Assembly: GCA_040376425.1 (NCBI GenBank)
Contig: JBEIQS010000002.1
Location: 60,173-124,172 of the forward strand
Source of the DNA: Alphaproteobacteria bacterium
GTDB lineage: Bacteria; Myxococcota_A; UBA796; SXON01
Direction: 5' to 3'
DNA length: 64,000 nucleotides
Shown here: piece by piece, positions 1-64,000 of the stretch
Layout: each line of letters begins with the position of its first letter
Numbering within the stretch: position 1 is the stretch's first letter
Notes under the pieces: generated by a model
Told to the model about the DNA's origin: nothing
The model's database searches: none
The model's input: only the letters and a program-made list of their open reading frames with translations
Translations under genes and position numbers: made by a program

Positions 1-37
1 AATAGATGATGGACCGTCCGGACGGTACACTATCCCG

Positions 38-556
38 ATGGCTGCCCCCTCCCGTCGTCTCCACCTCCTGCATGCCGCCGCCACGGTTGTGCGCCGTGCG
101 GGCGCCGAAGCGCTGACCTTGGACGCCGTCGCCACCGAAGCGGGCGTCTCCAAAGGTGGCCTGCTCTACCACTTCCCCACCAAAGAAGCGCTCATCCAGG
201 GCATGCTGGTCGCGGCCCTGGATCACTTCGAGGCGGAGCTGGCGCAGCAACCGCAGCAGGAACCCGGCGATCTCGGGCGGGCCTACCTTCGCGTCACCGC
301 CGCCGCCACTGCTGAAGACTCCACGTTGATCGCAGCGATCGCCCAGCGTCCCGAGCTCATCGAACCCATGCGGGAGCGCTACACACGCTGGACCGCCGCG
401 CTGCTGGAAGATGCACGGGACCCGGTGGAGGCCTGGGTGATGCGCCTGACGGCCGATGGCCTGTGGCTGGCCGACGCCCTGAACCTGGCCCCCCCCGATG
501 CTACGCTGCGTGCCCAGATCAACGCCTACTTTTCGGCCCCGCAGGCGAGCCGATGA
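38..556 (+). CDS. TetR/AcrR-family transcriptional regulator
   Basis: 172-aa ORF. The N-terminal HTH stretch LTLDAVATEAGVSKGGLLYHFPTKEAL is typical of the TetR family. Its stop overlaps the next start (ATGA at 553-556). Confidence 0.85.
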   Translation: MAAPSRRLHLLHAAATVVRRAGAEALTLDAVATEAGVSKGGLLYHFPTKEALIQGMLVAALDHFEAELAQQPQQEPGDLGRAYLRVTAAATAEDSTLIAAIAQRPELIEPMRERYTRWTAALLEDARDPVEAWVMRLTADGLWLADALNLAPPDATLRAQINAYFSAPQASR

Positions 557-1584
557 AGGCGCCCTGGCTGCGAAAAATGGCCTGGTTCTCGGCCTTCCTG
601 TCCTTCCCGATCTGGCTGGCTGCCTTTGTGGTTCCACCCTTTCTCCCATTGGATTTAGCAGACAAGGCCATTGCGGCAGCCGTACTGTTGGGCTTCGGAG
701 AGGTGATGTTCTGGGGTCCGGCGGTGATCCTGGGCAATCAGCTCATCAACCGGTTTCGCACTCCCAAAGTCCGCACAGGAAGTAGCTTTTCCGGGCGACG
801 GGTGGCCGTCATTGGCGCCAATGGAGGCCTGGGGGAAGCGATCGCGCGGGCACTGCATCGGGAGGGGGCGGAGCTGGTGTTGATCGGTCGGGATGCCCAC
901 CGCCTGGCGCTGTTAGGGGCGGAGCTGAAGTCAAGCTCTATCCTTGCCGATCTCTCTGTTTCGTCGCAACGGCGGGCTGCGGAAGCAGGCGGTCCGGTGG
1001 ACCATGTGGTGGTCGCCACCGGCATGGACCTGCGCAAGCGGCTGGACGCCCATCAGGATGAAGAGGTGGAGCAACAGCTGGACGTCGCACTTTTGGGGCC
1101 GATCTCCGTGGTTCGCACATGGCTGGCCCAGACCCGCAGCTCACTGCTTCTGCTGGGCGGCTTTGGAGATGGGCGGGTGGCATTGCCCTACTACACGGTG
1201 AACGTGGCCGCCCGCGCCGGGTTGGCGGGCTTTGCCCATAGCGTCAACCGGGAGCTGCGGCAGGAGGGGGACGAGCGCCGCCTGCTCTACTTCTGCCCGG
1301 CCCCGGCCACCACCGCCGCGGAGCAGCCCTACAGTGCCCTGTGGACCCGTATGGGTAGCCCACCCGTGGCACCCGAGCAGGTGGCGGATGCTGTGCTCCA
1401 ATGCCTGCTATCTGGACGCACCCCGGTGACCATGGGCTGGGGAAACCGGGCGCTGGTGGTGGCGGAGCGCCTGTCGGCCGATCTGGTGGACGTCCTGGTC
1501 CACCGGCGCCTTGGCCCTCCGTTGCAGGAGGCCTTCGGAACAAAGACCACCGCAGAATCCTCTGACAATATTTCTCCTTCTTAG
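553..1584 (+). CDS. Membrane-anchored short-chain dehydrogenase/reductase (SDR)
   Basis: Start trimmed to ATG 553 within ORF 463..1584. Hydrophobic N-terminus (FLSFPIWLAAFVVPPFL) is followed by the Rossmann motif VAVIGANGGLGEAIA. Confidence 0.7.
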   Translation: MKAPWLRKMAWFSAFLSFPIWLAAFVVPPFLPLDLADKAIAAAVLLGFGEVMFWGPAVILGNQLINRFRTPKVRTGSSFSGRRVAVIGANGGLGEAIARALHREGAELVLIGRDAHRLALLGAELKSSSILADLSVSSQRRAAEAGGPVDHVVVATGMDLRKRLDAHQDEEVEQQLDVALLGPISVVRTWLAQTRSSLLLLGGFGDGRVALPYYTVNVAARAGLAGFAHSVNRELRQEGDERRLLYFCPAPATTAAEQPYSALWTRMGSPPVAPEQVADAVLQCLLSGRTPVTMGWGNRALVVAERLSADLVDVLVHRRLGPPLQEAFGTKTTAESSDNISPS

Positions 1585-1601
1585 AGGTGAAGGACTTCTC
1601 T

Positions 1602-2150
1602 CTACACCGAATCAATCTTTTGCAGCACAACCACCTTTCGCGCCTTGCCTTCCACCGTGTAGCGTTCCACGTGGAACAGCGTGTAGCCGGGGGCGACCGG
1701 CGCCTCCTCTGTGGCCAGCATCAGCGCCAGAAAGCCCCCCGGACGAAGCAGACGCAGCCCCTCTGGAAGCAGCTCGGCAGGGGGCTTGTAGGCCCGGCTG
1801 ATTACCCCGTCGTAGCTTCCTGCAGGAAGCTCAGCGCTGTCCATGCAGTGCACCGTGGCATTCTTCAAGCCGGCCTCTGCCACCACCGTCTCCAAAAAGG
1901 TGGCACGTTTCTGCCGACGCTCCACCAGCTCCACCCGAGCCTCCGGAAAGGTGGCGGCCAGCACCACGCCCGGAAAACCTGCACCCGAGCCCAGATCGGC
2001 CCATCGTCCTGACACAGAAAGGTTTGCCACAGCCTTTTGTGAATCTTCAAAGTGCGGATCTACCGAACCTGGACCCACAAGATCCATCGCCTTCCGCCAG
2101 CGCTCCAACAGCTTCCGGTAGATCTGCAGCGGCTTGTCCATCGTGCGCAT
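1602..2150 (-). CDS. rsmG: 16S rRNA (guanine527-N7)-methyltransferase RsmG/GidB
   Basis: 182 aa. SAM motif DLGSGAGFPGVVLA followed by VELVERRQKRATFL matches the characteristic GidB layout. Confidence 0.85.
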   Translation of the reverse strand: MRTMDKPLQIYRKLLERWRKAMDLVGPGSVDPHFEDSQKAVANLSVSGRWADLGSGAGFPGVVLAATFPEARVELVERRQKRATFLETVVAEAGLKNATVHCMDSAELPAGSYDGVISRAYKPPAELLPEGLRLLRPGGFLALMLATEEAPVAPGYTLFHVERYTVEGKARKVVVLQKIDSV

Positions 2151-2178
2151 CTATCCCGCCGGGTTATAGGCCGCCCCC

Positions 2179-3582
2179 TTGGACGCTCAGTCCAGGCCCT
2201 TGACAGGTAAACAGATGCGACCGGACGAGTTTGTGGTAGTTCCCGATGGATGGCTTTCGCGGGGACAGGCTTTTGTGCGGGGCGATGGCGCGCAGTTGGT
2301 AATCCCGGGCGGGATTCCCGGAGAGCGGGTGCGCGTCCGTGTGACCTCGCGAACGCCACATCAGGTCTTCGGCAAGGTGATGGACCCCATCCTGGCCCCT
2401 CACCCGGACCGGGTGGCGCCGCCCTGCGAGCGCCTGCCCTATTGTGGGCGTTGTACCTTGATGCATCTGAACGACCGGGGCATCGACAGCGCCCAGCGCA
2501 GCATCATCGAGCTGGCCCTGCGTGAAGCGGGCGTGCAGCCCAAGCTGGAGCCCATCGTCCACAGCCACCAACAGGACAGCATCCACAACATCGAGCTGCT
2601 GGCCGGCTACTCGGACGAAGGCAGCCCGCGACTGGGCGTGACCGCCGCCAAGGGGGGACTGATCCCCATCCCGCTCTGCAACCTGGTGACCCCGGTGCTG
2701 CGCGAGATTATGAAGGTGGCAGCCCACCATATGCGCGCGCTGGAGATCCGCCCGGCCGACGGTCGCGGCGGTACGCTGCGCCGTATCCGCGCCATGCAGG
2801 TGCCGGGCAGCGAGGAAGTGATCCTGGTTCTGGGGACCGTGCGGAAAAATCCGATCCTGCGCGACTATGCCGTGGCGATGGGGGCCGCTGTTCCCCAGCT
2901 TGCGTCCGTCTATCTGCACCGGGAAGAGGACGATCCGACCGGGGACGATCTCTTCCTCACCTACGGCAAGCCGGCCATTGAATGGTCGGCGGGCTGGCTG
3001 CGTCTGAAGGTGGGCCCCAAGGACCCCATGCCGGCGCATCCCACCCTGGCGCTGAAGATGGCCGAAGACGTGGTAACGGCGTTGAACCCCCAAAAAGGTG
3101 ATGCCGTCGTGGATATCGGCGCGGGCCTGGGGCTGCGCACCATGCTGTTGGCCAAGAAGTCAGGCTGGGCTTTGGGCGTGGAGTCCTCCGAGGACGCGGT
3201 GCGGCATGCGCGCGAAAATGCTTCTGCAAATCAGGTTTCTGCCGAGTTCTTTGAAGGCCCGGTCACCGAGGCTCTGGAGAGTCCGCGCCTGGCCGGTCTG
3301 CGGCCGCTGGTCTACCTGGACGCGGAGCGCCGTGGTCTGGAGGGCGAGGTATTGACGGCGCTGGAGCAGCTCTCCCCCCGTCGGATCGCGCTGGCATGCA
3401 CCAACCCGCGCGCCCTGGCGCGGGATATCGCCCTGCTTTCGGGCAAGGGCTATGATCTTCGCCGCATTGTGTCGTATGATGTGTCGCCCTTCACCCCCTT
3501 CGTCGAGAGTGTGGCGCTGCTGGTTTCCCGCGATCTCCGCGGACCCGAGCGCCGTGCCCCTCAGCGGCGGACGGTGCGCTGA
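2179..3582 (+). CDS. TrmA/RlmD (RumA)-family RNA (uracil-5)-methyltransferase
   Basis: TRAM-like N-terminus, Cys cluster CERLPYCGRC...CNL, SAM motif VVDIGAGLGLRT, and a nucleophile-Cys region LACTNPRALARD. The start is uncertain; ATG 2215 is also possible. Confidence 0.7.
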   Translation: MDAQSRPLTGKQMRPDEFVVVPDGWLSRGQAFVRGDGAQLVIPGGIPGERVRVRVTSRTPHQVFGKVMDPILAPHPDRVAPPCERLPYCGRCTLMHLNDRGIDSAQRSIIELALREAGVQPKLEPIVHSHQQDSIHNIELLAGYSDEGSPRLGVTAAKGGLIPIPLCNLVTPVLREIMKVAAHHMRALEIRPADGRGGTLRRIRAMQVPGSEEVILVLGTVRKNPILRDYAVAMGAAVPQLASVYLHREEDDPTGDDLFLTYGKPAIEWSAGWLRLKVGPKDPMPAHPTLALKMAEDVVTALNPQKGDAVVDIGAGLGLRTMLLAKKSGWALGVESSEDAVRHARENASANQVSAEFFEGPVTEALESPRLAGLRPLVYLDAERRGLEGEVLTALEQLSPRRIALACTNPRALARDIALLSGKGYDLRRIVSYDVSPFTPFVESVALLVSRDLRGPERRAPQRRTVR

Positions 3583-3600
3583 CCCCCCTCGGAGGTTGCC

Positions 3601-5085
3601 TTGCTTCTGCTGCTGAGCTCTCTGGCCTTTGCCCTGGATGAAGATCGCGTCCGCGTGCTGGTTTCCGAGTTTCAACCTCGGAACGAGGACAGCAAGGCCC
3701 TGGCCTCCCTGGTGGAAAACTTCCTGGCTTCCCGTCTGAAAGAAAATCAGGACATCGAGCTGGTGCGCCCGGAGCAGCTCCCGCCCTTTCAGGACTATTC
3801 TGCCCGGATCTACCTGGAAGGTTGCCCTGCGGGGGACATGATCGGCTGTACCTACGTCGCCGCCGAGCGCGGCGAGGTGGAGTGGGCGATCACCGGCACC
3901 ACGCGGGTGACCCCCTCTGCCTCCAAAGTGCAGGTGGAAATCTTGGATATCCGCTCCGGTCGCGTGGTGGTCAGCTTCGAGAGCGAGCTGGAGTCCGGCC
4001 AGGACGAAAAATTCGCCGAAGCGGTGGCGGAGATGCTGTCCGACGCCATTGGCGGCTCCTTCAAGCAGAGCGACATCCGGCAGCCCGACCCGGAATCCGA
4101 AGATCCCGAAGGGGATATGCGGAAGATGTCGGACGACGCCATCGCGCAGCAGCTCGACTCCCTCTCCCAGGAGCTGGGTGACATCTCCACCGTGATCAAC
4201 CGCCCGAATACGGTGATTGAACGCCCCGACTACACGATGGACGACCTGGCCGACCAGATGCAGGGTGAAGGCACCAAGCCCTGGGAGCGGCTGAACATGT
4301 CGCCCGGCGAGTACCTGCGCTACAAAAACTCCGGGCGGACCCTGGATGCCTGGCGGCAGCTTGCGACGGGTCGGCAGGGGCAGCTCCTCATTCGGCCGAC
4401 GGTCGGTTTTGGGATTCAGCCCTCCTACAACACCTACTACGGGCGCTATGCCTATGACTCCGGGCAGGTGGTGGATGTGTACACCGCCCAAGCGGTGACC
4501 AACGGCTTTGGCGGCTACTTTACCGCCGGTGTCGCCTACGGTGTCCACCCCTCCCTGGACGTGGGCCTGGACTTCGGCATCGCCTCGGGCCGGGTGACCC
4601 GCGACTACCAGCAGCAGACGGTGGGGCAGACCATCCCCAGTCCGGAAATCTACGCCTTCCAGGGCAGCTCCTTCGTGTTCGGGCCGCGCATTGTCGGCTC
4701 CTTCATCCCCGTCAGCCCCATCCGTCCGGTGGTGGGCGGGGCGGTGCAGTTCTGGCTGGGGGATACGGTACGCAGCAAGGAAGTTCCCCCCGAAGGACTT
4801 GCCAATTTCCCTGCTCCGCTAAGCATCATCGCCGAGGTGATGGTGGGCGCCGAGCTGCGGTTGACCAAGCGCGTCGACTTCTTTGTGCATGTGCCGGTGG
4901 ATCTGACGGTAGGTGGCAGTATTTTCCAGGAAAAACGCGAGGGCAGTGCCGACGTGCTGCAAGCCGTGCAGGCACCGGCGGTAGGCAGCATGGTCAGCGG
5001 CGGTCTGCGGGCCGGCCTGCAGGTGCGGCTGTTTGGAAAGAAAGTCAAAAGCTCGATCTTGGATGAGATGGAGGAGGAACCGTGA
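3601..5085 (+). CDS. Hypothetical secreted/envelope protein
   Basis: 494-aa ORF with a TTG start 5 nt after GGAGG (3591-3595). Short hydrophobic N-terminus LLLLLSSLAFA. The C-terminal half is Gly/aromatic-rich and beta-strand-like. No family recognised. Confidence 0.5.
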   Translation: MLLLLSSLAFALDEDRVRVLVSEFQPRNEDSKALASLVENFLASRLKENQDIELVRPEQLPPFQDYSARIYLEGCPAGDMIGCTYVAAERGEVEWAITGTTRVTPSASKVQVEILDIRSGRVVVSFESELESGQDEKFAEAVAEMLSDAIGGSFKQSDIRQPDPESEDPEGDMRKMSDDAIAQQLDSLSQELGDISTVINRPNTVIERPDYTMDDLADQMQGEGTKPWERLNMSPGEYLRYKNSGRTLDAWRQLATGRQGQLLIRPTVGFGIQPSYNTYYGRYAYDSGQVVDVYTAQAVTNGFGGYFTAGVAYGVHPSLDVGLDFGIASGRVTRDYQQQTVGQTIPSPEIYAFQGSSFVFGPRIVGSFIPVSPIRPVVGGAVQFWLGDTVRSKEVPPEGLANFPAPLSIIAEVMVGAELRLTKRVDFFVHVPVDLTVGGSIFQEKREGSADVLQAVQAPAVGSMVSGGLRAGLQVRLFGKKVKSSILDEMEEEP

Positions 5086-6581
5086 GCCTGGATCGTCTGT
5101 GGAGGGACTGCACCCTCGGCTTCAGCCTGGACTGGAGCGCCTGTCCAGCCTTCTCGGATGATTCTGTAGCCTGGACTACGGCGTTTTCGGAGATGGCCGA
5201 GCTGGAGGGCGGATCCATCGCCAACCCCGACGAGGGGCGGCAGGTGGGCCACTACTGGCTGAGGACGCCAGAATTGGCGCCGGAGGGGCTGGGTGCGCAG
5301 ATTCGCGCCGTCGTCTCCACCTGCAAAAAGTTCGCCTTTGCGCTGAAGAAGGAAGGGAAATTCAAGAATGCCCTCATCCTGGGCATCGGCGGCAGCGCCC
5401 TGGGTCCGGCCTTTTTGTCCTCCGCCCTGCAGGAGCCGGAGGACTGGATGCGCCTGGTGTTCATCGACAACACCGATCCCGAGGGGATGGCGCGGGTGAT
5501 CGGTCCCTTGGACCTGGAAGAAACGCTGGTGGTCTGCATCTCCAAGAGCGGCGGCACGCCGGAGACCCGCAACGCACTCATCGAGGTCCAAGCCGCCTTC
5601 GGGGTGGCGGGGCTGCCCTTCGCCGAGCACGCCGTGGCGATCAGCCAGGAAGGAAGCCGCTTGTGGAAGGAGGCGGAGGGCTGGAAGCTGCGGCTGCCCA
5701 TGTGGGACTGGGTGGGCGGACGGACTTCGGTGACCTCGGCCGTGGGGCTGTTGCCGCTGGCGCTGCAAGGGGCCGATGTGGAGCTGTTGTTGGAGGGGGC
5801 TGCGGCCATGGACGCCGCCACCCGCATTGCCGACCTGGAGAAAAACCCGGCGGCGATCCTGGCAAGAGCCTGGTACAACCTGGGTGAGGGCCGGGGCAAG
5901 CGTGCGATGGTGGTGCTGCCCTACCGGGATCGGCTGCTGCTCTTTTCGCGCTACCTACAGCAGTTGGTGATGGAGAGCCTCGGGAAAGAGAAGGATCTGG
6001 CCGGTAATCTGGTCTACCAGGGGCTGACGGTCTACGGCAACAAAGGCAGCACCGACCAGCACGCCTATGTGCAGCAATTGCGCGACGGTCCCGACGATCA
6101 TTTCGTGACCCTGATCGGGGTGCTGGACGACGGCTTTGTGGGGGAGGACGTGGAGCCCGGCATCCATGCTGGAGACTACCTCCAGGGATTTTTGATGGGC
6201 ACCTGGCAGGCGCTGCAGCCCCGGCACCCCGTGCTGATGCTGACCATGGACAACGTGGATGCCTTCCGATTGGGGGCTTTGGTCGCACTCTATGAGCGGG
6301 CGGTGGGCCTGTACGCCTTCCGCATCGGCGTCAATGCCTACCACCAGCCGGGGGTAGAGGCGGGCAAGAAGGCGGCCACGGGAATATTGGCGGCCAAGCT
6401 GCGCCTTCGGGAAGTGCTGAGCGCCGAGCCGCAGAACGCCGCCCAGCTTGCGGCCGCCGCCCATGTGGATGCGCGCACGGCCTGGTACCTGCTGAGCCGC
6501 ATGGGGGCGATGGGCGAGCTGAAGGTGGAGCGGGGAGAGGAAGCAGCGGGTGATCGCTTCCTACGGGTAGACGCCGGCTGA
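5082..6581 (+). CDS. pgi: Glucose-6-phosphate isomerase
   Basis: Motifs GIGGSALGP and ISKSGGTPETRNA are present. GTG start overlaps the upstream stop. Confidence 0.85.
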   Translation: MSLDRLWRDCTLGFSLDWSACPAFSDDSVAWTTAFSEMAELEGGSIANPDEGRQVGHYWLRTPELAPEGLGAQIRAVVSTCKKFAFALKKEGKFKNALILGIGGSALGPAFLSSALQEPEDWMRLVFIDNTDPEGMARVIGPLDLEETLVVCISKSGGTPETRNALIEVQAAFGVAGLPFAEHAVAISQEGSRLWKEAEGWKLRLPMWDWVGGRTSVTSAVGLLPLALQGADVELLLEGAAAMDAATRIADLEKNPAAILARAWYNLGEGRGKRAMVVLPYRDRLLLFSRYLQQLVMESLGKEKDLAGNLVYQGLTVYGNKGSTDQHAYVQQLRDGPDDHFVTLIGVLDDGFVGEDVEPGIHAGDYLQGFLMGTWQALQPRHPVLMLTMDNVDAFRLGALVALYERAVGLYAFRIGVNAYHQPGVEAGKKAATGILAAKLRLREVLSAEPQNAAQLAAAAHVDARTAWYLLSRMGAMGELKVERGEEAAGDRFLRVDAG

Positions 6582-6722
6582 GTGGCCCGCGCGGCTGACG
6601 CGGTTCCGAAAAACTGCGAAATTTTCTACGCACCCCGGCGCTCTCAAACGGAAGGCCGTTCTTAGACGTTACAGCCCCAGATCTGAAGGTTCTATCCCGA
6701 TACCGGACCTGTTCGTCCGCTG

Positions 6723-8912
6723 TTGGTGACCTTGCCGCGCCCCCCCCAAGGCCATAGACCGCGCGCGCCATCTTTGGAGGATCCCCTGGCTACCCCTCGC
6801 TATGCTGCCGTCAGCGCCGCCCTGTCCCGTGGTGTCCGTACCTTCACCCGGCCTTCTGATGCCCAAGGGCGCCCTGCCCGCATCTCTGCCTATTTCGGCT
6901 CCAAGGTCTTTGGTTCCGATCGGATGCGCGAGCGCTTGCCGCCCGAAATCTTCCGCCGCTGGGTTGCCATTGTCGAGCAGGGGGCCCGCCCCGAGCGCTC
7001 CGTGGCCGATGCCATCGCCCACGCGGTGAAGGAGTGGGCGGTCGAGCAGGGGGCGACCCACTTCTGCCATTGGTTCCACCCGATGACCGGCCTCACCGCC
7101 GAAAAGCACGACTCGTTCCTGGCCTTTGATGGTACCGGTCGCGCGATCGAGAAGTTCACCGGCTCCATGCTGATCCAGTCAGAGCCGGATGCCTCTTCCT
7201 TCCCTTCCGGCGGCATGCGCTCCACCTTCGAGGCGCGCGGCTACACCTCCTGGGACCCGACCAGCCCGATGTTCCTGATGGACACGCCCAACGGTCGTAC
7301 CCTCTGCATTCCCTCGGCCTTTATCGGCTATCATGGCCAGGCTTTGGACGAGAAGGCCCCGCTGCTTCGCTCCATGGACGCCGTGAACCACGCCGCCACC
7401 AAGCTGCTTCAGCTCCTGGGCGAGCAGGGCGTCAGCCGCGTGACCCCCACCGTCGGTCCCGAGCAGGAATATTTCCTGGTGGATCGCGGCTATCTGGCCC
7501 TCCGTCCCGATCTGGCCATCGCCGGTCGCTCGGTGTTGGGCGCCCGCGCCCCGAAGGGCCAGTCCCTGGAAGATCACTACTTCGGCAGTATTCCCGCCCG
7601 CGTTCTCTCCTTCATGGAAGAGGTGGAAACCGAGCTCTACCTGCTGGGTGTCTCGGCCAAGACCCGCCACAACGAAGTGGCGCCCTCCCAGTTCGAGCTG
7701 GCCCCCATCTTCGCCGAGGCCAACCTCGCCGCAGACCACAACCAGCTGGTGATGTCCACCCTGCGCACTGTGGCCGCCCGCCACGATCTGGCGGTGCTCC
7801 TGCACGAGAAGCCCTTTGCGGGCGTGAATGGCTCGGGCAAGCACCTGAATTGGTCGATGGCCGACAACCGCGGCGTGAACCTGCTGGAGCCGGGCCACGA
7901 TCCGCACCAGAACCTGGTCTTCCTGGCCTCCATCGCGGCTGTCATGCTGGGCGTGCATCGTCATGCGGGCGTGCTCCGCGCGGCGATTGCTTCCTACGGC
8001 AATGACTTCCGCCTGGGCGCAAACGAAGCTCCTCCCGCGATCATCTCGGTCTTCCTGGGCGACACCCTCACCCAGATCGTCGAAGATGTGGCCGCCGGCA
8101 AGGTCAACAACAAGCCCACCGGTCAGGCCATGTTGGAGCTGGGCATCTCCCGCCTTCCCACCATCGCCCAGGACAACACCGATCGCAACCGTACGTCGCC
8201 CTTCGCCTTCACGGGGAACAAGTTTGAGTTCCGCGCGGTGGGTGCCTCGGCTTCTATCTCCTGGCCCGCGACCTGCCTGAACACCGCAGTGGCCGACGGT
8301 ATCGAGCTGCTCTGCCAGAAGATCGCCGAGAAAGGCGATATTATGGAGGCCGTGGCCTGGGCCTTCAACGCCTCGCGTGCGGTGCGCTTCGACGGGAACA
8401 ACTACAGCCAGGAGTGGGTGGTCGAGGCCGAAGGTCGCGGACTTCCCCACGCCCGCAACACCCCCGCCGCGTTGGACCTGCTGATCACCCCCTCGGCGAC
8501 CGAGCTGTTCACCTCGAAAAAGGTGCTGACCGAGCCCGAGCTGCACGCCCGCTACGAGGTGAAGCTGGACCAGTACAACAAGCGCGTAGAGATCGAGGTC
8601 GATCTTCTGCTTCGCCTCGTGGATGGCTCGGTGATTCCGGCGGTGGAGCGGGATCTGGCCAACGCGGGCGTGTGGCGCCGCGCGAAGCTGGAGGCGGCGT
8701 TGGGCAGCCTGATCGGCAAGCGCGAGGCCCTGGCCGAGCTGGTGGCGGATGCTCCGGCAGGCGAGCACACCAAGGCGGCATGGCTGTCCTCTACCTTGAT
8801 CCCTGCCTTCTTCGCACTTCGCGATGCGGCGGACGCGGTGGAAGAGCTGGCGGCGGACAACATCTGGCCACTGCCCAAGTACTACGAGCTGCTGTTCCTG
8901 AACGGCAACTGA
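6723..8912 (+). CDS. glnN: Glutamine synthetase type III
   Basis: About 729 aa. Long collinear resemblance to GSIII as I recall it (HWFHPMTGLTAEKHDSF, LIQSEPDASSFPSGGMRSTFEARGYT, GPEQEYFLVD). The start codon is uncertain (TTG 6723, GTG 6726 or TTG 6774). Confidence 0.85.
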   Translation: MVTLPRPPQGHRPRAPSLEDPLATPRYAAVSAALSRGVRTFTRPSDAQGRPARISAYFGSKVFGSDRMRERLPPEIFRRWVAIVEQGARPERSVADAIAHAVKEWAVEQGATHFCHWFHPMTGLTAEKHDSFLAFDGTGRAIEKFTGSMLIQSEPDASSFPSGGMRSTFEARGYTSWDPTSPMFLMDTPNGRTLCIPSAFIGYHGQALDEKAPLLRSMDAVNHAATKLLQLLGEQGVSRVTPTVGPEQEYFLVDRGYLALRPDLAIAGRSVLGARAPKGQSLEDHYFGSIPARVLSFMEEVETELYLLGVSAKTRHNEVAPSQFELAPIFAEANLAADHNQLVMSTLRTVAARHDLAVLLHEKPFAGVNGSGKHLNWSMADNRGVNLLEPGHDPHQNLVFLASIAAVMLGVHRHAGVLRAAIASYGNDFRLGANEAPPAIISVFLGDTLTQIVEDVAAGKVNNKPTGQAMLELGISRLPTIAQDNTDRNRTSPFAFTGNKFEFRAVGASASISWPATCLNTAVADGIELLCQKIAEKGDIMEAVAWAFNASRAVRFDGNNYSQEWVVEAEGRGLPHARNTPAALDLLITPSATELFTSKKVLTEPELHARYEVKLDQYNKRVEIEVDLLLRLVDGSVIPAVERDLANAGVWRRAKLEAALGSLIGKREALAELVADAPAGEHTKAAWLSSTLIPAFFALRDAADAVEELAADNIWPLPKYYELLFLNGN

Positions 8913-8960
8913 GCACATGCCGCCGGGGCGGCCCCGCGATAGAGGGCCGTCCCTGTTGAG

Positions 8961-9905
8961 GTGCCCATGCCCGCCCATACCCCAGAAGCTGCCGTTCGCG
9001 GCCCTTTGATCGCCATCGGGGGCGCCGAGGACAAGCAGAAAGAACGTCGGGTGCTCGCACGCCTTACGCAGCTTGCAGGAGGAAGCTCGGCGTGCATTGC
9101 TGTGGTGCCGACGGCATCCATGGTACCGGACGAGCTTTCTGCTGTCTACCTGCGGGTTTTCCGGGAGTTGGGCGCGGGTGATGTGCATGTGATCCATGCG
9201 ACCCGCCGCGCCGATGCGTCCGACCCGGACCAGCTTGCCCGCCTGCAGGAGTGCAGCCTGATCTTCTTCACCGGCGGCGACCAGCTTCGTCTGGTGGCGA
9301 CCCTGGGCGGCACGCCACTGGCTCAGGTCATCCGCCGCATGAATGCGCATGGGGTGCCGGTGGCGGGGACTTCGGCGGGGGCCGCGGCCATCTGCCAGCA
9401 CATGATCGGTCGGGGGCGCTCCGGCCAGGTTGCAGGCCGCCATATGGTGAGCCTCGCGCCCGGTCTGGGGCTGACCAACCGCATTGTGGTGGACCAGCAC
9501 TTTTCGCAGCGGCATCGGATGGGACGGCTGTTTTCTGCGGTGGCAATGAACCCCTTCCTGGTGGGCGTCGGCATCGACGAGGACACGGCCGCCTGTATCA
9601 ACGGGAACAACCAGCTTGAAGTCTGGGGGCGCGGCTGTGTGACCGTGGTGGACGGCTCAGAGCTGGTCTACACCGACGTCCACGAGATCGAAGGGCGGGC
9701 CCCGGCCTCGGTGCTGGGAACCAAGGTCCACGTGCTGACACCTGGTTGTACCTTTGACCTGCTGAATCGGACGGCTGAGGGACCTCCTCCTCCGCCCCCG
9801 CGCAAGCCGCCCGCGCCGCCACCGGAGCCCGAAGGCCCAGCGGCCACAGAAGCCCCGGCGGCCACAGAAGCCCCGGCGGCCCCCAAAAAGGGCGCGCGGC
9901 GCTGA
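8961..9905 (+). CDS. Cyanophycinase (peptidase S51) with Pro/Ala-rich C-terminal tail
   Basis: IAIGGAEDK..., FFTGGDQLRL and GTSAGAAAI (nucleophile Ser context) are present. The tail is PPPPPPRKPPAPPPEPEGPAATEAPAATEAPAAPKK. Confidence 0.75.
   Translation: MPMPAHTPEAAVRGPLIAIGGAEDKQKERRVLARLTQLAGGSSACIAVVPTASMVPDELSAVYLRVFRELGAGDVHVIHATRRADASDPDQLARLQECSLIFFTGGDQLRLVATLGGTPLAQVIRRMNAHGVPVAGTSAGAAAICQHMIGRGRSGQVAGRHMVSLAPGLGLTNRIVVDQHFSQRHRMGRLFSAVAMNPFLVGVGIDEDTAACINGNNQLEVWGRGCVTVVDGSELVYTDVHEIEGRAPASVLGTKVHVLTPGCTFDLLNRTAEGPPPPPPRKPPAPPPEPEGPAATEAPAATEAPAAPKKGARR
9840..9881 (+). repeat. 18-bp tandem repeat (gcggccacagaagccccg, 2.3 copies) encoding ATEAPA repeats
   Basis: Read directly at 9840-9857, 9858-9875 and a partial copy at 9876-9881, inside the cyanophycinase tail. 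Confidence 0.8.
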
Positions 9906-9906
9906 G

Positions 9907-10872
9907 ATGCGGCGTCGTCTTGCCATCCTGCTGGTAGCCACGTTGATCGGGCTGTTGGCGACGGCAGGTTGGGCGGAGTGGTACGCACGGGAAAACCGCC
10001 TGGATCTCCGCGATCAAAAGGCGACTTTGATGGGGAAGGCGCGCGGAGAGGCCACCGCCATCGCCGCGCCGCCCGATTGGGGACTGGCCTACCTTCCCCG
10101 CCGTTTTGCGCTGTTGGAGGGGGGCGGCTTCCGCTCGGCCTGGGGGGAGTGTAAGCCGGATTTTCCGGGCAAGACCATTCTTGCCTTTGGCGACTCGACC
10201 ACCCGCTCGGCCGGGAAGGAGGGAGCGCAACCGCGTACACCAGAGGAAGAAGCACGCTTTACCTGGCCAGCGCGGCTGGATCTGGGCAAAGATGTGCAGG
10301 TCTGTGTGCTGGCAGAGGACGGCTACCAGCCGGTCGATCAGCTCGCGCTGATGCAGAAGGTGCTTCCGGGGCTGAAGGTGGACCTGATCATCGGGCTGCT
10401 GTGCTTCAACGACGGGCACACGATGACCCCGTCGATCTCGGTGGCGGTGCCGGAGGGGGTGGCGCTGTACTCGATGCCCCGGCACTGGGTGGTCTATCCG
10501 CCTCTGTACCAGCCCTGGTTGCTGAAGCAGAGCGAGGCTTTTCGCTATCTGCACCGTCGCCTTGCAGAAAAGACGGGAAAGTCGATCCAGGTGCCGACGC
10601 GGGTTCCGGAAGTGCCGGCTGCGACGACCTTTCGCGCGATCTCCAAGCTGGGTCCGCCCCTGCAACTCTGGTATCTGCCCCATTTGAGCGGCAAAGTGGA
10701 AGAAGACCGGGAGACGCAGAGAGCAGTCGCCGCCGCGGGCCTTCCCCTGAATGTAGTACAGCTTACAGGGACCTTGCGGGAGATCCAGCGGGAGTACCTG
10801 GACCGGGTACACATCTCCGACTTCGCGCATGGGCAGGTGGCGCAGCAGATGCGGGCGAAGGTGCCTTTTTAG
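9907..10872 (+). CDS. Membrane-anchored SGNH/GDSL-like hydrolase
   Basis: N-terminal TM helix LAILLVATLIGLLATAGW. Block I FGDSTT, block III CFNDG and block V DFAH are present. Confidence 0.5.
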   Translation: MRRRLAILLVATLIGLLATAGWAEWYARENRLDLRDQKATLMGKARGEATAIAAPPDWGLAYLPRRFALLEGGGFRSAWGECKPDFPGKTILAFGDSTTRSAGKEGAQPRTPEEEARFTWPARLDLGKDVQVCVLAEDGYQPVDQLALMQKVLPGLKVDLIIGLLCFNDGHTMTPSISVAVPEGVALYSMPRHWVVYPPLYQPWLLKQSEAFRYLHRRLAEKTGKSIQVPTRVPEVPAATTFRAISKLGPPLQLWYLPHLSGKVEEDRETQRAVAAAGLPLNVVQLTGTLREIQREYLDRVHISDFAHGQVAQQMRAKVPF

Positions 10873-10911
10873 GGGGGTGGCGGGTGGGGCTGGATGGGCT
10901 AAGACGGAGGG

Positions 10912-12009
10912 ATGCTGACCCACGTCCACTTCACCGGAATCCAGTCGCTTGCTGATGTCTCCCTGGACCTGAGCCCCTTTACTGTGCTGGTGGGGCCGAA
11001 TGGATGTGGGAAGAGTACGCTGCTGAATGAGATTGTGCGGTTGTGTGCGTTTACGCAGGCGGCGGGCCCCCGGGTGTCGAACATCTACGGCAGTGCGGGT
11101 TTGGTGTTTGAGTCCGACCACCCGGACACCGTAGCAACAACGAACGGTAACTTTCGACAGCAATGGGCCGGAACAAGTGACCGGGGAGCCAAATATCAGC
11201 TTCGCTTGGAACCGATCTCGACGCCCAAACACTGGAGCGACCGGATCGAAGTAAAGGTCACCGGACCTGACGGTACCCAAGCCACTCTGAACAATACCAT
11301 CATAAATTTTCGCGATAACCTTGAAAGCCTATTGTCTGCGCACCTTGGCTGGCGGGCCCAACGCCTCGCTCTCATACCCAGCGCCATCGCCAGCCCCTCT
11401 GAAACCACCCTGACTGAGTTGGCCCCAAGCGGCTACGGTCTCGTCACCATTCTGAAGGACATGGCCGGAGATCACACGCAGGCCTACCTTCAGCTCCAAG
11501 CCGACCTGCAAACGGTCGTGCCGCATTTCCGAAGCCTGACCTTTGGAAAGGGCCAGCGCCGGAGCGCAGACGGGCAGGGGAATACCCCCCTCCACACCCT
11601 CAAGCTGGTCATGTCTCAAGGAGAGCTGCCCGCCCACCGCGTCAGCGACGGCACACTCTTGGCGCTGGCCCTGCTCACCGCAGTCCACAACCCCGGCATG
11701 CCCAACTTGATCCTGATGGATGACATCGATCACGGCCTGCACTTAGGTGCCCAGCTCAAGTTGATGCAGGCGATCCGTACCGCGCAGAAACGACGGCCGG
11801 ACCTTCAAATTCTGTGTACCACCCACTCGCCCTACTTTATGCACGACGTCGCCGTGGAAGAGGTGCGGGTGATGGCCTTGGATAGCAACGGGCATACACA
11901 CGTGCGTCCCCTCGCCGACCATCCGGACGCCGCTGCATTCCGCACCGCGATGACGGCGGGAGAGCTGTGGGCCAACCTGGGAGAAGAGTGGGTGGCGGGC
12001 AATGGCTGA
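10912..12009 (+). CDS. ABC/SMC-type AAA ATPase (AAA_15/AAA_21-like), candidate defence ATPase
   Basis: Walker A GPNGCGKST, signature-like VSDGT, Walker B LILMDDIDHGLH and H-loop CTTHSP are present. SD GGAGGG lies upstream. GC is locally lowered: 25 G+C in the 60 nt from 11281. Confidence 0.8.
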   Translation: MLTHVHFTGIQSLADVSLDLSPFTVLVGPNGCGKSTLLNEIVRLCAFTQAAGPRVSNIYGSAGLVFESDHPDTVATTNGNFRQQWAGTSDRGAKYQLRLEPISTPKHWSDRIEVKVTGPDGTQATLNNTIINFRDNLESLLSAHLGWRAQRLALIPSAIASPSETTLTELAPSGYGLVTILKDMAGDHTQAYLQLQADLQTVVPHFRSLTFGKGQRRSADGQGNTPLHTLKLVMSQGELPAHRVSDGTLLALALLTAVHNPGMPNLILMDDIDHGLHLGAQLKLMQAIRTAQKRRPDLQILCTTHSPYFMHDVAVEEVRVMALDSNGHTHVRPLADHPDAAAFRTAMTAGELWANLGEEWVAGNG

Positions 12010-12769
12010 GCGGGTGCTGATCGCGGGAGAGGATCAACTCCACCGGGCGTTGGGGCTGTGGTTACTGCGGTGGGCGGCGCAAGATGTGGGTAAAGAGCCT
12101 CCGCCCCCGGTAGGCCTACGACCGGACGAGCGCGACTTCTTTATGCACCAAGGAGTACGAGATCTGCTGCGAACCAAGCTGAAATTGCCGCCCGGCAGGC
12201 CGTTGTTTCAGGACTCGGCCGGGCCGCTGCGCGGCCATCCTCACGCACGTCTGGCCGCCGACGTGGTCACCCTTGCAGAAATGACCCTTCTTCCTGGGAG
12301 TCTAATCTTTGTATTAGAGGATACCGATGGAAAGAAGGATCGGGTAGACGCTGCAAAAGCTGCACTGGCTTGGTTCGCGGAAAAGCCGAGGAAATCGAAG
12401 GCGCTGGTGATCGGATGCCCGGAGCAGGATGCGGAGGGCTGGGTCGTGGCGGGTCTGGCGGGCGATCCAGCTCTGAAGGAGCGCCGCAGAAGGGCCAAAA
12501 AGCGGCTCTCCTTCGACCCCTGCTTGGAGCCGGAGCGCCTGACATCGGCGCCAAACGAGGCCTTGCAGGATGCCAAGCGGGTGCTGGCCTTCTTGTTGGG
12601 CGACGAGGACCGGTTGGAAGATGGCACGTCAAAGGCGCCGGATGCGCGGGGGCTGGACGAGCTGCTGGACCGGGCTTTTGCTGATTTTGCTGGGCTCGTG
12701 GCCTCTGCGGCGGCCGAGCGCACGCGGCTGAAGCAGGCCGTGGAAGACTTGCGCGACGGGCTGAGATAG
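12002..12769 (+). CDS. TOPRIM-like (DUF4276/RloB/DUF4435-like) partner protein
   Basis: The ATG overlaps the ATPase stop by 8 nt (ATGGCTGA). The ordered acidic motifs VLIAGEDQ, FVLEDTDG and CPEQDAEGWVV resemble the E / DxD / E-x-W pattern of OLD-type TOPRIM partners. This is a motif-level call only. Confidence 0.5.
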   Translation: MAERVLIAGEDQLHRALGLWLLRWAAQDVGKEPPPPVGLRPDERDFFMHQGVRDLLRTKLKLPPGRPLFQDSAGPLRGHPHARLAADVVTLAEMTLLPGSLIFVLEDTDGKKDRVDAAKAALAWFAEKPRKSKALVIGCPEQDAEGWVVAGLAGDPALKERRRRAKKRLSFDPCLEPERLTSAPNEALQDAKRVLAFLLGDEDRLEDGTSKAPDARGLDELLDRAFADFAGLVASAAAERTRLKQAVEDLRDGLR

Positions 12770-12790
12770 ACCAGCAGCAAAAAAGCGTAA

Positions 12791-12818
12791 TTCTCAGTAT
12801 AGGCGTCTATACTGAGAA
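12791..12818 (-). terminator. AT-rich perfect hairpin between convergent genes
   Basis: ttctcagtata-ggcgtc-tatactgagaa gives an 11-bp stem. On the minus strand it is followed by TTACGCTTTTTT. Confidence 0.5.
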
Positions 12819-12838
12819 AAAGCCCCCCAAATCGCTCC

Positions 12839-13294
12839 TCAAAAGGCCACCCCGACGGTGAAGCGACCATCCAAAAAAGGGCCCGGCGGCCGCTCGACCC
12901 AGAGCCCGCCCCCGGCCAGCACCTGCACATCCAGCGCAAAATGGGGCTTGAACCAATAGCTCAGCTCGGCGGCCAGGTTCAGCTCCAGTCCGTGGCGGCT
13001 GCTATCTCCAGTCCAGTAGGCATTCCGCAGCCAGCGCCAGCCGCCCAGGGCCAGCCCCTCGATCAGCAGCCCTCGCCCCTCTACCCGCCGATCCAACAGC
13101 GGAAGTGCCCCTCCGGCGCGGGCAAACAGGGTCGTGTAGAGGATGCCGTTGGCCGCCCCCACCTCCACCTCCAGCGGCCGAAAGGCGGTCAGCGACACAC
13201 TGCCCCCCATCAGATCCGGCAGCCCAACCCCCAGATGGACCGTGGCAATCCGCGTGCCCGCCGCCGCCATTGCAATCAGGCTCCACATTGGCAC
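12839..13294 (-). CDS. Small outer-membrane beta-barrel-like protein
   Basis: 151 aa. Alternating hydrophobic beta-strand pattern, Gly-rich, with C-terminal ...FTVGVAF ending in Phe. It lies downstream of the ABC exporter operon. Confidence 0.4.
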   Translation of the reverse strand: MPMWSLIAMAAAGTRIATVHLGVGLPDLMGGSVSLTAFRPLEVEVGAANGILYTTLFARAGGALPLLDRRVEGRGLLIEGLALGGWRWLRNAYWTGDSSRHGLELNLAAELSYWFKPHFALDVQVLAGGGLWVERPPGPFLDGRFTVGVAF

Positions 13295-13470
13295 CTTCCC
13301 CGGATCGGGTAGGCCGTTCGGGGGAGGGCGTCAAGGCCCCGAGCACGATGCCCCCCCAAAGCCGCCCGGGCCCCTGGCCCGCGCGGCTGGCGTGGCGCTG
13401 AAAATACAAGCTTATTTCCATCCTTCCTACTGAATGAAGCCTCATTCAGTGGCAGAATCTGCCCCCGGGC

Positions 13471-15528
13471 CTAGGGATGCGCAATCACCACCAGGGCCGG
13501 CGCCCGGCGCACCACCGTCTCCAGGCACAGGGCCATGGTCTCCGGGTCCAGGGCCGCAAAGCTCTCGTCCAGCACCACCACATCCGCCTCCTGCAGGATG
13601 GCCCGGGCCAGCATCACCCGGCTCTGTTCCCCATGCGACAACTTCCAGCCTCCCTCGCCCACCATCTGTAGAATTCCGGCAGGCATCCGCTCCAAAAGCG
13701 GTCCCAGCCCCAGCTCTACGCAGAGCTGGGTGGCCTCGGCCAGGGTTTCCATGGGGGCGGGCCAGGGGCGTCCCATCAGCAGGTTGAAGGCCAGGGTTTC
13801 GGTAACCAGGTGGTTCTCGTGGAACTGCGGCGTCAGCACCACCCGGCTGCGCCACCGACTGCTGCCCAGCGCTGCCCGGTCCAGCCCCCCAAACAGCAGC
13901 AGTCCCGACGTGGGTGCGCGAATACCCGCCAAGATACTGCCTAAAGTTGACTTGCCTGCGCCTGAAGCCCCCTCCAAGAGTATCCGATCCCCCCGCTCCA
14001 CCCGCAGGTTCAGCCCGTTCAGCGTGGGCGCCTGCCCCGGATGGGCAAAAACCAGGTTTCTGGCTTCCAACAAGGCTCCCTCCGGCCGCCCTTCCACCGC
14101 CGGGACCCCCTCTCTCTGCCCCCCCGCCCGCACCAGCTCCAGGATGCTCCGACCCGCCACCCCCGCACCGATCGCCGACTCCAGCCCGCCGACCAGCTTC
14201 AGCAGCGCCCCGTGGGCCAGCAGCACCCCGCCCAGCCCCACCGCCAGCGAGCCGGTGCTCGCCCCCATCAGCAGCCCCGGCAGCAGGGCCGCGAGCCCCA
14301 GAATCCGCCACAGCCCCGGAAACAGGCCATTCAGCAGGATTCCCAGCCGATCCAGCCGCCGCGCCTCGCCCAGGTAGCGGTCCAGCAGCCGATCCTCCTG
14401 CGCATGCCACGCGTCGGGAGGCAACTGCGCAATCCGCGTCCGGTAGCCCACCATATTTTCCAGGATGTCCGCGCTCAGGCTCATCCGCCCATCGGTCCAC
14501 CGCAGCCGCTGCCGCGCGTACAGGGTGCCCAGCAGCCCCGCCACCGCACAGCCCCCCACCAGCGCCAGCATCGCCAGACCGCCCCCCGCACCATTCCAAA
14601 GTACCCAGCTTGCTCCAGCCACCTCTACCACGGCTGCCAGCGAAGCAAAGCCTGCGCCCAGCGCCAGCGCCTCCACCGCCTGCGACTCGTCCACCCGCGC
14701 AATGAGCTGCCCCACCCCCGCCTGACGTATACGCCCCGGCTCCAACTTTAAGGTTCCCAACAGCAATCGCTGCTTCAGCAGCACGCCCGCCCCCAGCGCC
14801 AGGTTCCCCTGCACCCAGCTTATCGCCAGGTTCAGCGGCAGCCCGCACAGCATCAGCAGCACCCAGCCCCAAAACCAGGCCGCATCCACCTGGCCCGCCA
14901 GCAGCCCCGCACCCATCACCCACCAGCCGCCAATCGCCAAAAGCTGGCTCAGCAGCAACAGAATCAACAACTGTGCAAGACGATGACCCAGCCGCTGCTC
15001 GCCAAGCTGCTGGGACAGCCGCTCCGCCGCCGGACGGAGGAGGAAGAAGCGCGGCGGCGTCATCCCTTCCGACAGGTAGTCCGCCGAGAATTGGGCACCC
15101 CCAAGCCGCTGTCCCAGCAGGTGCCGCCGGGCCGACTCCGAGCGGATGCCCGCGCGTGCCAGCACCCGGTCCACCTGGGCCCCCGCGCGCCCCTCCACCG
15201 TCTTCCGCAGCTCCGCACACAAGAGCGCCTTCGGCAGGCGGGGTTGGCTCAAGTCCGGCGCCAAAAGTCCGGGCGATTCGCCCCCCATAAGAATGCCAAG
15301 CCAGCCCTGCGCCGTTGCCACCAAAGCCGGGGCCGAGCTGCTCAAAAAGGCCTCCACATCGGCATAGCCCAGCTCCAGCAATTCGGCGTGGAGCCCCATC
15401 CGGGCGGCGATCCGCTCGATGTCCAAGCCGCTGCTGCTTCCGGGGTCCTCCGGCGCAAAGCCGCTCTGCCGGCCCAGACGCTCCACCAGCTCGCTCAGGC
15501 GCTCCTCCGGCCAATAGGGAAGGGTCAT
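13471..15528 (-). CDS. Bacteriocin-type ABC exporter permease/ATPase without peptidase domain (NHLM ABC2-like)
   Basis: Start trimmed to ATG 15528 (ATGA overlap with the upstream stop). TM region followed by an NBD with GASGAGKSTL, LSHGEQSR and VVVLDESFAALD. Confidence 0.8.
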   Translation of the reverse strand: MTLPYWPEERLSELVERLGRQSGFAPEDPGSSSGLDIERIAARMGLHAELLELGYADVEAFLSSSAPALVATAQGWLGILMGGESPGLLAPDLSQPRLPKALLCAELRKTVEGRAGAQVDRVLARAGIRSESARRHLLGQRLGGAQFSADYLSEGMTPPRFFLLRPAAERLSQQLGEQRLGHRLAQLLILLLLSQLLAIGGWWVMGAGLLAGQVDAAWFWGWVLLMLCGLPLNLAISWVQGNLALGAGVLLKQRLLLGTLKLEPGRIRQAGVGQLIARVDESQAVEALALGAGFASLAAVVEVAGASWVLWNGAGGGLAMLALVGGCAVAGLLGTLYARQRLRWTDGRMSLSADILENMVGYRTRIAQLPPDAWHAQEDRLLDRYLGEARRLDRLGILLNGLFPGLWRILGLAALLPGLLMGASTGSLAVGLGGVLLAHGALLKLVGGLESAIGAGVAGRSILELVRAGGQREGVPAVEGRPEGALLEARNLVFAHPGQAPTLNGLNLRVERGDRILLEGASGAGKSTLGSILAGIRAPTSGLLLFGGLDRAALGSSRWRSRVVLTPQFHENHLVTETLAFNLLMGRPWPAPMETLAEATQLCVELGLGPLLERMPAGILQMVGEGGWKLSHGEQSRVMLARAILQEADVVVLDESFAALDPETMALCLETVVRRAPALVVIAHP

Positions 15529-18230
15529 CGCGCTTCCTCTGCCGGGGCCGATCCCTCCAACAAACCCGCCTTCAGACGCAGCCGCCGCCAGCGCACATCG
15601 CCCCACTGCTCAGATTGCAGCCGCTGCTCCGCCTCCACCAGCTCCCGGTAGCGACTGGGCTCCTGCATCAACTGAGCAGGATCGCCGTCCTCTTTCACCA
15701 CCCCATCTTCAATCACCAGCACTCGGGGGAAGCCCAGCGTCTCCTGCATGTCGTGGGTCACACACAAGAGCGTGGAGCCCGCCCAGAGCTGCCGCGCCGC
15801 GGCCATCAGCCGCTGCCGGTTGGGGCGATCCAGTCCCCGAAAAGGCTCATCCAACAAGGCCAAGCCGGTACCACTCCGCAGCATGGCGCGGCCCAGCCGC
15901 AGCCGCTGCCCCTCTCCCCCCGACAGCCTACAACCGCCCTCGCCCAGCTCGGTCTGCATGCCCTCGGGCAGGCGCTCCAGCACCGGCAGCAACTGCGCCG
16001 CCTCCAGCACCGTCGCCAGACCATCCCCATCGGCGCCATAGCGCAGGTTCTCGATCAGTGTGCGCGACCACAGCCGAATCTCAGGGTCTACCCAGGCAAT
16101 TCGCCGCCGCAGCGGGTACAGTGCCGCCCCGGTCAGCGGCTGCCCATCCACCCGGATCTCGCCGCTCTGCGGCCGCAGCCAGCCCAGAAACAGCCCGAGC
16201 AGGCTGGACTTTCCGGCTCCGGACCGCCCCACGATGGCCACATGCTCGCCCGCCGCCACCTCCAGGTCGATGCCGTGCAGCACCGGGTGCCCCCCCGCCA
16301 CCGCCGTCACCCCCTGCAAGGACAGCGCCGCCGGCACGGAATTTGCTTGTTCCAACTGTTCTGGGGGAAGCTCCCCTTCCACGGGGGTGCCCAGGGGCTC
16401 CAGCAGGCGCAGCACCACATTTCGTAGTCCTGGATACATTCTGGCCTGCATCACGAGGCCCTGCATCAGCATGGGAATCCGTAGTGTCCACCACAAAACC
16501 AGCAGGGCCTCGCCGCCTGCCCCCTCGCGCCACAGGTGCAGCCCCACCAACAGCACCACTCCGCTCAGCGCGGCCAATCCCGAGAAAAACTCGGCGCCCA
16601 CCGAAAAGGCGAGGAGACCCCGCGCCGAGCGCTGCCACTCGGAGAGCAGGGTCTCCTGGGCCTGCCGGATCGTCGTCTCTGCGCCGTGCGCACGGATGGG
16701 AATCACGCCCAACAAGGCATCTAAATAGAAGCCCATCAGCGAGGCCTGCTGGGTTCGCATCCGCAGATCGCGCTCTTCCATGGCCGGCTGCACCAGGAGT
16801 GCCGGCAGCGCAGAGAGCAGCAGCAGCGCACTAAGGACCGGCAAACACCAGGGATCCAGCAGCAGCAGCCCGATGGAGGCGGCGATCAGCCCGCCGGCGA
16901 TCTGCACCAGGCCCCGCGCAAATGCGGGCACTTGCCGCAGCGTGTACAGAGAGTGGCTGCGGCTGGCCAGGTCGGTGATGGTGCGGGAGTGGAAGTAGCG
17001 GTCGCCAAGGCGGGGAATCCGGGAGAGGAAGGCGAGGCGGAGGCGGGTTTCCAGACGCCGCCCCAGCCACAGGCCCCCGGCCGTGCCCGACAGCTCCGCG
17101 ATCAGCAGCACCACCAGAAAAAAGGTGATTCCCAGGCCTGCTTCCAAGCGCGCCACCGGACCACCCAAGAGGCTGCCCACCTCCAAAAAGCTTCGGAACA
17201 GCAGCGCTTCGACCACCGCCCCAACGGCCGCCGCAAAGCCGACGCCCAGCACGGCACCTAAGGGCAGCAGCGCCGCCCAGCCTGGCCACAGCGGCAGCCT
17301 CGTCAGGTCGTCTTCTGGCGGAAAATCATGGGGAGAGGCCAGCAAAGACCAGAGAATTCGGCCCGGACGCGCGGGCGGCGTCGACAGCGCTGCTTGCAGC
17401 TCTACCGGCAGGCTCTCCCGCGCCACGACCTCGGTGGCCCGCCCCTGGAAACAGAGCACCACGGCGCCGACAATTCGGAGTTGCTCGCCCTCCTCCTCGG
17501 AAAAACCCGGCGCGGAGCGGTCCGGTGGTCGCGCCGACCACAGCCCCTCGGGGATCACCTCCATCGGCCGCTCTGCGGCGATGGCGTCCTGTGTAAAAAG
17601 CTCGACCAGACGCCCGGTTTGTGGCCCCCGACGGAGCGCGCCTGCCTCCACCAACTGCCCCACCTGACGCGTGGCCGCATCCAGCGCCGCCAGATCCTGC
17701 CAGCGCCCCGTGGCCAGGATCTCCTCACGAAAGGCAGGGCGAACGTGGAGATCCCGCAGGATAGCCGCGAGTACGCGCTGCGAGTCTTCGTCGGCAAACC
17801 ATGCCAGCCAGTCCGCCGCGGGCACATGCATGACGTGTACATGCAGGCGGGGGCGCAGCGAAGAAATGCGCTCCAAACGCCGACCAGTCCCCGGGTCCAT
17901 CACCTGGAGAAAGCTACCGTAGCGACCCCAGAGCAGCTCAAAATGGGTGAGCCCCAGGCCCGAGCGGGTCACCACCATGCCCGGAAGGCAGCGGGAGAGG
18001 GGGTGGAGGAGGAGGTCGATGGGCATCACCCGCTGCTCGCAGCGCAGTCCGAGCTGGTTGCAGACATCCTCCAGCACGTCGATGGAGGTGCCGTCCACCG
18101 AGGTCTGGCAGGCCTCCCGCAGCCGGCCCAGGTCCACCTCGATATCAAAACCCGCCAGCGCGGCCTTTAATGCCGCCACCCCGCAGTCCATCGACGAGGT
18201 CTGGATCACCTCGGGGACCAGCCGCCTCAC
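15525..18230 (-). CDS. C39-peptidase / permease / ATPase bacteriocin ABC exporter (NHLM ABC1-like)
   Basis: Start trimmed to GTG 18230 (GTGA overlap with the HlyD stop). C39 motifs QTSSMDCGVAALK and LTHFELLWG are present. NBD has GRSGAGKSSL, LSGGEGQRL and LALLDEP. Confidence 0.8.
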   Translation of the reverse strand: MRRLVPEVIQTSSMDCGVAALKAALAGFDIEVDLGRLREACQTSVDGTSIDVLEDVCNQLGLRCEQRVMPIDLLLHPLSRCLPGMVVTRSGLGLTHFELLWGRYGSFLQVMDPGTGRRLERISSLRPRLHVHVMHVPAADWLAWFADEDSQRVLAAILRDLHVRPAFREEILATGRWQDLAALDAATRQVGQLVEAGALRRGPQTGRLVELFTQDAIAAERPMEVIPEGLWSARPPDRSAPGFSEEEGEQLRIVGAVVLCFQGRATEVVARESLPVELQAALSTPPARPGRILWSLLASPHDFPPEDDLTRLPLWPGWAALLPLGAVLGVGFAAAVGAVVEALLFRSFLEVGSLLGGPVARLEAGLGITFFLVVLLIAELSGTAGGLWLGRRLETRLRLAFLSRIPRLGDRYFHSRTITDLASRSHSLYTLRQVPAFARGLVQIAGGLIAASIGLLLLDPWCLPVLSALLLLSALPALLVQPAMEERDLRMRTQQASLMGFYLDALLGVIPIRAHGAETTIRQAQETLLSEWQRSARGLLAFSVGAEFFSGLAALSGVVLLVGLHLWREGAGGEALLVLWWTLRIPMLMQGLVMQARMYPGLRNVVLRLLEPLGTPVEGELPPEQLEQANSVPAALSLQGVTAVAGGHPVLHGIDLEVAAGEHVAIVGRSGAGKSSLLGLFLGWLRPQSGEIRVDGQPLTGAALYPLRRRIAWVDPEIRLWSRTLIENLRYGADGDGLATVLEAAQLLPVLERLPEGMQTELGEGGCRLSGGEGQRLRLGRAMLRSGTGLALLDEPFRGLDRPNRQRLMAAARQLWAGSTLLCVTHDMQETLGFPRVLVIEDGVVKEDGDPAQLMQEPSRYRELVEAEQRLQSEQWGDVRWRRLRLKAGLLEGSAPAEEAR

Positions 18231-19366
18231 GCCCCTCCCCCGATGTGCAGCCCCACCACGTCCAAAACCAAGCCCAGCGGCGTACTTTCCTCCACAGAGA
18301 TCTCCACCCGCCCCGGCAGGCCATGGCCCAAGAGCAGCGGGCTCTCCCCCACCTCCAGCTCCACCCGCAGCCCCTCCGGGCCCGGCTCTTCTGCCACCGA
18401 GCGCACCTGCAGCGGCAGTGCGCCGAAGCGGATCCACGAGAATCCATCCAGGTACATCCTCGCGGACTGCCCCTCCTGCACCCGACCCGCCGCCGCTATC
18501 GGTAGCCAGGCCACCACCTGAAGGTCCGCCGTTGGCACCACCGTGGCCAGCCGCTCGCCCACCCCCACCCGCTGCCCAATGGTAAGCTGGCGTACCAAAC
18601 TCACCCTTCCGTCCACCGGTGCCCGGATGCGGTGGCGCTCCACCTGCTCCTCCCAGGCCGCCACGCGGGTCTCGGCGGTGGAAAAGGCCTCCTGCAAGGA
18701 AGTCAGCTCGTCGGTGAGTCCCCGGCGGCGTGTGTCCCGCGCTGCGGCATTGGCCCGGTGCTGATCCTGAAGCAAGGCCAATTCCTGGCGGGCTGCCGCG
18801 GCCGTGGCGGACAACGAGGCGAAGTCGGCACCCTCCGCCTGCACCTGCGCGGCGGAGATCCCGCCCGAATTCACCAGGCGCAACGCCGACTCATGGACCA
18901 GCTTCGCCTGCTGTGCCGCCACCTCCGCCACCTCCAGCCGGGAGCGTCCCACCCGCTCGGCCTGCGTCTCGGCCTCGGCCTCCGCCGCCAAGCGCGCCTG
19001 CTCCTCGCTCTGCCGGGCCTCCGCACTGCGCAGCCGCTGCTCTGCCGCGTCGCGACGCGCCTGCTCTTCCTCCAGCTTCAACCAGATATCCTGGGCATCC
19101 AGCTCGATCAGGATTTCATCCGCCTGAACCGGTCGGCCCAGCTCGAACAACACCCGCGCCACCTTGCCTTCCAGCGGGCTCTGGACCGGCGCGGCCAGAC
19201 TCTCGACCCGCGCCGTCGTGCTGGCCACACGTACGGTGAGCGGCGCCAGGGTAAACCACAAGGTCCACACAAATCCCAGGGACACGCACACAAAAATCCA
19301 CAGCAGCCAGCCGCGCGGGCTGTCCGCATTCAGGGAGCGCAGGGATCGGGTGAAGGGCAGGGGCAT
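18227..19366 (-). CDS. HlyD-family membrane fusion/secretion protein
   Basis: N-terminal TM helix, a long coiled-coil (EEEQARRDAAEQRLRSAEARQSEEQARLAAEAEAE), then a beta-barrel domain. First gene of the exporter triad. Confidence 0.8.
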   Translation of the reverse strand: MPLPFTRSLRSLNADSPRGWLLWIFVCVSLGFVWTLWFTLAPLTVRVASTTARVESLAAPVQSPLEGKVARVLFELGRPVQADEILIELDAQDIWLKLEEEQARRDAAEQRLRSAEARQSEEQARLAAEAEAETQAERVGRSRLEVAEVAAQQAKLVHESALRLVNSGGISAAQVQAEGADFASLSATAAAARQELALLQDQHRANAAARDTRRRGLTDELTSLQEAFSTAETRVAAWEEQVERHRIRAPVDGRVSLVRQLTIGQRVGVGERLATVVPTADLQVVAWLPIAAAGRVQEGQSARMYLDGFSWIRFGALPLQVRSVAEEPGPEGLRVELEVGESPLLLGHGLPGRVEISVEESTPLGLVLDVVGLHIGGGA

Positions 19367-19386
19367 CGAGCTTCCCCCCTATCAAG

Positions 19387-20559
19387 CTATCCCTCGCGTA
19401 CCCAGCCCTCTCCCACGGCCCGGCGAATCAGCGGCACCCGTACCGGGCCAAATTCGGCGCAACCCGGTCCTCCCAAAAGCATTACGCTCAGACGACGCCC
19501 GCCTCCACACTCTCCCCAGTCCGTCCAGGTGGGCAGCAGCTCCAGCTCCTGCAACACCACCTTGCCCTCCGCCCGACCATAGCGTACCCGCAGAATCCCA
19601 CTGTCCCGACGTAGTCCGTCCCGAAGGGAGCTTGCAGGCTTATAACCAGCCCCTTGACCCGTCAAGAAGTTGCCCAAACTATAGGCGACAAAGCTGCGCC
19701 GACCGTCGGCAGTGAGAAGCTCTTCGATGGGCTGGAGCACGTGGGGATGGTGACCAAAGATGCCATCGATCCCGCCCTCCAGAAGCTGAATCGCCAGACG
19801 ACGTTCGGTGTCCCGGGGCTGGGTCTGGTACTCGATGCCCCAGTGGATCGAGAGGATCACAATTTCTGCCCCGGCGTCGCGCGCTTTTTTGCCCTCCGCC
19901 AAAATCTTCGCCGCGTCCAGCTTGAACACGCAGGGATCCTGCGGGCGCCGGTTCCGATAGTAATTGTGCACATCGGTGGTGGAGATCCAGCCCACCGTAA
20001 AGCCGTCGGCCTTCAGGAGCTTGGCCGTTGTGGCGGCAGAACAGTCGCGCCCGGCGCCGGCGTAGGCAAGTCCCTGCGCCTCGATGTGGCCCACGGTCTC
20101 CACGAGGCCACTCACGCCCTGGTCCCAGACATGGTTGTTGGCGAGAGAGAGTGCGTCAAAGCCCGCGTTTTTCAAGGCCGGCAGCATAGCCAGGGGCCCG
20201 TCAAAGACGACGTTCACCACCGGAACCTGGGTGGCCGGGGCCACGGGGGTCTCCAGGTTCACAAAGGCGAGGTCTGCCTGCTGGATGGTGGGAGCAACCG
20301 CCTCAAAAAGGCGATCCCAGCCCTCATTTCCATAGGACCGAGCATAGCGCTCTGCCGCCGCTTTCACCGAGTCGTGCGGGATCATGTCCCCCACCGCCAC
20401 CAGCTCCAACAGCGGCGGGGGAGGGGGAGGACGTGGCGGAGGGGCTTCCAGGATCCGGGCAACTTCCACCGTCTCCGCCGCCGGAGCCGAGAGGCAGCCA
20501 CCCAGAACCAGAAGACTAGCTGCCCGCAGGCAGGGTGGCCGTGAAGTGTCCAAGGGCAT
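19387..20559 (-). CDS. CapA/PgsA-type metallophosphatase-fold protein (poly-gamma-glutamate synthesis family), lipoprotein
   Basis: Lipobox LVLGGC, plus VAVGDMIPHDS, FVNLETP and LANNHVWDQG. The first 44 nt overlap the upstream HMA gene. Confidence 0.7.
   Translation of the reverse strand: MPLDTSRPPCLRAASLLVLGGCLSAPAAETVEVARILEAPPPRPPPPPPLLELVAVGDMIPHDSVKAAAERYARSYGNEGWDRLFEAVAPTIQQADLAFVNLETPVAPATQVPVVNVVFDGPLAMLPALKNAGFDALSLANNHVWDQGVSGLVETVGHIEAQGLAYAGAGRDCSAATTAKLLKADGFTVGWISTTDVHNYYRNRRPQDPCVFKLDAAKILAEGKKARDAGAEIVILSIHWGIEYQTQPRDTERRLAIQLLEGGIDGIFGHHPHVLQPIEELLTADGRRSFVAYSLGNFLTGQGAGYKPASSLRDGLRRDSGILRVRYGRAEGKVVLQELELLPTWTDWGECGGGRRLSVMLLGGPGCAEFGPVRVPLIRRAVGEGWVREG
19653..19666. promoter_or_regulatory. 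Palindrome CTTGAC-CC-GTCAAG (TTGAC-N2-GTCAA family)
   Basis: Read directly. It lies inside the capA-like CDS. Confidence 0.3.
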
Positions 20560-20884
20560 TCACCGCCGAGATCAGCTTGTCAGCACCGGTCTTCTTGCTG
20601 TCATAGGCAACTTCCACCTTGTTGCCGGCCAGGTCGACCTGAGCGCCGGTCACCCCTTCCACGCCCATCAACGCGGCATGGACCTTGTCCGCGCAGGCGC
20701 CGCAGGTCATTCCGGAAACGTTCAGGGTGGTATGGGTGCCATCCTTGGGAAGGGCGGCGGTGCTGGCGGTGGTGGCGGGCATGTTGCAGTGAGACTTGCC
20801 TTCCCCAGCTTTGGCGTGCTCCCCTTCACAGGCGAGGGCGGCGGGGGCAGCAACAAGGAGAGAGACCAGAACGAGAGAACGCAT
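20516..20884 (-). CDS. Secreted heavy-metal-associated (HMA) domain protein
   Basis: Trimmed to ATG 20884. Signal peptide MRSLVLVSLLVAAPAALA, a Cys/His/Met stretch CEGEHAKAGEGKSHCNMP, and the HMA motif GMTCGAC. Confidence 0.8.
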   Translation of the reverse strand: MRSLVLVSLLVAAPAALACEGEHAKAGEGKSHCNMPATTASTAALPKDGTHTTLNVSGMTCGACADKVHAALMGVEGVTGAQVDLAGNKVEVAYDSKKTGADKLISAVNALGHFTATLPAGS

Positions 20885-20946
20885 GACGACTCCAGGTTTC
20901 CGTACAAGGCTAACCACTGGCGGCAGGTGTGGCTGGTCGCAAACGG

Positions 20947-22653
20947 TCATTCGGTGGGGGCCGGGTTCCGGCGCACCCAGTGGTCGTACACAAACATACC
21001 CACCACGGAAGCGCCCGAGATCGCGATAAAGGTCCACCAGACCTGTCCCGGCTCGTAGCTGTTGTACAGCAGTACGCGAAGGCTGTCGTGGGTGGCCACT
21101 ATCCCACCGGGAAGCTGTGGAACCACGGCAACTGCGTAGTCCAGCACCTCGGCCCGGGGCACCAGGTCCACCAGGATTTTTGGCAGGTCTGGCGCTGCTG
21201 CCAGTTTTTGTAGCACTTCCGACGCCGGTACAGACTCGCCAAGCTTCAGCGCCTCCCGCGCTGCAGCCACCAGCTCCCGCAGCGCGCCCGCCGTCCAGCC
21301 CGAGCCGGAGAGTGCGGTGGTGGCCGCCTCGCCCTCCAGGCTGCCCACCTTTCCTACCAGGACCGCAGCCTGCTCTACCCAGCCCTTCGCCAGCGCCGGA
21401 TCCACCGCCTGATCGGCCAACCAGCCGCGACAAAGGTTCACTTTGTCGCCAAGCTCATCATAGGCCGATCCGGCAACCACCGAGCCAAGCACCCACCCGA
21501 TTCCGTCGGGCATATTGGCATAGCCAAGATAGAGCGCCCGCTTTCCAGGAGGCGCCAACGATGCCATGTACTCCTGCCGCTTGGGGCTGGACAACATCTC
21601 GCCGATGGTGAAGATGACTACGCCGGCAAGCACTGCGTACACATCTGCCGTCCATACAAACAATAAAAAGGCGCCAGTGGCAAGCATCATGCCCACCATG
21701 GTGGAGGTGAGCACCCGCAGCCGACTGGACAGCCAGGCAAAGATGAACATGGTGAACATGATGATCAGCGCGTTGATGTTCAACAGCCGCTCTTGCGGCA
21801 CATGCTCGCCCGCATTTCCCGCATCGATCCAGCTCTGTACCCCCAGCGCCCCACCCAGATCCCGCAGCAGCACCGAAGAGTCCGTCCAGTCGTCCACATA
21901 GTTCGGCAGCATGTCAAAGAGCTGGTGGAAGCTGAACCAGAAGCCGGCCGAGATGAACACGAAGGCCAGCAGGCGCGGACTGGTGAACAGCGTGGCGACC
22001 GACTCGACGACCAGCGCAAAAACGCCGCGCTCGTCCTTCTTATTCTGCCGTTCATCCACGGGATCCTGGTAGAAGAACAACGGGACAAGGTTGAAGCAGA
22101 CCATCAGCGAGCAGGCGTAGAAGAGGCTGGGCCAGCCATAGATATCGCGGGTATAGATCGGGATGTAGGCCGAGATTGCCGCGCCTACGTTGACCGACTG
22201 GTAGAACAGGCCCCAGCCCATCGACGCGGAATCCGGCGACTTGGCGATGGAGTGCGCCATGGTCCCTTGGATACCTGGCTTAAAAAGCCCGGTTCCCGCC
22301 GCCAACAACTGCGTGGCCACGAACATGCCCCAGAAGTCACCCGCCTGCGCCATGAACAGGTAGCCGACCGTCTTCAGAAATACCGACACCGCGATGGTGC
22401 GCTTGTAGCCGAATCGGTCCGAAAATCCGCCTGCAAAGGTGGGAAGCCAGGACTGCATCGCCGCCCAACAGGCCAGGATGGTGCCCTTTTCGGTGTGGCT
22501 GAGGCCCGCACCGCCCTCGCTCTGCGCCAAAACCATAAAGACCGGGACCACCAAGCGCACGCCGTAGTAGGCCATACGCTCCATGAGCTCCATGAGGATG
22601 CAGATCCAGAAGACATAGTCAAAGGCACGAAGTTGTTGGGAGAGGCTGTTCAT
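20947..22653 (-). CDS. MFS transporter, POT/PTR2-like peptide permease
   Basis: Trimmed to ATG 22653. ELMERMAYYGVRLVVPVF resembles the POT signature. Multiple TM helices, with a soluble insert of about 120 aa before the last helix. Confidence 0.65.
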   Translation of the reverse strand: MNSLSQQLRAFDYVFWICILMELMERMAYYGVRLVVPVFMVLAQSEGGAGLSHTEKGTILACWAAMQSWLPTFAGGFSDRFGYKRTIAVSVFLKTVGYLFMAQAGDFWGMFVATQLLAAGTGLFKPGIQGTMAHSIAKSPDSASMGWGLFYQSVNVGAAISAYIPIYTRDIYGWPSLFYACSLMVCFNLVPLFFYQDPVDERQNKKDERGVFALVVESVATLFTSPRLLAFVFISAGFWFSFHQLFDMLPNYVDDWTDSSVLLRDLGGALGVQSWIDAGNAGEHVPQERLLNINALIIMFTMFIFAWLSSRLRVLTSTMVGMMLATGAFLLFVWTADVYAVLAGVVIFTIGEMLSSPKRQEYMASLAPPGKRALYLGYANMPDGIGWVLGSVVAGSAYDELGDKVNLCRGWLADQAVDPALAKGWVEQAAVLVGKVGSLEGEAATTALSGSGWTAGALRELVAAAREALKLGESVPASEVLQKLAAAPDLPKILVDLVPRAEVLDYAVAVVPQLPGGIVATHDSLRVLLYNSYEPGQVWWTFIAISGASVVGMFVYDHWVRRNPAPTE

Positions 22654-22783
22654 GGGGAGGATGTTATCACAGACTTCGCCAACGCCGGTCACAGAGGGGC
22701 CGTTGACATCGCCCGCTGCGGTGGGCACCTATACGAAATCAACCCTTTCCCAGTCCGGGGCTCGACCCACGGCAGGGGGATCC

Positions 22784-23914
22784 ATGCGGGATCTGTACAC
22801 CGTCCTGGGCGTCGCAAAAAACGCCGACCAGGCCACCATCAAAAAAGCCTTCAAGACGCTGGCCAGAAAGTACCACCCGGATGTGACCAAGGAGCCGGGT
22901 GCGGAGGAGAAATTCAAGGAGATTGCCGCCGCTTACGAGGTGATCGGCGATGAGCAGAAGCGGGCGCTCTACGACGAATTCGGCGAGAATTCCCTTCGCC
23001 CTGGATTCAACGCCGAACAGGCCCGCGCGTACAAAAACTTTGCGGGCGGCGGGGGCGGCTTCCCGGGTGGAGGGTTTCCCGGCGGTGGCAACCCCTTCGG
23101 CGGCGGCGGAGGCATCCGCTTCGAAGACCTGTTCGCCGGCGGCGACATGGGCAGCTTTTTCGGGGGTGGAGGCGGCGGTCGGGGGAGGGTGATGAAGGGC
23201 GCGGACATCGAAGGCCGCACCCGTATCCCCTTCATGGTGGCGGTCCGAGGGGGAGAAGTCCAGGTTCCCCTTCGGCGCCCCGCACATTGTAGTGCCTGCG
23301 GGGGCGAAGGCGGCACCGGGCAGCGCCCCTGTCGCGCCTGCGCAGGAAAAGGACGTAAGAACATGGGTCAACGCGGGCTGATCATGGCCTGCGATGAGTG
23401 CGGAGGCACGGGGGTGGAGTTCGCCAACACCTGCGCCACCTGCGATGGCACCGGACGGGCCCAGTCGGACCAGAAGCTCACCGTGCGAATCCCCGCCGGT
23501 GCGGAGACCGGAAAAAGCATCCGCCTGAAGGGGCAGGGAGGCGAGGGGGTCCGCGGCGGTCCCGCCGGGGATCTGGTGCTGAGTCTGGAGGTGGAGGACC
23601 ACCCGATCCTTCGCCGGAAGGGCAAGGATCTGGAGCTGGATGTGCCCATCACCCTGTCCGAGGCCATCGGCGGTGGCTCGGTAGAGGTACCCACCCCCAC
23701 CACGCCGGTGCGCGTCAAGATTCCCAAAGGTGCGGCCAATGGCGCACGACTCCGTGTGCCCGGCCGTGGCGTGCAGGCCCGCGACGGGGCGGGGGACCTC
23801 TACCTGATCCTGCGGCCGGTGATCCCCAGCGGCGTGACCGAGGAGTCGGTGGAGTGGGCACAGAAGCTGGATGCCCAGGGCAGTGGCGACGTGCGCGCGG
23901 GTCTACAGCTCTGA
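22784..23914 (+). CDS. dnaJ: Molecular chaperone DnaJ (type I, with zinc-finger domain)
   Basis: Trimmed to ATG 22784. J-domain DLYTVLGV...KYHPDV, a G/F-rich linker, and four CxxCxG motifs (CSACGGEG, CRACAGKG, CDECGGTG, CATCDGTG). Confidence 0.85.
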   Translation: MRDLYTVLGVAKNADQATIKKAFKTLARKYHPDVTKEPGAEEKFKEIAAAYEVIGDEQKRALYDEFGENSLRPGFNAEQARAYKNFAGGGGGFPGGGFPGGGNPFGGGGGIRFEDLFAGGDMGSFFGGGGGGRGRVMKGADIEGRTRIPFMVAVRGGEVQVPLRRPAHCSACGGEGGTGQRPCRACAGKGRKNMGQRGLIMACDECGGTGVEFANTCATCDGTGRAQSDQKLTVRIPAGAETGKSIRLKGQGGEGVRGGPAGDLVLSLEVEDHPILRRKGKDLELDVPITLSEAIGGGSVEVPTPTTPVRVKIPKGAANGARLRVPGRGVQARDGAGDLYLILRPVIPSGVTEESVEWAQKLDAQGSGDVRAGLQL

Positions 23915-23920
23915 AGTGAA

Positions 23921-23936
23921 TCTTGACGCGTCAAGA
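23921..23936. promoter_or_regulatory. 16-bp perfect palindrome TCTTGAC-GC-GTCAAGA
   Basis: Read directly, 7 nt after the dnaJ stop. It belongs to the TTGAC-N2-GTCAA family. Confidence 0.35.
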
Positions 23937-23995
23937 GACGAACAGCCCTTCAAGGCTCCTTACCCTCGGAGGACCATGAAATCCCGCGCCGCTGC

Positions 23996-24025
23996 TTGAC
24001 AAAACTGCCACTCCTCCGGTAAAAG
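23996..24025 (+). promoter_or_regulatory. Sigma-70-like promoter candidate for the lipoprotein gene
   Basis: TTGACA (23996-24001), a 17-nt spacer, then GTAAAA. GGAGG at 24036-24040 precedes ATG 24049. Confidence 0.3.
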
Positions 24026-24048
24026 TCCGGACTCTGGAGGAGTGTATC

Positions 24049-24945
24049 ATGCGGTGGATTCTGGCATTGGCCCTGGTGGGCTGCGACGGTGGTTCGACGA
24101 CGGATGATAGCGGCAGCAAGACCGACGACAGTGGTATCACCACAGAAATCAAGCTCAGCAAATACATCTACACCAACGTCACCTACAGCGGGGATACCTC
24201 CTGCTTCACCCCGCCCAACTGGCTGGCCAAGCCCACCGTGTGTGAAGGCTGCACCGCCGACCACGCGCTGAAAGGCTGGGTAGAGGATTTCGAGTCCGGC
24301 GACAACGTGCCCCAGGCCGATATCGCCCTGTTCTTCTCGGACGACATCTCCGCCTCCCCGGACGTGGAGATCAAGGCCGACGCCAACGGCGACTTCAGCA
24401 CCACCGTGCCCGCCTGTACCCCGCTCGGCTACAAGACTTCCACGCCCGCCGACTGGGAGCAGACCAAGGACACCTACGAAGTCCACCAGATCTGGGGCTT
24501 CGAGGCGGATGGGGAGCTGACCGAGCCCATCAACTCCGTCTCGGTGAGCACCTCCAAGATCATCCCTGCCATGTTGGCAGTGGAGTGGGAGCCCGGCACC
24601 GGCATCATCGCCGGCACCGCCTATGACTGCAACGAAGATCCGATCACTGGCGCCCAGGTGGTGGTCCGCAGTGCGGATGGCACCATCGTGGATGCGGACA
24701 TCTTCTACTTCATCGACAGCTTCCCGGCGCTGAACCAGCCCGAGAGCAGCGAAGACGGTCTGTGGGTGGCGGTGAATGTGCCCACGGGAGATTGGTATGT
24801 GGACATGTACGTGTGGGATGGCAGTGCGCATCAACTGATGGGCACCACTGTCCTGGAGATCAAGCCGGACTCGGTGAATATCTCCAACGTGTATACCGGG
24901 CGTGACGACGGGATCTACTACCCCGCCTCCTGCATCGCCGAGTAA
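24049..24945 (+). CDS. Hypothetical lipoprotein
   Basis: Lipobox LALVGC followed by a Ser/Thr/Asp-rich linker. No family recognised. Confidence 0.55.
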   Translation: MRWILALALVGCDGGSTTDDSGSKTDDSGITTEIKLSKYIYTNVTYSGDTSCFTPPNWLAKPTVCEGCTADHALKGWVEDFESGDNVPQADIALFFSDDISASPDVEIKADANGDFSTTVPACTPLGYKTSTPADWEQTKDTYEVHQIWGFEADGELTEPINSVSVSTSKIIPAMLAVEWEPGTGIIAGTAYDCNEDPITGAQVVVRSADGTIVDADIFYFIDSFPALNQPESSEDGLWVAVNVPTGDWYVDMYVWDGSAHQLMGTTVLEIKPDSVNISNVYTGRDDGIYYPASCIAE

Positions 24946-25007
24946 GCTGTACCGTATTCTGACCCACCCCCTCGGGCTGTCCCGAGGGGAAAGCCCCCGG
25001 AGGTTTT

Positions 25008-26630
25008 ATGCTTTCCCTGCTTTTGGCCCTGGCACAGCCCGCAATGGCGGACGCGCCGGACAACTGGAAGTTCTCGCTGGATGGCTACTACCGTGTCCGG
25101 GGCTTTGTGTTTCCCGGTCTGTTCCCCGGCCAGGTGAAGCCGGGAACCTACATGACCCACAAGATCCGGCTGCAACCCGGGTTGAACTTCCAGGATCGCG
25201 CCAAGTTCTTCATCATGGCCGACATGTTGGACGGCGTGGTGTTCGGGGACAACCAGTCGGTGGCATCGACAGCCTTGTTCGCCGGCGATCCCACCAACAC
25301 CAGCATCCGTGGCACCGCCATGGACCCGCTCACCATCAAGCGGGCCTGGATGGAGTTCAAGGTTCCCGTCGGCCTGGTGCGCGTGGGACGGCAGGCGTCC
25401 AACTGGGGCATGGGCCTGTTGGCCAACGAAGGGAACGGCTTCGACGACGCTTTTGGTGAAAACCAATATGGTTCCACCTACGACCGGGCGATCTTCGCCA
25501 CCCGGCCCATCTCCATCGTGCAGACCATTATGAAGAAGCGGGACTCCGGAATTCCGCTGGTGGTTGCTGTGGGTGTGGACCGACTGGTCGAGGATCCGCT
25601 GATCCAGTACTACGGCTACAAGTGTGACCCCGAGAAGGATACCGACGTAGGCTGCACCGAGGACGAAGATCACGGCTACACCGAGGATCGCACCGAGGAC
25701 AACCGCAACGAGACCTGGTGGGTGGACGGCCAGGACGACGTGTGGGAAATGATCTATGTGCTGTCCTACCGCGGCGAGGGCATCGCCCTGCCAGGCGGGC
25801 GGGTCGGCGACCTGATTGGCGGCGTGTATGCCGTCAACCGCATGCAGACGGAGACCAACTCCAACGTGCTGATCTTGGACGCCTACGGGAAGGTCGAGGT
25901 TGCGAATATCTACGCCGAGGGCGAGATCCTACACATCGGCGGCAACACCGAAGCCATCTCGCTGGCCGGTGCCGAGAACGTGGGCGCTGAAAGCCCGCTC
26001 TTCAAGAAGGCGGACATCTGGGGCTATGTCGTCCGCGCCGGCTACCAGAACCGCACCTTCACCGGCTACCTGGAGCACGGCTATGCCTCTGGCGACCCGA
26101 ACGTGGCCGATGCAGAGTTCACCGGAAGGCCGCTGCATCCCGACTACAACGTCGGATTGTTGCTCTACGAAGAGATCATCGCCCGTAGTACCGCGAATGT
26201 GTGGGGCCCGGACGCACAGGGACTGTGGAGCAACGGCGGCGTGTACAACAGCCGCTACATCTTCCCCACCGTCAAGTACCGCCCCCTGGACAACTGGGAG
26301 CTTCTGGGCGGATTTTTGATGGCCTGGCCCGACAAGGCGGACGGAAGCCGAATCCGCTGCTCGCCCGACGATCCGGTGCCCGAGGGCCAGGATCCGGCGC
26401 GCTGGAAGGACAAGTGCAACGCAACCTCAGATATGCTCGGTTACGAGATCGATCTGGCCGTGAAACATAAGTTTCATGATCACATCAACTTCACGATGGA
26501 GGGAGGCTACGCGCACGTCACCGACCGCATTCCGCTGTCCTCGGTGGGGTTGGACTACCGGGTGAACGACAAGGGCCAGGAAGTGGGTGACTTCTGGACC
26601 TTCCAAACGCGCATCGCCTACGAGTTTTAA
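25008..26630 (+). CDS. Outer-membrane beta-barrel (porin-like) protein
   Basis: Signal peptide ...AQPAMA/DA, abundant Gly/Tyr beta-strand pattern, and C-terminal RIAYEF. Confidence 0.5.
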   Translation: MLSLLLALAQPAMADAPDNWKFSLDGYYRVRGFVFPGLFPGQVKPGTYMTHKIRLQPGLNFQDRAKFFIMADMLDGVVFGDNQSVASTALFAGDPTNTSIRGTAMDPLTIKRAWMEFKVPVGLVRVGRQASNWGMGLLANEGNGFDDAFGENQYGSTYDRAIFATRPISIVQTIMKKRDSGIPLVVAVGVDRLVEDPLIQYYGYKCDPEKDTDVGCTEDEDHGYTEDRTEDNRNETWWVDGQDDVWEMIYVLSYRGEGIALPGGRVGDLIGGVYAVNRMQTETNSNVLILDAYGKVEVANIYAEGEILHIGGNTEAISLAGAENVGAESPLFKKADIWGYVVRAGYQNRTFTGYLEHGYASGDPNVADAEFTGRPLHPDYNVGLLLYEEIIARSTANVWGPDAQGLWSNGGVYNSRYIFPTVKYRPLDNWELLGGFLMAWPDKADGSRIRCSPDDPVPEGQDPARWKDKCNATSDMLGYEIDLAVKHKFHDHINFTMEGGYAHVTDRIPLSSVGLDYRVNDKGQEVGDFWTFQTRIAYEF

Positions 26631-26634
26631 GAAA

Positions 26635-27309
26635 ATGTTTCTCCTCTGGGTGGCGATCGGTCTCGCCGGCACGCCGGAAGATGTAAGCGTGGCCGGAAAC
26701 CGGGACCTCGCCGTGGAGGAGCGGCAGCCCGCCTTTGATCGGCTGGTGAGCGGGCAGGACGTGGCCGGACTGGTTGAGGTGGGGAAGAACACGGATCGGA
26801 CCGTGTCGGAGCGCTGGGTGGCTATCCGGGCCCTCGGGCTGGTGCCCACCGTTGAAGCGCGGCAGGCGCTGGTGGACTTTCTGGACCACGGGGATGTGTG
26901 GGCCAGGATCGCGGCCTCGGGCGCAGCCGGCGAGCGCGGCGACCGGAGCATGGCCGGAAAGGTGGCCATGCGGCTGACCGACCCGGCGATCCTGGTGCGG
27001 GCCGCCGCCGCCGAAGCGCTAGGAAAACTGAAAGATCCTGGCACCCTGGGCGACCTGGAGCGGGCGCTGAAGGACCCCACAAGCTGGTATCGCGGCACCT
27101 CGCTGTGGATCCGACGCAAATATGTCGAGGCCATGGCCAGTGTCGGAATTGAAAGTGGCCCCTACCTGGCGCGGGCGCTGGAGGACAAAGACCCCGTTGT
27201 CAGTGCCGCCGCCCTGCGCGGCCTGGAGCAGGTCGCCGGCTTCTCCTATAAAGAGGGACGGACGGCCGAGGAAGAGAAGGAAGCATGGCGCCGTTGGGCA
27301 GGGAAATAG
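26635..27309 (+). CDS. HEAT-repeat protein
   Basis: Trimmed to ATG 26635. Repeated xRxxAxxALGxL units are present (VAIRALGLV, VRAAAAEALGKLKDP, VSAAALRGLEQV). Confidence 0.6.
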   Translation: MFLLWVAIGLAGTPEDVSVAGNRDLAVEERQPAFDRLVSGQDVAGLVEVGKNTDRTVSERWVAIRALGLVPTVEARQALVDFLDHGDVWARIAASGAAGERGDRSMAGKVAMRLTDPAILVRAAAAEALGKLKDPGTLGDLERALKDPTSWYRGTSLWIRRKYVEAMASVGIESGPYLARALEDKDPVVSAAALRGLEQVAGFSYKEGRTAEEEKEAWRRWAGK

Positions 27310-27316
27310 GCGGCCA

Positions 27317-27775
27317 ATGGGAGCTTTGCTGCTATCTGGCCTGCTGTGGGCGGGGCCCGGAGAGCAGGCCGCCTTGGCGGAGCGTCGACATCTGATACGC
27401 CTTGGCGCCTGGGCCGGAACCAGCGCCCTGGGTGGCACGGTGATGCTGGTGGCCGGACGGAAAGACCCGTTCTATCGGCACCTCGGCATACAGAGTATCG
27501 GCTGGAGCTTGATTAACGGCGCGATCGTCGCCGCCTCCTGGAAGGGCACGGAAGAGCCCAAGACCGCCGACCAGATGGCATGGTCGCGCGAGTTTGTCAA
27601 TCTGAACCTCGGTTTAGACGTAGCCTACATGGGCGTGGGCATCACCCTGACCTGGACGGGGTTGCAAGAGCCACAGCGGCGGGGGCTGGCCGGAGCCGGT
27701 CTGGGCATCTCTATCCAAGGCGCTGCGCTGCTGATCCTGGATGCCATTCTGTTGGCCCAATATCCCAAACCCTGA
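27317..27775 (+). CDS. Small integral membrane protein
   Basis: Trimmed to ATG 27317. Four predicted hydrophobic helices. No family recognised. Confidence 0.5.
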   Translation: MGALLLSGLLWAGPGEQAALAERRHLIRLGAWAGTSALGGTVMLVAGRKDPFYRHLGIQSIGWSLINGAIVAASWKGTEEPKTADQMAWSREFVNLNLGLDVAYMGVGITLTWTGLQEPQRRGLAGAGLGISIQGAALLILDAILLAQYPKP

Positions 27776-27899
27776 GGAAAACGGGGCGGACCACCGCGCG
27801 CGTGGACGCGGGACACACAATAACATGTTCCGCATTTTCCATATACTTCCAATATTATTGACAATACAGTACAAATATAGCACCTACAACATTCCCGAC

Positions 27900-29340
27900 G
27901 TTGTACTGCCCGGGAAAACCGAGGCCCTCCCATAGGGGACTCTCGGAATCGCATGGGGACCCCAGCATGTGTCCCACCGCGCACCCCTACGCAAAAAACC
28001 AACTGTTGCTTTAAGCCAAGGCGGCGCCCCCCGCTTCAGGGGCAGCCCATGCCCTATTGGACCGCCACCGGCACCCCCGCCGCCGCTTTCCTTACCCAGC
28101 AGCAAAAAGAGCAAACGCACGTCCTTTCCCGACGGGCTACGACATGGCCCCCCGGGCCGTGGCCCCCGCAGCTCCTTCAACCAACAACACTGCCTTCCGA
28201 CAGCGTCCGAACGGCCCCTTTCCCCACCCCGCTCCCTCTTCTCAGCCAACATCCCCCCGCTCCCGACATCCTCCCAAAAACCCGGAAAACCAGGCAAGGC
28301 GCCGCCCAGCAACACCCGGCACCACCCCCTCCCCCCGGTTTTCCCTCCAAACACTACTCCACTCACGACAAGCCCGCACCCGCTCCTCCAAATGCGTGCG
28401 GGGGCGTTCATTTCGGAGCTGCGTCCACCCCCTCCCACCCCCGCGGCCCTCCCCATCCGCGTTTTCCCGGCCAACACTGTTGGCTAACGACGCCCCGGAG
28501 AGTCCCCCGGAAATGGCTCCCCCCGTGCCCATTTCCAGCTCGGCCGCAGCCCCCCTCTTCCGACCCACTGAGGGCTTTTTCGGCAAACGCAAACTACTTA
28601 CGACAGCCCTGATCCGGCCCTCCAAATGGGCTCTCCCGTGCCCATTTGGCGCCCCTCCCCACCTGGCCCCCGCCCCTCACCCCGCCGGGGGGGGACCCCG
28701 CCAAAGGCCGTCCAGACCCCTGTCGTAAGCACTTTGCGTTTGTCAGGAAAACCACACCCTGGTCAGAATGGTCGGGCCGGTTAGGATGTGGGGGAGGGCA
28801 GACCCCGGCGCCACCCTCCCCAGCCCCGGCGGGAGTCCCCCTCCCGAAATCCGCCCCACCCGCACGGATTTCCAAAAAGCCATCGCGATGAAAAAATCGT
28901 TTGAATGGAAAACCAACCCCCGGTCAGAATTGTGACCAAGGCGGGAGCCACCAAAGCCCCGCTGGCGGCGTGCCGCAAAGCCCCTTCTCCCGCGCCCATT
29001 TCCAATCTTCAGGTCGCTTTTCGTCGTAAGCAGAATCCACTTGATCGGAAAACCGACCCCGGCCGCCTCACCCAGCCCTCCCACACCGCGTCGCAAGGCA
29101 AATGCAGTCCGTTTTGCCGCAGCTCTGCAGGCAAAATCCCTGCGTCGTCAGGCAGAGGGGTTTTCCGCGCTCGCGTCCACCTCTGACCCCGGCGGCCCCT
29201 ACCGGGAGTGCGTCGTAAGGCACATCTGTCACGTTTTCCGGCCCCCACAGAGGGAAGCACCCCGGGGCGAAGTGGACTCCCGAAAAAGACCTTCCCGGTC
29301 AGAAGGGGCGGGATAAAAGACCCATCCCCTGCCGAGGAAG
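27900..29340. repeat. ORF-poor, C-skewed region dense in short repeated motifs (GGAAAACC/GGTTTTCC, GTCGTAAG/CTTACGAC, GGTCAGAA, GAAAT-stem hairpins)
   Basis: Exact GGAAAACC at 27913, 28284, 28746, 28907 and 29047. Exact GGTTTTCC at 28337 and 29159. GTCGTAAG at 28722, 29023 and 29212. CTTACGAC at 28597. GGTCAGAA at 28761, 28922 and 29297. Confidence 0.75.
28584..28742. repeat. 23-bp inverted repeat pair (21/23 complementary) flanking 113 bp
   Basis: 28584-28606 is caaacgcaaactacttacgacag. 28720-28742 is ctgtcgtaagcactttgcgtttg, whose reverse complement is caaacgcaaagtgcttacgacag. Confidence 0.8.
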
Positions 29341-29342
29341 CC

Positions 29343-30179
29343 ATGAAGGAAGGTCAGCCCAGCACCACCGCCGAAGCCGTCGCGTTTTGGCGGGCCCTGG
29401 AGCAGCACTATCCCCCCGAGCGTCGCATTTTGGATGATGGTTGGGCGCATCATTTTATGACCCGGCACACGCGCGCACTTCTAAAAATGAACGGTAATCC
29501 TTGGATTATTTCTCAATCTGACCATGTTTTTGGTCTGGGGACGATGGTCTACACGCTGCTGAGGCATCGCTGGATGGACCTTGCTTTTGAGCGTGCGGCC
29601 GGGCCCTTGGAACAGGTGCTGATTTTAGGTGCCGGCTACGATATGCGGGCCTTTCGCCTAAATTTTGGCGATGCGAAGGTCTTTGAGATCGATCATCCGG
29701 CCACCGGTGGCCGCAAAGCCCGCAAGGTGGCCACCTTGGGGCGCCCGGATCCTGTCCATCGGATCTCCGTGGACTTTTCAACCGAGAACCTCGCGCACGC
29801 TCTGGAGCGCGCAGGCTTTCAAAAAGACCGTAAATCCTGGTTTTTCTGGGAAGGAGTCTCTATGTACCTGCCGGAAGCGGCGGTGCGCTCCACCCTCACG
29901 GTTTTGTCCTCCTGGGGTTGTGAGGGGGTGCTGGACCTCTACGCGCCTCTGGAACATCCCGGTCTGGGTGGCTTCTACCGCCGTACCCTGCCCAGAGTGG
30001 TAGAACTCGTGGGAGAACCTGTCGATTTCCTCCTCCGTCCCGAACATGGCGAAGCCTTCGCCCGCGAGCTGGGCTTCCGCGTGCAGGCACTGGCAACCCA
30101 CCGGGATCTCCGCCTCCTTTCCCCACGCCCCGCCGCGCCCAACGAGAGCGGCTGGCTGATGCACCTGGTCCCCGCCTGA
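29343..30179 (+). CDS. Class I SAM-dependent O-methyltransferase, LCM (leucine carboxyl methyltransferase, PF04072/TIGR00027-like) family
   Basis: Trimmed to ATG 29343. Motifs VLILGAGYDMRAFRL, VFEIDHPATGGRKARKV and WFFWEGVSMYLPEAAV match my recollection of the LCM family. Confidence 0.7.
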   Translation: MKEGQPSTTAEAVAFWRALEQHYPPERRILDDGWAHHFMTRHTRALLKMNGNPWIISQSDHVFGLGTMVYTLLRHRWMDLAFERAAGPLEQVLILGAGYDMRAFRLNFGDAKVFEIDHPATGGRKARKVATLGRPDPVHRISVDFSTENLAHALERAGFQKDRKSWFFWEGVSMYLPEAAVRSTLTVLSSWGCEGVLDLYAPLEHPGLGGFYRRTLPRVVELVGEPVDFLLRPEHGEAFARELGFRVQALATHRDLRLLSPRPAAPNESGWLMHLVPA

Positions 30180-30208
30180 GCACTGCTCGGACCGCGCGCC
30201 CACCGCCC

Positions 30209-30246
30209 ATGCGCGCCCGCGCATTCCCACGATGCGCGCGCATCGT
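30209..30246. promoter_or_regulatory. Two adjacent GC-rich palindromes sharing the ATGCGCG half-site
   Basis: ATGCGCG-CC-CGCGCAT at 30209-30224, and the perfect 18-mer ACGATGCGCGCGCATCGT at 30229-30246. They lie 30 nt after the methyltransferase stop and upstream of peptide gene A. Confidence 0.4.
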
Positions 30247-30368
30247 CTGGCTACCCCTGACCTTGCAATAATCGGCCTTGGTCCGTTCGGGGGAGCCGGC
30301 ATGGCCCTTGCATAAGGGGAGTACAGCCGGATGAAGCCCGCTCCGGCCCACACCCAAGGAAGGACCCC

Positions 30369-30470
30369 ATGACCAAGCCCCTCTCGCTCACCGACTGCAA
30401 GCGCATCGTGACCCCCTCTGTCCGCACCGGCGTGCGCGCTGGGACTGGCAACGGTCGCTTCCGCTTCTAA
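30369..30470 (+). CDS. 33-aa peptide A (MTKPLSLTDCKRIVTPSVRTGVRAGTGNGRFRF), candidate modified-peptide precursor
   Basis: Hand-translated. ATG is 4 nt after AAGGAAGGA, with a TAA stop. A paralogue lies 231 nt downstream with synonymous-biased divergence. Not in the ORF track because it is under 60 aa. Confidence 0.6.
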   Translation: MTKPLSLTDCKRIVTPSVRTGVRAGTGNGRFRF

Positions 30471-30479
30471 CAAAAATCT

Positions 30480-30516
30480 CTGCGGGAGGGAGAGCCCCTC
30501 TCCCGCAGCTTTCTTC
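30480..30516 (+). terminator. Hairpin plus pyrimidine/T-rich tail after peptide gene A
   Basis: ctgcgggag (30480-88) pairs with ctcccgcag (30500-08) and is followed by ctttcttc. Confidence 0.45.
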
Positions 30517-30599
30517 ACCAGGGTGAGAGCCCCACCCCGGTGAGCCCAACCTGCAAGAGCCGAGAGCCCCGGCTCCTGCTTCCCCCCTCCGAGGATCCC

Positions 30600-30701
30600 A
30601 TGCAAAAGCCCCTTTCGACGGCCGACTGCAAGCGAATCGCCACCCCCTCCGTCCGCACCGGTGTGCGTGCAGGAGCCGGCAACGGTCGCTTCCGCTTCTG
30701 A
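30600..30701 (+). CDS. 33-aa peptide B (MQKPLSTADCKRIATPSVRTGVRAGAGNGRFRF), paralogue of peptide A
   Basis: Hand-translated. ATG is 4 nt after GAGGA, with a TGA stop. 28/33 residues are identical to peptide A. Confidence 0.6.
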   Translation: MQKPLSTADCKRIATPSVRTGVRAGAGNGRFRF

Positions 30702-30708
30702 CCTTGGC

Positions 30709-30769
30709 GCGGGAGAGAGAGCCCCTCTCCCGCCCTCCTCTCCCCGGGGCGAGAGCGCCGCTCCGGGGA
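30709..30769 (+). terminator. Two consecutive GC-rich hairpins between peptide gene B and the oxygenase gene (attenuator/terminator candidates)
   Basis: gcgggagag (30709-17) pairs with ctctcccgc (30725-33). tccccgg (30741-47) pairs with ccgggga (30763-69), with an inner ggcg/cgcc pairing. There is no clear U-tract. Confidence 0.4.
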
Positions 30770-30851
30770 ACCCCCTTCATGTGCTCTGGCCGGTCTCGGC
30801 TCGGTGGCGCAGGTACCGGCCGGAGCCATCTCTTTCGGTTAACGGCAAACG

Positions 30852-32024
30852 ATGGAAGCGCTGGCGACTCACCTGAAGCAGTTGATGGCGGCACGGCAGC
30901 CCACGGTGCTCCACCGCAAGGCCCGCCTGATGCCCCCATCCTGGGCCTTTGACCTGGCACAAGCCGCTACGGAACGTAGCCTCGCGGGGGTGCCCGGTGC
31001 GCGCATGCGGCTGTACGGCAACGGCCAAGAGCTGCCGCTGAACGCGGCGCTGCTGCCCCGGGCCGGGGACGCCAACCTCGCCGGCTGGTTGGAGCGAGTC
31101 CAGCTTCGAGATCCCGGTTTGGTCGTGAACAATGTCCAGTGCCTCCGCCCGGAGGTCTGGCGCTGGGTGCGACAGCTTCTGGGAAACCTGTTTGCGCAGG
31201 AAATGCCCGCAGGCGGTTGCAGCCTGGAGATTTTCACCGGCCGCTATCGCCAGAGCTTCTTCGGCCTCCACAAAGACGACCAGGATGTGGTTACCTTTGT
31301 ACTGGAGGGGACCAAGGTATTTTACGTCTGGCCCTTTGAAGTATTCAGTGCGCTTGCGCCGGGCCTGCAGCCCCTGGGCAACCACAGCCTGCCGGAGGTG
31401 GACTGGCGCCAGCACCTGGATCTGGCCATGCGCCTGGAGGCGCGTCCGGGCGACATCGTCTACTGGCCTGCGGAGGCCTGGCATATCGCCGCAGCAGACG
31501 ATCCCGAGCTGCTCACCACCACCTTGGGCCTGGGTTTTTTCCGGGGCGGCAACCCTGCCCAGCTCTGCTCCGATGCGGTGACGGCCGCCCTCGCCGAGGG
31601 GGAAAGCCCCGAGCTTCCCCCCTTCCAGCGGGATGCCATTCCGCAGAGGGTGGAGCAAATTCTTGCCTTCCTCGCCCAAGCTTCGGTACGCGAGCGTACG
31701 GAGGAACAACTCCTCTCCTGGCTCACCGGCTACGGCTTTACCACCCTGCCAGAACCGGAAGAGCAGACCGAGGTTCCTCCGCGGTTTCGGGCCGTTGCAC
31801 GAGGGGGAATCAGCTCTCTCCCCCGTGGATCTCAGCGGGTGGTGGGCGCCTGTGGCCGCCTCTTCCACATTCCCGAGCACGCCTTCCTCGTCGATCTTCT
31901 GAATGCCCTGGCGTCGGGCGCCACCCTGCACCGCAATGCCTGGCAGCACGACGAGGTGGCCCCTGAAGTGGTGGACTGGCTGCTCGTGGAGCTGCTGTCG
32001 GTGAGCGCGATCGAAGCAGCCTGA
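30852..32024 (+). CDS. JmjC/Cupin_4 Fe(II)/2-oxoglutarate oxygenase, ribosomal-oxygenase (YcfD/RoxA)-like architecture
   Basis: GLHKDDQDVVTFVLEGTKVFYVW (HxD) is followed about 70 aa later by VYWPAEAWH. The C-terminal LLNALASGATL...VVDWLLVELL parallels the ALDALASN...winged-helix tail of E. coli YcfD as I recall it. Confidence 0.7.
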   Translation: MEALATHLKQLMAARQPTVLHRKARLMPPSWAFDLAQAATERSLAGVPGARMRLYGNGQELPLNAALLPRAGDANLAGWLERVQLRDPGLVVNNVQCLRPEVWRWVRQLLGNLFAQEMPAGGCSLEIFTGRYRQSFFGLHKDDQDVVTFVLEGTKVFYVWPFEVFSALAPGLQPLGNHSLPEVDWRQHLDLAMRLEARPGDIVYWPAEAWHIAAADDPELLTTTLGLGFFRGGNPAQLCSDAVTAALAEGESPELPPFQRDAIPQRVEQILAFLAQASVRERTEEQLLSWLTGYGFTTLPEPEEQTEVPPRFRAVARGGISSLPRGSQRVVGACGRLFHIPEHAFLVDLLNALASGATLHRNAWQHDEVAPEVVDWLLVELLSVSAIEAA

Positions 32025-32027
32025 GCG

Positions 32028-34298
32028 CTACTCCTGCCGCACCTCCACCGTCACTGTGGCGGTGCCGCCGCCCCCATCCATCACCATGATCTGATGGACG
32101 CCCGCGGCGGGAATCCACCACAGGCGCTCCCCGTTGCCCTGCCCCCACATCTTGCCGTCCACAAACCAGGTGTAGGGCGCGTCTCCGCCCACACTCTCCA
32201 GCGGCACCTCCTGATCGTCGGCGGGCATACCGGGGATCAGGCTCAGCACCATGCCGGGGGAGGGGGAGCGGATGCTGGGTCGCCCCGCCGGGGCCTCGCA
32301 ACCGATGGCCCACGGGGGCACTTCGGACTCCGAAGAAAATCGGCTTCCCAGCCATGCTTTGACCGTGGCGGGCCAGGCCACCCGCGACTCCACCCGGCTG
32401 GGGCCCTGCCGACAGGCGGGGTGTACCCGAAAGCCGCGGACATCGATCTCCACGTTTTTGTGGTAGGGACAGGCCTCCGTCGGTACTTTTTCGACCCGGG
32501 CCAATGCGGTCCGCTGCTCGCCGCAGGCGGTGCTCGGCGGGTGACCGGACAGTGCACAGACCCGTACCGGCACCAGCTCGGCCGGTGCCGGGTCTTCGGA
32601 GCGCACGCGGTCATCCAGTCCGTCCAGCAGGTCAAAAAGCAGGGGGGCCGCCACTTCCGAGCCGATCAGGTGGGAGGAGCTGGAGTTGTCGAGGTTTCCC
32701 AGCCAAACCACCACGGTGTAGCGCTCGCCGGAGCCCACGGCCCATGCGTCCCGGTTTCCAAAGGAGGTTCCTGTCTTCCAGTGGATACCTGCGGGCATGG
32801 CCACCGCCGCACGGGTGGGAAAGTCGGGTCGGTCCCGCAGCCGCAGGGCGCGCCGGGTCAGCCAGGCCGCTCCCGGCGAAAGTACAGGCGTTCCCTCCAT
32901 CTCTTCGCTGTTGGCCTGCCAGCGCAGGGGCCGGTAGTGCCCGTCTTCGGCCAGTGCCGTGTAGAGCCCGGCCAGCTCCAAAGGCGTCAGCTCCACCCCG
33001 CCGGCCACCAGGGAGAGTCCATAGTAGCCCGGGTTGCCGTTCAGGTGCTTCACCCCTCCCTTTCTCAGCATCCCCAAGAAGGGCTCCACCCCCACCTGCT
33101 GCAGCAGGTGGATGAAGGGCACGTTCAGGGAGCGCGACAGCGACTCCTCCAGGCTCACCATGCCCGACCAGGTTCCATCATAGTTTTCGGGGCTGTAGCT
33201 GCCGAAGTGTACCGGCGCATCGGGGACCAGGAAGCCCGGCAGCGCGATCCCGCGGTCGATGGCGGCCGCGTACACAAAAGGTTTGAGAGTGGAGCCCGGC
33301 GACCGGGGCTCGTCGAAGGACAGAATCTGTCCCCCATGCTCCCGGTCCCAGAAGTCGAAATTGCCCGCCAGGGCCCGCAGCTCCGCGCTCTTGTGGTCCA
33401 CCACCACCACCGCCACGTTGTGGATACCCTCCGCAGCCCGCTCGGCGCGCACCCGCTCCAGCACTTTTTCGACACGACGCTGAAGACCCCCGTCCAGGGT
33501 GCTCCGCAGCCGCGAAAGACCCGGCAATTTCCGGTGCATCCACAGGGCCGCATGGGGCGCCAGGCGGGGGATGGTCTGGATGCGGGCCGGAACCGGAGGC
33601 AGGGGATCGGTAGAGGGAGCATAGACCCCGGCCGCCTCCAGACGGTACAGAATCTCGGCACGCGCTGCCGTCAGGCGGGCCTCATTTTCCGGGCTGGGAA
33701 AGCGCCGGTTGGGGTCCTGCGGCACCGCCAGCAGCGTGGCCACCTCGGCGCGGCTCAGGTCTTTGGCACTGTGCCCGAAGTACCAGAACGAGGCGGCCTC
33801 GATCCCCTCCACGTTCCGCCCGAAGGGCAGGTAGCTGAGATATTGTTCAAGGATCGCCTCTTTGCCTAGACGGATCTCCAGTTGCAGCGCCCGGGTGGCC
33901 TCGATGGCCTTGGAGGTCAGCACCCGCGGTCGGGGCTCCAGCATCCGCGCCAACTGCATCGTCAAGGTGGAGGCCCCGGACACCACCCGTCCTCTGGCCA
34001 CATTGCTCGCCACCGCCCGGCCCACCGCGATCGGGTCCACCCCCATGTGCCAGGGGAAGCGCTCATCCTCCAGCGCGAACAGCGCCCGCAGGTAGTCGGG
34101 GTCCACATCCGCCCGCGTCGCCGGGATTCGCCACTTTTGATCCCCGGACAGAAAGACGTGGGCAGCGCTGCCGTCGCGGTACAGCACCACGGCGGAGTCC
34201 TGGCCCAACATCCGCGGGGGCAGCGGCCACAGCCAGGCGCCCAAGACGCTCAGGGAGAGCAGCAGCAGGGAGGCGACCAAAAGTCGGGGCGAAATCAT
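32028..34298 (-). CDS. pbpC: Penicillin-binding protein 1C (bifunctional transglycosylase/transpeptidase)
   Basis: Trimmed to ATG 34298. GT51 motifs EDERFPWHMGVD and GASTLTMQLAR, transpeptidase SPGSTLKP, and the PBP1C-type C-terminal domain. Downstream of the alpha-2-macroglobulin gene. Confidence 0.85.
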   Translation of the reverse strand: MISPRLLVASLLLLSLSVLGAWLWPLPPRMLGQDSAVVLYRDGSAAHVFLSGDQKWRIPATRADVDPDYLRALFALEDERFPWHMGVDPIAVGRAVASNVARGRVVSGASTLTMQLARMLEPRPRVLTSKAIEATRALQLEIRLGKEAILEQYLSYLPFGRNVEGIEAASFWYFGHSAKDLSRAEVATLLAVPQDPNRRFPSPENEARLTAARAEILYRLEAAGVYAPSTDPLPPVPARIQTIPRLAPHAALWMHRKLPGLSRLRSTLDGGLQRRVEKVLERVRAERAAEGIHNVAVVVVDHKSAELRALAGNFDFWDREHGGQILSFDEPRSPGSTLKPFVYAAAIDRGIALPGFLVPDAPVHFGSYSPENYDGTWSGMVSLEESLSRSLNVPFIHLLQQVGVEPFLGMLRKGGVKHLNGNPGYYGLSLVAGGVELTPLELAGLYTALAEDGHYRPLRWQANSEEMEGTPVLSPGAAWLTRRALRLRDRPDFPTRAAVAMPAGIHWKTGTSFGNRDAWAVGSGERYTVVVWLGNLDNSSSSHLIGSEVAAPLLFDLLDGLDDRVRSEDPAPAELVPVRVCALSGHPPSTACGEQRTALARVEKVPTEACPYHKNVEIDVRGFRVHPACRQGPSRVESRVAWPATVKAWLGSRFSSESEVPPWAIGCEAPAGRPSIRSPSPGMVLSLIPGMPADDQEVPLESVGGDAPYTWFVDGKMWGQGNGERLWWIPAAGVHQIMVMDGGGGTATVTVEVRQE

Positions 34299-34403
34299 CG
34301 GATTCTGCCTTATATATCGTTTCGATATATATTGAAACGAGACATAGTTCCTCTTCAACGGAGAAGGGAAAGCCCCCAAAGGGGGCCTCCCCTCCCACCG
34401 ATC

Positions 34404-37400
34404 TCAGTCGCGCAGGGGCAGAACCACCGCGGATCCATTGCCCAGCCGGGCCCAGATCTCGGGGTCGTACATGGCCTCCGCAGTTGCGCCCGGCAACACA
34501 AAGCTGCCTGCGGTCACCGCGCGGACCTGGTAGACCACATCCACCGTGCCCCGGCTCTGCACGGTGCCGAACATCTCCACGCGGTCGTCACGCACGTTCA
34601 TATGGTCCACCGCCCACAGCTCCTCCGCCTCCTGCCAGTCGGGCATCCCACCCCGACCCAGGCGGGGGTTCTCGATCTCCCAGCCTGCGGGCACGCGGTC
34701 CACCAGGGCAATGTTGTCCATGGTCATGGCGGTGGTGTTGGTCAGCTCCAGCTTGACATAGATCAGGTCGCCCAAGCGGGGCTGTCCGGAGAGCGGCTCG
34801 CCATCGGGCCGGTGGTAGCTGCGCGTGACCTGGAGTCCCTCTCCGCCGGTGGGCCGGTCGTCCACCTTCAAGGTGCCCTCCATGGTGCTGACCAGGTACA
34901 GCTTCCCACCCAGGTTGTCGTTCACCTGCATGCTCAGGTCGTCGGCATTGCTGCCACGCTCCACCTGCCAGGTGGCGTTGTTGCCCTTGGTCTGACCGGG
35001 CTTCAACGTGGCACCATCGCGGCTGACAACCGGTGCCTTGAAGCCGGTGGGGGCCTTGCCCACGGACTTGCCGAGGCCGGTGATCGCCCAGGCCAGCTCC
35101 TGAGTGGTGTAGCCCCAGTCGGGCAGGCGCATCAGCGCCGAGCCCACCGCGTCTGCCATGGCGTCGCCCGCCGGGTCGTCGCCGAAGAGGTCGCGGAACA
35201 TGGACAGGCGCATCCCGCGCTCGCGCAGGTCGGAGTAGAAATTCCACCCATTGTAGCGACGCATCAGAATGGCCGAGCTGTCCGGCTTCCGCAGCTCGGT
35301 CTGGTAGCGCCGATCGCCCCCCAGGTACATCGCAGCCTTCAGCACCATGTCGGTCTCGTTCGCCCAGTAGAAGGAGCCGTTCACCCGCTCCAGCATGGCC
35401 GCTGCCTGCGCCGGACGCCCTTTTCCGCCCAATGCAAGTACATAGTGGGCGTATGCGCTCTCGCTGGTTCCCGCGAGGCTGTTGCTCTCGGTGACCCGCT
35501 CCAGGTAGGTCAGCGCATCGGCCAGGGCTTCTTCGTTCACCGGATAGCCCGCCTTCTTCGCATCCAATAGTGTGTGGGTGGCGTAGGCACTGCCCCAGGC
35601 AGCCGGCTCAGAGCCGCCCGGCCAGTAGGAGAAGCCACCGGAGGGGGTCTGCATCGACAGCAGGCGCTCCACCCCACGCTGGACCAGATCTTCCAGCTTG
35701 TCCTTCTTCTCCGGTCGAATGCTGTCCATCAGCTCGCCGATGTACAGGAGCGGCCGGGTGGAGGAGGAGGTCTGCTCGATGCAGCCGTAGGGGTAGCGGA
35801 TCAGGTACTCCATCCGCTTCAAGGCAGGTGCGTAGGGGTTGGTGGTCACCCAGAAGCTGGTGGAGTCGGTGCCAGGAATGAAGGCAGAAAGCTGATCCTT
35901 CAGGTTGGTGACCCCGGCGGGCAGGGCGATGCGGCGGACCTCCCGAGCCGGGGGGCGGGGAGGCTGCAGCGGAATCTCCAGCTCCTCGTGCGACTCCAGG
36001 TTGCCGGCCTTGGCCACCACACGCAGGCGGGCTCCGCCGGTGGCCGCCAGACCCTTCATGTGGAAATAGACCGATCCTCCCTCATCTTTCCCCAACTTCA
36101 GGCTGCCACCGCCGGTGATCTCCACCGGGTTCTTGGCACCCGCAATGCCCTCCACCTCTACCTTCACCGTCACATTCTGCGGGGAACCGGACATATTCGT
36201 GATGCGCACCGGCACATCGGCCTCGTCCCCCATCAGGAGGAAGCGCGGAAGGGTGGTCTGAAGCACCAAGGGCTCGCGTACCTTCACCTTGGCCGAGGCC
36301 CGACCCACCTTGCTGCGGCCGGTCGCTACCGCCATCACCCGCAGCTCGCCACGATAGCCAGGAACATCCAGGCTCACCGATGCCTTTCCATCGGGGCCCA
36401 CCTGCACCGGACCGGACCAGAGCGCCACCGGCTTCACCATCTGCACGCGGCCTCCCGCCCCTGCGGCGTCACCGCCGGTCTGTTTGCCGGAGCTGCCCGG
36501 CGCAAAGAGAAGGGTCCAGCCGATGGTCTCGTAGCCGCTCACCCCCAGGGCCCGGCGGGCAAAGAGGTCTCTGTTGGGATCGGGGTCCTGGAATTTTGTC
36601 AATGACAAAATCCCCTCGTCCACCGCCGCCACCGTGACCCAAGTGGGCTCGGTGGTGGCACCCAGATCCAGATCCACCTTCAGCGGCGAATAGGGCCGGA
36701 TCTCCGCAGGAACCGAAAGCTTCAGCTCAGAGGTGAAGGCGGTGGGCTCCACCCGCACCGACTTCACCCCGAAGGCGCGGTCGGGCAGGAAGGCCTGGGC
36801 GGACTCCATGTGCGGGTCCTTCACCACCAGCGCGCCCACGTACAGGTTGGGCGCAAAGGAGGTGACCGTGAATTCCCAGGTATTTTCGCCGGGCTTCACG
36901 TCCTTCCAGGCGTACTGCTGCACGCTGTCGGTCTCTACCGTGTACAGCACCCGCCCCGCAAAGGGCGCGTTGATCTTCACGGGAACCGTATCGCCCACCT
37001 TCACATTGTCGGGGAGCTGCACCGCAAGCGACTTGGGGGCCTCGGGACGGGGGGTTTCATCCACGGACATGTCGAAGTCCCACCACCACCAGCGCATGCC
37101 TCCGGGCAGGTAGTACTCCGTGTGCGCCTTGCCGCTGTCCACCACAACCAGCCAGCCGGAGCCGCGGTTTCCGGGGGTCAGGTCCAGGGTGAAGCTGCCG
37201 TCCGCCGCACTGACCACTTCCTGCTCGCTCTCTTTGGACCGACGCAGATAGCGCCGGTAGGTGCTGCGATAGCGCTCCGCATCCCAGGTCCAGACACTCT
37301 CCTCCTGGAGCTGGAGCACCTGCACGGACAGCTTCTTCTGGCCGGATTGGGGCTTGCCCTCCCAGTCCACCACCTTGCCCTCGAAGCGCACGGGGGTGCC

Positions 37401-40043
37401 GGACTCGGCGCGCTCGGCGGAGGTCTTCAGGCCGATATAGAACTTTTCGGGGTGTACGGGCACTTCTGCGGTCGCTACGGTGCTGCGGCCGCTGTCCCCC
37501 TCAAACACGGAGGTCTGAGCGATCAGCACCGAGGGAGTGGCCAACCCGGCCAGAGCTCGCGTGGTAGGGCAGGAAAGTGTTCCTTGCCCCAGCATATCCA
37601 GCTCGCCATCCACCTGGCCCAGGCTCAACAGTCGGCTGTTGTCGTCCCCCGACAAGGAAGCCGGACCAAAGCGGAAGCCCTCCAGGCCGGGCGGATCGAA
37701 GGGGCGGGGCTCCACCCGGCAGTCCAACTGGTAGCGGCTGCCATCGGCGGGCGCCCCAAAGAGCCAGGCCGCGTCCACCTGCACGTCCATCGCATCCGTG
37801 GGCAGGTAGGCCGCTTTTTTGGCCTTGGCGCTGGCGCGCATGCGCTCCGGCACAAACTCCTCCACCTGGAAGGAGAGCGAGCCGATGGAGCGCTTGGCCA
37901 CCTCCAGGCTCACCGTCCACCGACCGGTGGTGGCGGAGTCCGAGAAGGGCATATCCCAGTTGAGCAGGCCTGCCGCATTCACATTCAGCACTTTCTGCCG
38001 CACGATTTTCCCTTGCGGATCGCGAAGCAGGGCCATCACCGGCACCGACTCGGCCGGGGCAGAGTTCTGCTCGTCGCGCACCACCGCCGAGAGGTGGGCG
38101 GTGTCTCCCGGGCGATAGACGCCGCGATCCAGGTAGGGGGCCGCCCGGTAGGGCTGCTCGGTCTGGTAGGGCAGGCCGCCCACATCGCCCTCGATGGGGA
38201 TCTGCAGGTCGGCGAACTTCAGGTAGGTCAGGTCGCTCCCCTTCTTCGCCACCACGGCCATCGGCGCGCTGGTGTCGGCTTCGTCCTGCTTCACCTCCAC
38301 CTTGCAGTGGCCGTCTGAAGCCGTGGAGCAGGTGCCCAGGACAAAGCCCGAAGGCCGCACCAGCTTGATGTCCACCCCGCCGATGGGCTGGTTGTCGTGT
38401 ACGTCGATGGCCCAGACATCCACCCCCGGGGTCACCTTGTCCTTGGGCCCGGTGCCCGAAGTCTTGGCCAGCAGGTGCATGTCGGTGCGGAGCAGGCGCG
38501 CGGTGGCCTCGGCGGAGGCCTGCTGCCAGTCGTCGGAGGAGGGGGTGCGGCGGCCGGTGTCCTCGTTCTCCTCCTCGGCCTCCTCCCCCTCCGCGGCAGG
38601 CTTGCTGGGGTTGACCTTGATCAACTGAAGCTCATAGACGCCGTTGCCCACGTCCGGGACCAGCGAGGCCACGTCCACAAAGGAGGTGGTCGTGGTGTCC
38701 AAGGGGGCCGCCAGCGGAAATTCTGTATCCAACACTACATTCGAGCTGCGCTCGTCGGCGCGCTCCTGGCCGGACATCCAGAAGACCAGGTTGGCCTCGG
38801 GAATGTGGCGCACGCGCAGGCGCACGCGCTCCACGTTGGTGTGGACCACCGGCAGGTTGCGCCAGGCCGAGCGCGGAAGGTAGCGGCCGGAGGAGGCGAA
38901 CTGCAGCTTGGGCGTCCGGTGGGGGATGTCGAGCTGCGCCTCGTGGCGGCGCACCAGGCTGCCGCCGTCCTCGGTGATGGCGCCCCCGTCGATGGTGGCC
39001 TGGTAGGAGGTGCCCGGCATGAAGTCGCCAAAGATGCGGAAGCCCGCCTCGCCCGGCGCCATGCTCAGATTCTCGACGGCAGGGGAGAAGTGGACGGCAG
39101 ACTTGAGCATGTCCGCATCCAACACACAGCGGGTGGAGACCTTGTACTCCTCCCAGGACTGCCGGTCGTACCACCAGGTCTTCTCGGGAACCGCGTCGTC
39201 ATCGCAGATCACATCCAGGTAGAAGCCGTTGGCACCTTCGCGGGCCCGAACGGCCTTGATCACCATGGGGTGCTGCCCGAACTCCAGGGTCAGCGACGCC
39301 GTACTACGGGGAGCGCGGACATTGCCGCCGCTCATGCCCACCTCGGGCACCTTGATCTGGACCTGAACCGGTACGGGAGCTTCCTGGCCGAAGATCGAGT
39401 CGTTGATCTCGACGATCACCTCGTAGGGGTTGCTGCCCGGTCCCACCTTGCCCGTGGTGGGGATCCCATCCAGGGTCAGCGGCAGCTCGGCGGGCAGGTC
39501 CGCAGGGGCGCCCGCCCAGGACAGGGCCACCTTCACCATGCGCTGCTTCTTCTCCCAGGCCACCATCTTGGCATTCAGGAATTGGAACACCGGGGTGCGG
39601 AATTGGTGAGACCAGCCCGGGCCCTCCGGAGGCTTGAGGGGCTTGACCTCGGTGTCCTTGCTCACCACCGACTTCAGGGTGACGGTATAGGGAGTATTCG
39701 GCTTAAAAGCCTCGGTAGGCCGGAACACCAGGGTCCAGCGGTCCTGTACCGTCAGGCTGCCTTCCACCGCGGGACTGATCTCCAGAACAGTGCCTTCGGG
39801 AGGCGCATTCCCCACCTCTGCGGCCCCAAACATGGGGGTGCGGGAGCTGACCACCAGCGCCTCGGGCAGGGAGTCTGCAGGGCCACGCACGCGAATCGCC
39901 AGGTCTACACCCGGAGCAAGGTCGGTTTCAAACTGGCTTTCCGCAGGAGTGCTGCTGGATGCCTCTGGGCCGGAGGAGGAGAAAGACGGGACTTGCTCTG
40001 CAAGCTTGGAGCAACCGAGGGTCAACACGAGGAGGCTGTACAT
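34404..40043 (-). CDS. Bacterial alpha-2-macroglobulin (YfhM-like) lipoprotein with thioester
   Basis: Trimmed to ATG 40043 (lipobox LTLGCS). About 1880 aa, with the thioester motif YPYGCIEQTSS. Confidence 0.9.
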   Translation of the reverse strand: MYSLLVLTLGCSKLAEQVPSFSSSGPEASSSTPAESQFETDLAPGVDLAIRVRGPADSLPEALVVSSRTPMFGAAEVGNAPPEGTVLEISPAVEGSLTVQDRWTLVFRPTEAFKPNTPYTVTLKSVVSKDTEVKPLKPPEGPGWSHQFRTPVFQFLNAKMVAWEKKQRMVKVALSWAGAPADLPAELPLTLDGIPTTGKVGPGSNPYEVIVEINDSIFGQEAPVPVQVQIKVPEVGMSGGNVRAPRSTASLTLEFGQHPMVIKAVRAREGANGFYLDVICDDDAVPEKTWWYDRQSWEEYKVSTRCVLDADMLKSAVHFSPAVENLSMAPGEAGFRIFGDFMPGTSYQATIDGGAITEDGGSLVRRHEAQLDIPHRTPKLQFASSGRYLPRSAWRNLPVVHTNVERVRLRVRHIPEANLVFWMSGQERADERSSNVVLDTEFPLAAPLDTTTTSFVDVASLVPDVGNGVYELQLIKVNPSKPAAEGEEAEEENEDTGRRTPSSDDWQQASAEATARLLRTDMHLLAKTSGTGPKDKVTPGVDVWAIDVHDNQPIGGVDIKLVRPSGFVLGTCSTASDGHCKVEVKQDEADTSAPMAVVAKKGSDLTYLKFADLQIPIEGDVGGLPYQTEQPYRAAPYLDRGVYRPGDTAHLSAVVRDEQNSAPAESVPVMALLRDPQGKIVRQKVLNVNAAGLLNWDMPFSDSATTGRWTVSLEVAKRSIGSLSFQVEEFVPERMRASAKAKKAAYLPTDAMDVQVDAAWLFGAPADGSRYQLDCRVEPRPFDPPGLEGFRFGPASLSGDDNSRLLSLGQVDGELDMLGQGTLSCPTTRALAGLATPSVLIAQTSVFEGDSGRSTVATAEVPVHPEKFYIGLKTSAERAESGTPVRFEGKVVDWEGKPQSGQKKLSVQVLQLQEESVWTWDAERYRSTYRRYLRRSKESEQEVVSAADGSFTLDLTPGNRGSGWLVVVDSGKAHTEYYLPGGMRWWWWDFDMSVDETPRPEAPKSLAVQLPDNVKVGDTVPVKINAPFAGRVLYTVETDSVQQYAWKDVKPGENTWEFTVTSFAPNLYVGALVVKDPHMESAQAFLPDRAFGVKSVRVEPTAFTSELKLSVPAEIRPYSPLKVDLDLGATTEPTWVTVAAVDEGILSLTKFQDPDPNRDLFARRALGVSGYETIGWTLLFAPGSSGKQTGGDAAGAGGRVQMVKPVALWSGPVQVGPDGKASVSLDVPGYRGELRVMAVATGRSKVGRASAKVKVREPLVLQTTLPRFLLMGDEADVPVRITNMSGSPQNVTVKVEVEGIAGAKNPVEITGGGSLKLGKDEGGSVYFHMKGLAATGGARLRVVAKAGNLESHEELEIPLQPPRPPAREVRRIALPAGVTNLKDQLSAFIPGTDSTSFWVTTNPYAPALKRMEYLIRYPYGCIEQTSSSTRPLLYIGELMDSIRPEKKDKLEDLVQRGVERLLSMQTPSGGFSYWPGGSEPAAWGSAYATHTLLDAKKAGYPVNEEALADALTYLERVTESNSLAGTSESAYAHYVLALGGKGRPAQAAAMLERVNGSFYWANETDMVLKAAMYLGGDRRYQTELRKPDSSAILMRRYNGWNFYSDLRERGMRLSMFRDLFGDDPAGDAMADAVGSALMRLPDWGYTTQELAWAITGLGKSVGKAPTGFKAPVVSRDGATLKPGQTKGNNATWQVERGSNADDLSMQVNDNLGGKLYLVSTMEGTLKVDDRPTGGEGLQVTRSYHRPDGEPLSGQPRLGDLIYVKLELTNTTAMTMDNIALVDRVPAGWEIENPRLGRGGMPDWQEAEELWAVDHMNVRDDRVEMFGTVQSRGTVDVVYQVRAVTAGSFVLPGATAEAMYDPEIWARLGNGSAVVLPLRD

Positions 40044-40245
40044 GGTCTTCCTTAAAGGGGGGATGGCCCCGAGCACAGGTCTTAGCAAGAGCCGTGCCGA
40101 AGGGCACGCCTATTTTGATGGGAGGAATTCGTTGCTTCCCGCGCCGAGTCGGCCGACACTCTCTACGATTAATAGATCGAATTCTATCAGTCCCGCCCCG
40201 GTCGCCCACCGCGGCGAAGGGGATATACTGTGGGCGGGAGTGGCA

Positions 40246-41898
40246 ATGGTCCGCGACGAGACTGCGATCTACATCCATGTGGCACCTGAGTTCGGCGGGG
40301 GAAAGCTGGGGCCCTTCCCGGACATGGAAGTGCGCTTCGGAAGCGACAAGGGTCGGGTGCATGTGCATGTTCCCGAGGATTTCGGCGTGGCCAAGGAGCA
40401 CGCCAAGATCATCCGGCAGATGGAAGGCTCGCTGATCCTGTCGCCCGTGGAACGCACCGCGGCCGTTTTTGTGTGGAAGGGAGATGCACGCCGCCCCACT
40501 CAGGTGCTGACCCCCACCGCCATTCGGCATGGTGACTCCTTCGCGCTGGTGAATGCAGAGGGGCCGAAGTTCATCGTAGAGCTTGGGAAGATGCCGGTCG
40601 ACCCCCGCAAGGGCACCGACACCCGCTCCATGATGCGCAAACGTTTTACGGTCGCGGGCTTCTTCGCCGAAGTGCAGCGCGTGATCATGGCCACCCTGTA
40701 CACCTTCTCCCCCGTCGCTATGGCGGCGCGGGCGAAGATGTTGTGGGAGTCCGGCTACATCTTCACCCCGCGCTTCATCGTGAGTGCGCTGCTGCTCCTC
40801 TCTGGCTATCTGATGATGGCCCCCACAGGCTGTTATGCGCTTCGATCCCGGAGCTTGCTGGGGAAGAGCGACGAGACGCTCAAAAACTGTCGCGCCCAGT
40901 TGGATGCGCTGGGAGGGGTGGCCGGCACCGACGCCATGGATCTGCCGCCGCGAAAGCTGATCGGCTCGATCATGACCGACACGCGGCTGCTGGCCCTGCT
41001 GGAAAAAGACAGCGACTTCTACGCGAAGGTGAAGGGCCGCGCCCGAAACCTGATCGGCAACTCCTCCGAATATGAATGGTTGTACAAGGAGAACAGCTCC
41101 GAGGCCGTTGCATTCGGGCGCTGGCGGGAGGCCGTGGCGAAGACGGAGGGGCTCGACAACAGCACGCAGAAGTTGGTGCCCTACTTGGCCGCAATTCCCA
41201 ACCTTGGAAATGGGGACTTCGGGCCCGTGCTGGACTCGCAGGAGGAGTACGTCTGTGGGCGCGGCCCCCTGCGGCTGACCTGGCGACAGGCCAAGGCCTT
41301 GGGCATGGATGCGGCCCTGGATGCCTACGTCACCGGCGATCTGTCGCCCACCCAGGACGAGCTGAAGCGCTCCGACCTCCTGAAAAAAACCGCCACAACC
41401 GCGCAAAATCCCGGCATCCTTGGCGATCCGGCGGTGCTCCTCCCCAGCGAGGCCAAAGACCTGCTGGCCGGGCAGTCCTCCTGTGTGGTCGAGCTGGCCG
41501 GAGACGACCGCGAGGATATTCCCGCGTTGAAGAAGATGTTGGCGGACCAGCTTGGCACCAACGCCGGGGGACTGCCCGACGGGGAGAACAGCATCGGCGC
41601 CGGTCCAGCCCGCATTGCCCGCTATTTTGCAGCGGATGTGCCGCTGATCCACTTTGGCGGCGGCCTAGGGACCCAGATCAATTTCAACAAGCCCACCCTC
41701 AGCGACGCGCTGGATGGGGTGCCCAAGAGCAGTTGGATGTTGGATCGCACCGCGGAAGTGGTGGCGAGGGCCGTGGTGTTGCCCTGCGTGGCGGCGCTTA
41801 CCCCCAAAGACCAGCATCCCCGCCTCGAAAAGGTCTTCGGGACGCTGCCCAACCCCGTGATGTGCCTGGTGCTGAACTACAAGCTGGCCAACGAGTAG
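40246..41898 (+). CDS. FHA-like domain membrane protein
   Basis: Trimmed to ATG 40246; the 702-aa ORF would overlap the A2M gene. The N-terminal 115 aa follow an FHA-like pattern (VRFGSD...GVAKEHAKI...GSLILSP...IRHGDSFAL...FIVE), followed by 2 TM helices and an unassigned domain of about 350 aa. Confidence 0.45.
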   Translation: MVRDETAIYIHVAPEFGGGKLGPFPDMEVRFGSDKGRVHVHVPEDFGVAKEHAKIIRQMEGSLILSPVERTAAVFVWKGDARRPTQVLTPTAIRHGDSFALVNAEGPKFIVELGKMPVDPRKGTDTRSMMRKRFTVAGFFAEVQRVIMATLYTFSPVAMAARAKMLWESGYIFTPRFIVSALLLLSGYLMMAPTGCYALRSRSLLGKSDETLKNCRAQLDALGGVAGTDAMDLPPRKLIGSIMTDTRLLALLEKDSDFYAKVKGRARNLIGNSSEYEWLYKENSSEAVAFGRWREAVAKTEGLDNSTQKLVPYLAAIPNLGNGDFGPVLDSQEEYVCGRGPLRLTWRQAKALGMDAALDAYVTGDLSPTQDELKRSDLLKKTATTAQNPGILGDPAVLLPSEAKDLLAGQSSCVVELAGDDREDIPALKKMLADQLGTNAGGLPDGENSIGAGPARIARYFAADVPLIHFGGGLGTQINFNKPTLSDALDGVPKSSWMLDRTAEVVARAVVLPCVAALTPKDQHPRLEKVFGTLPNPVMCLVLNYKLANE

Positions 41899-41902
41899 GC
41901 CC

Positions 41903-43039
41903 ATGGCGCTCCGCTTCGCGGACTACCGCAAACGGATGGAAAAGGCCGCTACTGCATGGATTTCCGGCCGAAATCTATTGACAGGTCAAGCCCCCTACAT
42001 CCTGAAAGACCACACTCAGTGGCCGCAAAACCTGCTTGAACCGGGTCTTGCCGGAATGATTGAGGCGGAACGTACTCTTCGCGCGACCACCGGCGCGGGA
42101 TTTCCCCTCCACAAATACCTGCACCACGGGCTCTCCAGCCAGGCCATGTTGTTCAACCTGGTGTTGCCCCTGCAGCAGAAGGGGGACATCGACGCATGGA
42201 AGGGCGGCTTTGAGGCGGCGGGGATCCCCTGGCCCGGCCCGGATGCCACGGCGCGGCTGGAGGTGGAGGATCGCAGCCTGTTCAACGAAAATAGCGGCCA
42301 ACCCACCAGCTTTGATCTGGAGATCAGCGGACCCGGCGGTCCCAGCCTGTACATCGAAGCCAAGCTGGTGGAGCAGGAGTTCGGCGGATGCAGCCTGTTG
42401 GAGGGGGGAGACTGTGACGGCGAAAACCCGGCGAAGGACCATCAGAAGTGTGCCCTGGTCGGCCTGGGCAGGCGCTATTGGGAGAGACTGGACGCCCTCG
42501 GTTTTGACCTCTCCGCAGGTCCTATCTGCCCCTTTGGCAGCTACTACCAGTTCTATCGAGAGGCTGCCTACGCCCTGACCCGGGGAGGGCACTTTGTGCT
42601 ATTGGTCCACGACCAGAACCCCGCCTTCTGGAAAGATGGCGGAGAACGTGGCCTGTGGCCGCTGCTCCTCCGAACGGTCCCTCAACAGCATCGTAGCCGC
42701 CTGCACCGCCTCAGCCTCCAGCAGCTTGCGGAGGCACTGCGCCAGACCGGCCGCCACCCGTGGATCGACGAATTCTCCACCCGCTACGCCCTGAACGCTC
42801 CGGTATTGACAGGTCAAGCCCCTGAAGACGTCCTGGCGCTGCTTCCTCTGCCCACCGCCGCCGCCATCCGTCGACTGTGGGAAGATGTCGCCAAAGGGGG
42901 CCAAGAGGGTCGAACAGCACAGACACGCATCTCCAAACGGCTGGCCGGAGAAGGGATCTTCAAGGGAGATCCACGCTGGGAGCGTGTGATCGGGTATGGG
43001 CGGGGGTTGTACTATGGGGATGGAAGCGGTACGATCTGA
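41903..43039 (+). CDS. Hypothetical protein with PD-(D/E)xK nuclease-like motif
   Basis: FDLEISG...LYIEAKLVEQEFG fits a D...ExK arrangement. It starts 4 nt after the upstream stop. Family not recognised. Confidence 0.4.
   Translation: MALRFADYRKRMEKAATAWISGRNLLTGQAPYILKDHTQWPQNLLEPGLAGMIEAERTLRATTGAGFPLHKYLHHGLSSQAMLFNLVLPLQQKGDIDAWKGGFEAAGIPWPGPDATARLEVEDRSLFNENSGQPTSFDLEISGPGGPSLYIEAKLVEQEFGGCSLLEGGDCDGENPAKDHQKCALVGLGRRYWERLDALGFDLSAGPICPFGSYYQFYREAAYALTRGGHFVLLVHDQNPAFWKDGGERGLWPLLLRTVPQQHRSRLHRLSLQQLAEALRQTGRHPWIDEFSTRYALNAPVLTGQAPEDVLALLPLPTAAAIRRLWEDVAKGGQEGRTAQTRISKRLAGEGIFKGDPRWERVIGYGRGLYYGDGSGTI
41976..41994 (+). repeat. 19-nt exact direct repeat copy 1 (tattgacaggtcaagcccc), containing palindrome TTGAC-AG-GTCAA
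   Basis: Read directly. It encodes LLTGQAP. Confidence 0.85.
42804..42822 (+). repeat. 19-nt exact direct repeat copy 2 (tattgacaggtcaagcccc)
   Basis: Read directly. It lies 828 bp (276 codons) downstream of copy 1, in the same frame, and encodes VLTGQAP. Confidence 0.85.
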
Positions 43040-43041
43040 GC

Positions 43042-43467
43042 ATGCCCATTGTACTCCCTCCCTTTGACCGCAGCACCGGTGGCTGTTCCGCACCGGAGTT
43101 TCTGTCCAAGCTGCTTCCGGCCTTCACCCTCGCCAATGAAATCTGCCGCGAGTGCTGCGTCATTCACGACGAAATCTACTACTACGGCGGCACCCGTGAG
43201 GACCGGCGTGCGGCGGATCTGGCGCTGCAGAGCTGTATTGAGGGGCACGGCTTTCCCTCGGTAGCCGAGCAGTACTTTTTTGCTGTGCGACCTTTTGGCG
43301 GGCCGGAGCACCGCATCCCCAAGGTGAGCTGGGCCTTCGGCGGCTTGCGCTTTGTCTATGATACCGACCTGGTCCCCAACAGCCCAAGCCAAAAGGCACT
43401 TCGGGCACTCCAAAAGCGGGCGAAGGCCGAAAAAGATCTTCGAAAGGTTGGAAAAAAGCCAACCTGA
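43042..43467 (+). CDS. Small HD-motif protein (DUF1353-like / phospholipase-A2-like CCxxHDxxY motif)
   Basis: Trimmed to ATG 43042, 2 nt after the upstream stop. CRECCVIHDEIYYYGGTREDRRAADLAL...AVRPFGG is present. The family call is tentative. Confidence 0.35.
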   Translation: MPIVLPPFDRSTGGCSAPEFLSKLLPAFTLANEICRECCVIHDEIYYYGGTREDRRAADLALQSCIEGHGFPSVAEQYFFAVRPFGGPEHRIPKVSWAFGGLRFVYDTDLVPNSPSQKALRALQKRAKAEKDLRKVGKKPT

Positions 43468-43553
43468 CCGCTGCGCAAGCGGCCGTCGAAATTATCTGCA
43501 CACCCTTGCTTGTGGTCGCCGCCAGGATACCAACAAAAAGCGTGAGGTGTGCC

Positions 43554-44903
43554 ATGTCGAAAAGTCAGGCCCCCCAACAGTCCCACCGTTCCGGCCCGGC
43601 ACCGGCTCCGTCGGGGAACGGGGCTGGGAGGGCGGCTGTCAGCCCTACAAACCAACGCGGCAACGCCTTCGCCGCACAGCAGGTCACTGCCGCGCTGGCT
43701 GCCTCTGGAAGTGCGCCCGAAAAGAAGGGCACACCTTCGGGAACCGGCGGAGCCGCGATTCCAGCATCGATTCGCAGCCGGATGGAACAGCGCTTCGGAG
43801 CCGATTTTTCCAGTGTAAAAGTGGTGATTGACCCGGAGCTGGCGAAGGCCAGCACCCAGGCATTCACGACTGGGGATACAATCCGATCGGCTTCCTCCCA
43901 GATTCTCTCGGGGTCACCTGCCGGAGACAAGCTGCTTGCCCACGAGCTTACCCACGTCGTACAGCAACGCAGCGGACGTGTTGGAAAGGGGGATGGAGAT
44001 CAAGCTGACCCCGATCCGTCTCTGGAGGCAGAAGCCCAGCGCCAAGGCGAGCAGGTGGCGGGTGACGAACCTGCCTCGGTTGGGGGCGGCCCGGACCAAT
44101 CGGCCCCCTCCCGGGAGTCCGTTCCAAAGGCTGCCCCCACGCAATCCGCCCCCGCCCAACGCGCCGGCCCTGCCATCCCCATCATCATCTGGGGTGGCAA
44201 AGCACTCGCCGCCACCACCCTCGACCACTTCATTGACTTTGCGATCGCGGCCATTCTCGGCCTTCCCGCACCGGGACTCGCCGACGACGCCATCAACTTT
44301 GCCATCAACCTCGTGCCATTCTTGGGTGAAGCCAAAAAAGTAAAGAAGATCGCCAAGCTGTTTGAGCTGGTCGACAAAGTCAGCGATTTCGTGAAGCGCA
44401 TGAAGACGCTCAACAAGGGGGGCAAGCGACTACTGGACAACATTGTCCGCGAATCTGGAAAATTGCGGGAGGCTATCGACAGCTTGGAGCTGGAGAAAGC
44501 CAAAGCTGCCTTCGGCCGGCTGATCGGGCACGTGCGCGAAGGACAGGTGGCGGCAAAACTGGGTGGAGAGTCTGGCGAAAAACTGATATTCACCGGAATG
44601 GACAAGCTCAGGGACGGCACCAAGCTCGGTACCGACATCGACGTGGTCTTCAAGGAAGGCAACGATGTCGTGTTCGGCGAAGTGAAGGCTTTGAGCGCCG
44701 GAAACCCTGTTCCTGGCACCAAGAGCTGGGATGAGTTCATGGCCAAGGCTGACATCAAGCTCGACGCGGCCAAGAAGTACAGCGATCTGGAGGGCGTTAC
44801 CACCAAGCTCCGGTACTATGTGGACGAGATCTCTGACGAAGCACGGCAGGCGTTGGAGGCCAAAGGCATTGACGTCGTCTTGAACGGAACCATCTTGAAT
44901 TGA
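43554..44903 (+). CDS. DUF4157 (zincin-like HExxH) N-terminal domain polymorphic toxin with PD-(D/E)xK-like C-terminal domain
   Basis: Trimmed to ATG 43554. RMEQRFGADFSSVKV...LLAHELTHVVQQ is the DUF4157 hallmark. The C-terminus has GTDIDVVF...VVFGEVKAL. The 3' third is visibly lower in GC: 29 G+C in the 60 nt from 44341. Confidence 0.7.
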   Translation: MSKSQAPQQSHRSGPAPAPSGNGAGRAAVSPTNQRGNAFAAQQVTAALAASGSAPEKKGTPSGTGGAAIPASIRSRMEQRFGADFSSVKVVIDPELAKASTQAFTTGDTIRSASSQILSGSPAGDKLLAHELTHVVQQRSGRVGKGDGDQADPDPSLEAEAQRQGEQVAGDEPASVGGGPDQSAPSRESVPKAAPTQSAPAQRAGPAIPIIIWGGKALAATTLDHFIDFAIAAILGLPAPGLADDAINFAINLVPFLGEAKKVKKIAKLFELVDKVSDFVKRMKTLNKGGKRLLDNIVRESGKLREAIDSLELEKAKAAFGRLIGHVREGQVAAKLGGESGEKLIFTGMDKLRDGTKLGTDIDVVFKEGNDVVFGEVKALSAGNPVPGTKSWDEFMAKADIKLDAAKKYSDLEGVTTKLRYYVDEISDEARQALEAKGIDVVLNGTILN

Positions 44904-44907
44904 GGCG

Positions 44908-45522
44908 ATGATGGCTTGGTTTCCCCTTGTGGCTCTGTACCCCCGCACGCGGCAGCCTGCACTGTTGGAGTCACTGCAGCGGGCCTTCCCGGACGCTGTT
45001 TTGCGCCCGTCAGCGCCACGCTCGGCCAGTGCCGGCACCCACGCCGGACGATTCACCGAGTTGATCACCGGGGCCATCCATTTGCGGATACCGACCCAAA
45101 CGTCTGGCGAAGTCTTCGTCGAGTTCCTGGATTTCCCGGAGGAGGTCTATGATCAGGACGGCCCTACCCCCTCCCAAGCCGGGGCCAAACGGCAGGCTGC
45201 AATCCATGCGCTGGCGGCGCTGATCCGCGGCGGTGCACGCCTTGCGTGGCTGGCCGGCGCAGAGGACAACTACGCCGGCCAACCCGATCACTATGAGACC
45301 AGCTCCAAAATCTTCGACGCACTCGAAGAACCCGGCGCACTCACACCGCTGTTGCGCCGCCCGCTCTACTTTTGGCTGATGGCCTGCCGCACCGACGACG
45401 TCGGACTGGCCCCCCGGCTGCTGCAACGGCCCGATACCCAAGCCGTCGCCACCCCGCCGGACATCATGGTTGTGGAAGAGGTGGACGCTGCGCCACTTTT
45501 TGCTGACCGCCTGCGGCCCTAA
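44908..45522 (+). CDS. Hypothetical protein, positional candidate for toxin immunity
   Basis: It starts 4 nt after the toxin stop. No family recognised. GC is back at background level. Confidence 0.35.
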   Translation: MMAWFPLVALYPRTRQPALLESLQRAFPDAVLRPSAPRSASAGTHAGRFTELITGAIHLRIPTQTSGEVFVEFLDFPEEVYDQDGPTPSQAGAKRQAAIHALAALIRGGARLAWLAGAEDNYAGQPDHYETSSKIFDALEEPGALTPLLRRPLYFWLMACRTDDVGLAPRLLQRPDTQAVATPPDIMVVEEVDAAPLFADRLRP

Positions 45523-45547
45523 AGCCCGACCAAGACCGGAATTTCAG

Positions 45548-46945
45548 TCAAGCCTCCGTCGACGCCTCCGCCTCATCTGCCGTCTGCGCCACCCCCGGCA
45601 CCTGCGGCGCTGCCAACAAAAAGCGCCCCAGACCCAGGGCCAAGAGCCCGGCCACACCGCTCGCGCCCAGAATGCCCAGGCGGGCCGCATCCAGAAGCGC
45701 CGGATCCACAAAGGCGAGCTGTGCCACAAAGAGCGCCATGGTGAAGCCGATGCCCGCAACGGTCCCCAAGACCAGCAGATGCCGGAAGCCCAGCCCCTTG
45801 GGCAGCGCCACCCACCCCAGCCATTTTGTAAGATATACTACAATCAGAATTCCCAGAGGTTTGCCCAGCAAAAGGCCAAGCGCCACCCCGGGGATCACCC
45901 GAGCTGCATCGCCCGCCACACTGAAGCCGGCAATCGACACCCCTGCATTGGCCAACGCAAAAATCGGCATGATCCCATAGGCCACCCACGGATGCAGCGT
46001 CTCAATCAGCCCCTCAGCGGGCGACGTCGCTTCCCGACGCAGGTGATCCACCTCGGCCAGCGCCTCGGTCAACGCGTGCCCCTGCAGCTCGCGCAGGTCA
46101 CGCTGCCCCTCCACATGGCGTTGCAAGCCTGCGATCAGACCATCCACCCCCACCCAGGCACGCACCGGGGTCAACAACCCCAGAATTACCCCCGCGATCG
46201 TGGGATGAATACCCGCCGCATACACTCCCGCCCACAGCACCACACCGGCGGGCACATAGGCCCACCTCGACCGGACGCCCAGCCCCTGCAGCAGAAAGAC
46301 GCCGGCAATCCCCGCCCCAGCAACCGCGAAGCCCGACCACTGCAGACCCTCGCTATAAAAGAGGGCGATCACCAGAATTGCGCCCAGATCGTCGATCACC
46401 GCCACCGCCAACAACAGCACCCGCAGTGCCGCAGGCACCCGCTTTCCCAGGAGCGCCAGCACTCCCACCGCAAAGGCGATGTCCGTAGCCATGGGCACCC
46501 CCCAGCCACTCCGCGTGGTCGGCCCCCCCGCGATGGCCAGATAGATCAGGGCCGGGGCGATCATTCCGCCAATGGCCGCGGCCACTGGCAGCGCCGCCCG
46601 ACGCAGCTCTGAAAGCTCGCCATGGTGGATCTCCCGCCGGATTTCCAGGCCCACTACAAAAAAGAAGATCACCATCAGCCCATCGTTCACGATCCAGGCC
46701 AGATCGCGTGCGAAAGACCAACCACCCAGAGAAATACCCACCTTCAGTGCCCAAAAATCGGCCACCTGCCCCGACCAGGGCGAGTTGGCCAAAGCCAAGG
46801 CCACGGCCGCAGCCACCAACAGCAGAATGCCGCTGGCGGCCTCGATCGCCAGAAAACGCTCCAGCGGCAAACGGGCGAAGCGTGCGAGTTTTTGGAGGGG
46901 GGCCCATGCGCCCGGAGGGGGGGAAGGAGAAGGCGGAGCCGCCAT
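45548..46945 (-). CDS. nhaA: Na+/H+ antiporter NhaA
   Basis: VVGLEIRREI and AVAVIDDLGAILVIALFY motifs are present, with about 12 TM helices. Confidence 0.9.
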   Translation of the reverse strand: MAAPPSPSPPPGAWAPLQKLARFARLPLERFLAIEAASGILLLVAAAVALALANSPWSGQVADFWALKVGISLGGWSFARDLAWIVNDGLMVIFFFVVGLEIRREIHHGELSELRRAALPVAAAIGGMIAPALIYLAIAGGPTTRSGWGVPMATDIAFAVGVLALLGKRVPAALRVLLLAVAVIDDLGAILVIALFYSEGLQWSGFAVAGAGIAGVFLLQGLGVRSRWAYVPAGVVLWAGVYAAGIHPTIAGVILGLLTPVRAWVGVDGLIAGLQRHVEGQRDLRELQGHALTEALAEVDHLRREATSPAEGLIETLHPWVAYGIMPIFALANAGVSIAGFSVAGDAARVIPGVALGLLLGKPLGILIVVYLTKWLGWVALPKGLGFRHLLVLGTVAGIGFTMALFVAQLAFVDPALLDAARLGILGASGVAGLLALGLGRFLLAAPQVPGVAQTADEAEASTEA

Positions 46946-47061
46946 TGCGTCACCTCGGCCAATGCCGAAGAGATGGCGGCCCGACCATCCCGGATCCTGC
47001 AGTCAAGGACTGCACCCCTTCCGTGCCGATTAACCCGCCGATGTGCCGCTGTAAATGTGGA

Positions 47062-48495
47062 CTACTTGAAATCGGCCAACAGCTTCTGCACTTCACCCCG
47101 ATAGCGGCGCGTGCGCACGTCCACATCCGGCGGAGGCTCCGGAATCTCGACCAGGATTGCCTCCAAAACCGTCTTCCCCTCTGCCATCTTCCCCTGCGCC
47201 TTCAGCACCTTCGCCAGTAGCATGGATGCGCGCAGGCGCTGATCGCCAAAGCTGTACTGCAGCGCCGCCCGCGCCGCGGCCTCCGCTCCCGAAAGATCCC
47301 CAGCATCCAGCCGAATGCGCCCCAGCACATAGTGAAAGGTGAACTCGTTGGGAAAGCTCTGAATCGCGCCGGCCAGCAGCTTTTCCGCCTCGGCGCGCTG
47401 CCCCAGCTCGGCGTAGAGGTCGGCCAGACCGGTGTAGTAGCCCTTGTCGGCCACGGGATCACCGGTCAGCCGCTCCCGATAGAGCAAAAGTGCCGCCGCC
47501 TTCCAGACCGCCGCGTCCTTCTGCTGGGCCGCCAGGACCTCCAGGTAGGCGGGCGCATCCACCCCCGTAAGCAACAGCGGCACAAAAAGGCCCGGCTCCT
47601 GCGGAAGTAGCTCAATCGCATCAAAAACCCAGCCCCCCTCCGGCGCCCGGTTCTCCAGGAGCCAGCGCGCATCCTCCGCATGGCCGTCCAGGATCAACCG
47701 GGCGATACGCAGATCCACCCCGTCCTGCCCATCCCACAGGTAGCGCCGTGCCGCATCCAGCTTGCCAGCCTCCGCCAACCGTCGGGCCGCCAGCGAAGCC
47801 TCCGCCCCCTTGAGCGGCAGCCCCTTCTCCAGCTCCGCCAGCGGTCGCAGACTGGAGAGCGAGCTGACCCAGGCCGAAAACGCCACCTCACCGGGATAGC
47901 CCACCAGCCGATCCACCTCGTTTCCCGCGGTATCTACGGCCAAAATCGTCGGATAGCCACCCACGGAATACTGGTCTTTGAGTGCCCAGGACTCCGGACG
48001 ATCCACATCCACACGCTCCACCACAAAAGGAGCCAACAACGCGGCGTCTTCCGGATCCTCCAACACCTCGGCGATCAGCAGGTTGCAGGGCGGACACCAG
48101 ACCGCGCCGAAATCGATCAGCCGTACCACGCCCGCGCCGGCCTTTGGAGGCAGTACCGGGGGAGGCTGCGGCGCCCAAGACAGGCTTCCTTTGCGACCTT
48201 TCGCCTCACCCTCGCCCACAAAACGTACGGAGCGACAGGTGGTAGAGCCGTCCGCACAGAAGGCCAGCTCCGCCTCCACCCGCAGCGGTCCGGGAGCCAC
48301 CCGAAAGCCCATGCCCTCCGGATCGCCTACGGTTTCCAGCAGCAGGCTGCGGCCGCCCTGCTCCACACGGATGCGGGACGGGGCCTCCCCCACATGCTCC
48401 CCCGGCAATGGTTCCACGTGGAACACAGCCTGGCTGCCCTTCCAGCGCAGCTCCAGGGCAGGCTCGGCCAGGGCCAGGGGCATCCAGAAGATCAT
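47062..48495 (-). CDS. Thioredoxin-fold plus TPR-repeat protein
   Basis: Trimmed to ATG 48495. FGAVWCPPCN is a thioredoxin active-site motif. The C-terminal half has TPR-like helices. Confidence 0.65.
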   Translation of the reverse strand: MIFWMPLALAEPALELRWKGSQAVFHVEPLPGEHVGEAPSRIRVEQGGRSLLLETVGDPEGMGFRVAPGPLRVEAELAFCADGSTTCRSVRFVGEGEAKGRKGSLSWAPQPPPVLPPKAGAGVVRLIDFGAVWCPPCNLLIAEVLEDPEDAALLAPFVVERVDVDRPESWALKDQYSVGGYPTILAVDTAGNEVDRLVGYPGEVAFSAWVSSLSSLRPLAELEKGLPLKGAEASLAARRLAEAGKLDAARRYLWDGQDGVDLRIARLILDGHAEDARWLLENRAPEGGWVFDAIELLPQEPGLFVPLLLTGVDAPAYLEVLAAQQKDAAVWKAAALLLYRERLTGDPVADKGYYTGLADLYAELGQRAEAEKLLAGAIQSFPNEFTFHYVLGRIRLDAGDLSGAEAAARAALQYSFGDQRLRASMLLAKVLKAQGKMAEGKTVLEAILVEIPEPPPDVDVRTRRYRGEVQKLLADFK

Positions 48496-49181
48496 GCGAG
48501 GCTCCGATGCAGGGCCAGGCAAAGGGCCGGCCAGTTTTGAGAGGGCGGAAACGCAGGCAGACCTGCTATTGTAGCACATCTCGCCTGAAGCTCATGATAC
48601 CAATCTTTTTCAACAGACTCCTCTATCCGTAGAGGCAGTCCCAAAAAGTCGGCGAGGCGGTCCAGGTGGCGTTCCTGCCAGGCGCGATCCGGGTCGGCAG
48701 GCAGACTCAGCAGGCGTTCAAGCGGCCCGTGGAGGGCATGGAAAGCGGGCAACCACCGCTCCCACAGCAGCACCCCCAGGTACAGGCGGCAGGCCAGCTC
48801 CACCTCGCGCACCGGCTCCAGGTGCAGCAGGCTCTGCTCCACCAGCCCATCCGTCTCGCCGACCATACACTCCAAGGCCCGGTTCTGAACCACTTCAATT
48901 GCGTTGGCAAAGACTTCCGCATCCGACCAGGCGGAGGTGGCATGCAGGTGGGCCGCGTGGATCCCGTCGCTCAGCTCCTGCGCCGCCATCGCCAGCCACT
49001 CCGCACGGTCCACAGGAACTTCTTCGCGATCTTCGCTGGCCATCACCGAAGTGCGCAGCAGCGTCCCTATCACCCGCCAGAACAGCGGCGGCAGGGCTTC
49101 CGCTGCCCCGTGGCGACGCCGAGCCGACTCGGTCACCAGACCCCACAGCGCCCCTTCCGGTACTTTGATGTCCCCGCTCAT
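48492..49181 (-). CDS. Hypothetical protein
   Basis: 229-aa ORF with an ATGA overlap to the downstream thioredoxin/TPR gene. No family recognised. Confidence 0.45.
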   Translation of the reverse strand: MSGDIKVPEGALWGLVTESARRRHGAAEALPPLFWRVIGTLLRTSVMASEDREEVPVDRAEWLAMAAQELSDGIHAAHLHATSAWSDAEVFANAIEVVQNRALECMVGETDGLVEQSLLHLEPVREVELACRLYLGVLLWERWLPAFHALHGPLERLLSLPADPDRAWQERHLDRLADFLGLPLRIEESVEKDWYHELQARCATIAGLPAFPPSQNWPALCLALHRSLA

Positions 49182-49217
49182 CTGCCCTCCTCCGCAGGAC
49201 GCGATATATCCGCTGCC

Positions 49218-49883
49218 GTGAGCGCCGCTATCCCCTTGGAGTCCCGAATCCGCCCGATCGAAGTCTATGCTTCGGTGCAGGGGGAGAGCACGTGGGTGGG
49301 CGTGCCCTGCGTATTTATACGCTTGGCAGGCTGTAACCTTCGTTGTACCTGGTGTGACTCAACCTTCACTTTTAAGGGCGGCCAGCACCGCTCCATCGAC
49401 GAGGTCTTGGACGAGGTGGCGGCGTTCGGGATTCCCCTGGTGGAAGTGACCGGCGGGGAGCCGCTGGTACATCGGCAGGCCATCCCGCTGATGGCCCGAC
49501 TTCTGGAGCGTGGGCATACCGTTCTGCTGGAGACCAGCGGCAGCCGGGACATCTCGCAGGTGCCCGACGGGGTCCACATCATCCTGGACCTGAAGCCGCC
49601 GGACTCGGGAGAGGAAGCGGCAAACCTGTGGACGAACATTCCCCTCCTCAAGTCGAAGGACGAGGTGAAGTTTGTGATCGCCTCGCGACGTGACTACGAG
49701 TGGGCGCGGGAAAAGCTGCGCGAATTCGAGCTGAACCTGCGCTGCACCGTGCTGTTTTCGCCGGTGTTCGGACAGGTCGCCCCCCTGGATCTCGTCAACT
49801 GGATCCTGGAGGATCGCCTGCCGGTACGTTTTCAATTGCAATTACACAAGGTGCTTTGGCCACCCGATCAACGGGGCGTGTAG
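49218..49883 (+). CDS. queE: 7-carboxy-7-deazaguanine synthase QueE (radical SAM)
   Basis: VQGESTWVGVPCVFIRLAGCNLRCTWCDS (CxxxCxxC) and VEVTGGEPL are present. The start is uncertain (GTG 49218 or TTG 49236). Confidence 0.8.
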   Translation: MSAAIPLESRIRPIEVYASVQGESTWVGVPCVFIRLAGCNLRCTWCDSTFTFKGGQHRSIDEVLDEVAAFGIPLVEVTGGEPLVHRQAIPLMARLLERGHTVLLETSGSRDISQVPDGVHIILDLKPPDSGEEAANLWTNIPLLKSKDEVKFVIASRRDYEWAREKLREFELNLRCTVLFSPVFGQVAPLDLVNWILEDRLPVRFQLQLHKVLWPPDQRGV

Positions 49884-49903
49884 ACAGCTTTGGGAGAGAG
49901 CCG

Positions 49904-50110
49904 ATGGAAAAAATGATCCTGAAGATCGACGGCATGACCTGCGGCGGCTGCGTGGTGTCCGTGACCAACGCGCTCAACCGGGTGGCCGGCGTCCAGAGAG
50001 TGGACGTTTCACTCGAGAAAAAAGAGGCCGTCGTCTACGGCGTCGGTCTACAGTCCCCGCGCCTGCACACGGCGGTCGAGGATGCAGGCTTTGAAGTGGG
50101 CGCTCAGTAG
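49904..50110 (+). CDS. copZ: Copper chaperone CopZ-like HMA protein
   Basis: 68 aa, MEKMILKIDGMTCGGCVVSV.... Confidence 0.8.
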   Translation: MEKMILKIDGMTCGGCVVSVTNALNRVAGVQRVDVSLEKKEAVVYGVGLQSPRLHTAVEDAGFEVGAQ

Positions 50111-50574
50111 CTGGCCCGCAGCGGCAACATCAGAATCCCGTCCTGATACTTGGGACCGGCCACGATGAAGGTGCCATTCCGATTGATGCTGACCGTGGTG
50201 TCCAACAGTTTTCCGTCCCGGTTGGACATCTCCACCCGCACACGGGCGCGCTCGTCGTCCACCGAAACCAGGGTGACCTTGACGCGCCGGTCCCCCTCCA
50301 CCGAAAAGGTGGCGCCGTCCCCCACGGCCACCGGGGCGCGCTGGGTGGAGAGCAGCCAGTAGCCCTGGTATTTGAAGTAGCGGAAGGAGGAGGCCAGCGA
50401 CGCGAGGCGCGGGTCCACACCCGGTCGCGACTCGGTAGCATGGACCACCATCAGCTCCATCGACACCTGGCGCACGCCGGCCTGTGCCGAAGGGGGCGGA
50501 GGAGGTCGGTTTTGCGCAAAGGAGCTCAAGGGCGCGAAGGCCAGGAGCAGCGCGAGGGCAAGTCGTCGGGTCAC
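50104..50574 (-). CDS. Hypothetical secreted protein (last gene of the ECF sigma operon)
   Basis: Signal peptide MTRRLALALLLAFAPLSSFA. Its stop overlaps the convergent copZ stop region by 7 nt. Confidence 0.5.
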   Translation of the reverse strand: MTRRLALALLLAFAPLSSFAQNRPPPPPSAQAGVRQVSMELMVVHATESRPGVDPRLASLASSFRYFKYQGYWLLSTQRAPVAVGDGATFSVEGDRRVKVTLVSVDDERARVRVEMSNRDGKLLDTTVSINRNGTFIVAGPKYQDGILMLPLRASY

Positions 50575-51413
50575 AGTGGCACCGCCTTGTCAGGAGCTGC
50601 GCCTTCATCCACCAGAATGAAGGTAGGTCCGTTCTCTTCAAATTGCATCACCTGCACGGAGGCCGTCGCCGAGGCGGAGAGGTCCTCGACCTCGGCCACG
50701 TTGCGATCCGCCAGGACAAAGGCATCTTCCTGCGAAGGGGACTGACCCACACGCAGCACGAAGAAGGCCATCGCCGCCACGGCCGCGAGGCTCACCAGCG
50801 CCGCAACCCAGGGCATCCGCCGGGAAGCCGACGGGGTGGCAGGCCGCGGGATGTCGCGCTGCGCCGTGCTGCTGCGGATTTTTGTCGAGGGACGGGCAGT
50901 TTTCGCTTCCAACGCGCCCATCACACCGGCTTCCAGATCCACGTCGGTGCCCAGCGCCTGCTGCAGCGCCTCCCCACGCGACTTCTCCGAAGAAGCCAAG
51001 TCCAACGACGTAAAGATGTCCGCTTCCAGATCCACCGGTGCGCGCAAGGCCGCCACCAGCTCCGCCCGGGGCAGCGTGGCGTCCAGGGCGGCAAAGATGT
51101 CGCCCTCCAGATCCACCACCTCGGCCAGGGCTGCGCGCAGCGGCGCACGGGGGGAGGCGGCGTCCAGGGCGGCAAAGATGTCGCCCTCCAGGTCCACCTC
51201 CGCCAACAGCTCCTTCTGAATCCCCGCGGAGGCCGATTGGGCCTGCAACGCGGAAAAAATGTCTTCTTCCAGATCGACGGGCCCCGCAAGCTGGCGGAGC
51301 ACCGTCAGGTCAGGCGTCGTGAGCGCCTGCATCACTGCCTCTTCCAACCCAGGATCCACCTCGTCTTCGACGAGGCTGGAGCGCAGCAGGCGGCTTAGCA
51401 GCTCCTCAGACAT
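50571..51413 (-). CDS. Putative membrane-spanning anti-sigma factor with five 27-aa VDLExDIFxAL repeats
   Basis: Located downstream of the ECF sigma gene. It has a single TM helix (WVAALVSLAAVAAMAFFVL). Repeats start at residues 46, 73, 100, 127 and 158. Confidence 0.45.
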   Translation of the reverse strand: MSEELLSRLLRSSLVEDEVDPGLEEAVMQALTTPDLTVLRQLAGPVDLEEDIFSALQAQSASAGIQKELLAEVDLEGDIFAALDAASPRAPLRAALAEVVDLEGDIFAALDATLPRAELVAALRAPVDLEADIFTSLDLASSEKSRGEALQQALGTDVDLEAGVMGALEAKTARPSTKIRSSTAQRDIPRPATPSASRRMPWVAALVSLAAVAAMAFFVLRVGQSPSQEDAFVLADRNVAEVEDLSASATASVQVMQFEENGPTFILVDEGAAPDKAVPL

Positions 51414-51554
51414 AGATCGGATCCTCTTTCCCGCCGGAGCAAAACGCCAAGGTGGCGGGCCATCGTGCGGGGAAAGCCACGACAGCCATCTGTCCCTTGG
51501 ACGACGGTGCCTTCCAGATATTCACGGCGGCTCTTTCTTCTGCCTTTCGCGCGC

Positions 51555-52133
51555 TCACAGCAGCTCCTTGAGCGTGGTCTGGAGCTTCTTGCGCGCGTAG
51601 AACAGGCGGCTCATCACCGTTCCTTCCGGAAGATCCAGCATATCTGCGATCTCCTTGTAGGAGAAGCCCTCCACCTCGCGCAGCAGCACCACCTCGCGGT
51701 GCTCCTCCGGTAGCTGGCCCAGCGCGGCAAGAATGGTAGCTTGTAGCTCCTTTCTCTGGAGAGCCTTTTGCGGGTTGTCCGGGGCGGGCATGGGATCGAT
51801 GGGCGCCTCATCGTCGGACTGGCCGATGGACTCGTCAAAAGAGCTGGTCTTCCGCCGCTGACCCCGCCGGCAGTGATCGATGGCCAGGTTCATGGAGATG
51901 CGGTAGATCCAGGTGTAGAAGCTGGATTCGATCCGAAAGCTGCTCAGGCTCTCGTAGGCCTTGATGAAGGCATTCTGCGTGATGTCCCTGGCATCTTCTG
52001 GGTTGCGAACCATGCCGAGCACCATCGCATGAAGACGATTTTGGTAGCGCCGCACGATAAAGCGGTAGGCGTCACGGTCGCCCGCAAGCACCCGGGTCAC
52101 AATCTCTGCGTCGCTGCGTTCCTGATTTTCCAT
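51555..52133 (-). CDS. ECF-type RNA polymerase sigma-70 family factor
   Basis: Region 2 DARDITQNAFIKAYESL and region 4 REVEGFSYKEIADMLDLPEGTVMSRLFYARKKL are present. Confidence 0.85.
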   Translation of the reverse strand: MENQERSDAEIVTRVLAGDRDAYRFIVRRYQNRLHAMVLGMVRNPEDARDITQNAFIKAYESLSSFRIESSFYTWIYRISMNLAIDHCRRGQRRKTSSFDESIGQSDDEAPIDPMPAPDNPQKALQRKELQATILAALGQLPEEHREVVLLREVEGFSYKEIADMLDLPEGTVMSRLFYARKKLQTTLKELL

Positions 52134-54668
52134 TCAGTGTGCCGTATCCCAGGTGGTACCCGTTCCGATATCCACTTTCAAAGGAACCCGCAGGCTCGCG
52201 ACCCCTTCCATCGCCGCCTGCACCCGCTTGCCGATCGCTTCGGCCTCGTCCGCAGGGACTTCCAAGAGCAATTCGTCGTGGACCTGGAGGAGGAGGCGGG
52301 CGTTGCTGCCAGAAATCACCGCCGCCACGCGGCTCATCGCCAGCTTGATCAGATCGGCGGCGGTGCCCTGGATGGGGGTGTTGATGGCGATGCGCTCGGC
52401 CGCTCCCCGATCCATGGGGTTGGAGGCGGTGATCCCATTGACCGGCCGGCGGCGCCCGTAGAGGGTAAGCGCGTAGCCCTCCTGGCGAGCCTGCAAAACT
52501 GCCGCCTCCATGTAGCTTTTCACCTGGGGCTGCCGCGCGAAGTAGCCGTCGATGTAGGCCTGAGCCTGCGTGCGGGAGATGTCCAGCTCGCCCGCGAGGC
52601 GGGTGGCGCTCATGCCGTAGACGATACCGAAATTGATGGCCTTGGCCGCCCGCCGCATCTCGGCGGTGACCAGGCTGGGCATCACCCCGAAGACCTCGGA
52701 GGCGGTGCGGCGGTGGATGTCCTCGTCGCGGCGAAAAGCATCGGCGAGCGGGCCATCTTCGCAGAAGTGAGCCAGCACCCGCAGCTCGATCTGGGAGTAG
52801 TCGGCCGACAGGAAGACGTGGCCGGGACGGGCGACAAAGCAGTGTCGGATACGACGTCCCTCGTCGGTACGGATCGGAATGTTCTGGAGGTTGGGATCCT
52901 TGGAGGAAAGCCGACCTGTGGCGGCAACGGTCTGCTCGTAGTTGGTGTGGATCCGCCCGTCGGCGGCGATACACTTGGGCAGCGCGTCCACATAGGTGTT
53001 CTTGAGCTTGGCCAGCTCGCGGTAGGCAAGAATCGCCTTGGGAAGCGGATGTTCCAGCTTTTCCAGGGTGTCGGCGTCGGTGGACCGGCCGAATTTGGTC
53101 TTCTTTCCGGGAGTGAGGCCCAGCTTGTCGTAGAGGATGGTGGCCAATTGTTGGGTGGAGTTGACGTTGAACTCCTCGCCCGCAAGCGCGTGCAGCGCCC
53201 GCACCATCACCTCGATGCGGCCCTCCAGCTCCCGCGACAGGGCCAACAGCGCCGTCGCATCCGCGGCAATGCCCTCCGTCTCCATCGCCGCAAGCACAGA
53301 CACGATGGGAAGCTCAACTTCTTCCAGCACCTGAGTCAGCTTCTGCTCGGCGATTGCCGGAGCCTGGGCCTCCAGAATGGCATGCACAAGCTGTGCCACT
53401 TCGCCCCGATCCCCCTGCGGACGCAGCAAAAGTGTACGCTGGCATACATCATCCAGGTCGTGCTTCTGGTCGGGGCCCAGCAGGTAGTCGGAGAGCATGG
53501 GATCACCCGCCACCCGGCCCAGCTTGATCCCAAACTTCTGGAAGCGACGCAGCAAGGCCTTGCTGTCATAGGCGGCAACGCTCGCTTTCTCCAGCGCTGG
53601 AACCAGCACTTTTCGGGCATGGGCGTCCCAGGGCACCACGCCGCAGCCGCCGGCCCACGCCACCTCCAGAAGGGTGGGCTCGCCGCTGCCGGGAGCGTGC
53701 ATGGAAATCCGCTGCTTTTCCATGACCTCCGCCAGCTTCTTCAGCGGCTGCTCGCCCCAAATCACGGGTGCAGTCTGAAGCTTGAAGCCACCTTCGGTGC
53801 TCAGGCTGGGAAGGGGGGCATCCAGGCCCAGGTCCTTCATCATTCCCTTGAAATTGTACCGATTCAACCGCTCGGCCATCTGCGCGCGGTCCAAGGGGCG
53901 GGGCGCCAGGGCGGCCAGGCTACAGTCCACGTCCATGTCGGTCTTGATGGTGACCAACTGGCGGGCAAGGCGGACTTTTTCCACACTTTCGGCGACCGCC
54001 TGACCGGTCTTGCCACCGATGGCGGCGTGGTTGGCCAGCACCGCCTCCATGTCGCCATATTTCTGTAGGTACTGCGCAGCTTTTTTCTCACCCACGCCGG
54101 GAATACCCGGCACATTGTCGCTGGCATCCCCCATCAGCGACAGCAGGTCGATGATCCTGGCAGGTGGGATTCCCCAGCGTTCTTCCACCTCTTTGGGGCC
54201 CAGCTCCTGCCCCTTCAACAGGTCCAGGATGTGGATGTGCTCGTTCACCAGTTGACAAAAATCTTTGTCGCCGGAGACGATCTTGACGTCCACCTCGGGC
54301 GAGGCGAAGCGCACGGCCAGCGTACCGATGATGTCGTCCGCCTCGGTATCGGGCAGGTTGAACACAGTCAATCCGGTCGCTTCCGCCAGCGGTACAAGCT
54401 CAGGCCACTGCCGACGCAAATCGTCCGGCATGTCCGGGCGCTGCCCCTTGTAGTCGGGGAAGAGGGCATTGCGAAAGCTGTGGCCGCGGTCAAAAATCAG
54501 GGCGGCGTAGTCGGGCTTGTGCTCGCGAAGAATCGCGAGGAGCATCCTGGTAAAGCCATAGATGGCCCGCGTGGGAAAACCATCAGGAGCGCGCATATCG
54601 GACTGGATGGCGTGGTAGGCCCGATAGGCGTGGTTGGAGGCGTCGATGAGCAACAGCTTTTGCGGCAT
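52134..54668 (-). CDS. polA: DNA polymerase I
   Basis: Trimmed to ATG 54668. 5'-nuclease N-terminus LLLIDASNHAYRAYHA, motif A LSADYSQIELRVLAH, motif B RRAAKAINFGIVYGMS and motif C LQVHDELLLEV are present. Confidence 0.9.
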   Translation of the reverse strand: MPQKLLLIDASNHAYRAYHAIQSDMRAPDGFPTRAIYGFTRMLLAILREHKPDYAALIFDRGHSFRNALFPDYKGQRPDMPDDLRRQWPELVPLAEATGLTVFNLPDTEADDIIGTLAVRFASPEVDVKIVSGDKDFCQLVNEHIHILDLLKGQELGPKEVEERWGIPPARIIDLLSLMGDASDNVPGIPGVGEKKAAQYLQKYGDMEAVLANHAAIGGKTGQAVAESVEKVRLARQLVTIKTDMDVDCSLAALAPRPLDRAQMAERLNRYNFKGMMKDLGLDAPLPSLSTEGGFKLQTAPVIWGEQPLKKLAEVMEKQRISMHAPGSGEPTLLEVAWAGGCGVVPWDAHARKVLVPALEKASVAAYDSKALLRRFQKFGIKLGRVAGDPMLSDYLLGPDQKHDLDDVCQRTLLLRPQGDRGEVAQLVHAILEAQAPAIAEQKLTQVLEEVELPIVSVLAAMETEGIAADATALLALSRELEGRIEVMVRALHALAGEEFNVNSTQQLATILYDKLGLTPGKKTKFGRSTDADTLEKLEHPLPKAILAYRELAKLKNTYVDALPKCIAADGRIHTNYEQTVAATGRLSSKDPNLQNIPIRTDEGRRIRHCFVARPGHVFLSADYSQIELRVLAHFCEDGPLADAFRRDEDIHRRTASEVFGVMPSLVTAEMRRAAKAINFGIVYGMSATRLAGELDISRTQAQAYIDGYFARQPQVKSYMEAAVLQARQEGYALTLYGRRRPVNGITASNPMDRGAAERIAINTPIQGTAADLIKLAMSRVAAVISGSNARLLLQVHDELLLEVPADEAEAIGKRVQAAMEGVASLRVPLKVDIGTGTTWDTAH

Positions 54669-54736
54669 GGCCCGCGATTGTATCACGGCCCCTGCTTCCA
54701 GGCGGCACCAGGCAGCCCGCAGGTTAGCCTGCGGCC

Positions 54737-56464
54737 ATGCTGCTGCTCCTCTCGCTCACCTATGCCGCCCGCCTGGATGACTCGACACCGCCGATGGCCA
54801 CCGATCTGATGGTCGCACTGGAGCTTCCATCCAAGCTGAGTCCTCGGGACCCGCTCGCCTGGAAAGCGGCAATTGCTGCAGGGCGGGAGTCGGTACTACG
54901 CTGCGTTCCCGACGCGGTCGAGCAACATCGCTACACGATGGCACCGCTGCTGCATCTCCAACTGCCCGTCGCCTCCCGTGCCGCGTTATTGGACTGCCCC
55001 GGCGTCAAAAGTGTTGGGCCCAACCTTCCCATGTACCCACAGCTCGCCGAAAGTGTGCCCATGATGGGGGCAGACCTGTGGCATGGGGCCGCCTGGGACG
55101 GCACCGGCGGGGCCGTGGCGGTGATCGACTCGGGGGTGGACTGGTCCCTGGCAGAGTTAGGGGGGTGCCTGGGCGCGGGATGTAAGGTTCGCGGCCGGGA
55201 TGTGGCCGACCGGGACGACGACCCCATGGACTGCGAAACCCACGGCACCTCCGTGGCGGCCATTGCGGCCGGCACCCGGGGGGTGGCACCGGGCGCCAAT
55301 GTGGTGGCGGTCAAGGTTTTCCCAGACCAAAGCTGCTTTTCTACGGATGTGGCCACCGTCGCCTCGGGTCTGGACTGGGTGCTGAACCACCAGGCCCAGG
55401 AGAACATCGTCGCCGTCAATCTTTCTGTTGGAGGAACCTGGCTTTATTCCTCACCCTGCGAAGACTCGGAGACCGGCTACACCCCCGCGCTGGATGCCAT
55501 CGTGGCGGCGGGGATGTTGATGGTGGTCTCGGCCGGAAACCAGGTGGATGCCAACCGGGTCAACTACCCTGGCTGTGTCTCCAACGCCTTTACGGTGACG
55601 GCCGTCTACGACGGCGACTCCGGACCGATCTATTGGTCGAATTGTTCGGACAACGTCACCGCGTCGGACCGGATGGCCTGTTTTGCCAATGGCGGCCCGA
55701 TGGTGGATATGGCAGCTCCAGGCGCCATGATCGACGCGGGCGGGGTGATCATGGGTGGGACCTCGCAGGCCGCACCCCATGTGGCCGGGGCCACCGCCCT
55801 GCTGCACCAGGGCTACCCCGACGTGGACGGCGCAACCCTGGGCCTGTGGATGCAGGGCGCCGGCGTGCCGGTGACCGAAACGCGGGGTTCTACCCCCTGG
55901 GTCTACCCCCGGCTGAGCCTGGAGAGCCTGCTTCCGCCCGAGCCGCTGCTGGTCCTGGCCCAGCAAGAGGATCTGCCCGATCTGGTGTACGGTCAGCCGG
56001 GAAATCTGACGGTATCCCTGGAGAATGTGGGAGAGGGAGAGGCGCGGGGCGTGACCCTTTCCGCAGAAGTGGCCGCTCCGGCCGTGTTTTGGGCGACCCC
56101 CGCAGACCCCGGCACGGTGGGGGCAGGGGAGAGCCTGCTGCTGGGCCCCTGGGTGCTGGGACTCGCCGCCGACTGCACGGGTGAGGGCGAGGTGGCCCTG
56201 CGCCTGACGGTGACTTCTGAGCGTTTGCCGCCTCTGACTTTGGACCGTAGTCTATCTTACAAATGCCCGACGGTGGACAGTACGCCGCCAGAAAGTGAGG
56301 GGGAAGAGTCGGAGGTGGTGGAGGACTCCCCGGGGGAGGAGAGCGAAACAACCCCGCCCCCGGAGACGAGCTGCGGCGGCTGTGCGCCGCTCTCCGCACC
56401 CGGGGCGGCCCTTCCGGCCCTCGCCCTGCTGGGACTGCTTCACCGCCGTCGCGATCGCCGCTGA
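54737..56464 (+). CDS. Subtilisin-like S8 serine protease with MYXO-CTERM-type sorting signal
   Basis: Catalytic triad contexts VAVIDSGVD, HGTSVAAIAAG and GGTSQAAPHVAG are present. The C-terminus is SCGGCAPLSAPGAALPALALLGLLHRRRDRR. Confidence 0.85.
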   Translation: MLLLLSLTYAARLDDSTPPMATDLMVALELPSKLSPRDPLAWKAAIAAGRESVLRCVPDAVEQHRYTMAPLLHLQLPVASRAALLDCPGVKSVGPNLPMYPQLAESVPMMGADLWHGAAWDGTGGAVAVIDSGVDWSLAELGGCLGAGCKVRGRDVADRDDDPMDCETHGTSVAAIAAGTRGVAPGANVVAVKVFPDQSCFSTDVATVASGLDWVLNHQAQENIVAVNLSVGGTWLYSSPCEDSETGYTPALDAIVAAGMLMVVSAGNQVDANRVNYPGCVSNAFTVTAVYDGDSGPIYWSNCSDNVTASDRMACFANGGPMVDMAAPGAMIDAGGVIMGGTSQAAPHVAGATALLHQGYPDVDGATLGLWMQGAGVPVTETRGSTPWVYPRLSLESLLPPEPLLVLAQQEDLPDLVYGQPGNLTVSLENVGEGEARGVTLSAEVAAPAVFWATPADPGTVGAGESLLLGPWVLGLAADCTGEGEVALRLTVTSERLPPLTLDRSLSYKCPTVDSTPPESEGEESEVVEDSPGEESETTPPPETSCGGCAPLSAPGAALPALALLGLLHRRRDRR

Positions 56465-56506
56465 GGGCCTCTTCGGCGAGCCCCGGAACCGTGGTACCAT
56501 GGTTGC

Positions 56507-57094
56507 ATGGCGCTTCTCTTCCTCCTCCTCCCGCAACTTTGGGCGGGGGACATCTACCTGGTACGGATGCCGGACGGCAGCATGATGCTGACGGATACGC
56601 CCAAAGCAGGCATGGATTGGGAACTTTGGTGGGATCAGGTGGACCCCCGAACCAACCTGCCTCGTTTGGACCTGATCAAGGATCTCCATAGCTTTGACCC
56701 CTACTTTGTGGAGGCGGAGGGCATCCACGGGGTGCCCGCCGAGCTGTTGAAGGCGGTCTGTGTGGCCGAGAGCCGCATGAACCCCAAGGCGGTGTCCAAG
56801 GCCGGCGCACAGGGCCTGATGCAGCTCATGCCGGGTACCGCAAGCTCTCTGGGGGTGGAAGACCCTTTTGATCCCCGGCAGTCCATCGCGGGTGGGGCCA
56901 GCTATCTGTCTCGCCAGATCCAGAACTTTGCAGGCGACTATCGCCTTGCGCTGGCGGCCTACAATGCGGGCCCGGGGGCCGTCAAAAAATACGGGGGCAT
57001 TCCCCCTTTTGAAGAAACACGCACCTATGTGGACCGGGTGATGGCGATCTACAGGCACTTCCGGGATACAAGCCCGCTCTCTTCGAGCCCTTGA
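56507..57094 (+). CDS. Lytic transglycosylase (SLT domain)
   Basis: [26 protein letters not shown] and AYNAGPGAV motifs are present. Confidence 0.8.
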
Positions 57095-57696
57095 TGACCC
57101 CCTGGTACCGTCGGAAGCGCTTCTGGAACCTGCCCAACACCATCACCGTGCTGCGCACCCTCTTTGTGCCGGTGGTGGTGGCCCTGCTCTGGGAGCGGCC
57201 CGATATGCTGCGGGCGGCGATCGCCACGGGCGTGTTTATTGTCGCGATGCTCCTGGATCTGGTGGACGGTTGGCTGGCCCGAAAGTGGGATCTCCAGAGT
57301 GTGATGGGCGCTTTTCTGGATCCCCTGGCAGACAAGTTGATGCACGTCACCGCCCTGATCATGTTGATCCCCATCGGGTGGGCGCCGGCGTGGATGGTGC
57401 TGGTGCTGGAGTGCCGAGAGCTGGCGATTACGGGACTGCGGTCTTTGGCAGCCGGAGAAGGTCTGGTCATTCCCGCCTCCAGCCTGGGTAAGTTCAAGAC
57501 CGCCTACCAGAGCACCACCATCTCTTTTCTGTTGCTGCACTATCCAATCTGGGGCATCGACTGCCACTCCGTCGGCATCCTGTTGCTCTGGATCTCGATG
57601 TTTATGTCTCTGGCCAGCGGCGCCGAGTACGGATGGCGCTTCTACGAGCACTACAACCGCCGCAAAGAGGCGGGGGGCACACCTCGCGAAATGTAG
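57091..57696 (+). CDS. pgsA: CDP-diacylglycerol--glycerol-3-phosphate 3-phosphatidyltransferase
   Basis: CDP-alcohol phosphatidyltransferase motif [11 protein letters not shown]...[11 protein letters not shown] is present. ATGA overlap with the SLT gene. Confidence 0.85.
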
Positions 57697-57706
57697 GAAG
57701 AAGCTC

Positions 57707-57759
57707 TCTACCATTTGGTAGACAGGCATCTACCGTACGGTAGAGGAATGTCTACCGTG
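57707..57759. terminator. Tandem hairpins built on the TCTACC half-site in a convergent intergenic region
   Basis: TCTACC-ATTT-GGTAGA at 57707-57722, the perfect 16-mer TCTACCGTACGGTAGA at 57729-57744, and a third TCTACC half-site at 57751-57756. Confidence 0.5.
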
Positions 57760-57775
57760 TGCAAAAAGAGAAGAG

Positions 57776-58540
57776 CTAATACCGATGTTCCAGAGGCCGC
57801 ACCTCCGAACAAGGGCGGCAGATGGTGGAGGGCAGCCCGGTGTTGCGGCGGGTGCGTCCGGCCACCTCCTTGAACACCGGCCCACTCTCATCTTCATCGC
57901 ATTGGAGGCACTCATTCAGGGAGCCATCGGCCTGGTGCCAGGGCTGGTCCAGGGCTGCAAAGCAGGGAGCGGCGCAGGCGACACGGGTGTTTATGGTATT
58001 GTAGTACCAGATCCACGCGCAAGGGGCCGTGAAGCCCAAGGCCTCCAGGCAGGCCACATGCTCCTCGGCCGGGTCGGTGAGGTGTTCCAGGCCGCAGGCG
58101 CGCACCGGCTCGGTCAGCTCCGGCTGCTCGGCATAGACGGCGAGGTCGGCCAGGCTGGAGCAAAGGCCGCAGTGGCCGAAGTGGGTGGGCAGCGCTTCGG
58201 CCTTTTGGGCATCGGCGCTGCTCTCGAAATCCTGGAGCTTGTAGCCGTCTCCCTCGCGGATGACCGCACAGACCGCGTCGGCGCTATCCTGACGAAGTTG
58301 GGGCGCCGCATAGGGGTCGCTCGTGGGAATCTCAGGGGGATTCAAATGCTTCAACGAGCGCCATTGAGCGAAGTCCGTGGCGGAGTAGGTGGGGGGAGAC
58401 CAGGGCTCCCCGCCGCAGTCGCTGCAGGTAGGCGCACACTGATCGGCGCCCAGACCTGTGGATTCGCTGGGGACCCCGAAGAGTTTTTCTCCCGCACACA
58501 GGGGGGGCTCGACGAAACAAGCCAGCAGCAAGAAAATCAT
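57776..58540 (-). CDS. Cys-rich secreted lipoprotein (hypothetical)
   Basis: Trimmed to ATG 58540. Lipobox-like LLLAC. About 20 Cys in 254 aa, including CxxC pairs (CSDCG, CLQCD). No family recognised. Confidence 0.5.
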   Translation of the reverse strand: MIFLLLACFVEPPLCAGEKLFGVPSESTGLGADQCAPTCSDCGGEPWSPPTYSATDFAQWRSLKHLNPPEIPTSDPYAAPQLRQDSADAVCAVIREGDGYKLQDFESSADAQKAEALPTHFGHCGLCSSLADLAVYAEQPELTEPVRACGLEHLTDPAEEHVACLEALGFTAPCAWIWYYNTINTRVACAAPCFAALDQPWHQADGSLNECLQCDEDESGPVFKEVAGRTRRNTGLPSTICRPCSEVRPLEHRY

Positions 58541-58548
58541 GGAATTTC

Positions 58549-59739
58549 CTACCCTTCTTCGGGGGGACGGGGACCGGCCAGCGAAGGCGCGATGGTGGAA
58601 GGTGCAGGGCCCGACAACAGCAGGGCCGCCCAGGCCAACAACATGGTTGCGGTGGTGCCGCCCCAGGTGGTGTAGAGCGCGTAGAAGCTGCTGTTTCCAG
58701 GAAGGAGCAGCAGGGGGAGGGCGGAAAGGCCCACACTCAGCAGGCTGAGGCTCCAACCGCGCCCTGACAGCCCCAAGGCCCACACCAAGGGCAGCAGCGT
58801 ATAGTAGTGGTGCCACCCCGGTTGTAGCGCGAGCGTCAGTCCACAAAATAGATGTGCAAGACGATGATAGCTGTCCTGGCTGCGCAGCCCCACCAGGGCC
58901 CCCAGCAGCGGCGCCATCCCCAAAACACCGATACCGCGCGGCAATTCAAACAACAATGGCCCGTGTTGTTCCGCACCCAGACCCGCACCGTCCACAAACC
59001 ACCGGTACAGCGACACCTGCAAGCCCTGCCCCCCCAGGGCCGCCGCGCTGGCAATGGCCTGCGCATGACCCTGGAGCTGCAACCGAAAAATCGACTGGTG
59101 AAAGGACTGGATCTGATCCCAGGGCAGCATCAACAGCGGCAGACCCAGGCCCAGCAGCAGCCCCCCCACCGCCCACCCCAAGCCCCGCCGATCCCGCCAC
59201 AGCCCCGCCAGCCACAGCACCGGATACAGCTTCACCGCCGCCGCGAGGCCCAGCAGCGCCCCCGCCGCCCCGCCCCACCGGAGCGCACAGAGGGCCGCCA
59301 CCCCCAACGCCATACTCACCTGGCCCCACTTCAGGCTGTGGATCACCGGCAGGCACAGTAGCTGTAGCGCCACGGCCTGGCCCAGCGCCGGGCCCCGTCG
59401 GCCGGGCAACAGCTCGGCGATACACCAGCTTTGGAAGCCGATCAACGCCACCTGAAACAGGGTCCACAGTCCCACCGCCCAGACCACCGGAAGAAAGGCC
59501 AGCGGCTGCAACAGGATGGCGAGGATCGGCGGATAATTCCAATCCCGATGAACAAAACCCTCGTAGAGATGCTGCGCCTGGGGCAGATACACCACCTGGA
59601 AATCACAGGCGAGGTAGGGGCAGTGGTCCAGTCGGGAAAGATTTTGGAGCGGAGCGCCGATCCACAGGATCACCAGCAACAAGGCTGCTAAAAGGAGCCC
59701 CCACCCCACCCATTCCTGACGGGGGCGACCCGCCGACAT
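58549..59739 (-). CDS. Polytopic membrane glycosyltransferase-like protein (DUF2029/GT87-like)
   Basis: Trimmed to ATG 59739. About 10 TM helices. CDFQVVYLPQAQHLYEG...NYPP and AAVKLYPVLWL resemble GT87/DUF2029 hallmarks. Confidence 0.5.
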   Translation of the reverse strand: MSAGRPRQEWVGWGLLLAALLLVILWIGAPLQNLSRLDHCPYLACDFQVVYLPQAQHLYEGFVHRDWNYPPILAILLQPLAFLPVVWAVGLWTLFQVALIGFQSWCIAELLPGRRGPALGQAVALQLLCLPVIHSLKWGQVSMALGVAALCALRWGGAAGALLGLAAAVKLYPVLWLAGLWRDRRGLGWAVGGLLLGLGLPLLMLPWDQIQSFHQSIFRLQLQGHAQAIASAAALGGQGLQVSLYRWFVDGAGLGAEQHGPLLFELPRGIGVLGMAPLLGALVGLRSQDSYHRLAHLFCGLTLALQPGWHHYYTLLPLVWALGLSGRGWSLSLLSVGLSALPLLLLPGNSSFYALYTTWGGTTATMLLAWAALLLSGPAPSTIAPSLAGPRPPEEG

Positions 59740-59750
59740 GCCCTGGCCCT

Positions 59751-59960
59751 TCAGCGGCGTCGGGAGGCGCGGGCCAGCCCAAAGCCGCCCATAAGCATCA
59801 GCACCGCCGCTGATTTTCCGCCACATCCGCCGGGATCTTGGGTATAGGTCAGCTCTGCCGTTGCGTCGGTATCCTGGAAGGGGGCGCTGTCGCCAGAGTC
59901 CCCGGAGTCCGCCGAATCCGCTGCAAGCGCCACAAACAGGCTGAGGAGGAGGATGGTCAT
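59751..59960 (-). CDS. Small acidic secreted protein with MYXO-CTERM-type tail
   Basis: Trimmed to ATG 59960, giving 69 aa. The sequence is MTILLLSLFVALAADSADSGDSGDS...GGCGGKSAAVLMLMGGFGLARASRRR. Confidence 0.55.
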   Translation of the reverse strand: MTILLLSLFVALAADSADSGDSGDSAPFQDTDATAELTYTQDPGGCGGKSAAVLMLMGGFGLARASRRR

Positions 59961-60102
59961 CTGCCACAGCGTAGCCGTCCCGCAAAAACCGCGCAATCCC
60001 TCAGCAAAGTCCCCTACGCTCAAGGCCCCTCGCTTTCCATGTGGTTAGGGGGCCCCGAATCCTCCTCGGAGGACCATCGTTGAGCAAAAATGCTCTGAGG
60101 TA

Positions 60103-61131
60103 GTGATGATTTTGCTTCTTAGCCTACTTTCCTGCAAGGAAATCACCGCGGTCTCCACTGCGGCCACCCCGGCTCTGGCCTTGCGCACGGGGGCTGTGGA
60201 AGCCACCACGTGGCTGCCGACGGTGGAGCTGACTGGAAACGTAGAGCCGGTTGCGATGGTGCAGCTCGGTTTTGACGTTCCCGGGCGGATTGAAGCCTTG
60301 CTGGTCGAGCGTGGTCAGGCCGTCCGCAAGGGCGATGCCATCGCGCGCCTGGACGCGCGCATCGCCTCCGCCCAGCTTGCCCAGGCCGAAGCAGCCCTGG
60401 CGGGCGCAAGAGCTCAAGTTGAAGCGGCAGAAGCCGCTTGGAAGCGCATCGAGCAGATCAAGGCGGCGGGTGGGGTGTCCGAGCAGCAGTACAGCGATAC
60501 CAAGGCGCAGATTGAGGCCGGCCGTGCCGGACTCCAACAGGCCGAAGCGGGCGTGCGGATGGCGCGGGCCAACGTGGACTTCCACACCCTGCGCAGCCCC
60601 ATCAACGGAATCCTGACCAATGGCCCGGACAACGCCGGGATCATGACCGGTGCGGGTACCCCGATGTTCCTGATCGAAGACCTCTCCACCATGCAGCTAA
60701 AGGGCACCGTGGGAGAGGAGTACTCCTGGGTTGCCGCGGGCCAACCGGCCAGTCTTCAGGCCGGCACGCCCGGGACCGAGGTGACCGTCGCTGCCGAAGT
60801 GCTGCGGGTGCTGCCCTCGCTGGACATGGCCACCCGCCGCATTCCGGTGGAGCTGCGCATCGTCGCACCGCCCCTCAACCTGAAGGCCCACGGCTTCGGT
60901 CGGGCGACCATCACCGCCGCCGAACCGCAACCTGCCCTGGCCATCCCGAAGGCCGCGCTGGTGGCCCGTCCTGACTTTTGTGTGTTTGTGCAGGCCGCGG
61001 CCGATCAGGCTCCCACGCGGGTGCCGGTAGCCGTCCTCAAGGAAGAAGGCGACAAGGTTCTGGTTCGGGGCAAGATTGAGGCGGGCAACCTGGTGGTGCT
61101 CGATCCTCCCTACAGCCTCGGCGCGGAGTGA
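60103..61131 (+). CDS. RND efflux periplasmic adaptor (membrane fusion protein)
   Basis: Lipobox LLSC, a coiled-coil hairpin (AQAEAALAGARAQVEAAEAAWKR...), and the motif LRSPINGIL. Confidence 0.8.
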   Translation: MMILLLSLLSCKEITAVSTAATPALALRTGAVEATTWLPTVELTGNVEPVAMVQLGFDVPGRIEALLVERGQAVRKGDAIARLDARIASAQLAQAEAALAGARAQVEAAEAAWKRIEQIKAAGGVSEQQYSDTKAQIEAGRAGLQQAEAGVRMARANVDFHTLRSPINGILTNGPDNAGIMTGAGTPMFLIEDLSTMQLKGTVGEEYSWVAAGQPASLQAGTPGTEVTVAAEVLRVLPSLDMATRRIPVELRIVAPPLNLKAHGFGRATITAAEPQPALAIPKAALVARPDFCVFVQAAADQAPTRVPVAVLKEEGDKVLVRGKIEAGNLVVLDPPYSLGAE

Positions 61132-61134
61132 GCG

Positions 61135-64000
61135 ATGACCTTATCCGACGTCAGTATCAAGCGGCCGGTTTTTACGCTGATGCTCAGCTTTGCCCTCCTG
61201 GTGGTGGGCCTCCTGTCGCTGACGCGTTTGCCCACCGACCTGTATCCCTCGGTGAACTTCCCGATCATGCTGGTGCGCGTCGTGTATCCGGGGGCCAGTC
61301 CCCAGGACATTGAGCGCGACATCACCAAGCCCTTGGAGGATTCGATCGCCGGTATTCCCGGTATCGACACCATCCAGAGCTTCACCCGCGACGGCTTTAT
61401 GATCGCGGTGCTGAAGTTCGAGATGGATACCTCCCTGGATGAAGCCACCAATGCGGTGCGCGACCGCGTGGGCGCGGTCCAGGGAGACTTCCCGAGCGCC
61501 GCCTGGGATCCGGTGATTCAGCAGATTGATATCGGCGCATTGCCGGTCATGGTCGTGGCCATGTCCAGCCCGGGCGGGGTGAACGAAACCCGCGAGCTGG
61601 CCGATGAGCGCCTTCGCCCTTTGCTGGAGCAGGTGCCGGGCGTCGGCAGTGTAGAGGTATTGGGTGGTCAGGATCGCGAGGTGCAGGTCAACCTGGACCT
61701 GGACAAGATGCGCGCCCTGAACATCAGCCTGGACCAACTGAATCAACGGATCGGCATCGAAAACCTTTCAGTGCCCGTCGGTGATTTTTCTGCGCACGGC
61801 TACACCGTGGGTGTGCGCGCCGAGGGCCAGTACCGCTCGGTAGCCGACCTCGCCAGCACCGTGGTGTCGCAGACCCAGGACGGCAAGGTGGTGCGTCTGT
61901 CTGAGATCGCCGAGGTGGTGGACGGCTACACCAAAGAGACCTCGGTGGTCCGCTTCAACGGCCAAAGTGCCGTGACCGTGGCGGTGATGAAGCGCTCCGG
62001 CAGCAACACCGTTGCGGTGTCCGACGGAATCCAGGCCAAGCTGAAAGAGGCGGTACCCCAACTCGGTGCCGGGATCCAGTACGACATTATCGTGGATCAA
62101 TCCATCGATATCCGCGCCAACGCCCACGAAGTCTGGATCGCCATCTACTTCGGCGGCGCGATGGCCGTGCTGGTCATCCTCTTCTTCTTGTTGGATGTGC
62201 GCGGCACGATCATCTCCGCCATGGCGCTGCCCACCTCGGTGATCGGTACCTTCGCGCTGATGTATGCGATGGACTTCTCTATCAACATGATGACCCTGAT
62301 GGCCCTGTCGCTGGCCATCGGTCTGCTCATCGACGATGCGGTGGTGGTGCGCGAAGCCATCACCCGTCGGCTGGAGGCCGGAGACCCGCCGGAGGTGGCC
62401 GCGTCCAAGGGCACCAGCGAGATCGCCCTGGCGGTAATGGCGACTACATTTTCTCTGGTCGCGGTCTTTGTGCCGGTGGCCTTCATGTCCGGGATGGTGG
62501 GCCAGTTCTTCAAGCAGTTCGGCTTGACGATGGCTGCCGCGGTCATGATTTCGCTGTTCATCACCTTTACCCTTGACCCCATGCTCTCCGCCCGGTTCAC
62601 ACGGGCGCATCACGGGCCTCGCGGTTGGGTGGCCCGCACGATCATCCGCTTCCTGGATACCATTGATGCATCCTATCAGCGGATCCTGAACTTCACCCTG
62701 CGTCATCCCTGGTTGGTCAGCGGCACAGCGGTGATCTCCTTCGTGTTCACGCTCATCGTGGCCGCGATGATGCCCTCGGAGATGATTCCCAAGCCGGACC
62801 GCGGCGAAGTGCAGGCGGACCTGGAGATGCCGGTCGGCACCTCGCTGGGCGTGACCGACCGCGCGGCGATGCGGGCCGAAGAGGAGCTGCTGAAAGTTCC
62901 GGGGGTGGCGCGCGTCTATACGGTGGTGGGCAACGACAGCCGCACCTACCGTGCGCGCTTCCGCGTGAAGACGGTGGAGGATCGCCCCAACAGCCTGGAG
63001 TGGTACGAAGACAAGGTGCGCGAGATCCTGAGCAAGGAGCCCACTGCACAGGTGACCCTGATGCAACCGGCCGTCATCGAAGGCTTGGGCGACTGGCCCC
63101 CGATGATGATCATCCTTCAAGGCGACAGCCTGGAGACCCTGCTGAACGAAGGCAAGCGCGTCAAAGCCATGTTGACCGCGATTCCCGGCTCCTCCGACGT
63201 GCGCATCTCGGTCAGCCCCGGCGTGCCAGAGCTGCGGGTGGACATCGACCGTTCGGTCGCCGCCGATCGCGGGATTCCTGCCGGTCTGGTGGGGGTAACG
63301 GCGCGGATGTTGGTGGAAGGACAGCTCGTGGGGACCATGCGCGACGGCAAGCGCGAGGCCGACATCCGGGTGCGCGCCGCCCCGCGCTACGCCACCGATC
63401 CGGCCGCCATCGCCGGGCTGCCGCTCTCCACCCCGCGCGGCACCATCGCCCTGGGAGACGTTGCGAAGATCTCTATGGAAGCCGGTCCTTCCGAGATTCA
63501 GCACTACAACCGGATGCGCGCGGTCACCGTGTCCACCCAGATCGCCAACGGCTATACCCTGGGCGCGGTGCAGGAGCAGTTCTTCAAGGACCTGGAAAAG
63601 GCGCCGTTGCCCGCCGGCTACTTCTACACGCTGGACGGCCAGGTGCGGGATATGAACGAGACGGCGGCGGCCATGGGGCTGGCGGTGCTGGTCGCGGCCC
63701 TGTTCATCTTTATGGTGCTGGCGAGCCAGTTTGAGAGCCTGATCCATCCCTTCACCCTGATGGTGGCGCTCCCGCTGGCACTGTTGGGGGCAATCTTCGG
63801 GCTGCTCTTCACCGGCAACAGCATCTCCATGGGTGCGCAGATCGGCATCGTGTTGCTGATGGGTCTGGTGACCAAGAACGCCATCCTTCTCGTGGACGGC
63901 GCGTTGACGGCCATGCGCGAGGAAGGCGCCAACGCTGCCGACGCCATGCGGCAGGCCGGCCCGCGGCGGTTGCGCCCCATTCTGATGACCACTGCGGCGA
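61135..64000 (+). CDS. RND (AcrB/HAE1-like) efflux permease, 3'-truncated by the window end
   Basis: Not in the ORF track because it has no stop in the window. Hand translation from ATG 61135 gives MTLSDVSIKRPVFTLMLSFALLVVGLLSLTRLPTDLYPSVNFPIMLVRVVYPGASPQDIERDITKPLEDSIAGIPGID..., a classic RND N-terminus. It starts 3 nt after the adaptor stop. Confidence 0.9.
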   Translation, partial: MTLSDVSIKRPVFTLMLSFALLVVGLLSLTRLPTDLYPSVNFPIMLVRVVYPGASPQDIERDITKPLEDSIAGIPGIDTIQSFTRDGFMIAVLKFEMDTSLDEATNAVRDRVGAVQGDFPSAAWDPVIQQIDIGALPVMVVAMSSPGGVNETRELADERLRPLLEQVPGVGSVEVLGGQDREVQVNLDLDKMRALNISLDQLNQRIGIENLSVPVGDFSAHGYTVGVRAEGQYRSVADLASTVVSQTQDGKVVRLSEIAEVVDGYTKETSVVRFNGQSAVTVAVMKRSGSNTVAVSDGIQAKLKEAVPQLGAGIQYDIIVDQSIDIRANAHEVWIAIYFGGAMAVLVILFFLLDVRGTIISAMALPTSVIGTFALMYAMDFSINMMTLMALSLAIGLLIDDAVVVREAITRRLEAGDPPEVAASKGTSEIALAVMATTFSLVAVFVPVAFMSGMVGQFFKQFGLTMAAAVMISLFITFTLDPMLSARFTRAHHGPRGWVARTIIRFLDTIDASYQRILNFTLRHPWLVSGTAVISFVFTLIVAAMMPSEMIPKPDRGEVQADLEMPVGTSLGVTDRAAMRAEEELLKVPGVARVYTVVGNDSRTYRARFRVKTVEDRPNSLEWYEDKVREILSKEPTAQVTLMQPAVIEGLGDWPPMMIILQGDSLETLLNEGKRVKAMLTAIPGSSDVRISVSPGVPELRVDIDRSVAADRGIPAGLVGVTARMLVEGQLVGTMRDGKREADIRVRAAPRYATDPAAIAGLPLSTPRGTIALGDVAKISMEAGPSEIQHYNRMRAVTVSTQIANGYTLGAVQEQFFKDLEKAPLPAGYFYTLDGQVRDMNETAAAMGLAVLVAALFIFMVLASQFESLIHPFTLMVALPLALLGAIFGLLFTGNSISMGAQIGIVLLMGLVTKNAILLVDGALTAMREEGANAADAMRQAGPRRLRPILMTTAA

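Follow-up and report, generated by a model that had tools for sequence, protein, structure and literature searches.

In the window, by which the whole 64,000-nt stretch of DNA analysed here is meant, two genes encoded on the same strand and designated A and B overlap each other and are followed by a hairpin. The locus comprises the following features:

10912..12009, plus strand: gene A, 365 aa, ATG start, ABC-type (AAA_21/AAA_15) ATPase, HEC-01A-like
12002..12769, plus strand: gene B, 255 aa, ATG start, member of an unnamed family
12002..12009, plus strand: 8-nt A/B overlap ATGGCTGA, with the start codon of B within the 3' end of A
12791..12818, unstranded: AT-rich hairpin with a 12-bp stem, between gene B and a convergent 151-aa ORF on the minus strand

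Both open reading frames and their overlap were found as described in the first-pass annotation, and the 8-nt overlap is read from the sequence as translational coupling. The lower GC content ascribed to the pair was also confirmed, including the count of 25 G+C in the 60 nt from 11281. The dip is real and modest: the pair has a GC content of 61.8% compared to 64.8% for the window, which places it among the lowest 5.3% of windows of its size, and equally low stretches occur elsewhere in the window. Its GC3 amounts to 0.71-0.73 compared to 0.76-0.83 in the neighbouring genes.

The hairpin behind the pair exists (dG -17.9 kcal/mol, z -4.9, matched by none of 200 shuffles), but it is more likely to end transcription of the convergent 151-aa gene, or transcription from both sides, since its T-run and a terminator-like site called near it lie on the minus strand. 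The flanking 321-aa and 151-aa ORFs, which had been regarded as unrelated to the pair, are without any match in Pfam or PADLOC, and no relatives of the 321-aa protein were detected in metagenome contigs. The view of the pair as standing apart has to be qualified in one respect: gene A starts just 39 nt past the 321-aa gene on the same strand, and owing to this short gap read-through transcription into the pair is possible. A scan for sigma-70-like promoters yielded none, a result that is not informative for a high-GC host.

The wider neighbourhood of the pair is of housekeeping character (Pol I, PGI, PBP, DnaJ, GS-III). In the PADLOC scan of 63 ORFs of the window (at least 280 aa) no other defence genes were identified and, apart from generic ABC matches to mad3, no mad models were matched. 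The pair is a solitary copy in the window. Its previously proposed origin as a horizontally acquired defence islet is plausible, but the GC dip is modest, neither a tRNA nor an integrase was found in the window as a mark of mobility, the repeats flanking the pair were limited to weak matches at chance level, and a further defence gene was not found among the long ORFs. The comparator loci anchored on GS-III are at most 68% identical, lose synteny downstream and are too distant for an empty-site comparison.

The nucleotide-binding motifs of gene A named in the first-pass annotation are all present and are conserved in 22 family members:

10993..11019, plus strand: Walker A / P-loop GPNGCGKST, residues 28-36; GxNGxGK[ST] is kept in the aligned members of the A family
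11644..11655, plus strand: ABC signature-like SDGT, residues 245-248; S[DE]GT in all aligned A-family members
11707..11730, plus strand: Walker B / D-loop LILMDDID, residues 266-273; Asp271 at the usual position of the catalytic Glu
11818..11832, plus strand: H-loop TTHSP, residues 303-307; T[TS]HSP in all aligned members

Judged by its sequence, gene A encodes an AAA_21/ABC-type ATPase with the full set of these motifs and is assigned to the AAA_15/21 clade used by the OLD, PARIS, AbiL, MADS and HEC-01 systems. In Pfam it matched AAA_21 (PF13304; E 5.9e-23, 82.8 bits, cut-off 27) and also SMC_N and AAA_15, and matches to RecF-type models were found as well. The Pfam label of AAA_21, 'putative AbiEii toxin, Type IV TA system', is a family name and not a tested function.

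The PADLOC check that had been suggested for the window returned HEC-01A as the top match of gene A (PDLC04178, E 1.4e-29), followed by nine more HEC-01A models (E<=7e-18), and no match for gene B. HEC-01 is a PADLOC candidate system composed of the ABC ATPase HEC-01A and the DUF4276-type, Toprim-like protein HEC-01B (Payne et al., bioRxiv 10.1101/2024.01.29.577857). Gene A further matched mad3 (2.6e-26), AriA (4e-24), PDC-M25A (1.6e-22) and PDC-M31A (1.6e-15) and, more weakly, ATPase-Toprim_I-B (4e-14) and AbiLi (1.7e-13). The AriA models concerned are generic: PDLC02980 has 304 positions, which is the length of Pfam AAA_21, and covers the C-terminal half, PDLC02979 covers the P-loop only, and HEC-01A outscores both. 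The NCBIfam model MAD3 (NF047739) was matched with E 1.6e-23 and 83.6 bits at a cut-off of 420, and gene A is far under the NCBIfam cut-off for PtuA, which together with OLD represents its nearest solved relatives.

A peculiarity is found at the Walker B motif. All 22 ATPases partnering a B protein (22/22) share the pattern hhhhD-D-[IVL]-[DE], whereas the ATPase of Meiothermus that is paired with a DUF4276 protein has IEEPE instead. The Asp in place of Glu at this site hints at a slow ATPase that behaves like a switch.

Gene B belongs to an unnamed family of 1,118 clusters at 50% identity among 1.84 billion representatives, whose carriers are mostly Myxococcota and other environmental lineages. 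Conservation was scored on an alignment of 81 members with a mean column identity of 26%. The three acidic segments to which the first-pass annotation had drawn attention (VLIAGEDQ, FVLEDTDG and CPEQDAEGW) are present, and their conservation in this alignment is not attributable to chance. D107, E145, W147 and K192 are invariant in the 81 sequences, while the conservation of E10 and D109 is 90% or more. The relevant positions are:

12029..12031, plus strand: Glu10, candidate Toprim glutamate, just after beta1 (strand 4-9 in the model), at least 90% conserved
12089..12244, plus strand: residues 30-81, about 50 inserted residues at the place of beta2-alpha2 in canonical Toprim and DUF4276 proteins
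12320..12328, plus strand: Asp107-Thr-Asp109 (DxD), just after strand 100-105, aligned with D70-x-D72 of DUF4276
12434..12442, plus strand: Glu145-Gly-Trp147 (E-x-W), at a helix start past the last core strand, aligned with E114-x-W116 of DUF4276
12512..12520, plus strand: Phe171-Asp-Pro173 motif, F171 and P173 at least 90% conserved
12575..12577, plus strand: Lys192 within AKRVL, candidate catalytic lysine in the helical C-terminal region, invariant in the 81 sequences

The sequence of gene B itself gave no match in Pfam, NCBIfam or PADLOC at E<=1, and this includes the models of DUF4276, DUF4435/AriB, RloB/AbiLii and mad4; Toprim_OLD (PF20469) was not matched either. PDB sequence searches with gene B and with the 81-member profile returned nothing meaningful, an NCBIfam scan of all 81 family members nothing relevant, and the family consensus had no match in Pfam, DUF4276 included, at E<=10. 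Membership of the pair in PARIS, AbiL/RloB, MADS, OLD or the DUF4276 pairs, several of which had been put forward in the first-pass annotation, is not supported, as the partner models were unmatched by B and the MAD3 cut-off was missed by A.

Remote similarities emerged at the level of the family. HEC-01B models were matched by 17 of the 81 members at E<=0.01 (best E 1.2e-5) and by the family consensus with E 3e-5 over residues 84-198. DUF4276 (PF14103) and RloB (PF13707) were each matched by one of the 81 members (E 0.0039 and 0.0034, respectively), AriB/DUF4435 (PF14491) by none at E<=0.01. Some members, the B protein of the window not being among them, marginally matched PDC-M25B and PDC-M31B (E 2e-4 to 1e-3). 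These remote links are concordant between both genes: A leads to HEC-01A, PDC-M25A and PDC-M31A, and the B family to their partners HEC-01B, PDC-M25B and PDC-M31B. The comparison of the B family with DUF4276 in hhalign was weak (E 0.021-0.042, probability 2-6%). Its local alignment placed DxD and ExW in register, and E10 pairs with E11 of DUF4276 in the extended alignment only, the lysines being 3 residues out of register.

In the AF2 model of gene B (pLDDT 88.4) an alpha/beta core is followed by a helical C-terminal region (residues 156-254). The core has three clear strands; at the expected beta2 there are mere 2-residue bridges, and no clear beta2-alpha2 is formed. The insertion of residues 30-81 was delimited by comparing the secondary structure of this model with that of a DUF4276 control model, and the region is gapped in hhalign. 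E, DxD, ExW and K are located in the model at the C-terminal ends of core strands or in the helices following them. According to the model, B is a conserved alpha/beta protein with an invariant or nearly invariant constellation of E, DxD, ExW and K.

A Toprim domain is recognised by a conserved Glu after beta1 and a DxD after beta3 (PMC12065111), and these residues are found in B, with E10 after strand 4-9 and D107xD109 after strand 100-105. The Toprim fold itself is three-layered, of alpha/beta type, and its sheet has the order beta2-beta1-beta3-beta4. DUF4276 has been placed in the Toprim superfamily (PMC12065111). The catalytic set of OLD consists of E400, D455xD457, E508 and K562 in a two-metal site (PMC6755086). 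By analogy, E145 may occupy the position of the metal-B residue Glu508 of Bp OLD (PMC6755086), and Lys192 is a candidate catalytic lysine comparable to K562 of Bp OLD and the invariant K169 of DUF4276.

The Foldseek searches with the B model gave no support for a Toprim fold. Among the top 50 matches in the PDB no Toprim protein was present (best E 0.06, TM <=0.3), the OLD structures 6nk8 and 6p74 were not matched, and the viral library BFVD gave no significant match, so that neither in the PDB nor in BFVD was a match at E<=0.001 obtained. The top matches, all non-significant, were generic Rossmann-like folds, among them Arf GTPases, SIS domains and enoyl reductases. Foldseek aligns locally, and the core was already spanned by these matches. 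The DUF4276 control model subjected to the same procedure had the OLD Toprim 6nk8_A as top match (E 9e-4). The earlier proposal that B is Toprim-like agrees with the order of the motifs and with the weak profile links to HEC-01B and DUF4276, and a Toprim fold of B is weakly supported.

Loci related to the pair were detected by means of a degenerate DNA pattern for PN.A..DAKRVL. At every B locus having upstream sequence an A-type ATPase gene is located directly upstream on the same strand, and the A/B junction overlaps in 23 of the 26 complete pairs of other loci, 16 times by 4 nt and three times by 8 nt. The claim of a coupled module of an ABC-type ATPase and a small protein is borne out by this conservation, and the sequences show A and B to be an obligate, translationally coupled pair. 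One homolog, P0046, is possibly (putatively) an A-B fusion.

The pair changes its genomic context and is often inserted within BREX or DISARM operons, which was observed at 8 of 28 loci, where it abuts their genes. In DISARM it is arranged as DrmD-A-B-DrmMI (L001 and L032, both among the closer relatives of the window pair) and in BREX as PglX-A-B-BrxC (L010, L033, L039), and at three loci A-B is followed by BrxC (L027, L025, L009). No BREX or DISARM genes were found in the sequence spanned at the window, L002, L003/L024 and other loci. Neither A nor B occurs in any of 80 loci anchored on GS-III, and to this extent the pair is not core; its distribution is patchy, its context variable, and elsewhere it is embedded in BREX and DISARM.

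In a tblastn search of 72,556 plasmids neither B nor the B consensus had a match, and A had none at 1e-10. Relaxing the threshold for A to 1e-3 revealed the closest plasmid homolog in Meiothermus taiwanensis pMtWR-220, where it lies within a type I R-M operon (hsdM-...-hsdR) and shares an overlap of 4 nt with a DUF4276 gene. The sub-clade motif was not matched on the viral contigs scanned.

On sequence grounds the pair probably represents a diverged form of a known, unvalidated defence candidate of the ATPase-plus-nuclease type. We consider it reasonably likely that A and B constitute a two-gene module of an ABC ATPase and an effector, of the kind represented by HEC-01, Mad3/Mad4 of MADS, AriA/AriB of PARIS and split OLD. 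In such a module B would be a phosphodiesterase that depends on divalent metal and whose Toprim-like core is strongly remodelled. As in class 2 OLD nucleases, E10 together with D107 and D109 would bind metal A, E145 would bind metal B, and the transition state would be stabilised by K192. The ATPase A may act as a sensor or switch keeping B inactive. A cue from a phage or mobile element would then lead to ATP binding or hydrolysis by A and to the release or activation of B, and active B would halt the infection by cleaving nucleic acid (tRNA or DNA) of the host or the invader. Against this reading stand the HEC-01 prototype, which protected E. coli from none of the phages tested, the lack of a Toprim match for B in Foldseek and the weakness of the profile link to DUF4276.

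The frequent embedding in other systems might instead indicate that the pair, instead of being autonomous, serves as an accessory or guard of BREX, DISARM or type I R-M, for instance by detecting their inhibitors, and that the copy in the window is an orphan left without its partner system, perhaps inactive or repurposed. This is unlikely in our opinion, even though closer relatives reside in DISARM operons, the plasmid homolog of the ATPase lies inside a type I R-M operon, and the trigger of PARIS is Ocr, which inhibits type I R-M and BREX (PMC11464382), since many loci lack BREX and DISARM genes in the sequence spanned, both genes of the window are intact with all motifs kept, and the embedded genes of HEC-02 to HEC-08 were active autonomously in assays (bioRxiv 10.1101/2024.01.29.577857). 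Quite unlikely, too, is a B protein that is not a nuclease and uses its acidic residues for another metal or nucleotide role, or solely binds A. The lack of a Toprim match in Foldseek despite the positive DUF4276 control, the generic Rossmann-like top matches, the lack of a profile match for B and the insertion replacing beta2-alpha2 would fit such a role; however, E, DxD, ExW and K follow one another as they do in DUF4276 and OLD, the recurrent links to HEC-01B, PDC-M25B and PDC-M31B parallel those of the ATPase, and the Foldseek matches to other folds were all non-significant.

The patchy distribution, the variable context and the tight translational coupling are also compatible with a selfish addiction or toxin-regulator cassette in which A restrains a toxic B and the pair is maintained by post-segregational killing. 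The AbiEii toxin in the Pfam label of AAA_21 and the failure of the HEC-01 prototype to protect against any phage tested in E. coli (bioRxiv 10.1101/2024.01.29.577857) could be cited in its favour, but B was detected on none of the 72,556 plasmids, the sub-clade motif is absent from the viral contigs scanned, the repeated insertion in defence operons points to defence and the Pfam label is merely a name, so that we regard this explanation as very unlikely. Still less can be said for a housekeeping ATPase-nuclease of repair or recombination comparable to SbcCD, Rad50-Mre11 or RecF-RecR, which we consider highly improbable: A matches SMC_N and RecF-type models and its neighbours in the window are housekeeping genes, but the family is rare (about 1,100 clusters of 1.84 billion) and missing from 80 of 80 GS-III-syntenic loci, the ATPase comprises just 365 aa, relatives lie inside BREX and DISARM operons, and both GC and GC3 are lower than in the neighbouring genes. 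A point in favour of a repair role is the Toprim domain of RecR. RecR is among the Toprim structures that have been compared (PMC6755086).

Returning to the preferred reading of an ATPase-effector module, a more far-reaching version appears rather unlikely to us. According to this version, the pair would be the first example of an uncatalogued branch of ABC-ATPase/Toprim-like immunity in which the effector lost beta2-alpha2 and gained the insertion of about 50 residues for recognition, the ATPase with its Asp-Asp motif is a slow switch, and the module serves as a guard resembling PARIS, set off once BREX, DISARM or type I R-M has been disabled by phage inhibitors. Such a guard role, in which the pair would back up the system to which it is wired as a second line of defence, would explain the frequent insertion of the pair inside BREX, DISARM and type I R-M operons.

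Provided that B is an active nuclease with a remodelled Toprim-like core, about 1,100 clusters escape Pfam, NCBIfam and, for the most part, PADLOC, and PADLOC and probably other profile-based defence annotation undercount ATPase-nuclease systems in Myxococcota and environmental phyla. The insertions between pglX and brxC and between drmD and drmMI offer a handle on whether embedded modules guard their host systems against anti-restriction proteins. Likewise, the invariant Asp in place of Glu in A provides a handle on whether ATP binding or ATP hydrolysis drives the activation of the effector, a question left open by the HEC paper (bioRxiv 10.1101/2024.01.29.577857). Should the pair be inert, like the HEC-01 tested in E. 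coli, it would be one more unvalidated candidate.

Among the known systems, OLD and AbiL (AbiLi/AbiLii-RloB) resemble the pair in combining an ABC ATPase with a Toprim-type metal site, for which there is a candidate in B: the residues E400, D455xD457, E508 and K562 of OLD are mirrored by E10, D107xD109, E145 and K192. OLD differs in being a single polypeptide with a recognisable Toprim domain, whereas the pair consists of two genes and B does not match PF20469. In PARIS, an ATPase scaffold releases a nuclease that cleaves tRNA (PMC11464382), and with its ABC ATPase AriA and the DUF4435 Toprim nuclease AriB, which are occasionally fused, it shares the division into an ATPase and a small effector. 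In contrast to PARIS, B does not match AriB/DUF4435, A has 365 aa compared to about 480 aa in AriA, and the viral contigs scanned gave no match to the sub-clade motif, whereas PARIS is typically located on P4 satellites or prophages.

Mad3/Mad4 of MADS and the AAA/DUF4276 pairs embedded in R-M operons have in common with the pair a mad3-similar ATPase and the order of E, DxD, ExW and K. The score of A (83.6 bits against the MAD3 cut-off of 420), the failure of B against the DUF4276 model and the lack of other mad genes set the pair apart from MADS. PDC-M25 and PDC-M31, both untested candidates in PADLOC, follow the same cassette logic by combining an ATPase of family FAM_00005 with varied partners; they differ in that the B protein of the window does not match their B models, and these systems have candidate status only.

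In the HEC-01 system that was tested, HEC-01B belongs to DUF4276 and was modelled on the Toprim domain of OLD (bioRxiv 10.1101/2024.01.29.577857). The B protein of the window differs in matching no HEC-01B model at E<=1, and a tool requiring both genes should therefore not report the system. It is also larger (255 aa compared to about 190-220 aa), has the insertion of about 50 residues in place of beta2-alpha2 and lacks a Toprim match in Foldseek, and gene A carries D-D at Walker B instead of D/E-E. In common with HEC-01, the pair is a two-gene operon of an ATPase followed by a small protein, with HEC-01A as the best profile match of A, and A-B pairs are embedded in other defence systems, the very criterion by which HEC-01 was discovered (bioRxiv 10.1101/2024.01.29.577857).

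Genes A and B were located as two overlapping ORFs, as the first-pass annotation had described, and share eight nucleotides (ATGGCTGA). The pair comprises the following features:

10912..12009, plus strand: gene A, the 365-aa ORF of the ATPase
11719-11724: Asp-Asp of the Walker B motif of A (D270-D271), seen also in the A-type genes of L001-L039, loci of other genomes with B-family genes
12002..12769, plus strand: gene B, the 255-aa ORF of the partner protein
12791-12818: AT-rich hairpin, T-run on the minus strand (dG -17.9 kcal/mol, z -4.9)

Every B locus having upstream sequence carries an A-type ATPase gene immediately upstream of B and in the same orientation. The two genes overlap at 23 of the 26 complete junctions, by 4 nt (ATGA/GTGA) in 16 cases and by 8 nt in three, the window included. 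A and B form an obligate, translationally coupled pair of an ATPase and a small protein. The hairpin downstream of B was already noticed in the first pass and was confirmed; because the T-run is on the minus strand, it more likely terminates transcription of the convergent 151-aa ORF, or acts bidirectionally.

The 417-aa protein P0046, a cluster representative of the B family at 50% identity, resembles residues 238-343 of A (C-terminal third, 48% identity) in its N-terminal part and matches the B profile with residues 191-400. It looks like a natural A-B fusion as in PARIS, the alternative being a frameshift at the overlapping junction.

The ATPase motifs of A reported previously (GPNGCGKST, SDGT, LILMDDID, TTHSP) were all found and are kept in the B-partnering ATPases of other loci. 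The protein passes the cut-off of Pfam AAA_21 (82.8 bits, cut-off 27) and also matched SMC_N and AAA_15. Its top match in PADLOC was HEC-01A, the ATPase of the candidate system HEC-01 (E 1.4e-29, many HEC-01A models matched), followed by mad3, AriA, PDC-M25A, PDC-M07A, PDC-M31A, AbiLi and PtuA. In NCBIfam the scores were far under the equivalog cut-offs of both MAD3 (83.6 vs 420 bits) and PtuA. The nearest solved structures are PtuA, the retron Ec83 ATPase and a class 1 OLD protein. By these matches, A is a short ABC-type ATPase from the clade that many defence systems use as sensor or motor, and HEC-01A is its closest relative.

The canonical residue after the Walker B aspartate is the catalytic glutamate. 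In all 22 B-partnering ATPases this position is occupied by a second aspartate (hhhhD-D-[IVL]-[DE]), whereas the Meiothermus ATPase partnering a true DUF4276 protein reads IEEPE at this site. The Asp-Asp suggests a slow, switch-type ATPase.

Searched alone, B had no match at E<=1 in Pfam, PADLOC or NCBIfam, and none among the PDB sequences; at this threshold the Pfam families DUF4276, DUF4435 and RloB, which the first-pass annotation had considered, were not matched either. A word-indexed search returned just 8 clusters of relatives. With an exhaustive profile search the number of 50%-identity representatives rose to 1,118, nearly all of ~250 aa, and 886 of them scored E<=1e-10. Every relative listed is a hypothetical protein without name or precomputed Pfam domain. 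In an 81-sequence alignment (mean column identity 26%) D107, E145, W147, L180 and K192 are invariant, and E10, D109, G151, F171, P173, V194 and L195 are at least 90% conserved. The three acidic motifs highlighted in B are present and, with this conservation, are not chance. The family comprises two sub-clades, that of window B with the motif 'GED...DTDG...DAE[AG]W...PN.A..DAKRVL' and a larger one with 'VCEA...RDsD...KRECWVLAGF'. When genomes were scanned with a degenerate pattern of the sub-clade motif, 33 loci were obtained, 25 of them with a genuine B gene; most are from Myxococcota (Polyangia, Nannocystis, Chondromyces apiculatus DSM 436).

The AF2 model of B is confident (pLDDT 88.4, pTM 0.87) and predicts the following order of elements:

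residues 4-28: strand 4-9, then E10; helix 12-28
residues 30-81: insertion of ~50 residues
residues 82-126: helix 82-95; strand 100-105, then D107xD109; helix 112-126
residues 134-154: strand 134-138; helix 144-154 with E145xW147
residues 156-254: helical tail, K192 within

The Toprim superfamily, which includes DUF4276 (Mad4) and RloB, has as its defining features a Glu following beta1 and a DxD following beta3 (PMC12065111). In the two-metal site of class 2 OLD, the Glu and DxD of Toprim are joined by a Glu from the first post-core helix and a Lys of the helical domain (PMC6755086). The invariant and near-invariant residues of B follow the OLD order (E10, D107xD109, E145, K192), as does the DUF4276 set (E11, D70xD72, E114, K169). 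Furthermore, the HEC-01B model PDLC04196 was matched by 17 of the 81 family members in PADLOC (best E 1.2e-5), other members of this set matched further HEC-01B models, PDC-M25B and PDC-M31B, and the family consensus matched HEC-01B PDLC04200 over residues 84-198 (E 3e-5), in agreement with the ATPase's own matches to HEC-01A, PDC-M25A and PDC-M31A. RloB and DUF4276 were grazed by single members (E ~0.003-0.004). Using hhalign, the DxD strand and the ExW helix of the B family were aligned with a DUF4276 profile at a weak E of 0.021; model secondary structure and looser settings also brought E10-E11 into register (E 0.04, probability 6%), with the invariant lysines 3 residues out of register.

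A Foldseek search of the B model against PDB gave no significant match (best E 0.06, TM <=0.3) and no Toprim entry in the top 50, and nothing significant and no Toprim in the viral library. As positive control we modelled a bona fide DUF4276 protein of Meiothermus taiwanensis pMtWR-220, chosen as partner of A's closest plasmid homolog. Its model (pLDDT 86) shows the canonical beta1-alpha1-beta2-alpha2-beta3-alpha3-beta4-alpha4 order, and its top match was 6nk8_A, the Toprim region of a Burkholderia OLD protein (E 9e-4, probability 1.00). Since Foldseek was thus able to detect the fold, B is, according to the models, measurably more distant from canonical Toprim than DUF4276. The TOPRIM reading of the first pass is weakly supported, by motif order and the weak HEC-01B/DUF4276 profile links, and lacks a Foldseek match despite the positive control. 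B is probably a DUF4276-like or Toprim-like protein that has been strongly remodelled and lies at the detection limit.

The pair is solitary in the window. Its neighbours are a glutamine synthetase III (GS-III) gene, a Peptidase_S51 (cyanophycinase-like) gene, ABC exporter/HlyD genes and two ORFs of 321 and 151 aa without family matches; Pol I, PGI, a PBP and DnaJ are encoded farther away. Neither A nor B was present in 80 GS-III-anchored metagenome loci, in which synteny was kept only for the gene upstream of GS-III. The best of these comparators are just 66-68% identical, so that they show non-conservation of the pair and not a dated insertion. Plasmids gave no match to B, and viral contigs none to the sub-clade motif. 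The lower GC content noted for the pair is genuine and modest (61.8% vs 64.8% for the window, lowest 5.3% among same-size windows; GC3 0.71-0.73 vs 0.76-0.83 for neighbouring genes). The proposed defence islet would be plausible; no tRNA was found in the window and no convincing repeat flanks the pair, and gene A was the sole specific PADLOC match among all 63 window ORFs >=280 aa.

The adjoining genes (13471-18437, minus strand, and adjacent ORFs) encode two HlyD_3 proteins and two ABC_tran proteins, of 711 and 970 aa, and resemble a cluster for bacteriocin/peptide export; the N-terminal part of the 970-aa protein includes a Cys-containing stretch similar to a C39 peptidase domain, SSMDCGVAALKA. 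The 3' end of the 314-aa Peptidase_S51 gene contains a perfect 16-nt repeat (9847-9880; two copies of CAGAAGCCCCGGCGGC, 18 nt apart), which codes for a repeated ...EAPAAT... tail. Among the ORFs >=280 aa, the Pfam scan also revealed one protein with a REase-ARP domain (PF22558, E 8e-37) and one with an eCIS_core domain (E 1.4e-20).

In other genomes the genes flanking the pair vary from locus to locus, and at least 8 of 28 distinct loci place it within a known defence operon, a lower bound due to locus lengths of at most 8 kb:

L001, L032: DrmD-A-B-DrmMI, among the closer relatives of the window pair (L001 B 51% identical to window B)
L010, L033, L039: PglX-A-B-BrxC, embedded in BREX
L027, L025, L009: A-B, then BrxC or a BrxC-like gene, BREX-type embedding

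BREX and DISARM are frequent hosts of the pair, which is mobile between contexts. In L010, L033 and L039 (Polyangiaceae/Myxococcales MAGs) all four genes lie on one strand; in type 1 BREX brxC precedes pglX. In a type I R-M system, A's closest plasmid homolog and its DUF4276 partner are flanked by hsdS/DarT/DarG on one side and hsdR on the other. This operon (L121, pMtWR-220, 49830-60951) is crowded with embedded modules in the order hsdM, DUF262, hsdS, DUF4433 (DarT-like), macro (DarG-like), AAA ATPase, DUF4276 and hsdR. In L023 (uncultured Myxococcaceae MAG) B is directly followed by a convergent gene (1195-4446, minus strand) for a 1083-aa UvrD-helicase/PD-(D/E)XK nuclease fusion with GajB-like PADLOC matches (E 4e-63), which could be an AddA-like repair protein or a Gabija/OLD class 2-style helicase partner. 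A 1612-aa ORF directly 3' of A-B in L034 (Nannocystis MAG; 237-5075, minus strand) had no Pfam or PADLOC match at the thresholds used.

Both the nucleotide-binding motifs of A and the acidic/lysine constellation of B are conserved. By analogy with PARIS (PMC11464382) and OLD (PMC6755086), A may sense a phage or mobile-element cue, its ATP binding or hydrolysis would release or activate B, and activated B would cut nucleic acid via a two-metal site. The Asp-Asp Walker B may render hydrolysis slow and switch-like, and B may contact A or its substrate through the insertion and the helical tail.

Among known systems, the window proteins did not qualify as DUF4276, DUF4435/AriB, RloB/AbiLii, MAD3 or OLD. 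A corresponds to the ATPase half of HEC-01, whereas B does not correspond to its partner half, annotated as 'DUF4276 family protein' for the tested system (HEC paper, bioRxiv 10.1101/2024.01.29.577857, supplement); compared with the canonical fold order of the DUF4276 control, B carries its insertion and finds no Toprim match. The pair appears to be distantly related to the HEC-01/DUF4276 kind and to work alike. 'Guilt by embedding' was the discovery criterion for HEC systems (HEC paper), and combinations of the HEC-01 ATPase family, FAM_00005, with different partner families were either folded into HEC-01 or given the names PDC-M25 and PDC-M31 (HEC paper supplement). Since the HEC-01 prototype gave zero protection in E. 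coli (HEC paper), the known kind is itself unvalidated. Another ABC-ATPase/Toprim-like pair would not surprise a specialist. The effector family of B lies outside Pfam and NCBIfam, is reached by PADLOC only at the margin and has a visibly remodelled core; the points of note are the size of this uncatalogued family, its embedding in BREX and DISARM and the atypical catalytic site of its ATPase.

Follow-up and report, generated by a model that had tools for sequence, protein, structure and literature searches.

It is rare for a bacterial intergenic region of over 1 kb to be under strong purifying selection, and those studied have usually proved to be large non-coding RNAs or unusual control regions. 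Multi-operator and titration regions are known from E. coli datA and from the looping systems deo, gal and lac. BIMEs are scattered through genomes, with hundreds of copies in each. Promoters of ECF sigma factors follow a consensus with a GGAAC-like -35 element (with AAC), a spacer of 16–17 bp and a -10 element resembling CGTC or CGAC. The Myxococcota are rich in unexplored regulators and natural products. In Cystobacter, the Pxr sRNA paralogs lie in one orientation, with sigma-54 promoters, three stable stem-loops and a terminator (PMC5568312).

Here we describe a locus of an uncultured myxobacterium that occupies a 1.5-kb intergenic gap on the upstream side of a methyltransferase gene (positions 27776–29342 of the window, that is, of the whole 64-kb stretch of DNA that was analysed). 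Its grammar is explicit, with five elements in fixed order, a pair of opposed sets and a copy placed at the start of a gene. No RNA or repeat family described so far matches the array, and Rfam has no counterpart. We read it tentatively, as plausible rather than probable, as conserved cis-acting DNA, an array whose modules bind protein and resemble promoters. Protein-binding sites in an array were one of four options that an initial annotation of this DNA had raised without choosing among them, and this option survives here as our best reading.

The region is non-coding, because GC content is flat across codon positions (about 0.65 at each of positions 1, 2 and 3 in every ORF) and none of its 12 ORFs has a Pfam match. 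The flanking genes show 0.60–0.74, 0.41–0.57 and 0.67–0.85 at the same three positions. A tRNA/tmRNA scan returned none. C outnumbers G by 627 to 369 over 27776–29342, GC skew falls to -0.46, and the 60 nt at 28201–28260 contain exactly 34 C and 8 G. The initial annotation had called the region ORF-poor, devoid of third-position G/C bias and strongly C-skewed, and was right on each point. Over the 64 kb, G–C skew tracks gene orientation, with no switch at the array locus. The C-rich strand has long open reading frames, some of which are annotated by gene callers in other assemblies; spurious proline-rich ORFs are placed in the region and the methyltransferase is given an extended N-terminus. 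A small conserved ORF at 28768–28935 was rejected: its stop codon is lost in the related locus L045, and its substitutions show no third-position bias. The upstream DUF6992 protein was not on record in an exact look-up.

The repeated unit is a composite module of about 100 nt with five elements in constant order: a near-palindrome H (AAAT-N3-4, a loop with an invariant CCCG, N3-4-ATTT), 14–20 bp, box A (GTCGTAAG), GTTTG, box B (GGAAAACC), 7 bp and box C (GGTCAGAA). At least six modules are present (6–10 copies), three of them minus-strand modules left of a variable centre and three plus-strand modules right of it, and the two sets point away from that centre (Table 1). Spacing within modules is fixed (A-to-B 16–17 nt, B-to-C 7 nt); spacing between them is irregular, and the window has no tandem short repeats. 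The core of about 32 nt starts with GTCG, ends with GAAAAC and recurs at intervals of 113–161 nt, its copies on both strands being 60–81% identical. An HMM of the core found no further copy in the other 62 kb of the window.

These features had been glimpsed in the initial annotation as short repeated motifs, composite units 161 bp apart and a flip of orientation between the left and middle parts, all of which are real, and its counts were all reproduced exactly. GGAAAACC occurs five times in the region (27913, 28284, 28746, 28907 and 29047) and three times elsewhere in the window, GGTTTTCC twice in the region (28337 and 29159) and twice elsewhere, and CGTTTTCC twice in the region and nowhere else in the window. 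Three copies of GTCGTAAG and one of CTTACGAC are confined to the region, as are, on that strand, the three of GGTCAGAA. The composite units are 36-nt units at 28737 and 28898 that are 81% identical. The motifs had been judged scarce outside the region, and they are almost absent from the other 62 kb. The composites far exceed chance: GRAAAAS-N8-GGTCRRAA has three matches (0.00 expected) and GSAAAAC-N17-CGAC two (0.07 expected), all inside the region. That annotation had neither the module grammar nor the third recurrent element (the AAAT..CCCG..ATTT near-palindrome) nor the copy directly before the methyltransferase start codon.

Table 1. Features of the array from left to right, in window coordinates (rc, reverse complement)
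Feature	Position	Strand	Elements and evidence
Left flank of intergenic region	27776..28084	.	41% aligned identity to L025
AT-rich patch of left flank	~27820-27885		AAATATAGC common to orthologs; alignments
B-like boxes, plus-oriented	27776, 27913, 27995	+	Alignments
Degenerate outer modules, left set	28085..28326	-	Exact-match blocks with L025; three-species alignment
Outer-module conserved blocks	28102-28116; 28256-28296	-	GCAAAAAGAGCAAAC; CCCGCTCCCGACATCCTCCCAAAAACCC-GGAAAACCAGGCA
Um3	28327..28417	-	nhmmer core match 28373-28335, E=2e-4; kept in L025 and L045. Plus-strand reading: rcB GGTTTTCC 28337-28344, rcA CTCACGAC 28363-28370, H1 28385-28417
Um2	28446..28540	-	rcB CGTTTTCC 28460-28467, rcA CTAACGAC 28486-28493, H2 28505-28539; profile matches and alignment
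Um1	28551..28650	-	Core match E=1e-8; left arm of central inverted repeat; rcC TTCCGACC 28558-28565, rcB' GCTTTTTC 28574-28581, CAAAC, rcA CTTACGAC 28597-28604
H3 of Um1	28622-28649		CCAAATGGGC-TCTCCCGT-GCCCATTTGG
Variable centre	28651..28716	.	Very GC-rich; module polarity switches here; 45% identity to L025
Up1	28717..28770	+	Best core match, E=2e-10; right arm of central inverted repeat; near-invariant in orthologs; A GTCGTAAG 28722-28729, GTTTG 28738-28742, B GGAAAACC 28746-28753, C GGTCAGAA 28761-28768
Up2 with H4	28837..28937	+	The 100 nt with the strongest conservation in the locus; almost unchanged in six sequences from five lineages; A-like ATCGCGATG 28883-28891, GTTTG, B 28907-28914, C 28922-28929
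H4 of Up2	28845-28872		GAAATCCG-CCCCACCCGCA-CGGATTTC
Up3 with H5	28971..29060	+	H5 28971-29007 (5' arm degenerate), A 29023-29030, B 29047-29054
Type 2 A-box/inverted-B-box pairs (three)	29089..29241	-	29089-29120, 29142-29167, 29210-29241
Methyltransferase-proximal B'-C copy	29279..29305	+	CCCGAAAAAGACC-N5-GGTCAGAAG; composite-motif match; conserved in all orthologs

Up3 is without a C box, and the outer left modules also carry rcA-like CTnCCGAC boxes. H1 (H match E=8e-6) is the only H in minus orientation. The arms contributed by Um1 and Up1 form a central inverted repeat, I1, of 34 nt with 79% complementarity. On the minus strand, the first and third type 2 pairs read G(C/G)AAAAC-N17-CGAC, and conservation across five lineages extends to the boxes and most of the spacer of the pairs. 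The C box of the proximal copy (29297–29304) ends 38 nt before the methyltransferase ATG at 29343, which is preceded by a ribosome-binding site, GAGGA, at 29334–29338. Of note, short-read assemblies are prone to break in the array; four other assemblies of this kind break at the centre or within about 100 nt to its right (window 28717 to ~28817).

In orthologous loci from five related Myxococcota lineages the boxes are nearly invariant and the spacers free, and the array copies are orthologous one-to-one. Exact blocks of at least 10 nt shared with L025 cover 453 nt of the intergenic region, the largest perfect ones being 49, 33, 31 and 28 nt (those of 49 and 31 nt lie in Up2/H4), and in the adjacent methyltransferase gene the window and L025 agree at only 50% of fourfold-degenerate sites. 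Blocks of up to 49 nt are invariant while synonymous sites next door are near saturation; purifying selection on the boxes is strong, and the conservation goes well beyond the neutral rate. It is scarcely credible, then, that the locus is non-functional, consisting of decayed gene copies or a neutral low-complexity repeat. The long open frames on the C-rich strand and their annotation elsewhere favour that idea, but the frames carry neither a codon-position signal nor a Pfam match, and substitutions in the conserved blocks are, by eye in the alignment, not third-position-biased; the conservation data already contradict it. Decayed gene cassettes, another suggestion of the initial annotation, find no support in codon signal, Pfam or similarity to the peptide cassette. 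Nor does the array look like the genome-specific interspersed element cluster that had been envisaged, since it is conserved base for base at the same position in five related lineages and forms a single locus in every stretch examined, with no further copy in the 64 kb and none seen in the rest of the ~8-kb related loci.

The proximal B'-C copy is found at one and the same short distance before the methyltransferase start codon in the window, L025, L045, L048 and L049, with identical geometry in L025, and reads CCGAAAAAGRCC..GGTCRRAAG across orthologs. In L008, where the methyltransferase is only 56% identical, the core ends about 30 nt before the ATG. Methyltransferase homologs at 46–54% identity (L002–L006 and L042–L044) have no array upstream. 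Two distant genomes, of which one does not have the methyltransferase, carry similar opposed arrays. Searches beyond the related loci were negative: blastn of the region in distant mode gave no match in plasmids and phages, a pattern scan of viral contigs gave only four single chance matches, a metagenome scan with GGAAAACCNNNCCCNGGTCAGAA gave 12 single matches of which none resembled the region by blastn, and a literature search for the 8-mers returned only primer noise.

In L017, the outward-facing sets flank about 17–25 tandem 15-bp copies of an A-box-like word (GTGTCGCAT), which look like an expansion of a protein-binding site. This array lies between convergent genes, its centre is unrelated DNA, and a Dam-type methyltransferase is its neighbour. 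The position between convergent genes and the unrelated central DNA could fit a relic or domesticated non-autonomous mobile element (with Tn7- or Mu-like inverted recombinase-site ends) or a nested-MITE cluster, as could the two opposed repeated-site sets facing outward from the centre, the 34-nt central inverted repeat and the difference in the upstream gene between the window and L025. We consider such an element improbable: the array keeps its position by the methyltransferase gene even where the proteins are only 56% identical, its copies are one-to-one orthologous and under purifying selection, the neighbouring ORFs examined included no transposase or recombinase gene, the 64 kb hold no second copy, and plasmids, phages and viral contigs gave no match. 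The ends of transposons are, moreover, much more compact than a site spacing of 113–161 bp.

A role in replication or segregation, whether as an iteron-type origin, as a centromere-like site or as a polar fork trap of opposed protein-binding sites, is more improbable still. The opposed polarity of the sites resembles the Ter arrangement, the left edge has an AT-rich patch, and L017 combines its 15-bp tandem array with the neighbouring Dam-type methyltransferase; however, the window ORFs scanned include no rep, par, dnaA or tus-like gene, a cluster of DnaA boxes is not visible, modules are irregularly spaced, and the association with the methyltransferase would be left unexplained. An iteron-type origin (tandem iterons of 17–22 bp with a rep gene, DnaA boxes and an AT-rich unwinding element) was rejected specifically, as the window lacks tandem short repeats and, among the ORFs scanned, a rep or dnaA gene, and offers only the AT-rich patch, and an origin or terminus was rejected because the 64-kb GC skew follows the genes and does not switch at the locus.

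Under the cis-acting DNA reading, the boxes would be recognition sites for one or more sequence-specific DNA-binding proteins and/or for an RNA polymerase holoenzyme. The gene-adjacent B'-C copy would be a putative promoter or operator of the methyltransferase, which belongs to the LCM family, and the other copies would act as cooperative or titrating binding sites and/or as outward-firing promoters that yield short divergent transcripts. Conservation of the boxes in both orientations with fixed spacing is expected for protein recognition of duplex DNA and unexpected for helices of one RNA. Further support comes from the selection on the boxes, the absence of favourable covariation and of an Rfam match, and the constant position of the proximal copy; the TTGnnn-18-CAGAAT and GSAAAAC-N17-CGAC readings and the tandem expansion in L017 would also fit. 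Counted against the DNA array are the strand polarity of H, which a purely duplex-DNA model does not predict, and complementary changes in the H inner stems together with G-U-only changes, which hint at single-strand hairpins. No regulator gene adjacent to the array is present among the ORFs scanned, which also counts against it, and no ECF sigma gene was found near the array.

Promoters of the sigma-70 type have TTGACA-like -35 and TAnnnT-like -10 hexamers with 16–18 bp between them. Up1 also reads TTGTCA-18-CAGAAT (promoter-like match at 28740–28769, sigma-70 score 9/12), and TTGnnn-18-CAGAAT is kept in Up1 and Up2 of all orthologs. In Um1 and the methyltransferase-proximal copies the -10-like site is CGGAAG, CGAAAG or CAGAAG. 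The sigma-70 reading fails in several copies, with a G at the -11 equivalent and a variable last base, and this too counts against the DNA array. The only sigma-70-like match of the left flank is ATAACA-16-TATACT (27820–27847). On the methyltransferase side of the array, A/B pairs have ECF-like -35/-10 geometry. A sigma-54 reading of the modules was discarded on inspection, since none fits GG-N10-GC with TGGCAC-N5-TTGC; a good sigma-54 site lies outside the region, at 30297–30312, upstream of peptide gene 1. The peptide genes have this sigma-54 promoter of their own and are not directly controlled from the region, which the initial annotation did not include.

It is possible, if doubtful, that the locus acts as RNA, transcribed from the C-rich strand either in one long piece or as short paralogous sRNAs. 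Its CCCG-loop H hairpins and purine-rich boxes would then bind an RNA-binding protein or target RNAs (as sponge, scaffold or leader). An RNA role gains plausibility from the strand polarity of H: its asymmetric centre, CCCG, stays on the same strand even where the adjoining core is turned round, and that strand is the C-rich one in the window, L025 and L045 and is reversed in L008. The inner stems of several H copies vary among paralogs yet stay complementary (GGGC/GCCC, CCG/CGG and ACG/CGT), and a few substitutions are compatible with pairing only through G-U, on the core-sense strand. The H4–Up2 block is predicted to form four hairpins with a fold z-score of -3.4 on the plus strand (-2.3 on the minus strand), and contiguous near-invariant blocks of 100 nt are unusual for binding-site arrays. 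Tandem sRNA paralogs with their own promoters are known in myxobacteria (Pxr; PMC5568312).

Against this, Rfam gave no relevant match, either at gathering thresholds over the window, where nhaA-I at 46971–47017 is the only match, or at E<=10 over the region, where three chance-level matches (E 1.6–6.9) fall far below threshold. The RNAalifold covariation term was unfavourable on both strands (+2.73 plus, +1.51 minus; six sequences, right half), and the structure alignment of the left half, with only three lineages, has low power. The cores are equally conserved in both orientations while H keeps one, which means that a single transcript unit of H plus core is not possible in both sets. Roughly half the H copies form no good hairpin. 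Canonical terminators were not seen after the units: the scan for intrinsic terminators (GC-rich stem, then a U tract) gave five weak minus-strand matches (2.7 expected), the reverse complement of B–C forms a short hairpin followed by UUUU that is good only in L017, and the peptide genes of this locus have far stronger terminators.

Specific RNA models were tried and rejected. A ladder of Um3:Up3, Um2:Up2 and Um1:Up1 helices fails in that only the innermost pair is specifically complementary (predicted Um1:Up1 duplex -48 to -56 kcal/mol in three species, specific to that pair), and Um2:Up2 and Um3:Up3 are not. A sponge of the CsrA/Csr/Rsm type is opposed by loss of the GGA of box B in Up3 orthologs (CCAAAACC and CGAAAACC) and by boxes that lie outside the predicted loops, and a hairpin at box C is not consistently formed. 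For a large structured RNA of the OLE/GOLLD/ROOL kind, an option of the initial annotation, RNAalifold found no compensatory-change support; the missing Rfam match and favourable covariation weaken this part of the suggestion, and an RNA role as such survives through the polarity of H.

We regard as rather unlikely, though worth stating, that the array represents a previously undescribed class of large bacterial non-coding element, a bipolar nucleoprotein or RNA platform that would be shared by deep Myxococcota lineages and at least one MAG labelled Alphaproteobacteria. Its strand-polar, periodic CCCG-loop H hairpins would be read as C-rich-strand RNA or as extruded single-stranded DNA, the opposite strand being G-quadruplex-prone, and would cooperate with the orientation-switching duplex-DNA boxes. 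Such a platform might serve to load a polymerase, a helicase or a recombination machine, or to trap one, from both sides.

A factor that reads the boxes, once found, would be a new regulator or sigma specificity in Myxococcota, and it might explain how the adjacent cluster of methyltransferase, peptide and JmjC-hydroxylase genes (RiPP-like) is controlled.

We know of no described system with the grammar of this array. CRISPR arrays have near-identical direct repeats of 23–50 nt in a single orientation and unique spacers of about 26–72 nt that differ between species. The present array shares with CRISPR a core of ~32 nt (GTCG start, GAAAAC end) at fairly regular intervals, but its copies are only 60–81% identical, occur in both orientations and lie 113–161 nt apart, and its 'spacers' are conserved between species (five lineages) and carry the repeated H motif. 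No cas gene was found among ~30 window ORFs scanned with Pfam, and a CRISPR array was rejected on repeat identity, orientation, spacers and cas genes alike; the initial annotation had excluded both a CRISPR array and an IS element, and the data support it. With enterobacterial REP/BIME elements the array has in common imperfect palindromes, alternating orientation, short conserved linkers and an extragenic location, between convergent genes in L017; unlike them, it forms one locus per stretch (64-kb window, ~8-kb related loci), and its units are longer and more complex. As in the Pxr arrays of the same phylum, paralogous tandem units of ~100 nt lie in one intergenic region, paralogs are more divergent than orthologs and each unit may have its own promoter, whereas the units here flip orientation and show no sigma-54 motif, covariation or Rfam match (PMC5568312). 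The type 2 pairs (GGAAAAC-N17-CGAC on the minus strand, five lineages) resemble ECF-sigma promoters, but their spacers are also conserved, and the box arrangement of the main modules cannot be such a promoter. Like the multi-operator regions, the array repeats a recognition sequence over hundreds of base pairs in both orientations, with one copy promoter-proximal, conserved boxes and free spacers; unlike them, its unit is a ~100-bp composite of five elements, present in 6–10 copies and arranged in two opposed sets.

The region at 27776-29342, which fills the entire intergenic gap between a DUF6992 gene and an LCM-family methyltransferase gene, is a modular locus that codes for no protein and is maintained by selection, and more than a compositional oddity. 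Two peptide genes follow the methyltransferase, and genes for a JmjC/cupin protein, PBP1C and an alpha-2-macroglobulin lie further downstream. The window is chromosomal, as it carries PGI, GS-III, DnaJ and NhaA. It comes from an uncultured member of the Myxococcota; the best named matches of its GS-III are 66-69% identical, and members of the methyltransferase cluster are recorded as 'MAG TPA: Myxococcota bacterium'. Elsewhere in the window, an nhaA-I riboswitch sits, as expected, immediately 5' of the gene for the NhaA antiporter (45548-46945), a C39-peptidase ABC exporter and an HlyD protein are encoded at 15.5-19.4 kb, and an ARP-associated restriction-endonuclease-like protein adjoins one that has an eCIS core domain (41903-44903), a pair that may belong to an island for defence or contractile injection.

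When 27500-29700 was read and every motif recounted, the counts in the initial annotation all proved exact. The region holds 5 of the 8 window copies of GGAAAACC, 2 of the 4 of GGTTTTCC, both of CGTTTTCC, all three each of GTCGTAAG and GGTCAGAA, and the single copy of CTTACGAC. The C-richness claimed from 28201 was likewise recovered (34 C and 8 G in 28201-28260); over the region C outnumbers G by 627 to 369, and local GC skew falls to -0.46, well beyond that of any coding sequence in the window. Its ORFs, as originally proposed, lack the third-position bias of neighbouring genes: none has a GC3 excess, GC being ~0.65 at each of the three codon positions, against ranges of 0.41-0.57 (position 2) and 0.67-0.85 (position 3) in the flanking genes. 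A Pfam search of 12 of these ORFs returned no matches. Readings of the region as decayed genes, junk or CRISPR can essentially be dismissed. Gene-calling software also reports spurious ORFs within the array, such as those at 2645-3145 and 3425-3973 of the related locus L045.

Conservation was traced through relatives. GTDB genomes, scanned by pattern, yielded 16 single matches, at chance level, and one contig with three matches in the minus/plus/plus layout of the window. This contig (L025, an 'uncultured proteobacterium' MAG from Lake Erken) is a syntenic ortholog with array, methyltransferase, peptides, JmjC and PBP1C. The two methyltransferases are 85% identical as proteins and only 50% identical at fourfold-degenerate sites; the intergenic region aligns at 71-77% identity from 28085 onwards, with 453 nt in exact blocks of at least 10 nt (49, 33, 31 and 28 nt among them). 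These blocks coincide with the modules, and the spacers and centre are 41-56% identical. Further loci were reached through members of the 90% cluster of the methyltransferase: three have the full region and the same upstream genes as the window (L045-L047), and three have its right half only (L048-L050). In a five-lineage alignment the H4-A-B-C block is nearly invariant, as are boxes A, B and C in other parts of the array, and the spacers vary freely. Two more distant arrays were found among loci already fetched. One (L008) has weaker, regularly spaced cores on either side of a centre, directly upstream of a methyltransferase gene whose product is 56% identical to that of the window. The other (L017, labelled Alphaproteobacteria) lies between convergent genes, with no methyltransferase; its six cores (four in minus and two in plus orientation) and its four H motifs flank ~1 kb holding a tandem repeat of an A-box-like word (5368-5712, ~17 units of 15 bp, GGGCCGGTGTCGCAT) and additional copies of GTGTCGCATC. 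A MITE-like element of ~225 bp with terminal inverted repeats TACCGAAyCGrGAAATAGA also lies in the centre of the L017 array (5085-5310). The array was not found with methyltransferase homologs at 46-54% identity.

Aligning the copies gave the module order: H, 14-20 nt, box A (GTCGTAAG), 8-9 nt, GTTTG, 3 nt, box B (GGAAAACC), 7 nt (often nnnCCCn) and box C (GGTCAGAA). H is a near-palindrome with the consensus CCGAAAT-nnG-YCYnCCCGCR-Cnn-ATTTCC, and all 17 copies share its CCCG and ATTT without change. Searched with an HMM of the core, the window gives six copies, every one inside the region; three minus-strand cores on the left and three plus-strand cores on the right thus point away from a variable centre. 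The patterns GRAAAAS-N8-GGTCRRAA (3 matches, 0.00 expected) and GSAAAAC-N17-CGAC (2 matches, 0.07 expected) are confined to the region.

Coordinates of features in the window
Feature	Position	Strand	Remark
DUF6992 gene	27122-27775	+	Upstream neighbour of region
Minus-strand cores (3)	ending 28373, 28493, 28610	-	Core HMM
Variable centre	28651-28716
Start of assembly L001	28717
Starts of assemblies L048, L049, L050	about 28787-28817
Plus-strand cores (3)	starting 28719, 28879, 29018	+	Core HMM
Further A boxes, each then an inverted B box (3)	29089, 29142, 29210		Right of cores
B'-C copy	29279-29305		C box ends 38 nt before methyltransferase ATG
LCM/TIGR00027-family methyltransferase gene	ATG 29343	+	Downstream neighbour of region
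Paralogous 33-aa peptide genes (2)	30369-30470, 30600-30701		Downstream of methyltransferase gene; also L025 3189, L007 953
nhaA-I riboswitch	46971-47017	-	47.2 bits, exceeds Rfam gathering score

From these sequence features we tentatively prefer a DNA array acting in cis, made up of protein-binding and promoter-like modules, to a function as RNA, which we regard as somewhat less likely. A structured RNA fits poorly with boxes conserved as sequence in either orientation, with the unfixed relative orientation of H and core, and with the failure of about half of the H copies to form a good hairpin; the region has no Rfam match, and RNAalifold covariation terms are unfavourable on both strands of its right half (+2.73 and +1.51). 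Some single-strand role is suggested by the polarity of H, whose CCCG lies on one strand across a locus (H1 excepted). This is the C-rich strand in the window, L025 and L045, and in L008 skew and H orientation are both reversed. In addition, inner stems of H vary among copies yet remain complementary, a few substitutions fit only G-U pairing, and the H4-Up2 block folds better than shuffles (z = -3.4). The innermost modules, Um1 and Up1, form a specific inverted repeat of ~50 nt (duplex energy -48 to -56 kcal/mol in three species); no specific complementarity was found in other module pairings. The C-over-G skew is conserved in spacers that are otherwise unconstrained, and gives rise to canonical G-quadruplex motifs that are confined to the minus strand (five against none at 28215-28827; 11 against none in L025; five against none in L045), an asymmetry absent from the more distant L008 and L017. 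Behind the DNA-array and RNA readings we rank a mobile-element relic, which is improbable, and a replication or segregation site, which is highly improbable.

In four independent cases a short-read assembly breaks off within the array, at 510-626 nt ahead of the methyltransferase ATG and beside spacers with a very high GC content (~85%, estimated from sequence). Loss of coverage in these spacers is the simplest cause; structural heterogeneity may be an alternative.

Within the favoured DNA array, Up1 and Up2 keep TTGnnn-18-CAGAAT in all orthologs, and Up1 is one of only two sigma-70-like matches in the region. In the C box GGTCRRAA is conserved, the last base varies and several copies have G at the -11 equivalent, so a sigma-70 reading cannot hold for all modules. 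The pairs of A box and inverted B box (29089-29241) read GGAAAAC-N17-CGAC on the minus strand, which resembles the geometry of ECF-sigma promoters. That the boxes may contribute to the initiation of transcription, or to the control of this step, is best indicated by the B'-C copy: its short distance to the start codon of the methyltransferase is fixed even in lineages with as little as 56% protein identity. The reading frame of the methyltransferase already runs open from a GTG at 29208, and JGI annotations (P0250 and P0253) give 322-aa proteins starting there. The extension (29208-29342) is not conserved as protein, except for PKKTFPV, the translated B'-C DNA block. Since ATG 29343 and its GAGGA ribosome-binding site are conserved, the long form is probably a mis-annotation.

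The peptide cassette is controlled separately from the array, as a sigma-54 promoter close to consensus stands ahead of peptide gene 1 (cGGCAtGgcccTTGCA at 30297-30312; TGGCACGggccTTGCA at 3117-3132 of L025) and, upstream of this promoter, there are two conserved palindromes (30205-30260; ATGCGCGCC-CGCGCAT and GATGCGCGCGCATC) that look like enhancer-binding-protein sites. The two paralogs, of 33 aa, follow the pattern MxKPLS..DCKRI.TPSVRTGVRAG.GNGRFRF, and each gene is followed by a strong terminator hairpin. They sit between the LCM-type methyltransferase and JmjC/cupin genes, and together these genes look like a RiPP-type cluster.

Follow-up and report, generated by a model that had tools for sequence, protein, structure and literature searches.

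Short precursor-like peptides encoded beside a ROX-like JmjC oxygenase in uncultured myxobacteria: a candidate minimal RiPP-like cassette

The window, by which we mean the whole stretch of 64,000 nt that was analysed, carries on its plus strand an LCM/TIGR00027 SAM methyltransferase gene (29343-30179), assigned from its family matches and probably outside the conserved module that it adjoins, two 33-codon genes for precursor-like peptides, called here pepA and pepB, and the gene of a 390-aa Fe(II)/2-oxoglutarate JmjC oxygenase with a ROX-type architecture (30852-32024). These co-directional units are bounded by a convergent pbpC on the minus strand (32028-34379), recognised from its Transgly, Transpeptidase and BiPBP_C Pfam domains. 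The gene calls of the original prediction, made from the letters of the DNA alone, held in all respects. Thus, pepA (30369-30470; 30356-30470 with its Shine-Dalgarno tract; ATG at 30369, stop at 30468-30470) encodes MTKPLSLTDCKRIVTPSVRTGVRAGTGNGRFRF, and pepB (30600-30701; 30591-30701 with its tract; ATG at 30600) encodes MQKPLSTADCKRIATPSVRTGVRAGAGNGRFRF. The two products are paralogous, with 5 differing positions and 28/33 residues in common, and an SD-like tract lies 4 nt before each ATG (AAGGAAGGA at 30356-30364 and GAGGA at 30591-30595). RNA folding located GC hairpins 3' of both small ORFs. The methyltransferase ORF ends 189 nt before pepA and the oxygenase ORF starts 150 nt after pepB; in the oxygenase, H140-K-D142 and W210-H211 are 71 residues apart, as had been read.

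As it turned out, the peptide genes are also kept in syntenic relatives. pepA is intact in three related contigs (L001, L003 and L006), from which it differs by 7-13 synonymous and 0-2 non-synonymous changes (13 and 0 in the case of L001), corresponding to a pS of 0.26-0.48, a pN of 0-0.03 and a pN/pS of about 0-0.1. Judged from this substitution pattern, the small ORFs are genuine genes under purifying selection. pepB is intact in L001 and L006 and is reduced in L003 to a degenerate remnant (MNKPMKRTPLPVFF, then a stop), so the peptide copy number varies. Within the tandem pepA/pepB duplication the C-terminal half is invariant.

An HMM built from the peptides recovered the family to which they belong, together with a concatenated-peptide query for the protein collection; all-against-all clustering of small ORFs was dominated by high-GC, low-complexity ORFs, and the peptide HMM was used instead. 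Against this profile pepA scores 53 bits (2.5e-14). The family members, which all come from metagenome assemblies, are 33-56 aa long and share the motif ...NLxV[RK][ST]G[VIL]RAG followed by a G/[RK]/[FY] tail of 8-17 aa. In the family alignment, a conserved N-terminal or central segment ends in RAG and the tail after it is variable, a layout that would fit a leader and a core. Across the family, the Cys found in the window peptides is not retained. A double-glycine (C39) leader ending at this RAG was considered, and the hydrophobic positions misfit the usual consensus. The profile search of the protein collection gave about 30 further peptide clusters, all unnamed or 'hypothetical'. NCBIfam, Pfam and Rfam held no match to the peptides or to the intergenic RNA, and we found no annotation of, or publication on, the family. 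Note that weak profile matches to proteins with repeated V[KR][ST]G[VL]RAG units (P0181-P0186) were also obtained; no JmjC gene was present in those of their contigs that were examined.

The oxygenase homologues were then compared by their neighbourhoods. A word-indexed search returned 5 close relatives only, while the exhaustive search returned 910 representatives. In a neighbour-joining tree, the 13/13 peptide-positive oxygenases form one monophyletic clade, representing about 10 lineages, and a member of the peptide family is found within about 1 kb of the oxygenase gene in every one of these 13 loci. In 12 of them the peptide gene immediately precedes the oxygenase gene, with both on one strand, including loci in which the enzyme has only 31-38% identity (L005, L008, L009, L013, L014, L015, L017 and L024). 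The exception is L010, where it is on the other strand, again within about 1 kb. By contrast, the family was not found near any of 65 other oxygenase homologues (0/65). This comparison, which the original prediction had put forward as a check, ties the small ORFs specifically to the oxygenase over a wide divergence. In sister clades of the enzyme, other ORFs that look like precursors occur, their leaders being of the KVKGG type. Considering the substitution pattern of pepA and the peptide profile match beside each oxygenase of the clade, the arrangement is far beyond chance, and, as far as these genome comparisons reach, peptides and oxygenase have co-evolved in uncultured myxobacteria.

The non-coding parts of the locus are organised as well. 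A sigma-54-type -24/-12 promoter-like element, CGGCATGGCCCTTGCA (GG-N10-GC; 30297-30312, plus strand), lies 72 nt before the pepA ATG. It is kept in relatives: at the corresponding position, L006 shows the complete consensus TGGCACGGGCCTTGCA and L001 shows CGGCACGGCCTTTGCA, and similar elements occur at -67 (L005), -88 (L017) and -73 (L024), with none found in L008, L018, L009, L010, L013 and L015. No sigma-70-like site was found. Further upstream on this strand are two GC-rich palindromes, ATGCGCGCCCGCGCAT (30209-30224) and GATGCGCGCGCATC (30231-30244), read from the sequence and, by alignment, both conserved in L001 and L006. From their position upstream of the promoter-like element, we infer that they are candidate sites for an activator (an enhancer-binding protein); no sigma-54 activator gene was found in the window.

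Between pepA and pepB the RNA is predicted to fold into three stem-loops (30480-30508, 30514-30544 and 30553-30579; z = -3.0), each with the 7-nt loop AGAGCCC, which is invariant in L001, L003 and L006, the stems differing by compensatory changes. Two further stem-loops, with the loops AGAGCCC and AGAGCGC, follow pepB (30709-30769), all on the plus strand. The AGAGCCC stem-loop motif is absent elsewhere in the window. CsrA-type GGA loops were considered for these hairpins and rejected, GGA being present in just 1/5 stem-loops. Finally, folding and alignment identified a long plus-strand hairpin followed by a U-rich tract (30779-30829), some 20 nt ahead of the ATG of the oxygenase gene. The four related loci share it almost unchanged, L003 with 7 U in the tract, and it resembles a terminator or an attenuator, in which case oxygenase expression would hinge on read-through.

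Hairpins and a terminator-like element after short ORFs are also found in attenuators, and the neighbours in the distant loci are often regulators. Both observations could be taken to mean that the short ORFs serve as cis-regulatory leader peptides (uORFs) or encode small proteins of an unrelated kind, toxins for example, and stand beside the oxygenase gene for no enzymatic reason. We consider this very unlikely. Attenuator uORFs do not retain a specific amino-acid motif while the enzyme diverges to 31-38% identity; the hairpin array is confined to the clade of the window, but every member of the enzyme clade has the peptide; and the genes were duplicated in tandem with an invariant C-terminal half.

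Does the methyltransferase belong to the same system? Its ORF gave family matches (LCM PF04072, 1.3e-36; TIGR00027, 8.4e-45), it is co-directional with the peptide genes and close to them, and both L001 and L006 keep it. LCM enzymes methylate the C-terminal carboxylate of proteins, and the C-terminal aromatic residue of the peptides is conserved. These points would suit the three-component cassette originally envisaged, in which both the JmjC oxygenase and the LCM methyltransferase modify the peptides, for example by O-methylation of the C-terminal carboxyl or of a hydroxyl group. However, tblastn found a methyltransferase homologue only in L001 and L006, where pbpC and A2M are syntenic too; since these two loci belong to 84-87% identical relatives and unrelated neighbours are syntenic in them, retention there is uninformative. 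In the 10 distant loci that carry both peptide and oxygenase, no LCM homologue was detected by tblastn at E<1e-5 (0/10). Moreover, the methyltransferase gene lies 5' of the palindromes and of the promoter-like element that precede pepA. From this distribution, the methyltransferase is probably a neighbour and not a conserved partner of the cassette, and a joint action of the two enzymes on the peptides appears improbable to us.

The other neighbours were surveyed in the same loci. No protease and no exporter or transporter is common to the distant loci; an ABC ATPase is found upstream only in the L005/L098 lineage. In the search for conserved partners, the recurrent neighbours besides the oxygenase were regulators only: Ser/Thr kinases in 5/9 distant loci (L009, L010, L014, L015 and L017), FHA-OmpR in L008 and L015, a sigma70_r4 HTH protein in L009 and L010, and AraC in L024. 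We read them as regulation or as myxobacterial background, and not as maturases. The Ser/Thr kinases carry TPR or AAA_16 domains and do not have the architecture of lanthipeptide synthetases. Within the window, a C39-ABC/HlyD set is located 11 kb off.

The oxygenase itself reaches 26.3 bits with Pfam JmjC_2 (PF08007), whose cut-off is 22, and has the signature of the JmjC double-stranded beta-helix: an HxD...H iron triad, whose residues H140, D142 and H211 are invariant among homologues, and a basic, putatively 2OG-binding residue, K155, which lies 15 residues past H140 and is nearly invariant. An AF2 model of the full-length protein (pLDDT 91.8) was compared by Foldseek, and the best matches were NO66 (8.9e-17), YcfD and MINA53, over alignments of 410-460 columns, with TM values of 0.5-0.58 for RmYcfD and EcYcfD. 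According to this model, the protein has three domains, a JmjC barrel, a helical domain and a C-terminal winged helix, which is the ROX-type architecture, the helical domain of ROX enzymes being the one for dimerisation; the YcfD/RoxA-like fold that had been suspected from motifs was recovered by structure comparison. The C-terminal domain, a winged-helix or RRE-like fold at residues about 298-390 (nt 31743-32021), is modelled as 4 strands followed by helices (pLDDT 91.9); in the PqqD-like winged helix of RREs, three strands precede three helices. When searched alone, its top match was the winged helix of ROX enzymes, and otherwise only RRE domains were matched (ThcOx, McbB, TbiB1, LynD, PbtF, MccB and TigE), with weak E-values of 0.05-1. 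We know of no use of the same domain as an RRE in the true ribosomal oxygenases.

The substrate of YcfD is the ribosomal protein uL16, at Arg81, and IMG labels a fragment 'ribosomal protein L16 Arg81 hydroxylase'. With ROX enzymes as the top structural matches, the window enzyme might be a ribosomal-protein hydroxylase that acts on the uL16 Arg, as YcfD/RoxA does, the peptides being mimics of the uL16 loop that serve as regulators, decoys or competitive inhibitors. In line with this, the peptide sequence G-V-R-A-G-x-G resembles A-V-R-M-G-K-G of uL16, and hhalign places the peptide profile best on residues 77-83 of uL16, with a non-significant E of 0.17. However, only h-R-A-G is universal across the peptide family, and the G-x-G-x-G portion of that loop is not. 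The match of the enzyme profile to the YcfD structures in PDB is marginal (E about 0.04-0.06 for EcYcfD and 3e-4 for RmYcfD) and weaker than that to FIH and YxbC; the 2OG-binding residue is Arg in YcfD and Lys in FIH, and here the putative one is Lys. Furthermore, the strict co-inheritance with a private peptide better suits a private substrate. We thus regard a role in uL16 hydroxylation as unlikely.

Our preferred explanation, to which we assign a probability of roughly 0.6, is that pepA and pepB are translated into precursor-like peptides that are dedicated substrates of the ROX-like JmjC oxygenase, the pair forming a minimal two-gene RiPP-like cassette. Going by conservation and by the enzyme model, the peptide is probably hydroxylated by the oxygenase. 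What we infer is the modification and its site, any export or removal of a leader, and what the peptides do for the cell, and the course of events could be as follows. The sigma-54-type promoter would give rise to abundant peptide mRNA, and the stem-loops and the terminator-like hairpin would restrict read-through into the oxygenase gene. The C-terminal RRE-like winged-helix domain would then dock the conserved segment of the peptide (...NLxV[RK][ST]G[VIL]RAG), and the Fe(II)/2OG centre (H140, D142, H211 and K155) would oxidise a peptide side chain, most likely by hydroxylation. Two candidate sites can be named: the invariant Arg in G-[VIL]-R-A-G, Arg23 in the window peptides, where the motif is similar to the loop V-R-M-G at which YcfD hydroxylates uL16, and an [RK] or [FY] residue in the variable C-terminal tail. 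Note that the original prediction saw in the locus the classic layout of a RiPP cluster. A gene-encoded peptide and a linked enzyme are indeed there; the pair is not accompanied by any conserved leader protease or exporter, however, so this description was overstated.

A bolder version of the dedicated-substrate reading, which we offer as possible but doubtful, is that the ROX-type JmjC is the sole class-defining maturase of an unrecognised Myxococcota peptide family, with the winged helix as its leader-recognition element and hydroxylation at the invariant Arg of the uL16-like V-R-x-G loop. If this were true, ribosomal oxygenases and RiPP maturases would be linked evolutionarily, and a signalling or antibiotic peptide under sigma-54 or kinase regulation might be the product.

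The original prediction knew of no described RiPP class built on a ROX-type JmjC oxygenase plus an LCM methyltransferase; as a statement of novelty this has been overtaken, the JmjC tailoring enzymes BipG (PMC12707348) and CzlI (PMC11575548) having already been published. What is new here is the peptide family paired with a ROX-like JmjC protein. Should the oxygenase indeed act on the peptide, the system, with a single peptide and a single enzyme, would be very small and readily testable, and a bacterial ROX-like JmjC oxygenase would gain a dedicated small-peptide substrate. The conserved winged-helix domain of ribosomal oxygenases could then be explained as a peptide-recognition module, and a family of short cationic-aromatic peptides would be added from uncultured members of the myxobacteria, which are rich in bioactive natural products. 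The annotation can be corrected too: 'L16 Arg81 hydroxylase' and 'cupin domain protein' are the labels that the enzyme has been given, and the peptides have gone uncalled or been called 'hypothetical'.

Among the known systems, BipG is a JmjC ornithine hydroxylase of the biphenomycin RiPP pathway (PMC12707348) and CzlI a JmjC Phe hydroxylase of the curacozole RiPP pathway (PMC11575548). As predicted for the window enzyme, both are Fe/2OG JmjC enzymes that act on a ribosomally made precursor peptide. They are, however, accessories in multi-enzyme clusters defined by MNIO, rSAM or YcaO-type enzymes, whereas here the JmjC protein is the only conserved enzyme; the peptide family is also different, the comparison being one of published descriptions. 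PF08007 JmjC proteins with a fused RRE-like domain have been reported, as have RiPP-like contexts of bacterial JmjC homologues (PMC12710340), and in the parts of that article available to us the window peptide family is not described. The C-terminal domain of the window enzyme likewise is a predicted winged helix with strands followed by helices, and its matches include TbiB1 and PbtF, solved with leader bound, the Foldseek E-values being weak (0.05-1) and derived from a predicted model. Among the RiPP-like JmjC contexts, the same source cites a macrocyclisation by an alpha-KG-dependent dioxygenase (Xia et al., JACS 2025, 147:26693; PMC12710340). This alpha-KG enzyme is reported to act as a principal RiPP maturase, and a second article describes it as forming a Cys-Tyr cross-link (PMC12636437). 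With Cys not conserved in the window peptide family, such a link cannot be the common chemistry of the family. Finally, the ROX enzymes (E. coli YcfD/RoxA, Rhodothermus YcfD, human NO66 and MINA53) have the same predicted three-domain architecture and HxD...H triad, and V-R-x-G of the peptides resembles the uL16 Arg81 loop, a resemblance that is not statistically significant. Their identity to the window oxygenase is only 14-20%, the profile-to-PDB similarity being marginal. To our knowledge, ROX enzymes have no co-encoded private peptide, whereas the clade of the window enzyme is co-encoded with its own peptide of 33-56 aa.

All of the sequence features described in the original prediction are present in the window. 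The two paralogous 33-codon ORFs, pepA (30369-30470) and pepB (30600-30701), translate as claimed and have 28/33 residues in common; both carry a purine tract ending 4 nt ahead of the ATG and have GC-rich stem-loops after them. The oxygenase gene (30852-32024; 390 aa) matches the Pfam family JmjC_2 (PF08007; 26.3 bits, cut-off 22) and, below threshold, Cupin_8, and the ORF upstream of the peptides (29343-30179) is a clear LCM/TIGR00027 methyltransferase in both Pfam and NCBIfam. The peptides matched no NCBIfam or Pfam model, and the region no Rfam model. Note that pepB and the oxygenase share a reading frame, 252 nt apart, which is probably a coincidence. Also as predicted, pbpC converges on the oxygenase stop codon; an alpha-2-macroglobulin (A2M) gene follows it. 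This minus-strand pair (32028-40088; the A2M-type product is 1894 aa), whose Pfam families were read on the 92-93% identical orthologue in contig L001, is syntenic in L001, L003 and L006. The pairing of pbpC and A2M genes is known in bacteria and is unrelated to the peptide-oxygenase finding. Farther downstream (41903-44903 and 48666-49883) lie genes for a REase-ARP/PD-(D/E)XK nuclease, an eCIS core domain protein and a radical SAM protein.

Judged from their sequences, pepA and pepB are real genes. L001, L003 and L006, related metagenomic contigs with oxygenases 84-87% identical, all keep pepA; between the window and L001 its 33 codons show 13 synonymous and 0 non-synonymous differences, and across all pairs compared pS was 0.26-0.48 and pN 0-0.028. 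pepB is retained in L001 and L006, with substitutions limited to the N-terminal half, and is replaced by a degenerate remnant in L003. Thus, copy number is variable, with one intact peptide copy always there.

An exhaustive HMMER search for oxygenase relatives returned 910 cluster representatives, the closest beyond the immediate clade being about 40% identical. Wherever homologues 31-38% identical had readable flanking DNA, a peptide ORF belonging to this family was found within about 1 kb, every time, and at all of these distant loci but one it lies immediately upstream on the same strand. This was the case for MSKKLTAQDIQKAAAQAAPLHIKSGVRAGSGNGRFKY (L005), MENKDQKNETKSPAITIADLEAREKQTEGQNLRIRSGVRAGAGRFAGPGRY (L008), MTETKTETKPATAAQPETAVTAADLLQADRAAQRRNAVRTGLRAGADNGRFGRF (L013) and MEKNDQKDDKAPAITVADLEGRERETAGQNLKLRTGVRAGALNGKYVNGKY (L015), and further family peptides occur at L009, L010, L014, L017 and L024. 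The exception is L010, where the peptide gene lies on the other strand, about 1.1 kb downstream of the oxygenase and in front of a gene for a sigma70_r4-type HTH protein. When 99 loci plus the window were searched with an HMM made from these peptides, exactly these ORFs came back (E 1e-21 to 1e-8), and nothing else in that set rose above noise. Among 78 oxygenase homologues placed in a neighbour-joining tree, the peptide-positive members form a single clade, in which the predicted linkage held for 13/13 members, and the peptide was found in 0/65 of the remainder. A profile search of a 5.8-billion-protein collection added about 30 peptide clusters of 33-56 aa, every one unnamed or labelled 'hypothetical'. 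The family consensus consists of a hydrophilic N-terminus, the segment (I/L)TxxDLxxxExxTxxxNLxV[RK][ST]G[VIL]RAG with its invariant G-x-R-A-G, and a tail of 8-17 residues made up of G/N, R/K and F/Y that usually terminates in (R/K)(F/Y). pepA and pepB follow this pattern with a short leader. These comparisons indicate that peptide and oxygenase are a co-evolving pair, and as a genetic module the two are well supported.

The same collection contained weak profile matches (P0181-P0186; L097 3405-3659) that contain 2-4 copies of V[KR][ST]G[VL]RAG, with units such as SLTANHNR behind each copy. Their genes adjoin ABC transporter genes, and no JmjC gene was found within the short contigs searched; they could represent a relative with several cores, or else a family that is unrelated.

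In other clades of the oxygenase family the upstream ORFs also look like precursors but are of different kinds: peptides whose Lys-rich leaders end in KVKGG, KVTGG or RIKGG (L030 22-213; L044 7176-7328; L060 513-680 and 2013-2111) and the ORF MKKKMKLETLKVKSF... (L011 9503-9694, also L022). These sister ORFs, as precursor-like candidates, suggest that pairing with small peptides is a habit of the whole family.

The original prediction also counted the methyltransferase as a member of the cassette, and here the comparison went against it. By tblastn over the peptide-oxygenase loci, homologues were found only in L001 and L006, where synteny extends to the unrelated genes pbpC and A2M, and none at the ten more distant loci, several with 7-10 kb of flank. 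Moreover, in the window the gene is separated from pepA by the conserved palindromes and the promoter-like element, both of which lie downstream of it. This distribution places the methyltransferase outside the conserved unit; it may still serve as a lineage-specific tailoring enzyme, but nothing supports such a role.

Cross-comparison of the distant loci left the oxygenase as the only universal gene, with no conserved extra maturase, protease or exporter. The recurrent neighbours are regulators: Ser/Thr kinases with TPR or AAA_16 domains (L009 1338-3983, L010 6729-9788, L014 1456-3636, L015 5034-6986, L017 3247-7371), FHA and OmpR-type regulators (L008 11190-12134, L015 3982-4998), the sigma70_r4-type HTH protein (L009, L010) and AraC regulators (L024). 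Ser/Thr kinases adjoin the pair in 5/9 distant loci and FHA plus OmpR-type genes in 2/9, an adjacency above what we would expect by chance, even allowing for kinase-rich myxobacteria. Note that the peptide motif V[RK][ST]G holds a conserved Ser/Thr. An ABC ATPase is directly upstream in one lineage only (L005/L098), and in the window an ABC transporter, a C39-peptidase-domain ABC transporter (bacteriocin-type PCAT) and an HlyD-family protein are encoded in succession on the minus strand (13471-19366), about 11 kb upstream of the peptides; we link neither set to the peptides.

Candidate expression signals flank the peptide genes. A -24/-12 promoter-like element lies 72 nt ahead of pepA; the window keeps its GG and GC dinucleotides, and the L006 counterpart is a full sigma-54 consensus (TGGCACGGGCCTTGCA). 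Three distant lineages have comparable elements, between -67 and -88, and the remaining ones lack them. Two GC-rich palindromes are found 50-90 nt further upstream. After the peptide genes come five consecutive stem-loops (window 30480-30829; also L001 600-900, L003 140-240, L006 3300-3400) whose 7-nt loops, each closed by G-C, are all AGAGCCC apart from one AGAGCGC. The stems are not alike and show compensatory changes between relatives, and the motif GAGAGCCCC is absent elsewhere in the 64-kb window and confined to its clade. Rather than simple terminators, they resemble a recurring RNA motif for protein binding or processing. About 20 nt separate the oxygenase ATG from the end of a hairpin of about 50 nt with a U-tract (30779-30829). 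Four loci share this hairpin almost unchanged, its conservation exceeds that of synonymous sites in the peptide genes, and it may be an attenuator setting the peptide:enzyme ratio. It suggests an abundant peptide mRNA with attenuated read-through into the oxygenase gene.

In the alignment of oxygenase homologues, H140, D142 and H211 are invariant and K155 is conserved, 15 residues past the first His, the spacing of the 2OG-binding Lys of FIH; the enzyme is therefore expected to be an active Fe(II)/2OG oxygenase. A sequence-profile comparison with solved structures places FIH (5e-6), B. subtilis YxbC (1e-5) and Rhodothermus YcfD (3e-4) nearest. The AF2 model (pLDDT 91.8) has ribosomal oxygenases (ROX) as its best full-length structural matches, namely NO66 (8.9e-17), Rhodothermus and E. 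coli YcfD (TM 0.5-0.58) and MINA53, ranked above YxbC and FIH. Thus, the 'ROX-type fold' proposed originally is supported as an architecture. IMG names a 185-aa fragment (cluster of P0001) 'ribosomal protein L16 Arg81 hydroxylase' and NCBI names a relative 'cupin domain-containing protein'; these names are automatic and take no account of the linked peptide. Modelled alone (pLDDT 91.9), the C-terminal 93 residues match ROX winged-helix domains and RiPP recognition elements (RREs), nothing else, at TM 0.45-0.6 with weak E (0.05-1); the RREs are those of ThcOx, McbB, TbiB1 (solved with leader peptide), LynD, PbtF, MccB and TigE. This RRE-like domain agrees with PMC12710340, which remarks on RRE-like domains in JmjC proteins of PF08007 and on bacterial homologues in RiPP-like contexts.

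In the most likely reading, at a confidence of about 0.6, the oxygenase has the peptide as its private substrate. Recognition would fall on the conserved ...V[RK][ST]G[VIL]RAG segment, possibly through the RRE-like domain, and one side chain would be hydroxylated. Candidate sites are the invariant Arg of G-[VIL]-R-A-G and, in the variable tail, an R/K or F/Y residue, the latter following the usual RiPP logic of a conserved handle and a variable product. For comparison with the Arg site, the loop of E. coli ribosomal protein uL16 hydroxylated by YcfD reads A-V-R81-M-G-K-G (sequence verified); within uL16, hhalign aligned the peptide profile best to residues 77-83, without reaching significance (E 0.17).

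Neither this peptide family nor a cassette with a ROX-like JmjC as its only conserved enzyme was found in Pfam, NCBIfam or the literature searched. All family members come from metagenome-assembled Myxococcota-type contigs, which may be why the family went unnoticed. The pair is cheap to test and evolutionarily suggestive, its chemistry and biology being a proposal. The original claim of no precedent was too strong, since JmjC RiPP hydroxylases act on ornithine (BipG; PMC12707348) and phenylalanine (CzlI; PMC11575548), and an alpha-KG dioxygenase is reported, as cited in PMC12636437, to form a Cys-Tyr macrocycle. However, BipG and CzlI are accessory hydroxylases, whereas in the window cassette the ROX-like JmjC protein is the sole conserved enzyme.
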